A stretch of DNA of 63,345 bases, the filler included, from Jimgerdemannia flammicorona (taxonomy: Eukaryota): the NCBI GenBank assembly GCA_003990765.1. It is 2 parts of 2 records of this genome, joined end to end, with 100 filler letters (N's around TTAATTAATTAA, not from the genome) between each part and the next. Parts side by side here need not be neighbours in the genome. Positions count along the whole stretch, not along the records: positions 1 to 31,628 come from RBNJ01000384.1; 1 more part is not named here. One strand, given 5' to 3'. The position numbers were made by a program, and so were the translations under genes. The number at the start of each line of letters is the position of its first letter. Within the stretch, counting starts at the first letter, position 1. Shown here piece by piece: positions 1 to 63,345 of the stretch. The notes below the pieces were generated by a model. That model saw only the letters and a list, made by a program, of their open reading frames with translations, made no database searches and was not told the DNA's origin.

Positions 1-126
1 AAATAACACAATCTCCACCCTCCCACCACTCTGCTCACAGATCCTTACCACCAAACTGTACCATCACCCCCCCTGAGGACCCCAACCCATCCACCATCTC
101 ATCAGCAGATCCCCCAACAGCTCCTC

Positions 127-2437
127 CTACCTTGATACTTTCTCTTGCAGCCCCAAATGCCACCCCTCCTCAAATACAAAAAGCCAATGTCCCACCAGTC
201 CCACCCACACTACTATCACCCACTCTAGGGTGAGCCAGCTATCACCCACCCCACTCACAAGCTGAGATCTCAAGTCCTCCCAGCGGACCCCCTCCCCCAC
301 CAGCCTATGCCCCACTCCCAGTCTATTCTTTATTTCTACCCAAAATTCCCTCAAAACCTTACACTCTCCCAATCAATGTTCTGGTATCTGTACATAACCC
401 CCAGCTTGCTCAACATCATAGCACTCCTCACAATCGAAAAGGCCACTGTCTACCAGATGCCCAGTATGGAAATTCAATATGACATTCCTCTGCAGCATTC
501 TCTATCATACCACCCAGAACTTGGAAGGAAGCCACCTCTGCACCTCTGCACTCCAAGACCAGATACCTGCTCAGTCCCACTCCTTGTCAATCCCTGCTGC
601 CTATCAGCCCCTTGGCCAAAGATCCTGACCAAGACCCTGCTGACACTCCACTCTATCCCCAATATCAAATATAGCAAGTAGAGCACCCCCCAGGAGCAGA
701 CTATCCCATCACTACATACTAGGCCCCCACATTACCTCTCCCTCATTGCCTTACCAGCACAGGCCAATTCGGTGTACTCCATCAACCACTCCCCACCAAA
801 AGCCCTTAAACTGCAGCTGCTGAATTCCATTCAACCCTACCAAAGAGAGCAGATCACCTGAGGACTCTCAAGGGGAGGTTCTCATCTCCCACACCTTCTG
901 TAATAGAGGTACCCAACCCTCTCCCTGTAGTTCAGCAGCTCTCTTCAACCACCAGGCTCACAAGCAGTACAACCTCTTAGGGAAATCCACAAGGCCAAGA
1001 CCTCCTCTGATCATTGGTGTTGCAAGAGTATCCCAACTGATCTGGGACCTCCTCTCTGCCTAAATTCAATCTCTAGCCACCTTTATCAGCCTCTTCACTA
1101 CCCAAGCTGGGAAGTCAAGGTGATAGGCCACATACCACAGCTTTGGGAACTAGTATACATTCAGAATTAATACCTGCCCTGCCAGAGAAATATGGCAGCC
1201 TCCCCAACCTCAAAGGGCCTCCCTCCAAATGGTCACCCTGCTCTCCCACCACACTCATGGCAAGACAGAATCATATACAGAAAGAAAGATACCCAGATAT
1301 CACACCACCTCACCAGTAGGGACAATTATTCCAATAACGTCTCCACCCACTAGCCCATTCCCAAGCACCATTGTCTCACACTTATGCCAGTTGAGCTTTG
1401 CCCCAGAGTGAGCCTCATACTATTCCACTATCTTCCTAAGTGTCTCAACATCTGCTACAGACCCAAGTCCAACCACCATGTCATCAGCAAAGGCCTCCAC
1501 CTTCTACACTATACCATATATAGAGAGCTCTGCTATCTTCTGACAAATTCTATCCATCAATAGCTCCAACAAAAGGGCATAGAAGATAGGGGACAGAGGG
1601 TCCCCTGAGGCACTCCTCTCTCCAAGGAAAATGCCAGACCACAGTAACCATTACACATTAGTACCATCTGACTGCTCTCTAGCAGGTTCAACATAGAAGC
1701 CTGAAATCTTGGGGGAACACCAATTCAATCCAAAACCTTGCCCAGCCAAACTCACCATACATAGTCATAGGCCTTCTTCTGGTCCAAAAAGACCAACCTT
1801 CCATTCAGTCCACAAGCCTGGACCCCTTCAATAACCTCATGCACCTATACAGTCTCATCTCTTATAAGTCTGCCCCCAACAAAGCTCTGCTGCTCCTCCC
1901 CCAGTACCTGTTGGGCAACTTTCTGCAGCCTCGTGACAATCACCTTAGTTACTATCTTCCTATCCATATCTAGAAGTATGATCAGTCTCTAGTTCTTTCA
2001 GTCTTCCCTCCTCCCCTTGTCTTTATACAATAAGACCACTAGTCCAAGGTCCTGCTCTCCCACCCACTCACCACTCTGAAGAACATGGTCACAGAGAGCA
2101 GCCATCTCACCCAATACTCTGGAGACCTTCACCATCTTCTTCCAGAAGTCCCATGGTAATCCATCCTCCCCTGGTGCTGTTCTAAGTTTAGTTGCTACAA
2201 GGATACTCTGGATCTCCTCTCCTTGCACTGGTAAGATCAAGTCACCCAGTCTGTCTACTTGTGGCAGCCCCCACTCCTCTAGTATGTCTGTAATCACTAC
2301 CTCATCAGCACCCCCTTCTCCCTCACTCCACAAACCCTGCCATCTTGCCTTCAGAACCCCTAAGATTTGTTGTGTTTTATGCACTATGTCCCCATCGGCA
2401 TCTAGGACCCCATTCCACCGATGTTGCACTCTCCTAG
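127..2437 (-). pseudogene. LINE A ORF2, reverse transcriptase and C-terminal part (many stops)
   Basis: Motifs APGEDGLPWDFWK, LLYKDKGRRED, LDQKKAYD, GVPQGDPLSP, FADDMVV, YLGIFL and GGLGLVDF read on the minus strand. Stops are mostly TAG/TGA/TAA at CAG/TGG/CGA/CAA positions. Confidence 0.9.
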
Positions 2438-4482
2438 TGTAAGAGGGTTGCTTTTTAGGGTAACCGTTACATAGTTCTGGAAGGGTTTTCTGGAGGTTCT
2501 GAATATTCTGGAAGACCATTTTCTTATGCTCAAGATCAATATCATATGGAGTACGTCCTCTACACTTATTGATTTCAAGATTGGGTTGACATCTCAACCA
2601 AAGTCCTTTTCCAGACTAGTTCTAGGTGTTCAGAATTTTTCCGTATTTTAGGAAGTTCAAGAAACTAAGACCAGCTTAGTTGAATTGGCATATTGCTGCA
2701 GACAATACCCAATTAGGAAATTTCATGATGGGGTTAGGAGTGGGACCTAACAGGGAGCGGATTTACTTAAGAGTGGTTTATGGGTTATAGAATAGGTTTA
2801 TTTGCTATTCATGATATTGCTATACTAGGAGTAGTTGTGTGAAGGGATATTGTGGGGAAGTATTCAGGAATATTCTTGTGTGTTCAAGTCTGTTCAAGTC
2901 TGAGATTCTGAGGTCTGGGGGAGGGGGTATTTATACTAGTGAGAGGCTATCTGGACTATGCTGAATATGGATGTAGCACTAAGTGCCTTGCTGAGTCGGA
3001 ATGCAGTCATGTAGTACAAGTGTGATCTGACATATCAAGAGATCATCTGACTGCTGAGTCAGTTCACAGTCACATCATATAAAGCTAATCTAACTATACT
3101 ATGACTGCTAGGCTATTTATGGGTTTAGGCACTGTCTGGATAGTCTTCGATGACATCACCATCGATTGCATCATCTCTGATGAAGTAGTCATCTAGGAAG
3201 AGTGGTTTGCAGATTACTTCTCCTTGTTTGCTGAGGTAGTAATACATTGGAACTTCATCTCTATCCTACAGGATAGCATCATCTGTCTTGTAGGCTGGAT
3301 AAGGTGTTGGTGGGCAAAGGATGGGTGTATTGTCTTTGCTTTCATTGGATTCACTGTCTGCGTACCTTCTATAGGTTACAGCACTATGAGTTGCAGGATT
3401 GTAGTAAGCTGGTGGCTGTGGTTCATGTCGCTCATACTCAGGTGGTGGAGTGGTTGGTTCAATCTCGAGGGTTGTCTGGAGGTACAGGTTGTGTTCTCCA
3501 GTCTCTTCATTGTAGTTAAAGTAATTAGGAGTAAACGCAGGTTGGTATTCATGCCAGTGGTCATTGTCCCAATAAGTCTCGTATGCAGTTATGAACTGTT
3601 GCAAGTTTATCAGCAAGTTTGGCAGTATGATCAGGATTGGCAGAGATCCTTGGCTAGAGGTCATGTTAGTGTCAGAGGGATCATTGTCTTCTGCTTCATC
3701 TTCGTCGAAGTGGATTATATCATAGACGTCCTTTATGACATATCTGACTTGAGGCATTTGCAGGATATGGTCATCAGGGTGTGGGAAGGTTCTGTCTGTG
3801 GTCTGGACATATTCGAGATACTTGTGGTTGAGTTCTTGTACATATCATGTCATCGATTTGGCCATAGGACAGAGTAGCAACCATTTCGCTGGTAGTGACT
3901 TGGAGGCGGGAAATAAAGGTGTTGTACTCATAGAAGAGTTCTCGATGTTTGCGGGTGATGAGCTTCTGGTGTTGAGACATCTAGGTAATATCTGTATCAT
4001 GGTGGTGTTCGACCATGTCTTCCAGGAGGCAGCCGATCTGGTAGTAGCTTGAGATTTATCCGATTCGGTGGGTCTCGCTAAGCATGTTCAGGACATTCCA
4101 TTGGGCTTCTATAAAGTAGAGGGGTACTAGGCTATGGATATTCATGAGGGGCAGAGGGGGTGTAGCTCAGTTGACAATGGCATTCCAAATGTCAGTGTGG
4201 ATACAGTTGTAGATCTCAGTAGTCATATTTGTGTATTTGGAAGTTATGGTTGTTATTTGTTTTGGTTCTCTGATTCGATACATCTCGGTGCTCGGTATAT
4301 ATGCATTTGGTCCTGATTAGTAAGATTCCGTTTGTGTAAATCTTGTGTTCCGTGACTTCAAATTGACTCAGCTTTGTGCACTGTGACTTCGGTTTGACTC
4401 AGCTTCGTGATCAAGCAGGTGATTTCCAGATTTGTTCAGAGGTCATACATAATTTCCGTGGCTTGGAGGTTGTGTGCTTACA
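2438..4482 (-). repeat. 3' LTR of E1 (2045 bp)
   Basis: Near-identical to 11000-13040 and adjacent to the PPT. TATA-like GTATAAATA near 2930-2938 on the minus strand. Confidence 0.96.
3125..4361 (-). pseudogene. LTR-embedded accessory ORF of E1, 3'-LTR copy (stops plus a 4-bp insertion near 3840)
   Basis: ORF-track pieces 3774-3980 and 3266-3757 correspond to the in-frame copy at 11687-12919. Confidence 0.7.
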
Positions 4483-4496
4483 ACTCTCCCCTTCTT
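4483..4496 (-). promoter_or_regulatory. Polypurine tract of E1 (AAGAAGGGGAGAGT)
   Basis: Purine run immediately preceding the 3' LTR on the element strand. Confidence 0.85.
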
Positions 4497-4907
4497 AGCT
4501 TTTGATGTCCTCATCAGGCCTTCTAATTTGTTCTAGTGTTGTTACACCATTTGGGAGGTCAAAAGTCTGGTAAGGTCCATTTTCTCAGAAAGTGGCATGC
4601 TCATAGTACAGTTGTCTAACACGTTGGATTCATACGTTAAAGGGTTGTATGTTCAATGCTGTGTGCCGGAAGTGATTCTGACATCATTCATTGCTGGAGA
4701 ATTTCCTCTAAGGAATCTTCTTAAATGTCTATGCCTTGTTTCTCACCAGTGGTACAGGGAGAATAGGCTTGCTTTCAGTTTTGCTATTTTTCCAGGGATT
4801 TGGTATTCTTGTCTTGTTTTGCTGAGTTCTTGACTTGGTTCATGATAGTTATAATGTTCAGGAGGGTAATATATAGTATGTATGAATAGGTGCAGAGTAT
4901 TTGATTC

Positions 4908-6260
4908 TAGTTGTTCAAGGAATCATATTCCTGAACTAGGTTGGTAGCATTCTGGAGATTGGTCTTGGGTTCCCAGGTTGCATCATGGATTGGGTAACCT
5001 TTCCATTTAACAAGGTACTCAGGATGGTTCTTGTTGCCACATTTGTTGAGGATTTGTTCAACTTCATACTCTTCTTGGTCATTAATAATGACAGGTGTAG
5101 GTGGTTCAGTGGTCCGGTTGGGGAATAGCTCATCATTATTCTCATTGTATCACTTGAGACATTGAACATTAAAGACTGGGTAAATCTTAATGGTGTCCAG
5201 TAGTGCCAGTTTGTAGGAGGTTGGAGAGACTTGTGCAATGACTTCAAATGGTCTAATGAATTTGCTGTTCAGCTTAGTAGATGGTCTGTGCTTGAGGTTG
5301 TCAACTCGGTATCCTCTGATGTCTAGTAGGACTTTTTCTCCAATATCAAAAATTTCTTCTCGGCAGTGTTGGTTAACATACTGTGATTGTTGTTCTTGAG
5401 CTCGTGATAGATTCTCGATGGCAATCTGGCTTAAATTGTGCATTCGGAGTAAGAATTCTTCAACAGCTTTGACTGTGCAGGGTTCTTCAGTGGTTTGGAT
5501 AAGTGTCAATGGGGTGTTTGGATTTTGTCCAGTGTTGGCAAAGAATGGGGTCATTCCAAGAGAGGCTTGCTTGCTATTGTTGTAGACAAACTCAACTGCA
5601 GTGAGGTGTTCATACCAGTCATCTTGTCTGTAGGAAACATAGTTCCTTAGCATTTGTTCTAGAGTTTGGTTCATTCTTTTAGTTTGGCCATCAGTTTCTG
5701 GGTGAAAGGCTGTGGATAGTGCAAGTTTTGTTCCAAGGTGTGCATGGAGGGCTTTCCAAAAGTGGCTGGTGAATTTTGGATCTCGATCACTAACAATGAT
5801 CTTAGGAAGACCATGATAGTGGAAGATGTTGTCAAACAAGAGTGTGGCTATGTCTGGTGCTGTTGCAGTAGTGGTAGTAGGTATAAAGTGGGCTTGTTTG
5901 CTGAGGTAGTCTACAAAGACAACAATTGCATCCTTCCCATTCTTGGTTCGGGGTAGTTGTACAATGAAGTCCATAGAGATTTGTTCCCAATTTGCAGATG
6001 GTACTGGAATAGGGTGGAGTAAGCCAGGTTTTGCTAGTGTTGAGGACTTGTTTCGTTGGCAGGCATCACAGGAAGTGATATAGGTTTTGAGCTGATCTGC
6101 CATACAGGGCCAATAGAAGTTTCGGGAGATAACTTCGTAACATTTATCAAATCCTAAATATCCAGCTGTAGGGGCATCATGACATTTGAATAAGATAGTC
6201 CTTCAGAGGTCTCGGTTGTTTGGAACATACAATCTGTCCTTGTAGTAGATAGCATTGTCC
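4908..6260 (-). pseudogene. E1 integrase with C-terminal chromodomain
   Basis: CDACQRNK zinc motif, ISMDFIVQLP, IVSDRDPKFTSHFW and HPETDGQT. Then EEYEVEQIL...EYLVKWKGYPIHDATWEP (chromodomain, ~4930-5075). Confidence 0.93.
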
Positions 6261-6269
6261 TTGAGTTGG

Positions 6270-8360
6270 TATTAATTGTACCGGGTATGCTTGTCAGCAT
6301 CATCATTGTTCAGGATTTCTCGGAGTACTTGAGCTTCTTTATCATCAACACATGCTGTGATGATTTGTTCCATGATAGTGTTGGTAACCAAGGTCAGAGT
6401 TTGGATAACCTCTTCGATTGGTGGTCTGGAGATTGTATCAGCAACAATATTTTCCTTACCAGGGTGGTATTGGATTTCATAGTCAAAGTTGGTGAGGACT
6501 TTCATCCATCTAGCTTGCTTTCGAGAAAGGGTAGCCTGGGTCTTGATGTTGACTAATGACTTGTGGTCGGTCAATATAGTGAAGTGTGCTCCTTCTAGAT
6601 ATGGTCACCATTTGATCAGAGTGTCTACAATGGCTAGTATTTCCTTCTCATGAGTTGCATAGTTGATTTCGGCATCATTGAACTTGCGGGAGTGATAGGC
6701 CACAGGGTGTCCTTCTTGCATGAACACTGCTCCAAGAGCTAGGTCAGAGGCATCAGTAGTGACTTCATAGGGTAGGGTAGGGTTTGCTGCTTGAAGTACT
6801 GGAGTGGTTATCAGGGCATCTTTCAGTGCTTGAAAGGCAGTATCTTGTTCGGGTCTCCAATTTACAAGATTGTTGAAGTCTTTCTCTTGTTTCATAGTCC
6901 AGGGTTGTTCTTGTTTCTTGCTATGCTTGGTCATTTGGGTGAGGGCAGTAGCAATTTTAGCAAAGTTGGCAACAAATCGCCTATAATAGTTTGCTAGTCC
7001 CAGGAATGACTGGAGGTCCTTCAGTTTCTTGGGTCTGGGCCAATCTTTGATTGCAGAGATTTTGCTGGGGTCCACTTTGATTCCATTTGGAGTGACAATG
7101 TATCCAAGAAATTGAATTTCTTTCAGAAGAAATTTACACTTGCTGAGTTTTGCAAAGAGTCAGTTTTCTTGGAGCTTCAGTAGTACTAGTTCGAGGTGTT
7201 CGAGATGTTTCTCTAGGGTTTTGCTGAAGACTAGGATGTCATCAATGTAGACAACAACAAATTTGTCCAGGTATGGGTACAGAATGGTATTCATCAGTAT
7301 CTGGAAGGTTGCTGGAGCATTAGTTAAGCCAAAGGGCATAACCAGGAACTCAAAGTGTCCATAGCAAGTTCGGAAAGCTGTCTTGTAGATGTCTTCTTCT
7401 TACATAGCAATTTGCCAGTAACCATTTCATAGGTCAAAAGAGCTCATGAATTGTGGGTTGGTAAGTCTATCAAATATTTCATCGATCCTCGGTAGTGGGC
7501 AACAGTTCTTGATGGTCTGTTCGTTGAGATCTCAGTAGTCAATGCACATTTGTAGGTCTCCTCCTTTCTTGACAACAAAGAGGACTGGTGTGCCATAGGG
7601 TGATACGCTAGGTCTGATGAATCCTTGTTCTAGGAGTTCGTCGATTTCTTTCTTGAGTGCATCAATTTCTCTTGGAGACATGTGGTAGATTGACTTGAAG
7701 GCTGGTTTGGCATCTGGGATAGTCTTGATAGCATGGTCTACTGCTCATTTGGGAGGTAGGCCTTTCGGGAGCTTCTTTGGGAATATGTCTCAGAATTTCT
7801 GAAGTAGTGGTCTGACACAGTTGTCAACTTTGGAAAAATCTTCTTCAGAGCTCTCGGGTTCTCCTTTGGATGGTCGGATGGAGATGGCAAAGAGAGGGCA
7901 TTTCTTGGCCAATTTCTTGAGTTGTAGCTTATTGATGTGGGTGATCTTTGGTCCAGGGTTACTAGAGTTGAGTGAGTCCTTTTTGCCTTATAGTTTAAAG
8001 TTGTGGCATCCTTTCTTGATGGTCAGAGAATGGTTTACCCAATCAATCATGGGGTTCTCTTGTTTTAACCATAGAGTCCCAAGGATGATTTCATTGTCAG
8101 GAAGTGGTATGATTTGGAGGGTAATATGTACTCAGTAGTTGCCAATTTGGAAGGGTAGATTGCAGACTTCTTTGCTAATAACATGTGAGGTTCCATCAGC
8201 TGTAGCAACTGCTTGAGTTTGCTGTACTGGAGAGGTGAAGACCTTGAGTCTGTTGGCTGTCTCTTCATTAATGAAGTTGCCTGAGGCACCACTGTCTATC
8301 ATAATCTTGACAGGTGCTCTGTTGACAAAAGCCTTAAGAGTGAGCAGTTTGTCTGATCCA
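6270..8360 (-). pseudogene. E1 protease - reverse transcriptase - RNase H
   Basis: IMIDSGASGNFI (protease); [14 protein letters not shown] and [11 protein letters not shown] (RT); [22 protein letters not shown] and TDHKSL (RNase H). Confidence 0.93.
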
Positions 8361-8569
8361 ATGCTGGTGATTTCAGTTGTAGGAGTCTTTCTTCTGTTGG
8401 TTCTTCTTTGAGCCAGTTTATTGACACAAGAGAAGCAATCATCAATCATTTGGGAAGAGTACATTCCAATACCATGAGGGCATCGGCCACTTGGTATATA
8501 TCCATCTTCTATCTTCTTGTAGAATTGTTCTTCTTTACTCATGGTAGGTTGGGCTGGGGCCTTGTTTGA

Positions 8570-8985
8570 TGAGCCAAATCCTTTGGATCCTCAGATGATG
8601 GGTAGTAGTTCAGGAACTTCCTTGACTGTCAGGGTTGACTCAATTTTTTTGAATAGGATCTGGGCGATGCAGAAGCCAATAGGGATCTTGAAGGGTGTCC
8701 AACTGTGGTTTCGAATGAGGACAATGATTTTGCCTGTGTAATCTTCATCAATGACTCCTCCTTCTACTGAGAGTCCTTTCAGTGTTAGGCTGCTGTGACA
8801 GCATATTCTTCCAATATGTCCTTCAGAGATTTGGATACTGATTCCTGTATAGACTTGTTTGACTTCTCGGTTGGAAACTGTAGCTTCTTTGGCTGCATAT
8901 AGGTCATATCCAGCTGCTTTTTGACTTCCTTTGGTTGGGGCCTTAGCAGTTTATCTTAACTTGACAAAGTCCAGTATTCTGGTGG
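8570..8985 (-). pseudogene. dUTPase domain of E1, between gag and protease
   Basis: AAGYDLYAA, GLSVEGGVIDEDYTGKIIVLIRN, IAQILF and GSKGFGSS correspond to trimeric dUTPase motifs 1, 3, 4 and 5. Confidence 0.88.
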
Positions 8986-8999
8986 TCAGGTTGTTAAGG

Positions 9000-10975
9000 T
9001 GGTGCAGAGTGGTGACAGTTGCTCATGTTATGTTCGGGATTTTCGATTGGGGCAGGCACTGGCCATGTGTCCTGTCTTTCAGCAATAGAAGCATGCTCCA
9101 CTTCTTCGAAGTTCATTTCTTTCACCTTCAGTAAGTTTCTTAAAGGTACTTGGCTGGGTGGGTTCATGATTTCTGGGTGTCCAAGAGGTGGATGTGGAGG
9201 GAGCTCAAGATGCTTCATGCTTGGGTTCTTCTTTCTTGGTTCAAGTCTTTTTCTTGTTGTTGAATTGCCTTCAGGGCAGAATTGGTCCAGCTGTTAGGAT
9301 TCGCTTGACCATGGTCTTGATTCTTGCAAGGCACCATTGTTGGTGATCACAACCAACTGGGCAGCCTTGTTCTTGGATTTTTCTAGTAAGTCATTCAGGC
9401 AGAGCATCAAATAAGTGGTCTGCTCTTGTACCATTTCATGCTTCATCATTGGCAATATATCCTAGGCCAACAGTGTTCAGGAGTGACTCGAGTTTTGTAC
9501 AGAAGGTTTCGAATTCTTCTTTGCCATGTATATCGAATTTGAGGTTACAGAGTTTTACTCAAGATTCAGCAATTATGGTTTCACTGCGATATTGAGCAAT
9601 CATGAGTTGTTTGAGTCCAGGGGCTGCAGGATGGGCTCCATATCCTGGGGCATTGTTTGCTGCATTCTGGGCAACTACTGCAGGTCGGGTATCCCATGTG
9701 AGGGGTTTTTCAGGAAGGGTTTACCACCATTCTTCAGCAGGTCCTCAGAAGAATATAACAACTTAGCGGACATAGGCTGTAGTTATAGCAAAGAGTTGTT
9801 CCAGGGTGTGGTCTTGATTGTTTGTCAGAACATGGTCAGCAACTCGCTCATTGGTCCATTGATTGGCTTCAAAGTTGGTGTCAACTACACTAATGAAGCT
9901 TTAGACTTCTTGTGCAGTACCATTGAAGGTAGGTAGGCTCAGATTTTTGGTAGGTCAGGTCTGTTCAGCTAAGGCAGTGATAGTTGCTGCCATTATAGCT
10001 ACTTGGGCTGTGAGATCAAGAATCTGTTGGTTCGCCATATTGATTGCTGGAGGTGGTTGGACTACTGGTAGTGGTGTTACTGGTACTACTTGAGGTACTG
10101 ATGCAGAGTGTGATGGGGTTCTTTGGGTCTGTGTAAGTTGCTGGAATAGTAGTTGTGAGTCTAGAGTGAGGGCTTGATAGATAACTGTTTGTTGCTATAT
10201 AGGTGTATTCTGTCCTGATGGGCATGCATCTCCTTCAGTAGTATATCTAGGATTGAATTCGGTAAGATACTCCTCCTCTTCTTCAGTTTGGTCCCCATGT
10301 AATTGGGTTTGCTTGGCATCGAAGTAGATGGAATCAATTGTATATCTGATTTCAGATGGACTTAATTCAAAGTCAAGTTCAGGTTCAGTATTGGTTTCAG
10401 GTTCAGGTAGGGCTGTAGCAGGGCCTGTTTCAGATTTGGGGTCAGGTAGTTGGTGAAGAGTTTCTCTTGCTTCTTCCTTAAGGATATGGCAGACCTTGCT
10501 GTTCTGGAATCGGTAGTATAAGGTGGTCTTGGTCCTGGTGCAGTGAAAGTCGGTAGAGTTGAGCCACTTGGCTACAGAGGCTTGGGCTTCGTGAGGAACT
10601 AAGGCTAGAAAGACTGCTGCTGGTTGTCCTAGGTCGCTCAGATTTGTGGAGCTGACAAAACTCTTGTTGAGAAGAGTAAAGAAGGCTTCAATAAGACCTT
10701 CTTCATCTTGACTTGCTGGGTGTAGTGTAAGGAGTTCGGTGAATAGGGTTTCACCTATTTGCTGGTTTAACCGGAGTACTTCTTTTTTTGAATGAAGTTT
10801 ATCCCACTTGTTGTAGGTATGGAGGTCAAATTGTTCTTATACGTCAGGTTCAATTCTCTCCAGATTGTCAGATGGTTTGGATAAATTCCAGTTCAGAGAT
10901 TGGGCTTTATACCAACTTGTAGGAATTCTCAGAGGGGTTTGTAGCAGGGTGAGGAAGCGTCTTGAAGCAGAATTG
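9000..10975 (-). pseudogene. E1 gag with a long N-terminal in-frame extension
   Basis: MANQQ... at 10038, followed by LPTFNG, GPAEEWW and ETFCTKLESL (retrotransposon gag-like). The same frame continues upstream to the PBS with only CAA/CAG-type stops. Confidence 0.7.
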
Positions 10976-10980
10976 GATTG

Positions 10981-10996
10981 TAAACCACTGCTACCA
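10981..10996 (-). promoter_or_regulatory. Primer-binding site of E1 (TGGTAGCAGTGGTTTA), probably initiator tRNA-Met
   Basis: Starts 3 nt inside the 5' LTR boundary. TGGTAGCAG is complementary to a CTGCTACCA 3' end of the initiator tRNA-Met type. Confidence 0.75.
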
Positions 10997-10999
10997 AGT

Positions 11000-13040
11000 T
11001 GTAAGAGTGTTGCTTTTTAGGGTAACTGTTACGTAGTTCTGGAAGGGTTTTCTGGAGGTTCTGGATATTCTAGAAGACCATTTTCTTATGGTCAAGATCA
11101 ATATCATATGGAGTATGTCCTCTATGCTTATTGATTTCAAGATCGGGTTGATGTCTCAACCAAAGTCCTTTTCCGGACTAGTTCTAGGTGTTCAGGATTT
11201 TTCCGTATTTCAGGAAGTTCAAGAAACTAAGACCAGCTTAGTTGAATTGGCGTATCGCTGCAGACAATACCCAATTAGGAAATTTCGTAATGGGGTTAAG
11301 AGTGGGACCTAACAGGGAGCAGATTTACTTAAGAGTGGTTTATGGGTTATGGAATAGGTTTATTTGCTATTCATAATATTGCTATACTAGGAGTAGTTGT
11401 GTGAAGGGATATTGTGGGGAAGTATTCAGGAATGTTCTTGTGTGTTTGAGTCTGTTCCAGTCTGAGATTCTGAGGTCTGGGGGAGGGGGTATTTATACTA
11501 GTGAGGGGCTATCTGGACTATGCTGAATATGGATGTAGCACTAAGTGCCTTGCTGAGTCGGAATGCAGTCACATAGTACAAGTGTGATCTGACATGTCAA
11601 GAGATCGTCTGACTGCTGAGTCAGTTCACAGTCATGTCATACAAAGCTAATCTAACTATACTATGACTGCTAGGCTATTTATGGGTTTAGGCACTGTCTG
11701 GGTAGTCTTCGATGACATCACCATCGATTGCATTATCTCTGATGAAGTAGTTGTCTAGGAAGAGTGATTCACGGATTACTTCTCCTTGTTTGCTGAGGTA
11801 GTAATACATTGGGACTTTGTCTCCATCCCACAGGATAGCATCATCTGTCTCGTAGGCTGGATAAGGTGTTGGTGGGTGAAGGATGGGTGTATTGTCTTTG
11901 CTTTTGTCAGATTCACTGTCTACGTACCTTCTATAGGTTACAGCACTATGAGTTGCAGGATTGTAGTAAGCTGGTGGCTGTGGTTCATGTCGCTCATACT
12001 CAGGTGGTGGAGTGGTTGGTTCAATCTTGAGGGTTGTCTAGAGGTACAGGTTGTGTTCTCCGGTCTCTTAATTGTAGTTGAAGTAATCAGGAGTGAACAC
12101 GGGTTAGTATTCGTGTCAGTGGTCATTGTCCCAATAAGTCTCATATGCAGTTATGAACTGTTGCAAGTTCATTGGCAAGTTTGGCGGTGTGATCAGGGTT
12201 GGCAGAGATCCTTGGCTAGAGGTCATGTTGGTGTCAGAGGGATCATTGTCTTCTGCTTCATCTTCATCGAAGTGGATTATATCGTAGATGTCCTTTATGG
12301 TGTATCCGACTTGAGGCATTTGTAGGATATGGTCATCAGGGTGCAGGAAGGTTCTGTCTGTGGTCTGGACATATTTGAGATACTTGTGGTTGAGTTCTTA
12401 TATCATGTCATCGATTTGGCCATAGGACAGAGTAGCAACCATTTCACTGATAGTGACTCAGAGGCGGGGAATAAAGGTATTGTACTCATAGAAGAGTTCT
12501 CGATGTTTGTAGGTGATGAGCTTCTGGTGTTGAGACATCTGGGTAATGTCTGTATCGTGGTGGTGTTTGACCATGTCTTCCAGGAGGTGGCTGATCTGGT
12601 AGTAGCTTGAGATTTGTCTGATTCGGTGGGCCTCGCTAAGCATGTTCAGGGCATTCCATCGGGCTTCCACGAAGTAGAGGGGTGCCAGGCTATGGATATT
12701 CATGAGGGGCAGAGGGGGTGTAGCTCGGTTGACAATGGCATTCCAAATGTCAGCACAGATATAGTTATAGATCTCAGTGGTCATATTTATGTATTTGGAA
12801 GTTGTGGTTGTTGTTTGTTTTGATTCTCTGATTCGATGCATCTTGGTGCTCGGTATATATACATTTGGTCCTGATTGGTAAGATTTTGTTTGTGTAAATC
12901 TTGTGTTCTGTGACTTCAAATTGACTCAGCTTTGTGTGCTGTGACTTCGGTTTGACTCAGCTTTGTGATCAAGCAGGTGATTTCCAGATTTGTTCAGAGG
13001 TCGCATGTAATTTCTGTGGCTTGGAGGTTGTGCGCTTACA
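11000..13040 (-). repeat. 5' LTR of E1 (2041 bp)
   Basis: Direct repeat of 2438-4482, followed by the PBS on the element strand. Confidence 0.96.
11687..12919 (-). pseudogene. LTR-embedded accessory ORF of E1 (~410 codons in one frame, nonsense mutations only), unknown function
   Basis: ORF-track pieces 12458-12919 and 12116-12319 and the terminal ...DYPDSA* all share one frame. Internal stops fall at CGA/CAA/TGG-type positions. Confidence 0.75.
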
Positions 13041-14207
13041 CCTAGCTTTGAGGAGCCTTGATAAGTATCTAGTAGGCCACTCACCCTCCTCAAGACCCTG
13101 TCACCATAGCCTAGCAGCCATACCTTGCATATGAGTCTTCTCCTCCTCTCTCAATACCTGTTGCAGTTCCACTATCTCCAATTTTACCTGCTCTATCCTC
13201 CAATCCTCTACTCTATCTGAAGTAAGTAAATCTGTCCAATCCATTTGCAATCTCCTCAGCCTGCTAGAAGCACACCTTGTATGCTTCCTCCTCTGTCTTC
13301 CTATATCTCTACCAGCTTCTTCTCAATAGACCCTTGCAGCCTCTTTTAATTGCATCCAATGGACCCCTACAGACCAACCCTCATGCCTCTAGGTATGGAC
13401 CTTTGCCTGAATGTCCTCCACCCAAGAGTCCCACAGCCTCTTCTCGGCCAGTAGAGAGGAGTTAAGGTACTAATGTCCAGGTCCATCTCCACTTCCCCCA
13501 AACTGCTTCTGCCCCAAAAGTCCCTAGTGATCAGACCATGGGCACTACTCTACCTCCAATATCTTTCAAACATCGAAACCCCAACACTCGGCCATCAAAA
13601 TCCAGTCAATCCTAGTGTCCAGGCCATTTACCCAATACATGTAGACCCTGGTATTGCCCCACCGTGTTCTGCCCATATCCCCTAAGGAGCTCAAGTTCTC
13701 CACCTCCTTCCAAACATCCAGACCTCCACTTCTCCCCCCTGTATTCCTCCCTCCATCAGTTCTATCAAGAAGCTGATCCTGAACCATATTAAAGTCTCCA
13801 CCAAGAACATCAACCTCTTTCTCCAAGAGAATACCCTCCTTCAGCAGCTCCTTAGTCCATGCAATTCTCTCACCCCTCACTGCTGGACAGTAGCAAGAGT
13901 CAACTCTCACCAACTCCCATCCTGGCTGATGCCAATCTCCCCAAACCAATCGATTCCCCCAGCTTCTGATCCCCTCCAAATCACCTCTATCCTTCCTCAC
14001 CAGAATTGCCACTTTTCCAAACCAAACAGTAGTCCCCCCCTATTCCCTAGTCCATTCTACCTGATCATCCTCATCCTCACATCATATGTCCTGTAGTAAA
14101 AAGAGATCAGCCTCCAATCCCTTGAGCCAAGTAAAAATGTTCTTATGCCACCCTGCTTCCCTTAATCCATTCACATTTAGAGAGAAAATATTGGTTGTAC
14201 TGTTCAT
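13041..14207 (-). pseudogene. LINE A ORF2, N-terminal apurinic-type endonuclease and linker
   Basis: MNSTTNIFSLNVNGLRE, DLFLLQD, VLGGDFNMV and TRIDWIL. Confidence 0.88.
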
Positions 14208-16624
14208 AGGAAAAATGTTATGTAGTGATCCCATCCTCTACAAGTCTACATTCAGCTCCTCCTGCTCCAAGTCTAAGTCATGTTCAGCAGCTAGCTCTCT
14301 TTTGCCTGCCTCCCTTGCCTCCAACCCTCCCAGAAGTTCCACTATTGCCCCATCTTCTCTCTCCTCAAAGTCCTTATAATACTCCAGACAGGCCTCCTGC
14401 CAGAGCTGCAAACCATGATGCTCTGCCCAACAGTAGACAGCCTGCTCACTAGTGACAACCCCCAGCTCCACCTTCTTAACCTCATCAACCTCATATTCCT
14501 CCTCCTCCAGGAGGATTGCAAGAATCTCTACCTTCAGCACCTCCATCACTCCATCTTTATGTAGAATCTGTGACCAATGCTCCTTAGGCATTACACGTAG
14601 GTCCACTTCTCTCAACACCTCTGCTGCAAGATTATCCATCACCTTGCTCATCTATAGCAGGTTCCCCACCTCCTTCCCTTCTGACGTCTCTGGCTGCTCT
14701 ACATCTAACATTGTGGTATCAGCTCCTATACTGGCAACCTCATCCCACTCCTCCTCTGAGACATCCACCAGTTCATCCTCACCAACTGCCACCACCTGAT
14801 CTCCTTTCGTCATGTCAGGGACTCCAAATTGTACTCTCTGTGCCCCCTTCATCAAAACATCATCCGCTGCCCCTCTCTTCACCATTGGGCCCCTTCTGAT
14901 AAGAGGGGGGGGGGGTGGAATCCAACTCCTGCTCCCAGACTTCAAATGTACCATCCATAGGGGTTCTTGTTTGGCACCTTCTCAGCCCCTTCCTTGTTCC
15001 CCTCCACCTCCCTTCCTCCTTTACTAGCCCAGACACTGGCCTCGATGCCCCTAGCCTCTCCAGCACTATCCACCTTCTTCTTAGCCCCACTGCTCATACT
15101 CTCTAACAGCTCTCTCTGCTGCTTGCACCCCTGGGCCCACTCCCACTGCCCCTTGTCCATTCGAATCCTCTTCCCCTCTAAAATCTCCAGATGTGTCATC
15201 TCCTCATAGAGCTTCCAGGCCTTCACCCTCCATTCAACCACACCACTCAGCTCCTCCAGTGCTTCCAATAAGTCCTTCTCCTCCTCTTCACTCCCCTTCA
15301 CCCTTGACACCTTACAGACAACTGCCCCCTACATCAATACTGAGGGCTAGTCATTAGCCTTTCCAGTGGCCTCTCTCTCTGCCAGCCTAATCCTGACATC
15401 CACATTGCCTGTCCTGATTGCTGTCCCCTCTCACACCCAGAAGCCAATATCCACCATGTCACCATACTCTGCCACCACCTCCTCTACCCTCCTCCTGGTC
15501 TTAACCTTCATTACTGTAGGCACTCTTTTGACTAACAGCTGCACCACCCTGGGGTCCCACCTAAGGCAGTGTACCATTGGGACCACCACTTTGCCAACTA
15601 CCACTCCAGTCTTCATCACCTCATCCAGTGGGCCTGCTTTCTCAAAGCCCACCTCCACCCCCTCCAGCCCCTTCAGGAACTTCACTGAGGCTGCCCCAGC
15701 CACCTGCTGCGAGATAGGCCCCAGGACTATCCTTGCCATCACTGCTAAGCCCTGGAAGCACAAGGTAGCCGCAAACTCCAAAACCAACTTCTTGAGTAAT
15801 AGCACCACCACTAGCTCCATCATACTATCAGCCAGATTCCCCTTTCAAATCAGTAGCCCCAGCCCCACTCTGCCATCAGCTGTCACATCTCTTTTTTTTT
15901 CCTGATTTCCTATTACACCTCCATCAGCAGTCCCACCCTCAGTTACAATACCTCTAGACCCTATGCTCATACTCCCAGCCTGAGGACCTCCCCACCTCCT
16001 AATGCTTACCTTGCCTTTCCCCACAGCAGTACCAGCCCTGTCTCCAGCTGGCCATCCACTTTCCTTCATCTTGTCAGCAAAGCTTGAGGGGCCAGTCCTT
16101 TCCTCATTACCACCCACCACTGGACCTCCTCCAGAGCCCTCACTACCCTTTGACCCTCCAAAGGCCCCCATCCCCAGGCTAGTGCTCCCAACAAATCGAA
16201 TCAAGTTGAATTTGACCTCAATTCAATTTGATTTGAAATATTCAAGAGCCAATTCAATTCAATTCAATTCGAATCAAGGTCTCAATTTGATTCAATCAAA
16301 TCGAATCAAAGGTCCAATTCGATTCGAAGTTTGATTCAAACCTTAATTTTTCAAAATTCAACAACTTAACGAAAACATGTCCAAAATTAATTAATTTTAG
16401 CTTGTTGGATTTGCCTTATTCAGGTGAATCCAACATAATAAAGAATATCAAATTTGGATATGTTTTTATCAAGTTATTGCATTTTGAAGTTTAGGTAGTG
16501 CTCCTAATGAATCAAAATTCAATTCAAATCAAATCAATTTGATTTGAACAAATCGAATCTAAATATAGTAGTAATTCACACACATGGTTTAATATATAAC
16601 AACACTCTCTCAAAGTAATTAAGC

Positions 16625-19219
16625 ATGTCCAATGCACTTTTAACACCACTATCTATGGAGGATACTATGGTAACAGCTTCAGTATCAGATGCAAGTATAG
16701 CTACAACAAGTGTAGTCTCATTACAGGTCTCATTATGGTCTGAGAAAGGAAAAGAATGCTCTGATATTTGGAAGGAGTTTACAAAGGAGCATATGGAAAA
16801 TGAAGATGTTTGAATCAAATGTAGCCACTGTAGAGCATCATATAAAGCTATTGATAGTTCAACAACAAATTTGTAGGCACATTTTAACAAGTATCATAAG
16901 AGTTATTAAGAAGGAGGAGGGATAGAGTTATTATTTTCACAAGTATGTTTTTTATATAACTTGTCTTTTTTTTTTTTTTTTTTTTTTTTTTTTGTTATTG
17001 TTATTAATTTATTATTACTTTATAATATTCAAAAAATAGCCAAAATTCTCTATACCATTATTTTGAGAAAAGCTTGTTTGCTGGATTATCAGTGATAGTT
17101 AGCCTTTTATGGTTATTGAGAATTTGGTTTAAAACTAGACATTATTATACCTTCTGCTGGAACTATATGAAATGAAATTAAACTGGTCTTTCAACAGAAG
17201 CATGATACCATCAAAATTATGCTACAGGTAAGATCTAATATTTTGATATAGAATATTAATTCAAATATTCGAATTAATCTTATTGTATTTGAAAATAGAA
17301 TATATGAGGTTGAATATCCTTCACTGTTGATACATGGACATCTCCAAATATGCATGTATTTCTTGGAATTAATATACACTGGATCTGTCAGAATTGGCAA
17401 CTCAACTGTATGCTAATTAATTTTGTCAAGCTATCAGGATCTCATTTGGGTGAAAATATTGCTAATGCCTTTGGAAGATATGTTCAAGATTTTGGCATAC
17501 AGACAAAGGTACGTAGATCATATTTTGAAAAGGTCAAAAAAAAAAAAAAGTCAGGATGGTTGGGATTTTCAAAAAGAGTGGAATTTTCAGGATTTTTTGA
17601 AAAAGAGCAGGATTTTTTGAAAAAGGGTGGGATTTTCAAAAAAGGTCAGAATTTTCAAAAAAGGTTGGAATTTTAGAAAACTTATATTTCGAATTATTGA
17701 TCTTTCACTCTAGATATTGGCTATAACAATAGATAATGCATCCAACAACAATACATTTTTTCAAGCAATTGGAATAGAGTTTGATACTGACCTTTATCAG
17801 CCAATACAACATGTTCACTGCCTGGCTCATATTATTAATCTGGCTGCTCAGGCCTTTTTAATTTGTATGAAGGCTGATGATGATGGAGAACTAATTTCAA
17901 AACTCTGGACAAGTATTATCAAGATTCAGTCATCACCACAATGTCTTGATCAATTTAAAGTACAATGTAAAGCTTTTGGAATCAGCAATCCAAAAGAACT
18001 TATTCTGGATATTAAGACTCAGTAGAATTCAATGTATTTTATGATTGAACAGGCCTTAGAATTATCAGAGATAAGTTTTATATTATATTATAATTTATAT
18101 TATAATAATTTATTTATTAATAAATTAATTTTTATTAATAGCCCTTAACCACAACAATTATGGCTGATAAAGATTTGCAAAAATATGCTATTGAAGATGA
18201 TATTTGGCAGATGCTAAAAGATATTATGAAAATTCTAAAAAACTTTCAAAAGGTGATGGATCTTGCAGCTAAGCAGAAATATATAACAATTTATGTGGCT
18301 ATTCCAATTTACAACTATCTGCTGAATAAGTTAGAGGATGACAAAGATATTCAAATACTAAAGACAGGAGAGCTAATGGATGAGCTGATAGATATTATTC
18401 ACCAGACAATAATAGCAGCTATTGATAAGTTGAAGATATATTATTCAATGACAGATGATCTTTATTATATTGGTACTAGTAAGTAAATATTTCAATAAAT
18501 CTATTTCAAAATTTGCTTGGTGCTAAGACAGTTTCGAAATTTGATCAATTGGTCACTACAAATCTATTTTTTGAAATGAAAACCAGTTCTCAATCCCAGG
18601 ATTAAACTAGGATATTATTCATCCCATGATTGGGAAGACATTTGGATTCAAGAGGCTGAAAACACACTTCATACAGTTTATAACAAAAACTATGCCCCTC
18701 CATCTGGATCAGTTTATCATACAATTTCTAACATTGATATCAATGTCAATGTTGGCATTGATGTCAATGTTAATGTCAATACTGCAATTGAAGATGATAA
18801 TGACATCCTTGCTGAACTAGATGAATATATATTCTATAGCGACAAAAGACAAAAACTGATAACAAATCCTGAGCAGGAGGTAGATGCTTATTTAAAAAGT
18901 GAAATTGTTAAATTTCAATCAAGAGTTGATACATTATCATGGTGGCAAGTGAGTTGGGCCTTTATATTCGAATTTGGTCTATATATTTCCAAAGTATTTT
19001 TCTAATTAATTTAATTTATTGGGAACATTAGAGCTATAGTAAAGATTTCCAAAATCTAGCAAAAATGGCATGTGATTATTTAGCTATCCCAGCAACAAGT
19101 GCTTTGATTGAGTGGGTTTTTTCAAGTGGTACAGATCTTGTAACACTCAAAAGAGGCACTTTAGACTCTGAAATGATCCGTGAATATATGTGTTTAAAGG
19201 CATAGCAATCAGTCTAGTA
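16625..19219 (+). pseudogene. Spliced hAT transposase (BED finger, DDE core, dimerization domain)
   Basis: SDIWKEF...KCSHC...STTNL.AH (BED finger); DTWTS, ITIDNASNN and CLAHIINL; LSWWQ; LAKMACDYLAIPATSA..E.VFSSG. AT-rich GT-AG introns lie between the blocks. Confidence 0.92.
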
Positions 19220-19329
19220 TTCTGATCTCGAAATATAGTGTAATCTCAAAATATAGTTTCTCAAAATACCAAATATATATACATACCTGATCATTATATC
19301 AGAATTCTGAACAATGAAGTGTCTATATT

Positions 19330-19845
19330 CCAAGCTCTTGGCTTGCTTGTCTGTATCATATTGGTTCACTGCGTCACTACTGAAGCTACTTGTTTATACT
19401 ATTGGTACTGCTGAAGCTTTCTGATATCACTGCTTCGAAACTCTCCTGCTCTATACCATATTGGCTCCATTGAAGCTACCTGTCTGCCAAAGCTTCCTGG
19501 TATCACTGCTTCAAAACTCTCCTGCTCTATACCATATTGGCTCCATTGAAGCTACCTGTCTGCCAAAGCTTCCTGATGGCATCACCACCTCGAAGCTCTC
19601 CATATTGCCTCACTGCATCACTACTATATTCAAAGCTCTCAGCATCACAGCTATATTTGAAGTTCTCAGCTTGACTGCATCACTGCTATATTCAAAGCTC
19701 TCCATATTGGCTCATTGTATCATCACCACTATATTCAAAGCTCTCAGCATCACACCACTATATTCAAAGCTCTCAGTGTCATGCTTTGAAGCTCTCAGCA
19801 TTACACTGCTATATTCAAAGCTCTTGGCATCATGCCATATTTGAA
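19330..19845 (+). repeat. Degenerate tandem repeats inside the hAT (core T(C)GAAGCTCTC / CATCACT)
   Basis: Many reiterations of (t)caaagctctc/gaagct, plus a ~70-bp direct duplication around 19410-19580. Confidence 0.75.
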
Positions 19846-19920
19846 TCTAAGCATCAGATAAAAAACATATAAATAGGCTGTCTAAGCTGCACTTCTGTCT
19901 GCATTTCGAGCTAAAAAAAA

Positions 19921-20538
19921 ATGACCAATGAATTTCAAAATTACCTTCACCATTTATCCCTGCAAGTTTATCTTGAAGACTTATCCGAGCACTTTGAGGA
20001 AATGAACAAGACCATCAGCAACATTTTCAAATGGCTAAATGATGACAATGATGACAAGACTGATGAAAACTATAAGAAAAACAAGAAGAAAATAGAGAAA
20101 GTGCTTGAGAGATTTATCTCAGCCAGCCATGCCCTTGCCAATCCTCAAGTCCAAGCCCCTGCCAGCCCTCAAGCCCAAGCTTCTGCCAGCCCTCAAGCCC
20201 AAGCCCCAGCTGGCCCTCAAGCTCCAGCCCCAGTCCCTCAAGCCCTGGCCTCAGCCCCTCAAGCCCCAGGCCCTCAAGCTCCAGCCTCTCAAGCCCCAGC
20301 CCCTCAAGCCCCGGTCTCTCAAGCCCCAGTCCCTCAAGCTCTGGCCCCAAAGCCAAGAAGAGGATGATGTATTACAAGTTGCCATAATTGCAGAGTGTAT
20401 GGTAAAATATGCCATACCATTCCCAGGATTTGTCAACATCTTGATCCAACTATCTCCAATATTTCTCCAGGCAAAAGACCATATGATAATATATGTCAGA
20501 TAGTAGCTACTGTGGCCAGGCATGCTGGGAATGCTTGA
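19921..20538 (+). pseudogene. Second (cargo) ORF in the hAT: helical N-terminus, PQA-repeat linker, Cys-rich C-terminus
   Basis: ORF 19921-20367 reads through TGA (probably a former CGA) into CITSCHNCRVYGKICHTIPRICQH..., ending at TGA 20536-20538. Confidence 0.6.
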
Positions 20539-22111
20539 ATTTGTGCGTCAGGTGATGGATCACTATCGGTGGTAATGTACAGGAAGAACACAGACATAGT
20601 GATACCGGAGATTGTAGCAAGTAGTAGGGAGATGTGCTGGGATCAGCCAGGAATACTAAATTGTGAATGAATTAGGATAGGAATTAGGATGCTTGAATGA
20701 ATAGTGTGAAAATGAATTGTGCAGCAGGTGCCAGGAATGCTGAATTGTGAAAATCGATTACAAATAAAAAGATTGATAATGCAAGATTGATGATATAAGA
20801 TTCGAATTGAACCCTTAATTTGATTTGATCAAATCAAATCAGACCCCCAATTCAATTCAACTTTGATTTGATTTGACTTTTATTTGAATCAAAAAATCCT
20901 CAATTTGATTTGACTCCAATCAACCCTAATTTGATTCGATTTGAATTGATTCAATTTATTTGGGAGCACTACTCCAGGCTATAACCCCTCCCTACATTCT
21001 GCCAGCTGAAAGCCCCAAATCCCCCCACCTCAGTACACCCACCAGAGCTCTTGCTTGATGACATTTTGATAGTACCTTTTCTCCAAGTTGTGTCGAAAAC
21101 CATTGCTTGAAGTTTTGTATAATGTGAATTATACAGAAGAAAAAGGAGAAAAAGGCTCATATGTATAGTATCTACTCTCTCTATTATTCTATTACATAGG
21201 TACTTGTTATGACTGGTATTCTCTTTTTAGATCTTTTCATTTCTCTTTCTCTCTTTCAAACTATTATTTATTTCAAATCTCCCCATTTCCAACAGTTTCC
21301 TGACTATCATCCTCAGTATACTCTTTATAAGTATATTTATAGTAAGATTTATCATCTTGCTTTATACTGCTCTCATCATTCTAACTGTGTATCTGCTGTC
21401 TGAGTTCTCAGTAACTTCATGGTCTATTGCTATACTTACTCTATTTCTATCATTTATAGCCTACTTACCTATATTGAATGGTCTGTTATTTGATCTTCTC
21501 TTCTCTCTCTCTCTTATCTCTCCTCTCTTCCCTCTCTTCTCTTTTACCCTCTCTACACCCTCTCTTCTTTTCCTCTCCCAATTCTCATCATACTATTTGA
21601 TCAAGCTTGCTAGGCTATACAATGTCCTGATGCTGTCTTGTGCTCTTCTCTTTTATATAATAGACTGTTGTCTCTTCCTCAGCACTTTTTTATTGTTTAT
21701 TTATTCCTTTCTTCTATCTTCTCACTTATCCATCACTCTTATTTTACATTTTTATCATCTTTAGATACCTCTGGCTCTATTGGAGAAGATTAAAAAATAT
21801 CCTAATCCCCTCTGGGGTCTCATGCTCACTCTGGGGTCTCAGTCTTTACTCTACTCTCCTCTACTATCTTCAGCCTCTTGGTTTTACCTCAGGCTCACTA
21901 TGGCTCAATCTACTTGACCTCATCCCTTACTCATACTTACCCCTCTGGGGTCTGCAGATGCTTTTTAATCTCAATTTGGATTTATTTGTTTCTGTTTTTT
22001 ATACTCACTCTGGGATTGGCTCTCTCCTTATCTTTATATAATATAAGGTTTTTAATCTAGTTATCTCTATATTATGATATATCATTCTTTTTTAAGACTT
22101 TATATTTATAT

Positions 22112-23288
22112 AACCTGGGTACTGCAGACCCCTATCACTTCATTCTCTACTGCCACAAAATGGAAACAAGGATCACCATTGCCACCAAATACCTCCAAAT
22201 ATGGCAGGAATACGAAATAGGAAACCTCCTCTGCCGGGAGTTCCCACAGGCCAGCCCTCAAGAGCTACAAGATACCACTCCCATGGATCTACATGAGGCA
22301 AGGACAGCAAAGAAGATCCATCAGATCTTCAGGCATGCACCATGGTCGATCCCCAACTTAGAGTATGTTAGAGTCTCAGACTTCAGAGACCTGTTATCCT
22401 GCCGTATCAATGCACTAGAAGCCAGAGTAGCCACAGAAGCCCAGTCCACCATCACCCTCAACAGCAAAGAAGTAGAAGACTTCTAGCACCCTATCCTTCA
22501 AGGACAACCCAGACCAATTCCTGCAAGGATTGATCTCAGTATTCCAAGGCCCAAGCATCCAGGTTAGATCTCCCCAAGACCCCACATTTGTTCCCTATTT
22601 TGTAGAAGAGAACCTCATAGACTGGAGAGCTCCAGATCTTGTCCCCAATTTCCCCGCCGAATGTGATGACGTCATTGGCGATGACATCATCCTGCGCGAC
22701 ATACCCGAAGCATGCAAAGAACATGAAATGCATGACAACGAAGTATACAAGATGCGCGGTCTGCACGACGAATTCGCAGACCTCATCTCCTTCAGTGATG
22801 ATGATGATGAAGTTCCCATGGTCCTGAACTTTCTGCTCTAAGTTCTTTGTTACACTGGATAATGCCAGTATCGGTATTCTCATATAACACTGGATAATGC
22901 CAGCACCGGTATTCTGAGATGACACAAAATTATTCCAGCACTGATATTTTGATATGATACTAAATAATGCCAGCCCTGGAACTTAGTAGTTTTAGTTATT
23001 GGAATTTATATTTAGCTTTATATCTTAGCAACCATTGAATTTTATTTTGTATAAATACCTCTCTTATTTCCTCTGAAATAAAGTCAGTCAATTCAGTGCA
23101 ATACACACACTTCCTTGCAAGCAATCTAAGAGATAACAAGACAGTTAAAGATAAGAAGTTTGAGGACTATAAGACCTTGGGAAGGCACTCCAATAAGAAC
23201 TTACTTATAATAAACTTGAGTTAGTCTAAGAGATACACCTTGAAGAGAATCTGGCATATTTGAAGGACTCAGCGACCACTACATGACA
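22112..23288 (+). repeat. 5' LTR of E2, missing the first ~360 bp
   Basis: Similarity to the 3' LTR begins at AACCTGGGTACTGCAG (22112 corresponds to 29354). Contains the accessory-ORF copy 22160-22841 with a 1-nt frameshift near 22500. Confidence 0.93.
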
Positions 23289-23291
23289 ACT

Positions 23292-23316
23292 TGGTGCCCA
23301 TTGGCTGGTGATTCAA
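23292..23316 (+). promoter_or_regulatory. Primer-binding site of E2 (TGGTGCCCATTGGCTGGTGATTCAA); tRNA not identified
   Basis: TGG begins 3 nt after the LTR end. The sequence is identical in E3 (42624-42648). Confidence 0.75.
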
Positions 23317-23409
23317 GACAAATCCCTCACTTTCAAGCTGAAAAACGAACAACCCCCACAACAACTACCCTGACTACAAGAGTCACCCCCTGCAAGAATT
23401 CAAGACAAG

Positions 23410-26400
23410 ATGGAAATGCATCCCCCTACATTCTATGGATATACTACTGAAGAGTCAATCCTGACCTTCATTGAAGACTTTGAACAATTTTCCACTGTAC
23501 GAGTCCTTGGTGTGGATGCTCAATTGGCCCTTCTACCAGTCAACCTCAGAGGACCTGCCAGAGACAAGTTCAATGCAGCCACCATTGCTGATGCTGGTGC
23601 AGCCAAACTTACCAACATGAAGGCCTTCCTCAGAACAACATATTATACCAAAGAGATCAAGCAAGCTCTCAAGGATCAACTCAATACTATCTGCCAGGGA
23701 CTTAGTGAAGATCCCAACTCATTCTATATCCGAATTTGCCACCAGATTGTCTTGGCTGGCTATGATGATCGCCTCAAGGAACAAATAGTGGATTCAACCT
23801 TCCTTAAAGGAGTTCACTCTGAAATTGCCCTAGCAATCTGGTCTACCCCAGCTGTACTGACCCTTGATCAGAAAGTGGTCTTTGTATAGAGATATTGGAC
23901 TGCCAGACACCCTGCCGAACACTCAATAGAGAAAATAACTGGTATCAAGATGGAGCCATCAAAACCAACTAGTATCTTACCTACTACAGTTGTAAACAGA
24001 CAACCAACCCCACCTACCCCCAAGACAGCCAAAGCTGACCCAGTAGAAGAACTTACCAAGCAGTTCGCCGAGATGACTGCACACCTTGGTGATGTTGTTA
24101 GAGAAGTCCAAAGCGCCAACAGGAGACCAGTGCAGAGATTTGCAGCTACTACAGAAGAATGCAATAACATTACATACTTCAGATGTGGAGAAGAAGGCCA
24201 CTATGCAAAGAATTGCATGACCGAAACAAGATGCAAAGCCCAACCAAGCAATGCTAGCAGAACCAGAGAACAAACCAATGCAGTAGTCATTGAGGAGATC
24301 GGTGACACTGATGATGAAGAATACTATGAGGAGCTCAAATTCTACCCTGCTACTGAAGGTACCAGAACCCGGTCCAAGCCCTATGACAAGAAGAGCAACA
24401 GCAAGCCAGTTGGAAGACCAAAGAAGACTCCAGCTGTCACTATTCAAAGCAAGACCCAATATGAGGAGATTGATCAAGACATGGAGTTAGACGAAGCTGC
24501 CCACCAAATTATTGAAGGCACTACTTCAGTCTCAGGAGAAAGCAAGAGCAAGAAGGAACAGAAGCTGTGCAAGACCAAGATCCACTAGTATAACATCTAC
24601 AAGGACCTCAAGAAACAGAAGATCAATGCCACTTTTGGGCAGCTAGCTGAAGTTCCTGCCTTCAGACAGCAATTGAGAGTAGGACTTGCAACTACTGTCA
24701 AGAATCAAGAGTACAAGAGTGTAGAAGCTCACAATGTACAAGAAGAATCTGAGAACTCAGGTGAAGAATCCGAAGACCAGTACAAGACATCAGCCTATAC
24801 CCCCTACCAGATTGAAGACTGTATCTTTGATGCCATCATTGATACTGGTGCTGGAGGATGCCTCATGAGCAAGAAGGCAATTGACCACCTAGGTTGGGAC
24901 ATTGAAGAGTCCACCAAAATGGTCTATATCACAGCAGACAGTATACGAGCTACCCCCCTTGGCAAAATCCGAGAAGTCCCCATCAAGATAGGAGGAGCTA
25001 CCATCCCAGTAGACATGATTGTTACAAGCACCACCAACTATGACATCCTCATTGGCAACCAATGGCTTCACAAGGCCAAGGCCATCATTGACCTCAATGC
25101 CCAGAAGATGCAGATCAACTACAGAGAGAGAAAGGTATGAGTTTCTATCAATGTCCACAAAGGAGTCCTGCCAGACATGGAGGAAGGAGATGAAGAAGAC
25201 ATAGAGGTCTTCATGCACTCGGTGAACAAGAATAAGAACAAGACACCCAAGCTCACAGATGAGCAGTGGTATAACAAGATCATCGATGGGTATGCCCCTC
25301 AAGGAAGATGCCCCCATGGTACTAGAATGTACTGCTCTGAACACCCGAATGACTGCTGGTCCTGTATCAGCGAAGTCAGGAAAATCCACCAATGAAAATA
25401 TGAGCAAGAAGCTGCCGAAGCAAAAAGAAAAGCTGAAGAAGATGACCAGCCCCCAGAGCTTCAAGCTGACAGTGACGATGAGGAGGAACAAGAATCAGAC
25501 ATCACTCTCAAGGTCAAGAAGTTTTACCCTGAAGCCAAGATCCCAGAATACAAGACTGAAGGAGCCATAGGAATGGATCTTGCCAGCATCCAAGATGCTA
25601 CCCTCAAACCACAGACCACTACCCTACTTGGCACTGGAATTGGAGTTAAGTTGCCAGAAAACCATGCTGGAATTATCAAGACCAGGAGCAGTCTGGCCAA
25701 AAGCGAAATCTCAGTTAAAGGAGGAGTAATTGACCCTGATTACACTGGTGAGATTTTTCTCATAGTCAGAAATCACAACCACACCACTCTCTTCGAAGTC
25801 AAGAAGTATGACAGGATTGGCCAGATGCTGATCCATGAAATCAAGAAGCCCAAGATCATAGAGGCCACTGAACTTATCAAGACCAAGAGAGGAGAACAAG
25901 GCTTTGGATCTACTGGAAGAGGAGCCTATGCTGCCACCAAGATTACTGAACTTGAGCACAAGAAAAACAAGGACCAGAACAAGCACACATATACCATTGG
26001 AGAAAATTTTCCCCTGGAGGAACAACTTCTCAAGATCCTACACCAGAATGAAGGAGTACTTACTACAGACTTTAGGGATATCCACAATCAAGAACCCAAG
26101 TACTACCATGAAGTTGACACTGGTGATACCAAGCCTATCTATCAGAAAGCCAGACCCATATCACCTGCCTACAGAGAGTGGCTGCAAGCCAAACTCAAGG
26201 AAATGGAAGAAGCTGGAATCATCAAGCAAGCTATCAGCCCCTGGGTCTCACTCATTGTCCTTGTCCCGAAGAAAGGAAGCAAGCCTAGAGAGTTTGCACC
26301 AAGACTCTGTATTGACTACAGGAAACTCAATACCATCACCAAGAAGGATAGGTAGCCCTTGCCGAATATTCAAGAAATCCTTACCACTCTTGGAAGTGAA

Positions 26401-27437
26401 GCCAAATACTACACCACCTTGGATCTGTTCTCAGGCTTCCATCAGATCGGTCTCACTCAAGATGCCAGTGAGAAATCAGCCTTCATCATACCTGATGCCA
26501 CCTACATCTATCTGTGAATGCCATTTGGAATGTGCAATGCCCCAGCAAGTTTTCAGCGAATGATGAACAGAGTCTTCAGCAATGAGATTAGAAAATGGCT
26601 CTTTATCTATGTTGATGATGTGATCATCTTCAGCAATACTGCAAGGGAACATGTCAATCACATACAGCTAGCCCTCAAGAGGCTCAAGGAGCATGGCCTC
26701 TACATCAAGCCCAAGAAATGCAAGTTTGCAGCTCAAGAAATCACCTACCTAGGACACCTTATCAACCAGACCGGAATCCACACAGACCCCATGAAGATCA
26801 AGGCTGTTGCAGCCTACCCAAGACCCAGAACAACTACAGAAGTCCATGCCTTCCTTGGACTGGCCAGCTACACAGAAGATTTATCAAAGGATATTCCAAT
26901 ATTGCAGCACCTATCTATGAGCTACTGAAGAAGGAGACCAAATTCGAATGGACCAAGGAGCGCCAAGAAACCTTCAATGAACTCAAGACCAGATTGACCC
27001 AAGCACCCATCCTCAGAAGACCAGACTGGAACCTAGAATTCATCCTGCAGACAGACACAAGTGCTATAGGACTTGGAGCAGTTCTAGCTCAGAAGAAAGA
27101 TGGACATGAATATGTCATCTCCTACACAAGCTGAGGTACCCGTAGAGCAGAACAGAACTACGAGTCATGTAAGCTTGAATGCTTAGCAGTAGTTTGGGCA
27201 GTAGACAAGTTCCACTACTACCTAGCTGGAAAATACTTCACCATTCAGACAGACCATTCTGCTCTTGCCTGGCTATTCCACACTCTGAACCCCAAAGGAA
27301 TATATGCCAGATGGATCTACAGGCTGTAAGAATATGACTGTACTGTCAAGTACCACCCAGAAAAGACCAACACCAATGCCGATACACTCTCAAGGACACC
27401 CCGAAACATCTCCATCAAGACTATTCAACATGAATAA
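23410..27437 (+). pseudogene. E2 gag-protease-Zn motif-dUTPase-RT-RNase H polyprotein
   Basis: Zinc knuckle (Y)FRCGEEGHYAKNC; AIIDTGAGG (protease); GGVIDPDYTGEI and RGEQGFGSTG (dUTPase, ~25500-25920); MPFGMCNAPASFQ and IYVDDVIIFS (RT); LQTDTSAIGLGAVL (RNase H). One frame apart from an indel near 26870. Confidence 0.94.
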
Positions 27438-28677
27438 GGAGCTATACTATGGATTAATCAGCTACCTTAGGCAGCAGAAGATACCCAACCATCTCAAACC
27501 CTGGACAATCACCATCATCAACTAGACTTGGAAACAGTTTGAATTAGACAACACTACACTCAGAAAAGGAGGAAAGCTAGTAATACCTGAACACAAGAAG
27601 TATCAAGTAATGAAGGAAGTACACGAGCAATGATACTTAGGAGGAACCAACACATATGACAAGGCAAGAAGAACCATGTGGTGGCCCAAGATGGAAGAAG
27701 ACCTGCACCAATTTGTCAAAGGGTGTGACAAGTGCCAAAAACAGAAACAAGATCAGCAAGACCAGATACCCAGATCATCAAGAATTGAGTCTATCCCCTT
27801 CCACCACATCGCAATGGATATCATTGGACCACTACCAGTAATACTATCAGGAAACCGCTATATTATAGTTATTATAGACCTCTTCACCAAATGGATAGAG
27901 GCAGGAGTATTACAAGAAACCAATGCCCTCTCTATAGCCAATTTCCTACACTGAGAAATCATCTGCCACTACAAGACACCAAAGCAAATCACAACAGACC
28001 ATGGTACAGAATTTGTCAATGGATTCCATGAGATAATGTACCAGAAATATAAGATCCAGCACATCAAGACCACTGCATACCACCCTCAAGGAAATGGACA
28101 GACAGAGAGAACCAACAAGACCCTCAAGAATATCCTAGCAAAGATCTCAGAGACATATGAGAATTGGGATAACTATCTCCCAACTGCCCTCTCTATTCTA
28201 TAAGACATACAATCACAGAGCACACATTTTACCCCAAGAGAGCTGCTCTTTGGAGAAGAAGATTCTAATGGAATCTTAGCCACAAATCTAGACCTAACTT
28301 GGAGACAGGTTGATGCAGAAATCCGGAGACTATACCAAATCAGGAAGAAGGCTGAAGATTACATCACTAAGTCACAAGCACTGATAAGGAAGAATGCGGA
28401 AAAGAATCACAAGGCCCTAGAACCCATCTGAATTGGAGAAAAGGTTCTACTGTATCGAAATATGGTAGAAGCCTCATGGTCACGAAAACTGGAGCCCAAA
28501 TGGGAAGGACCCTTCTACATACAAGATATCAAGGGAACTACCTTCTGGCTTAGAAAAATCTCAGGGACCATACTGCCTACCACAGTACATAGGAACAGAC
28601 TCAAGAAGTACCACAAACCTATACAAGAGAAGCAAAATGTGATGACCACCTGCAAGGTTCTAGTCCGCGAATCATAA
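27430..28677 (+). pseudogene. E2 integrase, in the +1 frame with its own ATG
   Basis: MNKELYY..., WWPKMEEDLHQFVKGCDKCQK, IAMDIIGPLP, ITTDHGTEF, HPQGNGQTER and KLEPKWEGPF. Confidence 0.9.
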
Positions 28678-28978
28678 CAGCATGTCCCATGACCAGCAGG
28701 CTATCTGTCTGGACCATTCTCTAAGGGATATGGCACTGGCAACTACTTATCCGTGAAGACTTTCGCAGTCAGAGGAGTTCGAACCATCAACTGATTGGTC
28801 AAGATCAGAATCAGGCCCTTGCTCTATATGAAGGGAGTGACCCTTCACCATTACACCAAAATACAAAGGGAAGACGTCAGTCCATAAACACCAGTTTTCA
28901 ACCCCTTGCCAGAGGTTATGGGATCAGCAAATTTTTCAGAACTGGACCAATGAATAAGGATGCTCAGGAAGATCCTTA

Positions 28979-28991
28979 TTCAGGAGGAAGA
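28979..28991 (+). promoter_or_regulatory. Polypurine tract of E2 (TTCAGGAGGAAGA)
   Basis: Abuts the TGT of the 3' LTR; identical to the E3 PPT at 36881-36893. Confidence 0.8.
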
Positions 28992-30528
28992 TGTAACGGT
29001 GATCCCAGAATGATGACATCAGCACAGGAGACAGCCTTTCTTTATAAGCCACCAGATTGGAGTACAAGAAGATCATATGGTATATGAGATAAGCAATGAT
29101 GACCAACTGTGAGTCATTGTGACCACAGCACAAGCATCCTGAAGAATATAAAAGAAGGATCAAGGAACTGCAGTAGCAGCAACCAACAAGAACCACCAAT
29201 CCCAAAATAGCTCAAAGACTTACCACAAACAAAATGCCTGCTGCTCACCAAACCTCAAGGTCAAGGAATCGTCAAGGTATCTCGGTCGAGGAAAGGATGT
29301 TCCAAGACATCAGAAGAGCCATGAGGACCCACTCAAGAAGGACTCCTAGCATCAACCTGGGTACTGCAGACCCCTATCACTTCATTCTCTACCACCGCGA
29401 AATGGAAACAAGGATCACCATTGCCACCAAATGCCTCCAAATATAGCAGGAATATGAAATAGGAAACCTCCTCTGCCGGGAGTTCCCATAGGCCAGCCCT
29501 CAAGAGCTACAAGATACCACTCCCATGGACCTATGTGAGGCAAGGATAGCAAAGAAGATCCATCAGATCTTCAGGCATGCACCATGATCAATCCCCAACT
29601 TGGAGTATGTTAGAGTCTCAGACTTCAGAGATCTGTCATCCTGCCATATCAATGCACTAGAAGCCAGGGTAGCCACAGAAGTCCAGTCCACCATCACCCT
29701 CAATAGTGAAGAAGTAGAAGACTTCTGGCACCCTATCCTTCAGGACAACCCAGACCAATTCCTACAAGGATTGATCTCAGTATTCCAAGGCCCAAGCATC
29801 TAGGTTAGATCTCCCCAAGACCCCACATTTGTCCCCTATTTTGTGAAAGAGAACCTCATAGACTGGAGAGCTCCAGATCTTGTCCCCAATTTCCCCGCCG
29901 AATGTGATGACGTCATCGGTGATGACATCATCCTGCGCGACATACCCGAAGCATGCAAAGAACACGAAACATATGACAACGAAGTACACGAGATGCATGG
30001 CCTGCACGATGAATTTGCGGACCTCATCTCCTTCAATGATGATGATGATGAAGCTCCCATAGTCCTGAACTTTCTGCTCTAAGTTCTTTGTTATACTGGA
30101 TAATGCCAGCACTGGTATTCTCATGTAACACTGGATAATACCAGCATCAGTATTCTGAGGTAATGCGAAATTATTCCAGCACTGGTATTTTGATATGATA
30201 CTAAATAATGCCAGCCCTGGAACTTAGTAGTTTTAGTTATTGGAATTTATATTTAGCTTTATATCTTAGCAACCATTGAATTATATTTTGTATAAATACC
30301 TCTCTTATTTCCTCTGAAATAAAGTCAGTCAATTCAGTGCAATACACACACTTCCTTGCAAGTAATCTAAGAGATAACAAGATAGTTAAAGATAAGAAGT
30401 TTGAGGACTATAAAACCTTGGGAAGGCACTCCAATAAGAACTTACTTATAACAAACTTGAGTTAGTCTAAGAGATACACCTTGAAGAGAATCTGGCATAT
30501 TTGAAGGACTTAGCGACACTACATGACA
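28992..30528 (+). repeat. 3' LTR of E2 (1537 bp)
   Basis: TG...CA termini; TATA-like GTATAAATA near 30290 and AATAAA near 30318, both downstream of the embedded ORF. Confidence 0.95.
29234..30082 (+). pseudogene. LTR-embedded accessory ORF of E2 (283 codons in one frame), unknown function
   Basis: ORF-track pieces starting at 29234, 29600 and 29843 are in the same frame. The stops are sense codons (TGG/CAG) in the 5' LTR copy. Confidence 0.8.
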
Positions 30529-30544
30529 ATATATATATATATAC

Positions 30545-31080
30545 TGAGGAGAAATATCATGTTGAACTTTTGTTCAGAGTATTTGATTGATGGAGAGTCC
30601 TTTGAATATAAGGAGTATTTTAATATAGAGTAGAAGAGAGAATTTATATAGATATCTGAATATTAGCTGGGTGAGTATAAGGTATTTAAAGACTTTTAGG
30701 TAATAGTTAGTGGATATCTGAAAGTAAGAAGATGAAAGAATAGTGATAAGAGTTATTGGGATGATCTGAGAGAAAGATTGGTAGAGTATATTTGTAATGA
30801 GTAGCTCACTATTGATTGAGTTTTAATAGTATAGGTAGAGTTGACTAATTATTGACTATATATTTGAAAATAAAAAGCAGATGAGCTTAAAGGAGTAATT
30901 AGAGAAATATCAGATTAATGAATAGGGTAGAGACTTAAGAGTAGTCATTATTGATATATAGTAGAGAAAATCTATAAATAGAGTAGAGAGAGAGTTATAG
31001 TAGTTAATAGTCTGATAATTTTTAATTATAAAGAGGTAGGAGGTAGACCCCTCAGAGAGATCAGGTGGAGAGTTGAGTTA
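30545..31080 (+). mobile_element. Heavily mutated 3' fragment of the L1-type LINE family
   Basis: gatatctgaatattagctgggtgagtataaggtatttaaagactttt aligns with cagatatcagaacattggctgagagagtgcaaggtacttagtgactttt (~57388) and with ~62820. Confidence 0.65.
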
Positions 31081-31199
31081 TTATATATTATATAGTATAG
31101 ATTAGTTTGATAATAAATAATGAAGTCTAAGTAATTATAAAAAAAAAAATTACAAAGATAAAGTGTAAATAGGATTATATCAATATTGAGAATACTGAT

Positions 31200-31628
31200 A
31201 TCAGCAGTAGTGATTTAGTAAAGAATAAAGGATATTCTAATGAGAAAATAAATATTAATAATAGTGAAGTTAGTGATAATAATATTTATATTAATAATAT
31301 TAGTAATATTGAAGTTGGTAATATTGAAGTAGTGACATTGATTATACTGACAACTTTAGTAATATTGGTGATAATAAAAAGGAGAATGATGAGAAGAAAA
31401 ATAGTAAGAAGGAGAAGAAGAATAATGAGAAGAAGAATAGTAAGAAGAAGAAGAACAATAAGAAGAATAATAGTAAGAAGAAGAAAGAGAATAACTAGAA
31501 GGAAAATGATGAAAAAGAGAATAATAAGGAGAATGGTAAAGAAAAAGAGAAGAAAAATTAAAATAATATGGATAAGATGTATCTATAGTAATATAGAGTA
31601 AAAAAAAAAAAAAAAAAAAAAAACAAAC
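31200..31628 (+). repeat. Low-complexity (GAA/AAT)-rich tract ending in poly(A); probably a decayed acidic coding segment
   Basis: Reiterated agaagaagaata-type units. Confidence 0.55.
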
Positions 31629-31728
31629 NNNNNNNNNNNNNNNNNNNNNNNNNNNNNNNNNNNNNNNNNNNNTTAATTAATTAANNNNNNNNNNNNNNNN
31701 NNNNNNNNNNNNNNNNNNNNNNNNNNNN
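31629..31728. other. Artificial assembly spacer (44 N + TTAATTAATTAA + 44 N)
   Basis: Symmetric N runs around a six-frame-stop linker, with poly(A) on both sides. Confidence 0.97.
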
Positions 31729-31760
<32 letters not shown>

Positions 31761-31761
<1 letters not shown>

Positions 31762-32660
31762 CAAAGACAATGCACCACTCCTTCACCCACCAATACCTTA
31801 TCCAGTATATGAGACAGATTATGCTATCCTGTGGGATGGTGATGAAGTCCTGATGTATTACTACCTCAGTGAACAGAGAGAAGTAATCTGCGAACCACTC
31901 TTCCTAGATGACTACTTTATCAGAGATGATGTCATCAATGGTGATATCATTGAAGACTACCCAGACAGTATCTAAACCTATAAATAGTCTAATAGTCTTA
32001 GTATAGTTAGATTAGCTTTGTACGATGTGACTGTGAACTAACTCAGCAGTCAGATGATCTCTTGATATGTCAGATCACACTTGTACTATGTGACTGCATT
32101 CTAACTCAGTAAAGCACTAAGTGCTACATCCATATCTAGCATAGTCCAGATAGTCCCTCACCAGTATAAATACCCCCTCCCTCAGACCCCAGAATCTCAG
32201 ACTCGAACAGATAAAAACAATCCGAACACAACTTCTGAGTACTTCCTCACAATATCCCTTCAAACAACTACTCCTAGTATAGTAATATCATGAATAGTGA
32301 ATAAACCTATTTAATAACCCACAAACTACTCTTAAGTAAATCTACTCTCTATTAGGTCTCACTTCTGACCCCATCATGAAATTTCCTAATTGGGTATTGT
32401 CTGCAACGATATGCCAATTAAACTAAGCTGGTCTTAGTTTTTTGAACTTTCTGAAATATGGAAATCCTGAACATCCAGAACTAGTCCAAAAGGACTTTGG
32501 TTGAGATATTAACCCAAACTTGAAATCAATAAGTATAGAGGATGTACTCCATATGAAATTGATCTTGACTATAAGAAAACAGTCTTCCAGAATATCCAGA
32601 ACTTCCAGAAAACCCTTACAGAACTATGAAATGGTTATCCTAAAAAGCAACCCTCTTATA
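31761..32660 (+). repeat. Partial LTR of the E1 family (3' ~900 bp), cut off by the gap
   Basis: Reverse-complement match to 2438-~3340. Ends CCCTCTTATA (decayed CTTACA); no PBS follows, so it is a solo or 3' LTR. Confidence 0.9.
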
Positions 32661-35090
32661 ACATCAATAAAATAGCAACTCATCACTTTTGCCCTCCTCC
32701 CACTATGTATCTGCAGATATAACAAATCAATCTAAGATAGAGGGAGTAATAATAGGGGAAAGGAGACTTGGAAGGTTATCTACCAAACCTCATGACTGGT
32801 AAGTAGCAGAGAAAGAGACAAAGAAATAAGTATATATTATACTCTCTCTGAGATAATAATACCAAAGAAAGACTATGATGATTCTACTATACAAGTAATA
32901 GAAATGAAAACATATTAGTTCTAACTAACTAAGTAGTAATCCTTATTTAAGTTCTTCATTTTAATATTGAATTAAATAAATCTATAAAAGATCTCTAACT
33001 TATACTACTCAAAGGTAAAGCTAACTAAGTAATAATATTTTTAATATCACTAGAAAGAATTATGATCAAAATTCAGATAGTACATACTCTTAACAATAAT
33101 AGATACTAGATGATTGAAGATCTCTATATAACTATAGATACATATATAGTAAAAAAGGTTATCACTCATTTTATAGATATAACTACTCAGTAGTAATAAA
33201 ATCTTTCAATATACTCCCTCATTTAGGAAACCTATACTAAAATCAATATAAGTAAAGGATATAATGATCACCCTAACTATAAAGTCTACCCAACTACTAT
33301 AGACCTAAAGGAGCTGATGATCTTATAGTTCTAGAGTTTTATTTATATTATCAAAGTCAAAACCTAGCTCAAGAATCTCTAATTCTATAATAATAGAAAA
33401 GAAGACTTCAAAGTATTTATAATAAGATTAAAAATCCTTCTGAATACTATAAGAGCAGAATATAGCTAATGAGAAGAAACTATGAATAGAACTAGAGTAG
33501 TATACTTCTTTAATACTATTTCTAGATAATTATCAGAAATGATTCAGAAGCAAAAATGATTCTATATATAATTGTTAATATAAACAATAGTACTTAGAAT
33601 AAACTATTACTAGAGCATATACTATCTTAGTAACTTAAAGATTAAAAGACAATAGAAACAACAATAAAGAAAATAAGTAATATCAATATAAGAAGAAATA
33701 TGAATCTCAAAATAACTCTCTGAAATTGTAAAGAAAATTCAAGAAATTATCTAATAAGAAAATAGAGAAACTTATAAAAAAGAAGTATATTTCTATTATA
33801 AAAAAGAGAGAATATATATATGATATATAAATTCCCTAATAAGAAGACTAACATAAATAAAGAATAATCCTCCTTATATACTATTACTATAATAGAAGAT
33901 ATATAATCTCAAAGAAATCTTTGAGAAAATCAAAATCAAGAGATTCTATATTATAGTAAAAATCTCAGACAAAATATATGAATCTGATACTAATTATAAT
34001 CTCTACTTAAGTATAGAAGTAACTATTAAATCAAGTAAGTAAGTAATTATTAATATACATATATATAGTAATAAAAGTCTCAAAGAAAACTATATCTATC
34101 TTATAGAAAGAAGTAGTCTGACTAATGAAAAAAAACTCCATATAACTGGAGAAGTTATAGACCAAGGATTAAAAGGTGAAATTAAGATTCAACTACATAA
34201 TACTAGATAGAAAGCAGTCAAAATCATATGTGGAAAATGAATTACCTAAGCTATTATTAAGATAATATATATATAATAATCTTGAAGTTGAAAAAACAAA
34301 TAAACTATCACTCTCTAATAAGGAGAAAAAACATTCAAATTAATAGAAAAACACTCTAATAAGAAAGGAGAAGACTACGATATAAAAGATTATTTATATT
34401 AAATAATCTCAAAACTAAGTTCAGAAATAATACTTATATATTACTAATTGATATATCTCTATAAAACAATATTCTTATGAAATTAAAACATACTATTTTA
34501 AATATATAAAAGTATATATTATATATGTTCTCAAATTCAAGAAATATAAGTCAACTATCTCATAATAATGAGATTAAGAAATTAAGAATATCAATAATAA
34601 AGATAGAGATAGATAAGATTGAGAAAAAGAAATCTTCTTAGAAATAATTACTATTTGATAAGAAAATAACTCTATATATATCTACCTATAAGGAAAAATT
34701 GAAGAAAATCCTATTGAAGTCCTTATCAATAGTAAAGTAAGCAAATACTATCTTGATAAAAAGATTGCTAATAAGTTCAGACTTAAGATATAAAGAAATC
34801 TAGACTATATCCAAAAATGAAATAACTCAGAAACTATCTAAAATCTGTAAGAATACACTCTTATAACTAGGAGATTATACTTTAAAGTAGATCTTCTATA
34901 TTGTACAATATACAGAACATAATCTCATCTTTAGAATATTCTGGCTCATTTAAGAAAATCTATATATAATTAAAAAACTAATAAAATCTCTCTAGGATAT
35001 ATTAAGCTATAGCTAGAATAGATCAAGAAGAAAGTAAAATCCAAGTACAATATTATCTTTAATATCTAAATAAAGAAGCTAGTCTGGAAA
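32661..35090 (+). mobile_element. Very decayed Ty3/gypsy relic E4 (gag - dUTPase - protease)
   Basis: ITGEVIDQGLKGEIKIQLHN at ~34142-34201 (dUTPase motif 3), preceded by YNLY; GKIEENPIEVLINS at ~34692 (decayed protease D-S-G region). Boundaries approximate. Confidence 0.6.
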
Positions 35091-35387
35091 CTAGAGTAGT
35101 ATATCTCTATATATATACTTAAAGTATTTACTTAATTTACTTTATTATTAATATATATATTTAATATAGTCATTTCTTTGATAGTATATAGGAATATCTT
35201 TTTAATAGTGATTTTTATATTGAAAAATGCTGATTTTTTCGAGATTGTATTTTCTGTTAAAAATATAACTTAATTTATTTATTTAATTATTTATTTGATA
35301 AAATTTTAATCAGATATAAAAAAAAGTATAAAAAATTAATAGTAAAATATTTTTCAACTATATTATTATCTAAAAGATAGATACATA

Positions 35388-36200
35388 TAGTGCTCTCTAA
35401 TGAATCCAATTAATTCAAATCAAATCAAATTGAGAGTTATTTGAATTAAATTGAATTGGAGATTTTTTAATTTGAATCAAGTTCAAATTGAATTAAATTC
35501 AAATTGAATCAAATTTGGATCAAATTTAATTTGATTTGATTTGTTAGAAGTATTAGATAGATATACTTCTTAAGTTTAATTTATAGATTAAATAATTAGA
35601 ATTTTAGATATATAGAATTAATATAATATTTTAATTTTACATTTATACTAGATATTATATATATATTCTACTAATTTTCTTATTAAAGACCAGAATAGGT
35701 TATATTCGTACTAATACTAGAATTGTATTTATATCTATACTAGTTATATCTATAATAGTAATAAAAATTACTTTTATTATTACTATAATACTTGTAATTA
35801 ATATATTTATATTTATATATATATATTTATTTATAAATATTCAGTATTAATATAACTCTAATTTATATAGTTAAAGAGAAAATAAATTTTTAATATATAA
35901 ATTATATACTTTTAATAATTATTAATTAAATTATATAAAATAAATTATTTTTAATTTAACTTTAATTTAATTTTATTTAAATTTAATTTGAATCTATTTT
36001 TTTTAAAATTTAGTAACTTAACAATATCTAAATTTAATAAACTTTAGCAAATTAGATATATTTTATTAAGATAAATCTAATATAATAAAGAATATTAAAT
36101 TTGGTTATACTTTTATTAAATTATTACATTTTAAATTTAAAATAAAATTTTGAATTAAATTTGATATCAATGATCTCAGTTTGATTTGAACTTAATTTAA
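35388..36200 (+). mobile_element. Relics of the hAT family: a short element with both TIRs (~35388-35555) and a decayed left-end segment (~35940-36200)
   Basis: TAGTGCTCTCTAATGAATC, pentamer arrays and GATTTGTTAGAAGTATTA; 35985-36140 aligns with 16330-16490. Confidence 0.65.
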
Positions 36201-36858
36201 AGTAGTAATTATAATTACTAATAATATAAACCTAATAAAATAGTATAAAATTATATATCTATATATTGTTACATAGTGGTTGCTGAGTTCTTCAAATATG
36301 TCAGATTCACTTCAAGGTGTATCTCTTAGACTAACTCAAGTTTGTTATAAGTAAGTTCTTATTAGAGTACCTTTCCAAGGTCTTATGGTCCTCAAACTTC
36401 TTATTGTTAACTGTTGTAATATAGCGAATGCTTACTCTTGAAAGTACGTCAGATTTCTGTATCTTGAATACTTGATCTTCTCTGACTCCTCAGAGTCCTT
36501 GGGATACAGGGGTGGGTGAGTTCGAAGTGTATCTGCCCACAGGCTTACTAGTTCCTTTGCTATCTCTTTGCTTTTGAACTATTTTGATCTGAGGTTTATT
36601 TACTTGAAGATACTGGGTTATTTATACAAGTTTTGCTAACTATAAGGTGGCTAAGTAGTGAGTTATTCTGCAAGTATCAGATCTTTCAACATCTGCTAGT
36701 ATTTTGCTGATTGCAAACATTCTAACATCTCCTAAGTCTTTGCAAATGTTAAAGTTTCTGCACTTTGCAGAATATGACTGCTATTTATATCGCTAAACTA
36801 TATTGGGAATTGGATTCAGGTACTGTGATCAAATGTCTAATTCCCCTATTTCATGTTA

Positions 36859-37290
36859 CTAATTCAGATCAACCATCACATCTTCCTCCTGAATAGGTGA
36901 TTCATCCTCGGAGCATCCTATTGACTCGAACTCCCAAGCTTCTACGATTTGTATCTCCTTGTACTGTGCAATTTGTGCTATTATGTTCTTCCAGTGTTGC
37001 CTCTTGATATATCCAAACTCTCCTAGAGTTACTTCCCGGAAGTGGGCTAAGGCTGCTTCGTCATCCTTGAATAACTTGTGTACTCTTTTTGCAATCGTAA
37101 TTTGAATATAGGAGAGCTGACATTCCTTGATCCAGTCTTCTTTTCCCATCTTCGGTTTTGAATTCAGTAGCTGTCCTAACTTGAAGTATTCCTGGAACTC
37201 GGTTCGGTTCTGGTAGACCTTGAAATGTGAGATTCATGATAAGTGTGTCTACACTATACTCTGGATGCTGTCGAAGGATTCCTCCATCAT
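36859..37290 (-). pseudogene. E3 accessory ORF (144 codons) between integrase and the 3' LTR, overlapping the PPT
   Basis: MMEESFDSIQSIV*THLS*ISHFKVYQNRTEFQEYFKLGQLLNSKPK is in frame with ORF 36859-37149. The two stops are TAG/TGA at probable CAG/CGA positions. Confidence 0.7.
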
Positions 37291-37375
37291 TGGTGGCTCG
37301 GTGGAACACTACTGTCTTTCTATAGCTCACTGAGCCACGCTAGTGATCTTGAGGGCAGTAGCATTACTTTGTTGA

Positions 37376-38556
37376 CTAGTCATGATACTTCTTGATTCAG
37401 TTTCGGTGAATGGTAGTAGGGATGATTGTGCCTGGGGGTTTTCATAGCCAAAAGGTGGTTCCTTTTATATATTGCACCAGGTAAGGTCCTTCCCACTTAG
37501 GCTCCAGCTTTTGTGACCATGAAGCTTCTACCATATTCCGATACACCAGGACTTTGTCTCCTATCTTGATAATCTCCAGGGGCTTGTGAGTCTTTTCCGC
37601 ATTATTCCGTTGCAATGTCTGCACCTTGTTTATGTAATCCTCAGCCTTCTTCCACATTTGGTGCAGTTTCCGTATCTCCATGTCCACTCGTTTCCATATA
37701 GCATCTCCATTGTTCCTTGAGAACTCTCTTCTCCGAACAGCATTTCTTGAGGGGTGAAGTGGGTACTTTGTGATCTGATATCCCGGAGAGCAGATAATGC
37801 TATTGGCAGATAGTGATCCCAGTTTTCATAGTTATCACAGATCTTGGCGATAACATTCTTGAGGGTCTTGTTGGTCCTTTCTGCTTGTCTGTTTCCTTGA
37901 GGGTAATAGGCTGTAGTCCGAATGTGCTGGATCTTGTATTTCTTGTAGAGAACCTCAAAGAACTGGTTCACGAATTCTGTTCCTCTGTCTGTAGTTACTT
38001 GCATTGGGGTCTTGAACTGGCAGATGATTTCTTTATAGAAGAAATCGGCAATTGACTGTGCATTGGCTTCCTTGAGGGGTCCTACTTCTATCTACTTCAT
38101 AAAGAGGTCTACGATGACAATGATGTATCGGTTGCTGGTCAAGGTCAGAGGTAGGGGGCCAATTACATCTATTGCTATGTGGGCAAATGGTATCGGTTCT
38201 ATATATGCTGATCCCAGGGCTTAGTTCTGTTGGTCTTGTTTTTGTTTCTGGCATTTGTCACACGTTTTGACAAATTGTCTGATATCTTTCTCCATTCCTG
38301 GCCACCATATTATTCTTCTTGCTTTATCATATGTATTGGTTCCTCCTAGATGGCTGAGTTCATGTACTGATTTCATTGCTTGCTCCTTCCTATGCTCTAG
38401 TATAACTAGTAGTTTTCCTTTTCTCAGTATTTCTCCATTGGTTTCGAATTGTTTCCATGTCCTGTTGATAATTGTTTGTATCCATTCTTCCAGATGTTGG
38501 GGCATCTTTCGCTGTCCCAGATATGTGATTATTCTGTAGTAGAGCTCCTTATTCAT
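37376..38556 (-). pseudogene. E3 integrase, separate frame with its own ATG
   Basis: MNKELYY, VHELSHLGG, WWPGMEKDIRQFVKTCDKCQK, VTTDRGTEF and KLEPKWEGPY. Confidence 0.9.
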
Positions 38557-41500
38557 AATTGATTCGTTGGTTGGGAGTGTTTTGGGGTGTCCGTGAGAGA
38601 GCATCTGCATTGGAATTTGTTCTTCCAGGGCGGTGTATGATGGATACATCATAGGCTTGTAACTTTATTATCCATCTGGCATAGATTCCTTTAGGTTGTC
38701 CAGTTGTCAGTAGCCAGGTGAGAGCTGAGTGGTCCATCTGAATGGTGAAGTATCTTCCGGCCAGGTAGTAGTGGAACTTTTCTACAGCCCAGATGACTGC
38801 GAGATATTCCAACTTGAAGGATTCATATTCTTTTTCGGCTCCTCGGGTTCCACAGCTAAGATATGCAATGACATACTCCTTTTTGTCTTCCTTTTGAGCT
38901 AGGACTGCTCCTAGTCCCTGTGCACTTGCATCAGTCTGCAGGATGAATTCTTGAGTCCAATTGGGTTGTCTGAGGATGGGTGCCTGGGTCAGTCTGACCT
39001 TGAGTTCGTCAAATGCTTTTTGTTGTCTGCCAGTCCACTGGAACTTGATGTCCTTCTTGTTGAGTTCATAGATTGGACCTGCGATGTTGGAGAATCTTCT
39101 GATAAATCTACAATAGTAGGAGGCGAGTCCCATAAAGGCTTGGGCTTCCATTACAGTGGTGGGCCTTGGGTATGCTACTACTGCTTGTATCTTGAGGGGG
39201 TCTGTGTGCGTTCCATCTCGATTGATAACATGGCCAAGGTAGGAGATCTCGATTTCTGCAAACTTGCATTTCTTGGGCTTGATGTACAGGCCATGCTTTC
39301 TCAGACTTTCCATTATCTGCTATATATGCTGCAGGTGTTCCTCAGGTATCTTGCTGTAGATGATTACATCATCCACATAAACCATCATCCATCTTCCCAT
39401 GTCATGGCAGAAGATTTTATTCATCATTTACTGGAAGCTTGCTGGTGCATTGCACATCCCGAATAGCATTTGCAGGTAGATGTAGGTTCCATCTGGGGTT
39501 ATGAAGGCTGACTTATCGCTTGCCATTTCTGTGAGTCCGATTTGGTGGAATCCCGAGTATAAGTCCAAGGTGCTGTAGTACTGTGCTTCATCTCCCAGTG
39601 TTATAAGGATGTCGCTGATGAGGGGCAGTGGTTGGCGATCCTTCTTGGTAACTGCATTGAGCTTTCTGTAGTTGACACAGAGTCTTGGGGCAAATTCTCC
39701 AGGCTTGCTTCCTTTTTTCGGGGCTAGTACGACTGGTGAAGAGCAAGGGCTACCGGTTTCTTTGATAATACCGGCTTCTTCCATCTGCTTGATTTCTTCT
39801 CTGAGCCATTCCCAGTAGGCTGGCAGGACAGGTCTTGCTTTTTGGTAAATTGGTTTGGTGTCTCCAGTATCTACCTTGTAATAGTAGTGTGGTGTTTTTC
39901 CTTTGATATCCTTGAAGTCTGTGGCAAGGACATCCTCGAATTCATGGAGTATTTTCTTGAGTTCCTCTTTGAGTGGGAATTCATTTCCAATGGTGTAGCT
40001 GTGCTTATTTGTGGTTTCCTCCTTCTTATGCTCCAGTTCGGTGATCTTGATACTGGCAAATACTCCTTTTCCTATGGATCCGAATCCTTTCTTTCCTCTT
40101 TTCGTTTCCTCCAACTTCTTGACTTCTATGATCTTTGGTTGTCGGACTGGGAAGATCAATATCTGTGCCAGTCAGTCCTTCTTCTTGATTGGGAATGGAA
40201 TAGTAGGATTGTGATTCCTGGCAATGAGTAGTATTTCTCCAATGTAGTCTGAATCGATGACTCCTTCTTCAATCGTAATTTCACTTCTTGCCAAACTGCT
40301 TCTTGTCTTGAGGATCCCGACATGATCCTTTGGGATGGTCATCTCCAGGCCAGTTGCAAGTAGAGTAGTTGTCTGGGGTTCAAGTACAGATTCCTCCACT
40401 GTGGCGATATCCATTCCAGCTGCATTTTCCGATTTGTATTCTGGCAGGACTGCATCAGAGTGAATCTTCCAGATTTTGACCTTGATTTCTTCTTCGTCAT
40501 CACTATCTTCCAGGAGGGCTGGTGGTTCATCATCTTCCTCCTCCTCCTTTTCCTCTTTGGCTTGCTCCTTGAGGGTCTTTTCTCTTCTTTGGTGGTAGAT
40601 CTCCTTGATTTTGCCGGTGCACTGGTAGCACTCATTGACATGCTCCATACAGTATATTCAAATCCCATGTGGGCAGACTCCTTGTGGTGCATATCCTTCT
40701 GCGATCTTCTTGCACCATTCTTCTTCACTCATCCATCCGACTTTCTTCTTCTTTTTCTGTGTGGTCACCATGTAAGCTTCTTCTTGCTCATCTTCCTCCA
40801 TCTTGGAGAGCACTCCTTTGTTGACATTGATGGGAATTCACATCTTCTGACCTCGGTAGATAATCTGCATTTTCTGAGCATTCAGGTCGATTATTGCTCT
40901 GGCTTTATGAAGCCACTGGTTGCCAATAAGAATGTCATAGTTGGTTGCATTGGTTACTATCACATCCACTGGAATAGTTGCTCCTCCAAACTTGATGGGA
41001 ACATCTCGGATTTTTCCCAAAAGAGTGGCTCTTGTACTGTCTGCTGTGACAAACACCAGTTTGGTTGCTTCTTCAACCTCCCATCCCAGGCAGTCTACTG
41101 CCTTCTTGCTGAGGAGGCATCCTCCTGCTCCTGTATCTATGATGGCTTCAAAGATTCTGTCTTTGATTTGGTAGGTTGCATAGGCAGAAGTCTTGTGGTT
41201 GTCTTCTCTTTCTTCTCCAGAATCTTCTTAAACATTGTTGGCTTTAGTTATCTTCTAACCCTGCTCCTTGGTTGTTTCGGCAAGTCCAAATCTCATTTGC
41301 TGTCTAAACGTAGGAATTTCTGCCAGCTGGCCGAAGGTTGCATTGACTTTTTGTTGGCTGAGATCCTTGAAGATATCATACTTGAAGGTCTTGGTTTTGC
41401 GAAGCTTCTTCTCCTTTTCTCCTTCACTAGCTGGAGTAGTTCCTCGGATGATATCTTGAACTGCTTGTTCAAGCTCTATATCTTGATCCATTTCTTCGGT

Positions 41501-42538
41501 TTGGCTTTCCGTGGCCGTTTCCATCTGTTTTTCCACCGGGTTCTTCTTGGGTCTTCCTGGTGGTCTCTTGTAGGGTTCCTTGCGAACATCCTTCTTGGTA
41601 GTCTGTGCAGGGTAGGCCTCCCATTCTTTGTCTGACTCTCCAATTTCCTCGAAGGTGATGATGTTGGCCTGTTTCTTGTTTTTAGTAGCATTGCTCAGCT
41701 GGGCCTTGCGCTTAGTTTCACTCATACATTCATATGAGTAGTGGCCTTCTTCTCCACAGCTATAGCAGGTACCTTTCTTCTTATCTGAGGTGGCAGCAAA
41801 TTTCTGAATCGGGCAGCGATCTCTTCCTCTAATTTCTTTTACTACATCCCCTAGGTGAGCAGTCATTTCGGCGAACTGCTTGGCAAGCTCCTCCATGGGG
41901 TCGCTGTTTCTCTGCTGCTCTGTAGCTCTCGTTTGAGGTGTGTTTCAATTGATCATTGTGGTGGGGATCACACTGATTGCCTTGGGTGCTTCGATTCTAA
42001 CTCCAGTGACTCTTTCCATTGTATGGTCTTGTGGGTGTCTGGCTATCCAATACTGCTGAGCATAGGTGACCTTCTGTGGCAGATCCAGAACTACTGGTGA
42101 TGAGTGAATAGCCATAGCTATCTCTGGGTGGACTCCTTTCATGAAGCTTGCTTCGGCTACTTGATCTCGGATAGCATCAGCATAATCTGCGAGAATTATC
42201 TGATATCAGATTCAGGTGTAGAATGTGTTTGGATCCTCGCTCATTCCTTGGCATGTTGTATTGAGCTGATCCTTCAGGGCTTGCTTAATCTCCTCTATGT
42301 AGTAGGTATTTTGATGCCAGGTCTTCTGTGCTGTCAGTATGGCATCAGCATCATTTCCTGCATGGGTTGCAGCTGTGAATGCTGCTCTGGCAGGACCTCG
42401 TAGGCTGAAGGGCATGAGGGCTACTTGCTGTACTGCTGACAGGGTTCTTACAGCGGCGTACTGCTTGAAATCATCGATGAAAGTGATGATTGATTCATCT
42501 GAGGTATATCCATAGAATACTGGTGGTCTCATATCCAT
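38549..42538 (-). pseudogene. E3 gag-protease-Zn motif-dUTPase-RT-RNase H polyprotein
   Basis: CYSCGEEGHYSYEC; AIIDTGAGG; AAGMDIA, GVIDSDYIGEI and RGKKGFGS (dUTPase, ~40070-40490); VYVDDVII; LQTDASAQGLGAVL. Confidence 0.94.
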
Positions 42539-45354
42539 CTTGTCTTGGTTTCTTGCCTTGGTTTATATGGTTGTTCAGGTGGTGGCAGTTGTTCGTTGTT
42601 CAGCTTGAAAGTGAGGGATTCACTTGAATCACCAGCCAATGGGCACCAAGTTGTAATGTAGTGGATGCTTACTCTTGAAAGTACGTCGGATTTCTGTATC
42701 TTGAATACTTGATCTTCTCTGACTCCTTGGAGTCCTTGGGATGCAGGGGTGGGTGAGTTTGAAGTGTATCTGCCCGCAGGCTTACTAGTTCCTTTGCTAT
42801 CTCTTTGCTTTAGAACTATTTCGATCTGAGGTTTATTCACTCGAAGATACTGGGTTATTTATACAAGTTTTGCTAACTATAAGGTGGCTAAGTAGTGAGT
42901 CATTCTGCAAGTATCAGATCTTTCAACATCTGCTAGTATTTTGCTGATTGCAAACATTCTAACATCTCCTAAATCTTTGCAAATGTTAAAGTTTCTGCAC
43001 TTCGCAGAATATGACTGCTATTTATGTGGCTAAACTATATTGGGAATCGGATTCAGGTACCATGATCAAATGTCTAATTTCCCTGTTTCATGTTACTAAT
43101 TCAGATCAACCATCACACTGTCTTGTTATCTCTTAGATTACTTATAAGGAAGTATGTACATATAAGTGAACTTAACTGACTTTATTTTAGAGAAAATAAG
43201 AAGGATATTTATACAAAATATAATTCAATAATTGCTAAGATATAAAGCTAAATATAAATTTCAATAACTAAAACAAAATACCAGAACAGAAAAAACTACT
43301 AAGTTCCAGAGTCAGTACTGATGGTTGTACAGGTTCCAAATACTGGTATAATTCAGTATTACATCAAAATGCTAGTACTGGAACAATTCTGCATCACCTC
43401 AGAATACTGGTGCTGGCATTATTTAGTATCACATCAGATGCTAGTGCTGGCATTATTTAGTATAACCAAGGGATTTAGAGTAGAATGTTCAGGACTATGG
43501 GAGCTTTATCATCAGAAGTCAGAATATCTTTGAAAGAGATGAGGTCTGTGAATTCATCATCATCATGCATTTCATAAATATTGTATGAGATAATATCATC
43601 ACTGATGACATCATTATGTTCAGCAGTAGAGAAATTAGGAACAAGGAGATCTGTGCTCTCCAGTCTATGAGGTTCTCTTTCACAAAATAGGGAACAAATG
43701 TGGGGTCTTGGGGAGGTCTAACCTGGATGATTGGGTCTTGGAATACTGAGATCAATCCTTGTAAGAATTGGTCTGAGTTGTTCTGGAGGATGGGGTGCCA
43801 GAAGTCTTCTACTTCATCACTATTGAGAGTGATAGTGGACTGGGCTTCTATAGTCACCCTGGCTTCTAGTACATTGATATGGTGAGATGACAGGTCTCTG
43901 AAATCTAAGACTCTAACATACTCCAAGTTGAGGATTGACCATAGTATATGTCTGAAGATCTGATGGATCTTCTTAGCTATCCTTGTCTCATGTATATCTA
44001 TGGTAGTGGCATCTTGTAGCTCTTGAGAGCTGGCCTGTGAGAACTTCTGACAGAGAAGGTTTCCTATTTCATACTTCTACCACATTTGGAGGCATTCAGT
44101 AGTAATGGTGATTCTTATTTCCATTTCGCGGCAGTAGAGGATATAGTGATAAGGGTCACCAGTACCCAAGTTAATACTAGGAGTTCTTCTTGAGCAGGTC
44201 CTCATAGCACTTCTGATATCTTGGAATATTCTTTCTTTGACCAAGATACCTTAGTGGTTCCTTGACCTTGAGATTTGGTGGGTAGCAGACATTTTATTTA
44301 TAGTAAGTCTTTAAGCTATTTTGGGATTGGTGGGTCTTGTTGGCTGCTGTTACTGCAGTTTCTTGATTCTTTTTATATTCCTCAAGATACTTGTACTGTG
44401 GTCACAATAACTCATAATTGGTCATCATTGCTCATCTCATATGCTGTATGATCTTCTTGTGCTCTGATCTGGTAGCTTGCAAGGAAAGACTGTCTTCTGT
44501 ACTGATGTCATCATTCTGGGGTTACTATTATAGTATAAAGTTGATATCTTAATATAATAAGTTAATAATAGTTAATATAAAGTTAAGTAATATAAAGATA
44601 AGAATTTTTTTTTATTTTTTAACTTTAAATAAAGATATATATTTTCAATTTATTAGTTAATAAGTATTAAGTTCTAATGTAATAAATTTATAACTTAAAA
44701 AATATATATTTTAAATTATTTTTAACTTTAAAGGAGGTAATAAAATATACTTAATAATTATAACTAAAGATATTATTACTAAACTATTAAAATAAAACTA
44801 AAATATAAAATAATATATATATTTTATTATTTTATTATTAGAATACTTTTATTTTACCTTATTTTAAGTTATTTATATAAGTTTAGAGTATAAAGTTTAA
44901 GCTATTATTTATAATATTAAGTTAAATATAAAATATATTATATTATAGATATAAATATATTTTACTAATTAATTAAAAATATAAATTTAAAGTAAATAGT
45001 AATTATATATTATTTTACTTTTAAGATAAATGTATACAACTACTAAATTTTTTAAAAAAATATATTAATTGGTTATATAGTATTATTATTTAATTTATTA
45101 TGATATCTTAAATATTATTAGAAATCTTTAGAAATTTTAAATTTATAAATGACAACTTTTAGAAGAGTAAACCTCTATATTAGTGACTAAATAAAAATAT
45201 CATAGTATAAAATACATGTATATGTACAATGAAATCGAATTGACTTAGTAATACGTCATCGATTTGTAATGTTTCACAGAAGTCAAAATTGGTCTGGCTT
45301 CTACCGTATTTGGTCCGCTGCCTAAACCACCACCACGAAATACGCCAAACCACC

Positions 45355-48300
45355 ATGCCCAAAACTCATAAGGTCCGACCTACTACCTTAAATAGAAAGC
45401 GACCAAAGAACAAAGACAAAGGTCAAGTGATTGAAATGGATTTAAGGAGCCAAAAGAAACGTAAACTCTCAGATAGTGAGGGGGCCGGTGAAGGTAAACA
45501 GTTACCTTGAAACTGACTTGTTCTTTGCAAGTCTCTCGTGTGATAATGTATGCTTTATGCACCAACTCAAACTTACTGTTTCAACGGTCGCCAACCGGCA
45601 ATCACCTACGCCAGGTGCGTATCACTTATACTAACAACTATATTGGTGTAGTCTGAGTGTTTGGTGCACTCTAGGAAACGATTGTGGCCTGTTTCTCCTA
45701 GTGGTCGTGATTTGACTTTGCCTTTGATGGATTCGAAACTTGCCGTCTTTTATTCACAGCCCCTCTTAACTCTCTTCTCTACGCACAGGACTGGAGGACG
45801 AGGCCGGCGATGACCCTGTGATAAAAAAGGCCAGAACGTCCAAAATAAGAGGTAAGCGAGCAATCATTCGAATGGTTAGAGTATCAATTTCTATTCGGTA
45901 GTGCGTTTTCAGCAATGGGAGAAAGGGGCTAGGAACCATAGTTACGTAGAGCTCCATATTCTTGAACGTCCAGTAAAGAGAACATATCTGATCATTCGCG
46001 CTGGTTTCTTCACTTCACGGCATCATCGATCTCAGGAAAGGCGATCTCAGGAAAGGCGTCGAGGAATGAGCATGGTAGTGGCAAGGTTGGAGCCAAGAGT
46101 TATCGGCGTAAGGTGTATAACCTTCATCTCGTTCTATTTGCCGGTTGCACTCCTAACATTCTCTGTCATGGCCACATAGAAGCCCAAGACTGTCCTCGTC
46201 CCACCCAAGAAAACTCCTTCCGACGTTGACGATGACCAGATGACGGAAAGCAGTAATATTGCTGCAGAGGTAAAGTAACAATGAATCTCTCCTCCGTCCT
46301 AAGCCTGACAGATCTCTTTTCGCTTGCTATTCTAACATTATCACAAATACCGTTTGTTGCATTATGTGATGACTATGTAGGCGTCCGGAACACCAGTCAC
46401 GGATTTGCAAACGTCATCCGAACTCCAAACCCAGGTCATTTAATATCTCGGACGCGTTGTCTTACCTATGAATAACAACCTGTCAATTAAGCCTCGCTTG
46501 CTATTCTAATATCCTATCACCCTGTTATGACTAATAGATGAGGGGAACCGCGGGAAAACGGAAGCAGATGGATGTTGGGTCCGCTTCCAGATTGGATGAG
46601 GTGAGATTTCTTTCATATTCTTCTTATTTCGACCAGTTTTACGTTTGGTTCTAACTTCCCATCATGAATACTCCTGACATCCCTGTCTCCGTACACCCAG
46701 AAGCAACAAACCATTGACCTGAAGGCTTTTCTGGAGCATTGCAAGTTAGACAAATATTATGACAAAATCAATGAAGCTGGCTGGAATGACGAGTCTGCTG
46801 TTGCGGAGTTCCTCGATTATACTGAAGATAGTCTGAACGAAGTTATTTCCATGACGGGAATGGGAATTTTTGGTCGCGACGCCGTTAATTTCAAGAATGG
46901 TATACAAAAGCTTAAAGGTATATAGTAGACGCTTCGAACTTCCAAATTTATTTTTCTTTCGTCGTCATTTGATTTCTTAAACGTTCAATTTTGCTCTTAT
47001 CTAACTGTACCTCGCTCACCATTGTCAACCAAGGTACGTATTTGAATGTTTGGTGCACCTCTTTTCACTTCTCCTTATTTCGTCAAATATGTAAATCTGC
47101 ATTTCTTTCCTCATTTACTTAACGGTCCACTCTTTCTATTTCATTTTTGATTTGTGTTGCGCGCATCTGTCCGTCCACCCATTCCGACTATTCCAGGTAA
47201 TATATTTCCCTTTGCTTAAATTGTTATATTTATTTCGAGAAAAACCTACTTTCTGAACTGTCAGTGGACAGCCTACTGCTTACTTTTTTTTCATTTATAC
47301 AAGTGGTATAAAAGAACATATCCTAACTCATTTCCAAACCACTCACTTGCAATTTCTTTTCTGTCTCGTATCTCGCTCACACCCCGTTCTCCATCACCGT
47401 CTGCAGCTCCCCAAGGTATACATCTTTTTGCCCTTTCATTTCGTTATCTGCATCGAATGTTGGGCGAGCGGCGTTTGTCTGCTATCAAGCGTGGCTTGCG
47501 TTTACACAATGCTTCGTTTTGCTATTCTTCTCGATTTTTCATTGCTGGATTTGACATTACCGGACACATTGAATTTTCGCGTTAAAGAACGTATTGTAAC
47601 TCTTTCCTACCTTTTGCTTGTACCTCATTCTCCTCAATAGAGCCTCTTCCCAAAAAGGCACACTTGCATGATGGACTCACCCCGATGGAGGCGGTTGAGA
47701 AAGCTGAGCTTACCAGTAAAGCCGTAATGAACGGTTCCCTCAAGCTTTCCAGCCTCAACTTGAAGGAAAGAGTTACCCTACTTGGGTTCTTAGGTCGAGA
47801 GGTCCCCTTTGAAGAAGATTCGTTTACGATGCTGTTCAGAACTGCCTGCGACCTCAAAAACAAGAAGATTCCGGACATCATATCTGTACCCCGGAGCAGC
47901 ATTAGCCTTCCTGTGATCAATATGCCGAGCCTATTTGTCAGGGAGTCTTACAGAAACCTTTATAAATATATTGGCAAAAACTTTACGACTACGCCATCGC
48001 GGGAGACAATGAATCGCATCACCGTCACCGGCACATCTGGTATCGGGAAGTCGGCGTTTCTGGTATACTTTACTATCAGACTTCTTGCTGAGAGCGATGG
48101 CGAAAACCCTCCTATCATCATTTTTCACGCAAAAGGTGAAGATTCAGAATGCTACGCCTTTGGAGGGAAAACGACTTTTCGTGCTGGAAGTATTATTGAT
48201 TTTGCACCCTTGCTCAGACTTCCCGAAACGTGGTACTTGGCGGACAGTGTCTCGCATCCCCGGCTCCGTAAAGCCAAGACAATAATAGCGGTATCGCCAA

Positions 48301-49359
48301 AAACTCTCAATTCTAGTGCCAACGACTACCAAGAAGTTACCAAAAAGTCACCAATTATATATTACATGGAGCCCTGGATACTCGATGAATTAGAATTGTG
48401 CCGCAGCAAAATCTTCACAGATGTGCCAAAAGACTTTATGGAGGAACTTTACAATATGATCGGTGGTGTGCCGAGATACGTCCTGGAAGCTGCAGCGACT
48501 ATATTAGTCCGAGATCCGAATAATAGGGATGGTGCTGTGAAAGGCGCATGTTCTCGTGTCAACAAAGCTATTGACGAAGTTAAGAAAAAGTCTATGCTTC
48601 TGCAATGTGTAGCTCAGGCGAGAGAATATTTGGTTCAGCAGCCGTCTGCTCCACCATTGGCCTCTTCCTCTCGATCACACAACATACCACTTCGAATGGG
48701 CGTCAAACCACATCCTAGAGGAAATTCACAATCAGCTGGATGCCCAGACATGGGAGGAAGTATTGAAAGATCTCGTCAAAGAAGATAAAAATCACAGCGT
48801 CAGGGGACGTCTGTTTGAAATGTCCGTGATTCATATCTTTCGGAAGGGTGGCTATGTCTTCGATGTCAAGAATCTCCAAGATAATACGTCCAGTCGGCCC
48901 ACGATTCCAAACCATCCGCCATACGAAAATTTTCGAAAGCTGGATCTGTCACAATATGACAAACAAAGAGAAGGGATGAAGAAGAACAAGAAGTCGAAGA
49001 AGGCCGAGAAATTACTCCTTCCAACGAATCCTAACTACCCTTGTGTCGACCTAGTCCTAACACCCGACAACATGTTCCAAGTTACAGTATCTTCACAACA
49101 CCTTATCAAACAAACCCCTTTAAAAAATATTGTCGATAAAATCCCGAACTCCGACAGAAAATCTCGGCTATATTTTATCGTACCGGCCGACGTCTATACT
49201 AACTTCCGGCTTCAAAATTACGACACCGAGGACGGTAATGTCGCCAAGAATGTACCTAAGGCTATAACAGATCGCGTTGAACAATGGGCTCTGAAATTCG
49301 ATCTTAGGTCTGCAACAATTGGTAAATCACCTGGTGTGGGAAATGGCGTGCCGTATTAA
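45355..49359 (+). CDS. Multi-exon Crinkler/CR-type gene: low-complexity N-terminus, SAM-like domain, P-loop NTPase, PD-(D/E)xK restriction-endonuclease-like domain. Frameshifted at ~48633 (pseudogene or sequence error)
   Basis: ATG at 45355; GT-AG exons including 46538-46600, 46701-46917 (LKAFLEHCKLDKYYDKINEAGW...IQKLK) and 47407-47415; last exon from 47641 with VTGTSGIGKS, WYLADS, YYMEPW...EL and GGVPRYVL, then in the +1 frame FSSRLLH, RGRLFE, PNYPCVDLV, FQVTVS and LYFIVP. The 5' exon structure is only partly resolved. Confidence 0.85.
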
Positions 49360-49589
49360 GGGAGCACGGCGAGACCGAAGAGGGACGAGGTGATAATTAG
49401 AAGTCATATCAGTTATGTAATACACTCGCTTGTATTGATAGAATACCTTTCTATACCTTGTATATTGAGTATTTTAGTTAATAATAATGAGTTTGTATAT
49501 GTTAAATATAGTTTATCGGTATATTGTGATAGTTGATTTGAATTAGGAACAAGAATTGAGGATGGATATATTTAATTACAATATAGCTA

Positions 49590-51090
49590 GCTAATTTGTA
49601 TAAATATTCTCAATATTTAGAGTGAATAAATCTCAGGTTAATCGAGTTTAAATCTCTTCTGATAGTTTAATAATGAGATTAGATATATATTATCTATAAC
49701 TCTGAGAAGTTAAGAAGATTACAAATATAAGTAACTCTGAGAATTAAGTATGTAAGATAAAGAAATCTACTATATATTGCAGATTATAATTATATATATT
49801 AAGTTATAATATATAGTTTACTAATATTTCTAGTATTTTATATTATTAGTAATAAATATATTATATACATAGGTAAATAATATTTTAAATAATAAAAAAA
49901 ACTTATCTTTAGAAAGATTTTAGTAATAAAGTAAAGTCTGAGTGACTATGAAAAAAAAAGGTTATCATATAATTTTAGAGTATATCTAAATCCTATTTAT
50001 ATAATTATTTACTTTTTATATTTATTTATTAATATTAAATAATTATTTTATATAAAAAGAAAGAAAGTACATAAGTAAATTAAAAATAAAAATAAAAATA
50101 AACTTTATTATATTTATAAAATATATGAAAATAATTTTATTAATCTAAAGTAACTTAAAAAGCTACTTATATATATAGAAATAAATATATATCTAATTAT
50201 CTAAATTATATATTTATTATTAATATATTATATTAAATATAATTTTATAAACAGATTAAAAAGATTAAGTTCTTCTTTTTATAAACTAATTTATATAATA
50301 ATTAGTATATATTTCTAAATATTTAAAATGAATATTATATTAACTAATAAATATTAAAGTTAGATATTAGACTTTAAGTTATATTTTATTTATTAAACAA
50401 GATAAAATATATTAGTATAATAAATAACATAACTACTAAAGATAAAAAAGTAAAAAGAGATTAGCAAAGTAAATTACTGACTAAGAAAACCCTAAATAAA
50501 GACCAGTAAGATGACTATCTTAAGAAGGAAGCTTGAGAAACTATTTTATTATAATTATAAAGAGAATAAAATATAAAAGTAATATTAAAAAAACTAAGAT
50601 AGAATATATAATTATTTAATACTAATACTAAAGAAATTATATATTTATAACTAAATACCAACTAAGTAATATTAAATAAATAATTCAATATAGCCTCATT
50701 AATAAAAAATAACTAGAGTAAATAAAAAAAATAAAAGAATAAAGAAAATATTTAATTACTTAATTACTTAAATATTACAATGTATGATATAAAAGAGAAA
50801 CAGAAAATAGATATATGATCACAGGCATTTTACAAATATAGAAACTTTACAAATATAGAGATTTTATAGATATAGAGAATCTATACTTATAAAAAATGAC
50901 TCATAGGAAATATAGTTATAACTTGGTTATCGTATAGTTAGCAAACTTATATAAATATCCCAGTATCTAGAGTGAATGAACCCCAGGTTAAAAAAGTTTG
51001 AGCCATAAACTGGTAGTCTGATAATGAGATCAGACAGATACTACTTATAACTCTGAGGAGTCAAGAAGAGTTATGGAAATCTACTATATT
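49590..51090 (+). repeat. Two diverged copies of a ~170-bp dispersed repeat (~49590-49770 and ~50940-51090)
   Basis: Shared blocks tataaatat...tagagtgaat...caggttaa...ataatgagat...tataactctgag...aagaaga. Confidence 0.6.
50354..50778 (-). mobile_element. Decayed 3'-UTR copy (T0) of the telomere-tailed LINE family
   Basis: ttaaagttagatattagactttaag followed by sequence alignable with 51372-51830 and 53351-53770. Confidence 0.6.
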
Positions 51091-51173
51091 TTCTTAGTTA
51101 CATATCTACTATATTATAATATTTATAAAACAAAGTCTATTATAAGATAGCTACTAAAATTATATAGAATATA

Positions 51174-51335
51174 TAGTACTTCTAATAAATTAAATCAAAG
51201 ATTTAATTTTATTTGATTTGAATTGAATTAAAAGTTTAATTCAATTTAAGTTTTAATTTGAACTCTATTTTTGAAATATAATAACTAAATGAAAACATAT
51301 TCAAATTTAACAATCTTTGGCTTATTATATTTCTC
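51174..51335 (+). mobile_element. Decayed left end of the hAT family
   Basis: TAGTACTTCTAATAAATTAAATC resembles the TIR; downstream sequence aligns with 16330-16410. Confidence 0.6.
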
Positions 51336-51371
51336 TAACAAGCTAAAGATGGTTAGAGATATAGTTAGAAA

Positions 51372-54300
51372 TAGGGTTAGGGTTAGACTTTAAGTAATAA
51401 TTTATTTTTTGTAGAATAGATAAGATATATTAGTGTAATAAATGACAAAGCCACCAAAGATGAGAAGAACTATTTTTCAAAAGTAGTTAAAAATATTATA
51501 GTAGAAATAATATAAAGAGTAGAAGAAGATCAATGAAGTAAACAACTAGCTAAGAAGAAACAATAAGGTTAGAGAGACAACTATCTAAAGAGACAGACTG
51601 AATGAACTATTTTATTGTAGCTATAAAGAAGATAAAAATATAAGTACAGATAAAGAAAACAAAATAAAATATATATATATTCTAGAACAATTACAGAAAT
51701 AGATAATAATAAGTAACTGATATAAATAAATAATTTGATATACTCTCAACAATAAGAGAACAAACTATGATAGATGAGAAGAGAGAAGAGAAAAAGAAAA
51801 TATATAATTACTCAATCACAAAAGTATCTTAATAATTTCAGTCAGCTAATTAGAAGTTGGTTACCAGAATTATATATCAATAAAATAGTAAACTGTCTCA
51901 TAAAGAGTATGAAGAGGGTTGGTATAAGATCCTTCTAATATTTATTATTAGTAAACTAGTTAAGTTATTTATAACTAAAATCACCTTAGAAGGCCAAATA
52001 TAAATCATCAAGAAGACTATATATATAAAGTTGGCTATGATAAAACTGATCTCCTCAGAGATAGAGATAGAGTTGGTCAAAGTAGCTATAATACTATAAG
52101 TATAAAACACATAAGCTAGGGAGAAAGAAAAGGATATCAATAGCTTGACTATAAGTGGCTATAGAATATAATATACTGAAAAAGTGCCTGAGAGGAGGAG
52201 ACCCAATCTTATAGTAACTAGACTTGAAGAAAAGGCTAAAGGAAAGAGTAAAGCAGGTGAGTCTTGCAAACCTGAGAACAAAGATTCTAGTATTAGTCAA
52301 GAAAGTTAAGTCAAAAGATCTAATATCAGAACTTGTCAATAAAGATATGTGATAAATTACTTATTAAGGGAGCTGATAAGATTGTTATCAGACTTACTAT
52401 ACTAATCTAAATAGACTTGAATATATAGTAAAGGTCTAATATATGATAAAGAAAAGAAGAGAGACAAAGAATCAAATTGTCAAACAAAGGCCTACTTGAA
52501 AATCTGACTGCTCAAGTGATAGCATCATTAAAGATCTTCTTAGAATATTTTAATATATGAAGTTCTATAGTAGTATTCAGATAAGAAGTATTAAAAAGAG
52601 ATAGACTATTTTCTAACTAAGGTATAATAATATTTATACAATTACTAACTTAATATTAGTGATCAGAAAGAACTATAAGTATATTAGAAACTAAGAGTTC
52701 ATTCAACTTTAGCTATATTTTATAATGTAAGATCAATAAAGTTTAATCTCTTATTGATATATAGTATAATAAGAAGGAGGTCACAAGAATAACTCACTCT
52801 CAATTAATACAGTATAGTCAGTTAGATTAATAGCTCTATATTATTTACCAAGAGTTAATCTTCATAGAAGTTAACTATCCTCTGACTCTCAGTAGTAGGG
52901 TTAGGGTTATAGTTAGGCTTCAAGTAATAATTTATTCATTGTAGAATAGATAAGATATATTGGTGCAACAAATGGTAAGACTACCAAAGATGAGAAAAGA
53001 AAAACAGTCAGTACTACCTTGAGATATCTTAAATTACTTATAAAGTAGATAAGATTACTATAGCTATTGCAAAAGAAGTAAAAGAAGGCCAGTGAAGTAA
53101 ATAACTAGCTAAGAAGAACAACAAGGCTGGAGAGGTGACCACCTAAATAAATAACAAAATAAAGAAAACTAGTTAAAATACATTGATGTTCTGTACCAAC
53201 TATAGTAAAAAGTATTAACAACTGAATATCAAATGGCTAACATGGAATAAATAATCTAATGCTCTCAATAATAAGGTGAAAACCCAAATAAATGAGAGAA
53301 GAGAAAAATATATGACTACTTAATTACTTAAGCATCTTCATATTTTCAGTAAGAGTTAGGGTTAAGCTTTAAGTGAGAGTTTTATTCATTATAGAAAAGA
53401 AGAGATATATCAAAGTAACAAACAGTAAAGAGTCTGAAGATGAGAAAAGCAAAAGAAAGCCAGCAAAGTAAACAACTAGCTAAGAAGAATAAAATAAAGA
53501 CCTGAGAGGTAACTACCCTAGGGATGTATTAGATTTACTATTTTGTCACAGCTATAAAGATAATAAAATACGGGAAGCAAAGAGAGAGAAGCTAATATAA
53601 AAATACATATAAGCTCAGCACTAACTACAGAAACAATATTGATAACCAAATACTAAGTAGCTAATATGAGACATATAATCCAATATACTCTCAACAAGGA
53701 ACCAATTAAGACAAATAAGAAAAGGAAAGAAGTAAAGAAAATATACAATTACTCAATAACTTAAGCATCTTTATAATTTCAGTCAGACAGAACCTGACCA
53801 CAAGATAGCTACAAGAATTACACATAGTGTTGATAGTATAGTAGGCAGTCTCATAAAGAGTATGAAGAGGGTGGGCATAAAGTTCCTTCTGCCATTCATT
53901 AATGATAAACCAGTCACATTGCTCACTACCAGAATTACCTTGGAAGGTCAAATACAAACCATTAAGAAGACTGTACCCATGGAGATATCAATGATAAAAC
54001 TTGTCTCTATAGAGATAGGAGTTGAGTTGGCCAAAATACCAAATGCCAAATAAGGGCAGAATGAACAAGCTGGGGGGGAAAGGAGAGTATATAATCAGCC
54101 CTACTTAACTATAAATGGCTATGAGATATGATTTATCAAATGAGGGCCTGAGAGAAGGAGGTCCATTCCTACAGTAACTGATCTCAGAGAAGAGACTGAA
54201 GAAAGGAGTGGAGTGAGCAAGTCTTGCAGACCTGGAGACAAAGGTTCTAGTACTAGTCAAGGAAGTTAAGCCAGAAAGTCTAATACCAGAACTTATCAAT

Positions 54301-55120
54301 AATAGAACTGAGAAGATACATGATAAAGTACTTGCTAAGGGAGCTGATGGAGTTGTTGTCAGACTTGCTACACCAATCTAGATAGGCTTAGAATATATAG
54401 CAGAGGTCTGATATATAATAGAGAAATGAAGAAAGGCTAAGGATTGAACTGCCAAGCAAGAGCCAGCTGGAAAACCCAACTGTCCAAGTGATAGCATCAT
54501 CAAAGATCTACTTGGGATACTTTAATATCTTAAGCCTCATAGTAGTGCTCAGATAGGAAGCTCATAGAAGTAGAAGGCCATACTCTAGCTAAGGCTTAAT
54601 AAATATTTACATATATGATGGCCAGCTTGACCATTGGTGACCAGAGCATACTATGGACAGAGTAGAAACCAAGAGTATATTATATTTTGTAATGTAAGAT
54701 CAATAAAGTCAAATTCTTTAGTAGTATACAATATGTCCAGATACATATAGGAGGAGGGTTGTGGGCATCTCACCCAAATCAGCACAGTATAGTCAGCCAG
54801 GCCAACATAACTGCACTTCTTGAGATTGAGCTCCATACTGTTCACTGTAAGCCTATCCTTACAAAAGTCAACCATTCTTTGACCCTTAGCAGTGGTGCAA
54901 GAGATAAGAGCAATATTGTCAGTAATGAAGAGCTTGAGAGAGAAGTTATACTCCTTAAACTGCTTATCAAAAGAGGTGGCAAGGGGGTTGATAAAGATAT
55001 CAAAGAGCCAAGGAGAGAGGAGAGAGCCCTGGAAGAGGCTGTGCTCAGTAGAGTGATAAGGTCATTAACAACTATCTGATATGAATAGTGATTGAAGGAA
55101 GAGGGTGATCTGGGCTTCTG
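51372..55120 (-). mobile_element. Head-to-tail array of three 5'-truncated copies (T1 51372-52895, T2 52896-53350, T3 53351-~55120) of a second LINE family with (CCCTAA)n 3' tails
   Basis: T3 encodes LFQGSLLSPWLFDIFI, FI(T)D(N)IALI, MELNLKKC, YMYL(D) and WSPMVKLAI. The three copies share an alignable 3' UTR. TTAGGG repeats at 51372-51386, 52896-52917 and 53351-53366. Confidence 0.8.
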
Positions 55121-57760
55121 CTAAATTGGCTAGACTTTTAAAAATTTGATAGATCTTTTGGCCCTAGAGGGAGTAGAGGACTGAAGGTTGATGTAGTAAA
55201 GCTGGAGGTGGTGAAGTTGCAACAGGTGTTAAGAGAGGAGGAGAAGATGCAGGTACAGAGTTTGGCTATACAGTTGTACTGATAGGGGCTGGAGGAGGGG
55301 GAGAGGCCCTCTATGTACCTTTCAAGAACCCTTCAGGCAAGAAGAGTGAGGCAGAGATAGAAGAGAGGCCTGGATTTTAATAGTGTGCTGGTATATGGTC
55401 TATAAGACATTCTAGGCTTATTAAAGGAGAGGTGGAGTAGTTTGTAGAGTGAGGAGGAGGGTGGGACTGATGCTGCTATCATTGAAAATACTTTGGAGAA
55501 TTAATATTCACCACAAGTAGATGAGCTGAGCAGCTTGGTGATACCAGTACAGGAGGAGGAGATTTATTATGTTTTTGTCACAATTATGCTGAACATGGTA
55601 CCAGAAGAGGATGGTCTGCTCTGGGACATTTGGAAGAAGATGGTGGGGTCCCTGGAGTGTGGGGTGAGTAGATGGCACTTTATAACTTAGTACTATAGTC
55701 AGAGAGGTGAGTGGGTGAGTAGGATCTGAGGCTGGTGGCCCTGCTTTTTAAGGACAAGAGCAAGTGAGAGGACTAGAAGAACTGGCAGCCTATCATACTT
55801 CTGGACATAGATAGGAAGTTGGTCACTAAGGTGGTAATAGCAAGGCTGCAGAAGATGGCCCAGCAGGTCTTGGGTGAGGAGCAGTGAGGTTTTATAGGGG
55901 GCTAGCTCATTAGTAATAGCATGACTTAAGTGTATAGCATCATTGAAGGGGTGTAAACCTGTAGACTAGATGTGAGATTGGTCTTCTTGGATCAGGAGAA
56001 GGCATATGACTATATTCAGAGGGTCTGGTTGGTGAAGATACTGGATAGAATTGGTATCTCTCAGCATTTCTGAGTGGCAATGATCAGCCTATTAGAAGGA
56101 AGTAGAGTAGTACTTATATGCAATAGACATTGAGGGGTGATGTTCTCTCTGGGTAGGGGTATTCTCCAGAGAGATCCATTGTCTTCTATTTTGTATGCTC
56201 TATCCTTGGAGCCATTGATGGATAGGATTCAGCAGAAGGTAGTGGGGTCTCAGTATTTGGAATTGTGTGGAAAGTGAGAGCCTTTGTAGATAATATGGTG
56301 GTTGCCCTAGGATTAATTGCTGATGTCAAGAATCTCTAGAAAATGTTAGATGGTATGAGATATACTCTGAGACTAAACTTAACTAGCATAAGTGTGAAAT
56401 GATGATATTAAGTAATAGCCTGGAGAGAGGGAATATCATTGGAACAATTGTCTCTACTGGAGAGACTGTGAGATACTTGGACAGCTATCTTTTGGTATAT
56501 AGGTCAGTCCTATCAAAATCTTGGTAGGAGCAGTGGATGGCTATCTGGAGGAAGGCCCTGTAGAGTTGGGGAGGCCACCACTTATCTTTAGTAAGATATG
56601 TTTCAATTTTGAATAGCTACTGACTGCCAAAGTTGTAGTATTTGACATATTATCTGGATCTTTTAGGCTGAGTGGTGAAGAGGCTATTGAAGCTGGCCAA
56701 AGATTGGATCTGGATTAGGAGGAGGAGTCTGATTAGCTGAGAAATCTTATTACTACCAGTGGCTAGAGGAGACCTTGAGCTGGTTGACTTCTCAAAGAGA
56801 CTAAATTGTCTGAGAGTATGGTGGCTGAAAAGAGCTATGGAACTGAGAGATAGTAGTTAGATTTCTCTGATAAAGTATATCTGGAAGATAAGGTTCTCAC
56901 TAAGAGGCTCTACAGGAGATCTACTGTCCTTTATTGGGCTTCAGAATAGTGAGTGTATGAGATATAAGAGATTCTGGTAGAGAGTAGTAAATGGGGTACA
57001 CTATATCAAAATTCACTGTTAGAGAGATGAAGAAGAGATACATACCTTAGGGCCTGGTGATATAGAGAGAGAATTACATATTGTTGAGGGGTACTCTTCT
57101 AATTAACTTTAATATTGGCAATGGGGTTGAGTGCCAGAGGGGGTTGGGACAGAATGTATGATCTAGCAGTTAGCAGATAGTGGATATTGGGGAGGAGTGG
57201 TACTGAAATGATATCTGGGCATAGAGTGCAGAGATAAGGAGATGACTACCACCTAAGTACTAAGTGGTCTGGTGGTATATACTGTCAAGGAATGTAATGT
57301 TCAACTTTTACTTAGGCCACTTTATAGAAAAGAGAAGCTATGACTGTGAGGAGTGTTATAATGTAGGATAGAAAGAAGAGTTGGTACAGATATCAGAACA
57401 TTGGCTGAGAGAGTGCAAGGTACTTAGTGACTTTTGGTTAGTTGTTCAGAATTAATTAGGGGTTGTAAGAAGGGGGGATAATGAGAGGAGTCAATAGGAG
57501 GATCTGATATATAGTTTTGTGGGGAGTTAGAAAGGAGTGGCTCACTATAGATTGGGTATTGACTATATAGAGATAGGATACTGGCTATTTGTTTTTGAGG
57601 AAAGGAGGTTTTTGGGTTTGAAGAAGTGACTATTGAGGTAGAAAGGGTTGGAGAAGTGAGTGGTAAGGTGGTATTTAAGTATGAGAGTATCAGGGGGGAG
57701 TCCCCTATGGAAATTAGGTAGTGGGAGGGGATACTATATATATAGCTGATACTGCACCTT
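55120..57760 (+). mobile_element. 5'-truncated L1/Tx1-type LINE copy B (RT and C-terminus), decayed
   Basis: LLFKDKSK..D.KNWQPIILLD, FLDQEKAYD, GRGILQRDPL and VRYLD; homologous to copy A. Confidence 0.88.
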
Positions 57761-57849
57761 TCTCAGTTACTACTCACGTTATATATACTTTTACAATATA
57801 CTTTCAGAGTATTTATTGGAGAAAGATACTAAGGTCATAGCAATCAACA

Positions 57850-60800
57850 AGCAAGCTAACATATATATTAGGTCAGGTGGACCTGGAGCCTTTAACTGAC
57901 AATATGTTAGATGAGGGTATAGATTAGGGATAGGGTCTTTCAGTGGTCCAAGTAGGCAGGACAGTTCAGGCAATAGTAGTAGCACTGGGAGAGAAGTAGG
58001 AGGGCAGAAGAGAAAGAGCTTTGCAAATATGCTGAAGACTAGTAGATGGTCTGTTAGATCTCATGGTAGGCAGATGGAGGGGAAGGGAAAGCAGAGAGAA
58101 GGAGAAGTGGGAGATATAGCTCATCAGTCAGTGGGTGGAAGGGCTGGTGGAGTAGCTGCTGGGAATAGGAGAGGGATTACTAATAGTAGCATAACTGAGA
58201 ATCTGGAAAAAAATCCAGATATAACTATTGATAGTGGAATAAAGCAGATGGGACCAAAGAGGAAAGGGGACCTGGCTGATAGTGTGATGGGGCTAGCAGT
58301 GGCATCATTACTCAAGAAGTAGAACTCAGAGTTTGCAGCAACCTTATGCTTCTGGGACTTAGTAGTGATAGCAAGGATGGTCCTGGAGATTATCTCAGAG
58401 CAAGTGACTGGAGCTATCTCAGTGATGTTTCTGAAGGAATTGGAGGGGGTTGTAGTGGGTTATAAGGAGGCAGGTCTACTAGAGGAAGCATTGAAGACTA
58501 GAGTGATAGTAGAAGAGGTGGTGGTCCCTATGGTATAGGGTTTGAGGTGGGACCACAGAGTGGTTCAGTTACTGGTAAAGGAGGTACCTATGGTGACAAA
58601 AGTTGAGACTAGGAGGAGGGTGGAGGAGGTAATGGCAGAGTATAGTGATGTGGTCAATATTTGATTCCAAATGTATGAAGGACCACTTTCAGAACTGGAG
58701 ATATTGATATTAGGATTAGACTGGCAGAGAGAGAGGCCACAGAGAAGATGAGTGACTGGCCTTTAGTTATGTTGTGGGGGGCCTTCATCTGTAAGGTGTC
58801 AAGAGTGAAAGAGAGTGAGGAGGAGGAGGAGGATCTGTTAGAGGCTCTAGAGGAAATGAGCAGGGCAGTAGAGTAGAGGGTGAAGGTCTGGAAGATGTAT
58901 ATAGAGTCTATACATTTGGAAATTGTGGATGGAAAACATATTCACACTGACTAGAGGTAGTGAGAGAGGGCTCAGGAGTGCAAGAGACAGAGAGAGTTGA
59001 TGGTAAGCCTGAAAGGAGGGGTGAAGAAGAATGCTGGTGGAGCTGAGGAGTCTGGAGATACCAAAGTGGGTGTCTGGGCTAGTAAGAGAGAAGAGGATAG
59101 GGAGGAGGGTCTGGATGGGGCCAAGAAGATGCCTAGCAATGACCCTTATGCAGATGGTATATTCAAAGTCTGGGAAGAAGTATTAGATGACACTCTCTCT
59201 CTTATCAGGAGGAGTCCAGCTGAGAGGAGCAAGGCAGTAGAGGATGTGCAAATATGTGGTGTCCAGCAAGTACACTTTGGAGTTCCTGACATGGTAAAAG
59301 GGGGACAGGTGGTGGCAGTTGGCAAGGATGAGCTAGTGGATGTCTAGGAGGAGGAGTGGGATGAGACTGTGAGTATTGGAGCTGATACTACAATGCTGGA
59401 TACTGGGAGGCCAGCAATGTCAGAAGAGAAGGAGGTGAGAAACCTACTGTGGATGTGCCAGATTATAAACAACTTTGTTGCTAAAGAGCAGGGAGAAGTG
59501 GACCTGAGAGTGATGAGCAAGGAGGATTGGGCACAGATCCTATTTAGTGATGGGGTAGTAGAGGCACTGAAGGTGGAGGTGCTTATAATTCTTCTTGAGG
59601 AGGAGGGATATGAGATTGATAAGGAGAGGGTGGCCTAGCTGGTAGTTGTTGCTAGTGAGCAGGCCACCTTCTGTTAGGTAGAGTGTCATGGGCTGAAACT
59701 CTGGCAGGAGGCCTGCCTGGAGTATTATGAAAACTTTGAAGAAAAGGAGAATGGGGAGATGGCCAAACTTCTGGTTAGATTGGAGACCAAGGAGGCTGAA
59801 GAGGAGGGATTGGCTGCTGAACATAACTTGGATATAGCACAAGAGGGGAGGGATGTGGATTTGTAGAGGATGAGCATGACCCTACTTCTAAATATTATTC
59901 TCAATAAACAGTACAACTAATATTTTTTTTCTGAATGTGAATAGGTTACAGAGATCTGGGTAGTGAAAGAACATTTTCACTTAGCTTAAGAGATTAGAGG
60001 CTGATCTCTTTCTGCTGCAGAATGTACATTGTGAGGATGATGTGGATCAAGTGGAGTGGACTAGAGAATGGAGAGGAGCTATAGCTTGGATTAGCAAAGT
60101 GGCAATTTTGGTGCAGAGAGATAAAGGGGATTTAGGTGGAATCAGGAGCTGAGAAGACTGTTTTGTATAGGGGGAATGGTGTCGACCTGGGTGGGAGCCA
60201 GTGAGAGTTGGCTCTTACTACTGCCTGGCAGCTAGGAGTGAGCAGATTGCATAGGTTAAGAGTCTTTTAAAGGAGGGCACATTCTTGAAGAATGGGGTGG
60301 ATGTTCTGGGAGGTAACTTCAATATGGTATAGAATCTTCATAGATAGAACTGATAGAGAAAGGAGTACTAATGGAAGGAGTGGCAGTCCAAATATATGAG
60401 AGGAGGTGGAGAACCTTAGCTCCTTAGGAAATAGAGGCAGAATACAGTGGGGAGAAAAGAGAATTTATATATTGGATGAATGGCCTAGGTATAAGGATTG
60501 ATTGGATACTGACAGCTAAATACTGGGGCATATATATTTAGAGGACTTTAGAGGTAGAGTGGTATCTATGGACAGATTATTGGGGACTGTTAGGGTAGGG
60601 GCAGTTTGGGGGAAGTAGAGATGGATCTAGACATTAGTACCTTTACTCCTCTCAGCTAGCTGAGAAGGTTTTGTATGACTCTTTGGTATAGGCCATTTAG
60701 TGAAGATCATAAGCTGGGTATATGAGGGTTTGCAAGTGGATATCCAGTAGATGAAGTTGAAAGAGACTTTGAGGGTTCACTGGAGAGAAGTTGGTAGGAA

Positions 60801-63345
60801 TGCTGTGAGGCAAAGAAGGAAAAGAGTGAGGTATACTTCCAATAGGTTGGTTAGATTACAGATGGAATTGGCTGATTTGATAAATTCTGGTAAGGTGGAT
60901 GATTGGAGGTTAGTATGAGCTAGACTAGAAGTAATTGAGTTGCAACAGGTATTAAGAGAGGAACTGGAGATGAGTATGAAAGGAATGATAGCTAGATTGA
61001 GATAGCAGAGGCTTGAGGAGGAGATCCAGAGAGTCCTTGCAGCAACTAAGCTTAGTATAGCACCAGGAGAGGATGGTCTATCTTGGGACTTTTAGAAGAT
61101 GATGGTGAGGGTCCCAGGGGTGTTGGAAGAGATGGTGGCCCTCTGTGATCTTATTCATCTGAGGGATCAGTGAGTGGGAGGAAAGAACCTAGAGCTGGTG
61201 GCCCTCTTGTATAAGGATAAGGAGAGGAGAGAGGATTGGAAGGACTAGAGGCTGATCATACTTCTGGATATAGACAGAAAGATGGTGACTAAGATGTTCA
61301 ACAGATATTAGGTGAGGAGCAGTAGAGCTTTATTGGTAGCAGACTTATTAGAGATGAGATGGTCTGGGTCCATGACATCATTGAAGGGGCAAGAGCTAGT
61401 AGATTGGATGAGAGACTGGTCTTTTTGGACTAGAAGAAGGCCTATGACCATATTCAGTGGGTGTGGCTGGGCAAGGTGCTGGACAGAATAGAAGTTTCTC
61501 TGCTATTTCAAGCTTCTATGTTGAATCTGTTGGAGGGTAGTAGAGCAGCACTGATGTGTAATGGTCACCAGAGTATGGCATTTCCCTTAGGGAGAGGAGT
61601 TCCTCAGAGGGATCCACTGTTTTCTATTCTATATACTCTTTTATTGGAACCTTTGATAAATAGGATTCAGCAGAAGATAGCAGGGCTCACTATTTATAGT
61701 ATAGTGTGGAAGGTGGGGACCTTTGCAGATGAAATGGTGGTTGGACTTAGATCATTGGTAGATGTTGAGGCTCTTAAGGAGATGGTAGAATGGTATAAGG
61801 TACACTCTAGAGCAAAACTCAACTGGCATAAGTATGAGACAATGGTGTTGGGAAATAGGTTAGTGGGAGGAGATGTCATTGGAACAATTGTCCCAGCAAT
61901 AGAAGTAGTGAGGTATCTGGGCATCTTCCTTTTGGTATATAGATTGGTCTTGTCATGAGTGTGGTGAAAGAGGAGGGTGGCCATCTGAGTGGAGGTACTT
62001 TGAGACTTGGGGGGTTGCCACATCTCCCTGGTAGGCCAAGTTTCGATTCTGAATGTTTACTGGTTCTCTAAGCTGTAGTATATTGTCTATTACTTAGACT
62101 TTTCAGCTTGGATAGTGAAAAGACTGATGAGGCTAGCTAGGGATTGGATTTGGACTAGGAGGTGATCCCAGATCAGTTAGAATACCCTTTCAATACCAGT
62201 AGTTCAAGGGGGGTTAAGACTGGTGGACTTTTCTAAGAGACTGCACTATCTGAGAGCTTAGTGGTTGAAGTGAGTGGTGGAACTGAGGGGAGGGGGATGG
62301 GTGCCATTGATGAGAAGGTGTGGGAGATGAGATTCTCCCTAAGAGAGTTCTTGGGAGATTTGCTTTCCCTGGTGAACCTGGGTAGAAGCCATAGGCTGTG
62401 GTATAAAGGCTTCTGATGGAAGATAGCAGATAGAGCACACTGCATAAACTTGCACTAACATAGTAATGAAGAGAAAATACTGTGGAGACCAGCTATATGG
62501 AGATGGGACAGACTACTTCTAGGGGGAACTCCTTTTATTGAATTTGATATTAGTAATGGAGTAGAGTATCAGAGGGGACTTAGTCAGGATCTTTGGCCTA
62601 GCAGTTGGCAAGCAGTAAAGATTGGTGAGGAGTGGAATTGGGTGGGAGTCTGGAAATGGAGTATTGAGGTATGGAGGTGGCTTCCTCCCAAGTACTAGGT
62701 AGTATGGTGGCAGATGCTATAGAGGAATGTTATGTTGAATTTCCATACTGGACATCTGATGGATGGTGGTATACTGAAATGTATGGCATGCTACAATATA
62801 GAACAAGTTGGGGAATTTGTACAGATACCAGAACATTGGCTAGAAGAGTGCAAGATTCTGGGGGACTTTTGGATAGCAGAAGGGGACCTTTTGGATGTGA
62901 AGAGGAGACCAGATGGGAAGAGAGGTTGCTGGAAAAATTTGAGAACTAGATTAGTGGGTGTAGTAGACAATTAATGGCTCACTGTAGGGTGGGTTTTAGC
63001 TGTATAGATAGGGCTGGCTAGATATGGGCTCTTTGTTTTTGAGGAGGAGCAACAGCTGGATTTGTAGAAGAGGTTGTTACAATGAGAGGGATTAATGGGA
63101 GATATACTGATAGGGTGGTGGATTAGATGGGGTCTCCAGGGTGGGTGTCACTACTGTCTGATGAAAGAGATTTATAGACAGAGTGGTGGACAGATGGAGG
63201 TAATTAATGATCTAGTGGTCTTTAATTAAGAGGAGGTATGGTGGGGGGGCCCTTCTTGGGGGATCAGATAGGAGTGGGCTTAGTGTATAATATATAAGAT
63301 AGATGGCTATATTAATAATGGAAGGAGTCCCAGAGACTATAAAAA
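57850..63345 (+). mobile_element. Near full-length L1/Tx1-type LINE copy C (ORF1 ~57900-59865; ORF2 ~59900-63100), decayed, with internal deletions
   Basis: ORF1 fragments match copy A (QVVAVGKDELVDV, GADTTMLD). ORF2 has DLFLLQN, VLGGNFNMV, APGEDGL, GRGVPQRDPL, GTFADEMVV and VRYLGIFL. Confidence 0.9.

Follow-up and report, generated by a model that had tools for sequence, protein, structure and literature searches.

The window, i.e., the whole stretch of 63,345 nucleotides of Jimgerdemannia flammicorona analysed here (filler included), holds three LTR retrotransposons, E1, E2 and E3. LTR pairs, PBS, polypurine tract (PPT) and the pol order PR-RT-RNaseH-INT were all present, and the elements were classed on this basis as Ty3/gypsy (Metaviridae). 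By Pfam matches on read-through frames, E1 and E3 run along the minus strand, whereas E2 runs along the plus strand. The 5' LTR of E1 (10986-13040, 2.06 kb, beginning TGTAAGC) is paired by self-BLAST with the 3' LTR at 2427-4482 (92.8% identity, 2059 bp), and the PPT AAGAAGGGGAGAG lies just before the latter, at 4484-4496. The internal region of E1 (4483-10985) encodes gag (CCHC) and, in the order given by Pfam, dUTPase-PR-RT-RNaseH-INT-SH3-chromodomain. The chromodomain at the C-terminus of the integrase (PF00385, E 7.9e-16) identifies E1 as a chromovirus; Pfam gave no chromodomain match in E2 or E3, both of which have the order PR-dUTPase-RT-RNaseH-INT.

The 5' LTR of E2 (22107-23289) lacks its 5' end near position 22107, and the internal region (23290-28981) encodes gag (CCHC) and the pol domains, with the pol stop at about 28675-28677. 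The PPT AGGAGGAAGA (28982-28991) is followed by TGTAACGG, which opens the 3' LTR (28992-30530, TGTAACGG...ATGACA). This LTR is about 1.54 kb long, as the sequence-only reading had proposed (about 1.5 kb), and an E2-type solo LTR begins at the matching point. The LTR pair (22112-23289 and 29354-30529) is 94.2% identical by self-BLAST. The solo LTR, on the minus strand, was split by the insertion of E3 into two parts (43118-44526 and 36252-36412). E3 itself has short LTRs, at 42650-43117 (5') and 36413-36880 (3', 468 bp, TGTGATGG...TTACA), with 95.1% identity by self-BLAST and a 4-bp target duplication, ACAG. A partial third E1-type LTR (31757-32662, plus strand) adjoins the run of N at 31629-31728. 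The three elements had been taken for three different families, which overstates their diversity: the gag-pol of E2 and E3 are related (58% amino acid identity). The pol proteins of the chromovirus and non-chromovirus lineages are only 25-33% identical.

Each element carries an extra sense-strand frame at its 3' end, which we call ORF3. In E1 it lies inside the LTRs, at 11687-12919 in the 5' copy (410 codons at 11690-12919, six internal stops) and at 3125-4361 in the 3' copy, which has stops and a 4-nt indel near position 3842. The product would have a conserved N-terminal domain (about residues 50-172), then an acidic part, then a Pro/Tyr-rich C-terminal part. The ORF3 of E2 is found in the 3' LTR (29234-30082, 282 codons plus stop, four internal stops), with a frame-broken copy in the 5' LTR (22112-22841) and a decayed copy in the solo LTR (43478-44292), as had been reported. 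The partial E1-type LTR retains the C-terminal end of the gene (31766-31972). The frame of E3 also exists where it had been placed, at 36862-37290 on the minus strand (143 codons, two internal stops). It is longer than the 144 codons first attributed to it, since intact relatives align from 37383; over its full length (36859-37383) it has about 174 codons and four internal stops. Its ATG (37383-37381) overlaps the region of the pol stop (37378-37376) in CATGACTAG, and the PPT (36881-36890) falls in its last codons, so that ORF3 ends about 20 nt inside the LTR. The element boundaries enclose ORF3 in all three elements, in the solo LTR and in the partial LTR, and with its intact relatives it can be classed as an additional ORF (aORF) of LTR retrotransposons.

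The ORF3 copies of the window are all dead, inactivated by C-to-T decay. At 16 of the 18 in-frame stops examined, Q, R or W predominates in the counterpart sequences, and these are the sites at which C-to-T decay is expected to produce stops. Differences between LTR copies of the frame are almost exclusively transitions (48 transitions and no transversion in E2, 95 and one in E1), and the ratio of observed to expected CpG is about 0.2 in these elements. Differences at the three codon positions numbered 37/25/54 between E2 and the solo LTR and 10/14/24 in a supposedly neutral LTR pair. The excess at third positions is confounded by CpG decay, and the codon-position test is therefore unusable for selection.

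Public protein sets contain intact relatives of ORF3 (83-342 aa) for each of the three types. The E2 type has five intact proteins at E ≤ 0.01 among 250 candidates, reaching 271 aa and 81% identity (P0004 81%, P0005 70%, P0006 69%). Nine of the 12 candidates of the E3 type are intact (P0010-P0018, 67-86% identical). The E1 type has a single intact protein among 397 candidates, P0009 (247 aa, 65% identity, matching 12442-11693), which covers only the C-terminal 250 residues; its N-terminal domain is thus known from the two decayed window copies only. A profile search added distant forms of 200-342 aa. In the relatives, conserved blocks are interleaved with in-frame variable linkers. Such stop-free relatives agree with the earlier proposal of a real accessory gene, and ORF3 is very probably a genuine protein-coding gene shared by the three elements.

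The blocks that had been aligned by eye between the three proteins were recovered in the same alignment by MAFFT and hhalign, far above shuffled controls. E3 and E2 are similar by BLASTP (E 2e-5) and by comparison of their families with hhalign (probability 82%, E 1e-5, 102 columns). The score of this comparison is 41.9, and 150 column shuffles reached at most 20.9. The two E1 copies matched a widened family of 18 sequences (probability 78%, E 1.8e-5, 123 collinear columns). Here the score was 40.6, whereas the reversed sequence reached 14.7 and none of 200 shuffles exceeded 21.1. E1 was significant against this widened family and not against the E2 or E3 families taken singly (E 0.25 and 0.081 with narrow profiles). 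The profile comparisons thus support the homology first suggested from the sequence, for the chromovirus E1 as well as for the two elements without a chromodomain.

Counted from the LTR start, ORF3 of E1 and E2 begins at about 120-240 nt, and it ends before a distal TATA consensus, which makes it a U3 gene with the U3/R border placed by consensus motifs alone. ORF3 of E3 is internal, between pol and the LTR. In E1 the consensus scan gave TATAAATA at 2928-2935 (minus strand), 3' of the ORF3 end, and AATAAA at 2797-2802; in E2 it gave a distal TATA at 30291 and AATAAA at 30318. The claim that the frame lies upstream of the TATA box in both elements thus stands in so far as a TATAWAWR match is found downstream of it. 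It is incomplete for E2, which has a second match upstream: the candidate TATA TATAAAAG (29147-29154), about 80 nt before the ORF3 ATG, supported by scan and alignment and retained in the solo LTR in the form TATAAAAA, which has A instead of G at its eighth base. This candidate leaves expression from the 3'-LTR copy alone, which had been deduced from the geometry, not established. The interval from the ORF3 stop to the distal TATA of E2 contains at least three copies of a 35-bp tandem repeat (30100-30215) with a palindromic core (AATRCCAG-CA-CTGGTATT), which are candidate sites; the same array occurs in the 5' LTR (22852-22979).

The PPT region of E2 (28957-29004) is 83% identical over 53 nt to 36919-36867 of E3. 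A global alignment of the ORF3 tail and LTR of E3 with the ORF3 tail and distal LTR of E2 scored -4.5, against a mean of -48.3 (sd 7.4, maximum -25) in 200 shuffles. As judged from these alignments, E2 and E3 have in common a collinear unit of ORF3 and putative promoter, which differs between them in the place of the PPT. This difference would explain how ORF3 entered U3. E3 has ORF3 directly behind pol and the PPT within the final codons of the gene. The PPT of E2, and by its geometry that of E1, lies upstream of ORF3, so that reverse transcription copies the gene into both U3s and leaves it in solo LTRs. A tblastn search for a second, E3-like relic of ORF3 upstream of the E2 PPT found none, the match being limited to the last 50 nt or so.

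Extra genes called aORFs are known from plant Ty3/gypsy elements, bdelloid rotifer retroelements, fungal chromoviruses ('add. ORF') and BcGypsy1 of Botrytis (brtn) (PMC7264820, PMC5408684, PMC2864245, bioRxiv 10.1101/2021.04.13.439636, PMC6431247). According to the accessible portions of these sources, they resemble ORF3 in being on the sense strand, 3' of pol, with no assigned function, kept in lineages and common to diverse element types. They differ in place: the known aORFs described there lie between pol and the LTR, whereas ORF3 of E1 and E2 is inside the LTR. The review of plant aORFs (PMC7264820) does not use "in the LTR", "within the LTR" or "inside the LTR" in its accessible text. 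For brtn and for the "add. ORF" described in 2010 (PMC2864245), the comparison draws on their published descriptions. No account of the ORF3 family, or of a gene within the LTRs of fungal Ty3 elements, came out of word searches of open-access text.

For the ORF3 family, the searches found neither a library family nor a convincing match among solved folds. Pfam gave nothing consistent over the 20 members searched (four different families, one member each, E 0.03-2.5), and PHROGs and NCBIfam nothing usable. The family profile had three matches at E ≤ 10 among PDB chain sequences (best E 0.097), and Foldseek of the models against PDB and BFVD had none at E ≤ 0.001. The sequence-only reading had pointed to an abundant family of Glomeromycotina. 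This was not borne out when 1.84 billion representative proteins were searched by profile: nine clusters came back at E ≤ 0.001, none with a taxon or a name beyond "hypothetical protein". One metagenome locus, the only one of 250 pattern-matched stretches to pass tblastn with the E2-family alignment (30% over 78 aa), was taken as a false positive because its ORFs look phage-like.

The ESM Atlas returned unnamed phage or bacterial clusters at 0.92-0.95 with no common family, and a language-model search returned DUF3102 and a "DUF1016/ParB HTH" cluster (scores 0.89-0.90). The HTH of ParB, SopB and VirB type and the N-terminal domain of DUF1016 (YhcG) are helical with a pair of short and long helices, as predicted for ORF3. 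The model cores superposed on VirB (3vwb, ParB-type HTH) with Z 2.9 (rmsd 4.0, 76 residues) and Z 3.7 (rmsd 5.1, 78 residues), and the P0012 model on SopB-DNA (3mky) with Z 3.6 (rmsd 4.9, 90 residues), all within the chance range for helical models. In a comparison with the whole library, the best Z of two models (3.5 and 4.9) was below the level that helical models reach by common arrangement, so the HTH reading is a lead only. By eye, YhcG has YQEIGRRI ... FSAKNLRQMRLFY where ORF3 has QEYEIGNLL ... RELRVVKKIHQVF, but the distance between the two motifs differs (about 37 residues against about 18). A relationship to DUF1016/YhcG (PF17761) found no support: hhalign against the single E. coli YhcG gave a probability of 0.2%, and no PF17761 match was found by Pfam in the 20 members at E ≤ 10.

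The AlphaFold model of P0012 has seven helices (mean pLDDT 86.4, pTM 0.76). In that of P0005 the helices follow one another in the same order, with a pLDDT of 84-96 between about residues 60 and 150. Over their last 40 residues, the proteins of E1, E2 and E3 carry net charges of -6, -13 and -10, respectively. The helical core and acidic tail, as initially described, are recovered in models and in measured charges. A predicted homodimer scored 0.48 (median of three runs, best control 0.17), with at least 45% of contacts in agreement between runs and a partner pLDDT of at least 66; the prediction was made without an alignment, on the model score alone. In calibration, the dimer mark was reached by 21 of 30 one-chain pairs and none of 23 single chains. 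Among eukaryotic proteins, 17 of 29 pairs and none of 30 single chains reached it, but of the seven pairs without an older solved relative only one did. The interface involves residues 40-76 of both copies, with residue 58 in contact with residue 58. Hence, the models indicate that the protein is probably helical and dimeric through its long helix. The conserved N-terminal domain comprises about 130 residues in seven predicted helices. The block QEY-x-[IL]-G-x-LL is on the long helix, which is predicted to lie antiparallel to its counterpart in a second copy, and the block IAK[RK]IH-x-[LIV]F on the next pair of short and long helices, which may resemble a helix-turn-helix. The fast-evolving tail that follows combines acidic and bulky hydrophobic residues, e.g., DLISF-acidic run-LNFLL in the E2 type.

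Our preferred, still tentative explanation is that ORF3 is an undescribed accessory gene of dUTPase-bearing Ty3/gypsy elements, encoding a helical, dimeric, nucleic-acid-binding regulator that would work on the element's own LTR by its acidic tail. Taken by itself, the role of regulator or transactivator is possible but rather doubtful; what helps it is solely the predicted symmetric dimer and the weak HTH-like hints of the fold. Genes in or overlapping U3 are found in retroviruses, i.e., MMTV sag, lentiviral nef and the foamy-virus bel/tas region, and in Tas an acidic activation part comes after the DNA-binding part. A similar layout of putative DNA-binding part and acidic part can be proposed for ORF3, which might then be a transactivator in the manner of Tas. 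As in these retroviral genes, duplication of the LTR in E1 and E2 also duplicates the coding sequence of ORF3, which precedes the genomic-RNA promoter. Yet, unlike the carriers of retroviral U3 genes, the ORF3 carriers are Ty3/gypsy retrotransposons without env, and E2 has in addition its own TATA consensus upstream of the gene. A relationship to Sag, Nef or Tas found no match, either as a retroviral PDB chain at E ≤ 10 with the family profile or as a Pfam family.

A bolder version of the regulator reading, which we consider unlikely as a whole, would make these elements "complex" retrotransposons. ORF3 would be a dimeric DNA-binding transactivator that follows the logic of Tas with unrelated sequence and fold, and a shift of the PPT would have put it in U3. 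Each LTR, the solo LTRs among them, would then be self-contained and combine a regulator gene, an upstream TATA, palindromic repeat sites and the genomic-RNA promoter, and act as a positive-feedback switch.

Among the rivals of the regulator, an RNA-handling factor like Rev or the CERV of Cer1 survives best, although we judge it improbable. The helical dimer would bind unspliced genomic RNA, and hydrophobic-acidic motifs at the C-terminus would recruit the export or packaging machinery. Position is in its favour: a gene 3' of pol or in U3 is expected to be expressed from a subgenomic, possibly spliced, message, and the accessible part of the work on Cer1 provides the precedent that splicing elements need a route to export unspliced RNA (PMC10309623). 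The predicted dimeric helical fold without a convincing DNA-binding match and the Leu/Phe-rich motifs at the C-terminus fit as well. The E2-type N-terminus is rich in Arg (RRAMRTRTRR), but this stretch is not kept in E3, E1 or distant members, and the Pfam, PDB-sequence and structural searches revealed no RNA-binding family or fold.

It is quite unlikely that ORF3 is instead a factor of host interaction, be it a chromatin tether, an adaptor for targeting or a decoy against silencing, in which linear motifs of the tail, [DN][LI]I-x-F and an acidic run, do the work and the helical domain only dimerises. The motif occurs at least twice in P0021 (PDLINFS, PDLITFSP); the E2 type also has it (DLISF and acidic run), as does E1 in its middle part (DIIHFDEDEAEDND). 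The tails evolve fast yet remain acidic. Moreover, the window copies are all silenced and decayed at CpG, so silencing is a pressure on these elements. The likeness of the motif to SUMO-interaction or clathrin-box motifs is a putative one. The E3-type proteins P0012 and P0010 stop right after the helical domain (...EAWEFE), without the motif, so the domain itself must hold the conserved function.

Common descent might extend to E2 and E3 only, the LTR frame of E1 being a different gene with a compositional or convergent likeness. BLASTP of E1 against E3 or E2 was not significant (E 3.7 and 0.052), as in the narrow-profile comparisons; the E1 profile consists of two decayed copies that hardly differ (Neff 1.08), the aligned stretch has an identity of 17%, and the C-terminal 250 residues of E1 have no counterpart in E2 or E3. 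Against this stand the collinear alignment with the widened family, whose score was about twice the best shuffle, the same register obtained independently by MAFFT, and the common geometry (sense strand, about 200-240 nt inside a long LTR, with the distal TATA further downstream), which together make a separate origin very unlikely. That the frames are no genes at all but chance open frames of long LTRs would fit the broken window copies, the open opposite strand of the E1 LTR (11768-12325, 185 aa, and 3197-3877, 226 aa, both plus strand) and the seven stops in plus-strand frame 0, equal to the sense frame, but is scarcely credible given intact relatives of 200-342 aa at 42-81% identity, their pattern of blocks and linkers, the confident fold predicted for P0012 and stops at Q, R or W positions.

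Extra genes are known in LTR retrotransposons, but to our knowledge almost none has a function, and we know of LTR-internal genes mainly from retroviruses. ORF3 adds a protein family without matched relatives that is common to a chromovirus and a non-chromovirus lineage, and the pair of E2 and E3 suggests a simple route for an internal gene into the LTR, the relocation of the plus-strand primer site. If ORF3 is a regulator, the LTRs of these elements would be gene-plus-promoter units and not just promoters, which would bear on the origin of retroviral-style accessory regulation and on how solo LTRs may seed host genes. Were these elements "complex" retrotransposons in the sense above, the feedback switch would outlast the loss of the element as a gene dispersed in the host genome.

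ORF3, an extra sense-strand frame carried by three decayed Ty3/gypsy LTR retrotransposons (E1, E2 and E3), is a genuine accessory gene that they share and that has so far gone undescribed. Self-BLAST and Pfam scans of read-through frames identified the three carriers in the window. E1, a chromovirus on the minus strand, has LTRs of 2059 bp (2427-4482 and 10986-13040, 92.8% identical) and the pol order dUTPase-PR-RT-RNaseH-INT-SH3-chromodomain. The plus-strand E2 has a full LTR of about 1.54 kb and a truncated 5' LTR, and the aligned parts of the two (22112-23289 and 29354-30529) are 94.2% identical. E3, on the minus strand, has LTRs of 468 bp (36413-36880 and 42650-43117, 95.1% identical); its insertion split an E2-type solo LTR (36252-36412 and 43118-44526) and left a target duplication of 4 bp. 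E2 and E3 have the same pol order, PR-dUTPase-RT-RNaseH-INT, and are relatives (58% amino acid identity across gag-pol); in pol, E1 shares just 25-33% identity with each of them. No chromodomain was matched by Pfam in the read-through frames of E2. All three elements (2427-13040, 22107-30530 and 36413-43117) carry a dUTPase domain, upstream of the protease in E1 and between protease and RT in E2 and E3; those of E1 and E2 are 36% identical. Variable placement of the fungal Ty3 dUTPase is described, for basidiomycete elements, in PMC2864245.

Other parts of the window differ in content. Diverged copies of a non-LTR element, 70-74% identical and some of them inverted, occupy 1-2200, 13440-15850 and 54600-62900, with matches to endonuclease/exonuclease/phosphatase and RT domains and an extreme GC skew (-0.47 to +0.48). 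The CpG observed/expected ratio is 0.01-0.02 at 50-63 kb and close to one only at 45001-50000 (1.02), possibly the site of a host gene, or else an unmethylated island; Pfam matched neither of the two open frames there (47586-48788, 400 aa; 48613-49359, 248 aa). The stretches between elements at 30001-36000 and 50001-52000 are very AT-rich (GC 0.18-0.28), and two runs of 44 N (31629-31728), read as an assembly gap, adjoin a partial E1-type LTR.

The sequence-only reading had described a sense-strand extra frame in every element, and we found all three; those of E1 and E2 lie entirely within the LTR. ORF3 has 410 codons and six internal stops in E1, and 282 codons and four internal stops in E2. 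In E3 it is an internal frame whose last codons contain the polypurine tract (PPT), the plus-strand primer site, and which ends about 20 nt inside the LTR. The frame initially read in E3 is present, with 143 codons, but relatives put the start at 37383, i.e., about 174 codons; start codon and pol stop overlap within CATGACTAG. Long open stretches opposite E1 ORF3, at 11768-12325 (185 aa) and 3197-3877 (226 aa) on the plus strand, probably arise from composition.

Given the family alignment, AlphaFold2 predicted a confident seven-helix domain (mean pLDDT 86.4, pTM 0.76; residues 2-23, 40-75, 81-88, 92-105, 109-114, 120-125 and 128-151) for P0012, an intact E3-type relative from public protein sets. 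The model of the E2-type relative P0005 has the same helix order, followed by a low-confidence tail. The first conserved block corresponds to the long helix, and the second to helix 92-105, behind a short helix. The homodimer prediction scored 0.48, against 0.17 for the best control, and controls passed; contacts agreed to 45% or more, partner pLDDT was no lower than 66, and the interface was symmetric and antiparallel along residues 40-76. The mark used for dimers was reached by 21 of 30 solved pairs of one chain and by none of 23 solved single chains; among eukaryotes, 17 of 29 pairs attained it, yet just one of the seven lacking an older solved relative did. The models thus support dimerisation of ORF3. 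The acidic tails noticed earlier were borne out, and bulky hydrophobic residues are also abundant in them.

At least three copies of a 35-bp tandem repeat lie in the U3 of E2, directly after the ORF3 stop and before the distal TATA (30100-30215 and 22852-22979). Their palindromic core is approximately AATRCCAG-CA-CTGGTATT, where a CCGG-type site may have been obscured by CpG decay; the palindromes of the E3 LTR differ (TCTGCA-N3-TGCAGA type). Judged from their sequence, the repeats are candidate targets of a dimeric binding protein, encoded by the host or by the element. Our favoured but tentative reading is that the ORF3 protein is a regulator of the LTR that would bind nucleic acid as a dimer and have its acidic tail as effector. 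Alternatively, it might be an adaptor for RNA export or packaging, which we consider unlikely, or a host-interaction factor acting via motifs of the tail, which is more doubtful still. Comparisons with known proteins gave few hints. The family had no match in Pfam, PHROGs, NCBIfam or PDB sequences, and Foldseek found nothing at E ≤ 0.001 in PDB and BFVD. The top Z scores of an exhaustive structural comparison (3.5 and 4.9) were under chance level for helical models; the one hint that recurred pointed to helix-turn-helix cores of the ParB type, as VirB (3vwb) came up for both models and SopB (3mky) for a single one. A language-model search gave the weak leads "DUF3102" and "DUF1016/ParB HTH". 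For the DUF1016 idea, hhalign against one sequence, E. coli YhcG, was negative.

Homology between the E3 and E2 proteins was detected by BLASTP (E 2e-5) and between their families by hhalign (probability 82%, E 1e-5, 102 columns; score 41.9 against at best 20.9 among 150 column shuffles). E1 might instead carry a non-homologous frame: its BLASTP matches to the other two elements had E-values of 3.7 and 0.052, and hhalign against the E2-only and E3-only families gave 0.25 and 0.081. Against a family widened with distant relatives to 18 sequences, the pair of E1 copies gave a collinear alignment of 123 columns (probability 78%, E 1.8e-5); its score of 40.6 compares with at most 21.1 among 200 shuffles and with 14.7 when the sequence was reversed. 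Profile-profile comparison, one of the checks proposed with the sequence-only reading, places both relationships above all shuffles, and MAFFT independently recovered the register of the two blocks aligned by eye. We regard three-way homology as very probable, with the E1 N-terminal domain represented by two decayed, near-identical copies only, and an unrelated E1 frame as improbable.

Intact relatives were found by word-indexed search for all three types: five E2-type proteins at E ≤ 0.01 among 250 candidates (56-81% identity, up to 271 aa), nine E3-type among 12 (67-86%), and one E1-type among 397 (247 aa, 65% identity, covering the C-terminal part). Searched exhaustively with the profile, 1.84 billion representative proteins yielded nine clusters at E ≤ 0.001, including more distant forms of 200-342 aa. 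The relatives are unnamed or annotated "hypothetical protein", on contigs of at most 4848 bp. The copies in the window are dead, in a specific manner: differences between LTR pairs are nearly always transitions (transitions to transversions 48:0 in E2, 95:1 in E1), CpG observed/expected is about 0.2 in their elements, and 16 of the 18 in-frame stops examined fall where counterparts mostly have Gln, Arg or Trp (Glu and Asp at the other two). We conclude with high confidence that ORF3 is a gene; that there is no gene at all is very improbable. Additional ORFs located 3' of pol have precedents (PMC7264820, PMC6431247 and PMC5408684). Those of fungi include the "add. ORF" of chromoviruses (PMC2864245) and brtn of BcGypsy1 (bioRxiv 10.1101/2021.04.13.439636), which are mentioned with no function. 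Word searches of open-access text turned up neither a gene internal to the LTR of fungal Ty3 elements nor the ORF3 protein family.

Consensus matching places a TATAWAWR match and an AATAAA downstream of ORF3 in E1 and E2, in agreement with the TATA position given by the sequence-only reading. By the same approach, the E2 LTR contains TATAAAAG some 80 nt before the ATG of ORF3; its solo LTR counterpart is TATAAAAA, with the eighth base changed from G to A. ORF3 could conceivably be expressed from any LTR copy.

The route by which ORF3 became part of the LTR is clear. An E3 segment made up of the final 80 nt of ORF3 and the LTR aligns end to end with its E2 counterpart, in which the final 80 nt of ORF3 are joined to the distal 450 nt of the LTR (score -4.5; shuffles had a mean of -48.3, s.d. 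7.4 and maximum -25), and the U5 ends are similar; ORF3 and the promoter-R-U5 unit are thus collinear in both elements. What differs is the location of the plus-strand primer site, which may have shifted from the E3-like to the E2-like arrangement or the other way round. In E3 it lies at the end of ORF3. E2 lacks a primer site there, and has a 53-nt stretch 83% identical to the E3 site 240 nt upstream of ORF3. The E2 PPT is AGGAGGAAGA (28982-28991), followed by TGTAACGG, and the solo LTR starts at the matching position. The roughly 300 nt that separate the PPT of E2 from its pol stop (28678-28981) have no detectable relation to ORF3 or E3, apart from about the last 50 nt. The geometry of E1 is like that of E2. 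In retroviral replication U3 starts directly after the PPT, so a shift of the PPT alone would suffice to place ORF3 in both LTRs.

What the first reader, a model, noticed from the sequence alone, without database searches (positions are those of the whole stretch)
51372..55120. Head-to-tail array of LINE copies ending in telomeric repeats: a possible fossil chromosome end built by a telomere-associated retrotransposon
Seen: three copies (plus a more decayed fourth at 50354) of a LINE family distinct from the L1-type one. Each ends, on its sense strand, in an AATAAA-like signal, a short spacer and (CCTAAC)n. On the + strand this reads TAGGGTTAGGGTTAG (51372-51386), TAGGGTTAGGGTTATAGTTAGG (52896-52917) and AAGAGTTAGGGTTAAG (53351-53366). 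Each 5'-truncated copy is joined directly to the TTAGGG tail of the next, with no spacer or evident TSD, and all have the same polarity. Established: TTAGGG is the common fungal telomere repeat, and this polarity (G-strand 3' end abutting the element's 3' end) is that of elements reverse-transcribed onto chromosome ends (Drosophila HeT-A/TART; Penelope-like Athena/Coprina). Telomere-repeat-targeting LINEs also exist (TRAS/SART, MoTeR). The RT here has LINE-type motifs (QGSLLSP; FIADD decayed to FITDN), not Penelope-type ones. Inference: an undescribed LINE lineage that primes on or targets telomeric repeats; the array may record rounds of end erosion or breakage and healing next to an effector-like gene.
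Basis: partly seen in the sequence, partly recalled or inferred. Interest (0 to 1): 0.8.

Follow-up and report, generated by a model that had tools for sequence, protein, structure and literature searches.

The report
Old copies of a telomere-targeting LINE
Four dead copies of a jumping gene lie in a row here; its younger copies sit stacked at almost every chromosome end checked in this genome, and it uses a different cutting enzyme from the telomere-targeting elements described so far in fungi.

Summary
The array is real: four decayed, 5'-truncated, same-polarity copies, each ending in 1-3 telomere repeats. Three are directly joined; the fourth is separated by about 590 bp.

Young copies define a 5.15-kb LINE with ORF1 and an ORF2 carrying APE endonuclease, RT and a C-terminal Cys/His motif, and no poly(A) tail. 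It lies 5'-end-outward at 27 of 28 telomere-capped contigs checked, and copies decay with distance from the telomere. A telomerase gene is present. Relatives at 25-35% identity end in the same repeat (17 of 28 informative families). So it works like TRAS or MoTeR, but it is not RLE-type like MoTeR, FoTeR and Cnl1, and it is not Penelope. Nine literature searches found no description; no named clade references could be put in the tree.

'Fossil end' is not established. A 91%-identical paralog of the neighbouring gene has the same array and a live telomere about 24.5 kb away, and this contig stops 8 kb past the array. It is more likely the old inner part of a live subtelomere. The scan found this family before on other pieces of this genome.

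The parts
53351..55096 (-). Copy 1 (distal): 3' third of the LINE (RT domains 4-7, C-terminal region, 3' UTR) with telomere-repeat tail at 53351-53366; cut off at element position ~3393 by an L1-like element
   Evidence: 72-75% identical to a young copy, 0 of 91 CpG kept
52896..53350 (-). Copy 2: 3' ~430 nt, tail at 52896-52917; joined directly to the tail of copy 1
51372..52892 (-). Copy 3: element position ~3611 to end, tail at 51372-51386; joined directly to the tail of copy 2
   Evidence: 62-67% identity, 0 of 68 CpG kept
50785..51371 (.). Spacer between copies 3 and 4: piece of a high-copy repeat plus a piece of the AATTG-rich repeat; not part of the LINE
   Evidence: (1612 candidates genome-wide), family D7
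50354..50784 (-). Copy 4 (proximal, most decayed): 3' ~430 nt with degraded tail
   Evidence: 62-64% identity
47586..49359 (+). Neighbouring gene, P-loop NTPase-type and effector-like (Crinkler/RHS-like is an inference); read as two overlapping frames, 47586-48788 and 48613-49359; member of a 7-copy family
   Evidence: (weak RHSP P-loop hit, E 0.011, below cut-off)
55102..63345 (+). Decayed L1-like elements of another family (one 5'-truncated piece to ~57650, then a long copy running off the contig end); common inside the telomeric arrays in both orientations
   Evidence: 23 opposite and 13 same-orientation segments

Best explanation
The four copies are old members of a telomere-targeting APE-type LINE (5.15 kb; ORF1 about 500 aa; ORF2 about 1020 aa with APE, RT and a C-terminal Cys/His motif). 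Shown: the element accumulates head to tail at chromosome ends, 5' end outward, under a plain (TTAGGG)n cap, with 1-5 repeats between copies. New copies are distal and old ones proximal. Ends broken inside a copy are re-capped. Inferred: the RNA ends in 1-3 CCCUAA units just past AAUAAA. That tail anneals to a G-strand 3' end, made by an APE nick near the inner edge of the telomere tract or left by erosion or breakage, and primes reverse transcription. Telomerase supplies or restores the cap. The window's array is the CpG-eroded inner part of such a stack, built outward from just behind the NTPase gene. It is more likely still subtelomeric (about 60%) than internalised (about 40%).
For: 27 of 28 contigs picked only for a terminal telomere tract hold the element 5'-outward (21 by fetched DNA; 6 by motif or hit position). 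18 of 30 contigs with CpG-intact 5' ends carry a terminal tract, and the other 12 are array pieces. 41 of 41 multi-hit contigs are single-strand, as are 32 of 32 in the listed part (the sets overlap). CpG retention falls with distance from the telomere: medians 0.71, 0.37, 0.23, 0.01; rho -0.70, 64 segments. 81 tails measure 4-34 nt in variable phase. Junctions to truncated copies show a mean microhomology of 1.8 nt against 0.7 expected, 21 junctions, p about 5e-5. Tandem neighbours are not sisters in 2 of 2 pairs. APE residues E, Y, D, N, H are invariant in 45 of 45 aligned proteins. TERT motifs T, 1, 2, A, C and E were found at C902. The paralog locus C708 has gene, array and telomere in the same order.
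Against: No RNA end, nicking site or transposition was observed. Telomerase healing followed by insertion and RNA-tail priming use the same template sequence and cannot be told apart here. Short tails may reflect loss of long internal tracts, as argued for MoTeR. Within the window the age order is only partly monotonic (c1 74, c2 79, c3 72, c4 64% over the shared 3' end), and AT-rich decay beside genes is general here. One locus has an inverted piece (L016), one has a degenerate tail of about 70 nt (L099), and C2302 has no copy in its last 2.9 kb. Arrays are also copied by segmental duplication (C412). None of 26 near-full copies has both ORFs intact. No telomere was seen on this contig or on paralog contig C2899. 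The 64 segments are not independent.
Confidence: 0.75

Rival explanations
1. Fossil end: the array was built at a telomere but was later internalised by end-joining, fusion or duplication, like MoTeR relics in Pyricularia.
For: The window's copies are among the most decayed seen (0 CpG kept, 62-75% identity). There is no telomere on the contig. Relics are documented for MoTeR (passages of 10.1101/845669 and PMC8381367).
Against: Copies as decayed lie 6-24 kb from live telomeres (C708, C3035, C6053, C7267, C1752). The paralog locus C708 is subtelomeric. The contig ends 8.2 kb distal, inside a repeat. About 349 3' ends over at least 38 telomere contigs need no internal sites. 5 of 35 contigs hit by copy 1 are known telomere contigs.
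Confidence: 0.35
2. Endonuclease-independent end healing: the RNA tail primes directly on broken or eroded chromosome ends through 1-4 nt of homology, as proposed for Athena/Coprina and HeT-A, and the APE is secondary.
For: 19 of 81 tails are joined to 5'-truncated copies and 32 to other DNA, with tails only 5-34 nt long. There is excess microhomology. AATAAA lies 1-18 nt before the tail in 10 of 18 relatives examined.
Against: APE catalytic residues are invariant across about 25% identity. The same microhomology occurs under plain telomere caps (3, 3, 1, 3, 3 nt), so telomerase healing followed by insertion explains the junctions equally well.
Confidence: 0.25
3. The arrays are mainly spread by recombination (break-induced replication, unequal exchange) from a few old insertions, with little true targeting.
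For: There is an internal duplication in C412, and contig pairs with identical flanks (L011/L017, L014/L015, L012/L018). No copy has two intact ORFs. BIR is documented for MoTeR arrays.
Against: Neighbours are not sisters; copies differ by about 7% at non-CpG sites in a star-like tree; 5' junctions differ from copy to copy. The tail is conserved across the clade.
Confidence: 0.12
4. An ordinary dispersed LINE whose 3' end happens to carry a fixed GGGTTA-like motif.
For: The motif alone is at chance level in the window. Some relatives have tails next to unique DNA.
Against: Telomere enrichment, strict polarity, age gradient and variable tails.
Confidence: 0.02

Closest known systems
TRAS1 (and SART1), R1-clade telomere-specific LINEs of Bombyx
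   Same: Two ORFs, APE plus RT, inserted in telomeric repeats beside a telomerase gene. TRAS inserts on the C-rich strand (Introduction of PMC7265360).
   Different: SART1 ends in poly(A), which it needs for accurate priming; this element showed no poly(A) at 81 ends. Host is probably fungal with TTAGGG repeats. R1-clade membership was not testable.
MoTeR1 (Pyricularia), FoTeR (Fusarium), Cnl1 (Cryptococcus)
   Same: Fungal, telomeric tandem arrays, 5' end outward, short internal tracts, truncated copies re-capped, relics (passages).
   Different: MoTeR1 and FoTeR carry a C-terminal restriction-like endonuclease and group with CRE/SLACS and Cnl1. This element has an N-terminal APE, a separate ORF1 and no RLE motif.
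Endonuclease-less Penelope-like elements (Athena, Coprina; family 4 of Zymoseptoria tritici)
   Same: 1-3 TTAGGG units at the 3' end, 3' end pointing away from the telomere, truncated copies in tandem, telomerase present (passages of PMC4522978).
   Different: They lack an endonuclease and are Penelope-type. This element has a LINE-type RT and a conserved APE.
Tx1-1_ACar (Anolis)
   Same: A telomere-associated element of the Tx1/L1-like kind in a TTAGGG host (named in passages of PMC10088271; Tx1-clade elements are APE-type per PMC4640811).
   Different: Vertebrate host; no sequence was available here for comparison.
HeT-A / TART (Drosophila)
   Same: Head-to-tail arrays with the same polarity (recalled; abstract listing).
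   Different: They replace telomerase. Here TERT and plain repeats are present.

Membership tests
APE-type LINE (general) | ORF1 plus ORF2 with N-terminal APE and RT | tested here: met
   ORFs; RVT_1 E 2e-18; Exo_endo_phos weak, E 0.017, below cut-off; profile aligns to human L1 ORF2p residues 12-775, E 4e-39; catalytic columns invariant
TRAS/SART (R1 clade) | Insertion in telomeric repeats with fixed orientation | tested here: met
   27 of 28 telomere contigs, 5' end outward
TRAS/SART (R1 clade) | 3' poly(A) tail | tested here: not met
   none of 81 ends shows poly(A) before or after the repeat tail
TRAS/SART (R1 clade) | RT groups with the R1 clade | not testable with these tools
   No named R1 sequence was returned by any tool; the tree has unnamed outgroups only
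MoTeR/FoTeR/Cnl1 | C-terminal restriction-like endonuclease, no APE | tested here: not met
   no R/K-x-PD...D/E-x-K/T motif in ORF2; APE present
MoTeR/FoTeR/Cnl1 | Telomeric tandem arrays, 5' outward, short internal tracts | tested here: met
MoTeR-type relic | Internal chromosome position | tested here: inconclusive
   Contig ends 8.2 kb distal; paralog is subtelomeric
EN-minus Penelope (Athena/Coprina) | No endonuclease; Penelope/TERT-like RT | tested here: not met
   APE conserved; the 16 solved-structure hits are L1, R2 and group II/retron RTs, with no telomerase
HeT-A/TART mode | Telomerase absent | tested here: not met
   TERT exons at C902; the whole gene was not assembled or shown to be active
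Tad1 clade | RNase H after RT and poly(A) tail, as in RtPc5; variable across the clade | tested here: not met
   No RNase H hit; ORF2 about 1020 aa against 1312
Deceiver / Inkcap / L1-Tx1 clades | RT phylogeny | not testable with these tools
   Novikova et al. 2009 seen only as a citation; no reference sequences

The most novel reading that the evidence does not exclude
A large, undescribed clade of APE LINEs, spread across fungi and perhaps other microbial eukaryotes, whose RNA carries a copy of the host's telomerase template in place of poly(A). The tail changes with the host repeat (one TTAGG case, L196) and lets the element prime directly on broken or eroded chromosome ends. It would be a telomerase-mimicking end healer and a third origin of target-specific APE elements outside the Tx1 and R1 clades.
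Probability: 0.25. Interest if true: 0.8.

Novelty: new variant of a known kind. Interest (0 to 1): 0.6.

Why it matters
The fungal telomere-targeting LINEs found in the papers read (MoTeR, FoTeR, grouped with Cnl1) use a restriction-like nuclease. PMC4640811 places APE-type target specificity mainly in the Tx1 and R1 clades. An APE clade with at least 148 representatives at 50% identity and a shared TTAGGG tail would be a new and wide origin of telomere targeting. It offers a natural TTAGGG-directed nickase and RT to study, and a clean test of whether an RNA tail can stand in for the telomerase template. The stacked copies also date each chromosome end, and show ends breaking and regrowing next to an effector-like gene family.

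Tried and rejected
1. The motif count alone is not significant.
2. I first read 49582-49934 and 50933-51284 as a local duplication of the gene's flank. Rejected: it is a high-copy repeat.
3. A recurrent junction at one position of the L1-like element did not hold up: the junction sequences differ, and two of them come from one duplication in C412.
4. Four internal (TTAGGG)4 tracts have no copy nearby, so internal repeats do not always mark this element.
5. The pattern was one base too long; it was repeated.
6. The ORF1 homolog search found nothing, but its C-terminal domain matches 11 metagenome loci.
7. The Atlas search gave only unnamed RT/EEP clusters.
8. Name look-ups of 20 relatives gave two organisms: Hortaea werneckii, and an Artemia protein matching only the RT part.
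9. No structure model was obtained, so the APE fold rests on sequence.
10. The careful tree did not finish. The quick tree has no named references, and the window's L1-like frame dropped out.
11. RNA runs: no RNA holder was listed.
12. Microhomology test: 8 of 29 junctions were dropped for unaligned gaps.
13. Literature searches found no description of this clade. The library lacks most subscription papers and Repbase; no supplements were read.

Full report
Observation. Alone they are at chance level (7 matches, 5.3 expected), but they are the 3' ends of four aligned copies. Against a young natural copy, all four are on the minus strand: c1 53351-~55096, c2 52896-53350, c3 51372-52892 and c4 50354-50784. 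c1, c2 and c3 are joined tail to truncated 5' end. c4 is set apart by about 590 bp of other repeats. The RT piece of c1 is 69% identical to a young ORF2. The window is two contigs joined by a linker; the array lies on C385, which ends 8.2 kb distal to c1, inside an L1-like element.

The element. The genome (231 Mb, 35,354 contigs) has TTAGGG tracts at contig ends. Next to them lie young copies of a 5.15-kb unit. ORF1 is about 500 aa with no Pfam family over cut-off. ORF2 is about 1020 aa: APE, RT, then a C-x-C...H..H...C motif. The 3' UTR ends in AATAAA, about 13 nt, then (CCTAAC)n. A profile of ORF2 and 8 relatives aligns to human L1 ORF2p over residues 12-775 (E 4e-39) and to R2 over the RT. 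The APE columns E34, Y100, D127, N129 and H195 are invariant in 45 of 45 proteins, and no RLE motif was found. None of 26 near-full-length copies has both ORFs open; the distal copy on C52 has an open ORF1 and 988 open codons of ORF2. That the host is a fungus, probably early-diverging, is inference from CpG-depleted repeats, the repeat type and the gene content; it was not tested.

Where copies lie. Of 28 contigs picked only for a terminal tract (the listed parts), 27 hold the element 5'-outward: 21 by fetched DNA and 6 by motif or hit position. C2302 has none in its last 2.9 kb. Conversely, 33 CpG-intact 5' ends lie on 30 contigs; 18 carry a terminal tract and the other 12 are array pieces. 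All hits share one strand in 41 of 41 multi-hit contigs among the 53 examined; one inverted piece was seen elsewhere (L016). CpG retention falls from a median of 0.71 in the outer 5.2 kb to 0.01 beyond 15.6 kb (rho -0.70; 64 non-independent segments). New copies are therefore added distally. Tandem neighbours are not sisters in 2 of 2 pairs, and 5' junctions vary, which favours separate retrotransposition events. Segmental duplication also occurs (C412).

Junctions. Of 81 3' ends, 29 lead into the 5' end of a full copy, 19 into a truncated copy, 32 into other DNA and 1 into an edge. Tails are 4-34 nt in variable phase, with no poly(A); the caller stops at indels, and one degenerate tail of about 70 nt exists. 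Plain telomeres also cap truncated copies. At 21 of 29 junctions with truncated copies (8 dropped for gaps), the overlap with the repeat averages 1.8 nt against 0.7 expected (p about 5e-5, approximate null). This fits healing from a CCCUAA template, either telomerase RNA or the element's own tail. A TERT gene flanked by host repeats has motifs T, 1, 2, A, C and E (C902), so this is not a Drosophila-type replacement.

Relatives. A profile search gave 148 listed representatives (P0013-P0160) scoring 577 bits or more, most of them full-length; one named member is from Hortaea werneckii. Among 79 metagenome loci, 39 of 62 with a complete ORF2 end and at least 400 nt downstream have CCTAACCCTA on the sense strand, against 2 of 62 for the reverse motif. 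By family (60% identity, 78 loci, 36 families): 17 have the tail, 11 do not and 8 are uninformative. Of the 11, three fall outside the main 55-row clade (SH-aLRT 96, quick tree), one has an imperfect tail leading into the next copy, and one is capped by (CCCTAA)16 upstream. L196 has a (CCTAA)n tract upstream and a matching short tail; this is a single case. AATAAA precedes the tail by 1-18 nt in 10 of 18 relatives examined.

Fossil or live. The neighbouring NTPase-type gene has 7 full-length copies. Of the 4 with more than 3 kb downstream in view, 3 (the window, C708, C2899) have the LINE right behind the gene in the same polarity; C90 has none in the 20 kb fetched. C708 ends in a telomere about 24.5 kb from the gene; C2899 shows none in 16.4 kb. 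Copies as decayed as the window's lie 6-24 kb from live telomeres. About 349 3' ends over at least 38 telomere contigs need no internal sites. I put a live subtelomere at about 60% and a relic at about 40%. Relics are known for MoTeR, so either outcome has precedent.

Mechanism. Shown: telomeric position, polarity, distal addition, short variable tails, re-capping, a conserved APE and a TERT gene. Inferred: RNA ending in 1-3 repeat units anneals to a G-strand 3' end, made by an APE nick near the inner edge of the tract or by erosion or breakage; reverse transcription follows; telomerase restores the cap; CpG decay and L1-like insertions erode the inner copies. The share of nick-dependent and nick-independent events is open.

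Comparison and novelty. It works like TRAS and MoTeR. It is not a member of MoTeR/FoTeR/Cnl1 (RLE), EN-minus Penelope or the HeT-A mode, and it lacks the poly(A) of SART. Membership of R1, Tx1/L1, Deceiver or Inkcap could not be tested. Papers seen: passages of PMC12857005, PMC10088271, PMC9674265, PMC3411680, 10.1101/845669, PMC4522978, PMC10502011, 10.1101/2023.05.24.542141, PMC4640811, PMC8381367 and PMC4427930; abstract and Introduction of PMC7265360; Novikova et al. 2009 only as a citation; no supplements. Nine searches found no description of an APE-type telomeric LINE in fungi. Earlier notes of this scan on other pieces of the genome reach the same reading; they are not independent support. 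Verdict: a new variant of a known kind, interest 0.6. This window's array is a decayed example, and its 'fossil' status is unresolved.

Noticed in passing
window 31629-31728: Artificial linker (N runs around TTAATTAATTAA) joining two length-sorted contigs; the two halves of the window are probably not neighbours in the genome.
   Followed up: yes
window 47586-49359; paralogs C708, C2899, C90, C9748, C11065, C23768: A 7-member NTPase/effector-like gene family, weakly RHSP-like, with the telomeric LINE directly behind it in 3 of 4 informative copies. Trypanosome RHS genes are also subtelomeric and retroelement-linked (recalled).
   Followed up: partly
L135 (C164) and L136 (C902): Two divergent TERT genes. 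C902 is intron-rich and flanked by host repeats; C164 lies in gene-dense DNA without CpG depletion, and may come from a second organism in the assembly.
   Followed up: partly
L062:3229-3310, L063:4410-4480 (C412): A copy only about 30 nt long (signal plus tail) sits directly under a longer copy; the whole junction is duplicated 11 kb apart.
   Followed up: partly
L196: Metagenome relative with a (CCTAA)n telomere upstream and a 5-mer-type tail: possible covariation of tail and host repeat.
   Followed up: partly
L186:3628-5374: A relative cut by an inverted copy, with a telomere tract at the contig's right end.
   Followed up: no
L152 3' end; L149 and L183: Relatives with another repeat after the tail region (TTTGGTTC units), or very AT-rich members with no TTAGGG tail.
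   Followed up: no
L077-L080 (C517, C959, C1149, C1381): Internal (CCCTAA)4 tracts with no copy of the LINE nearby.
   Followed up: partly
L066:7238-9945 (C708): A telomere joined directly to a truncated L1-like element: an end healed inside another transposon.
   Followed up: partly
window 22111-30530, 36413-43117 and 2438-13043: Decayed LTR elements, two of them with a dUTPase-like frame between protease and RT (25396-26355, 40172-40657; likeness recalled, not searched).
   Followed up: no
element 5' end, e.g. L068:100-140: The 5' end starts with a telomere-like stretch, and variant repeats cluster at the junction, recalling variant repeats at MoTeR 5' ends.
   Followed up: partly
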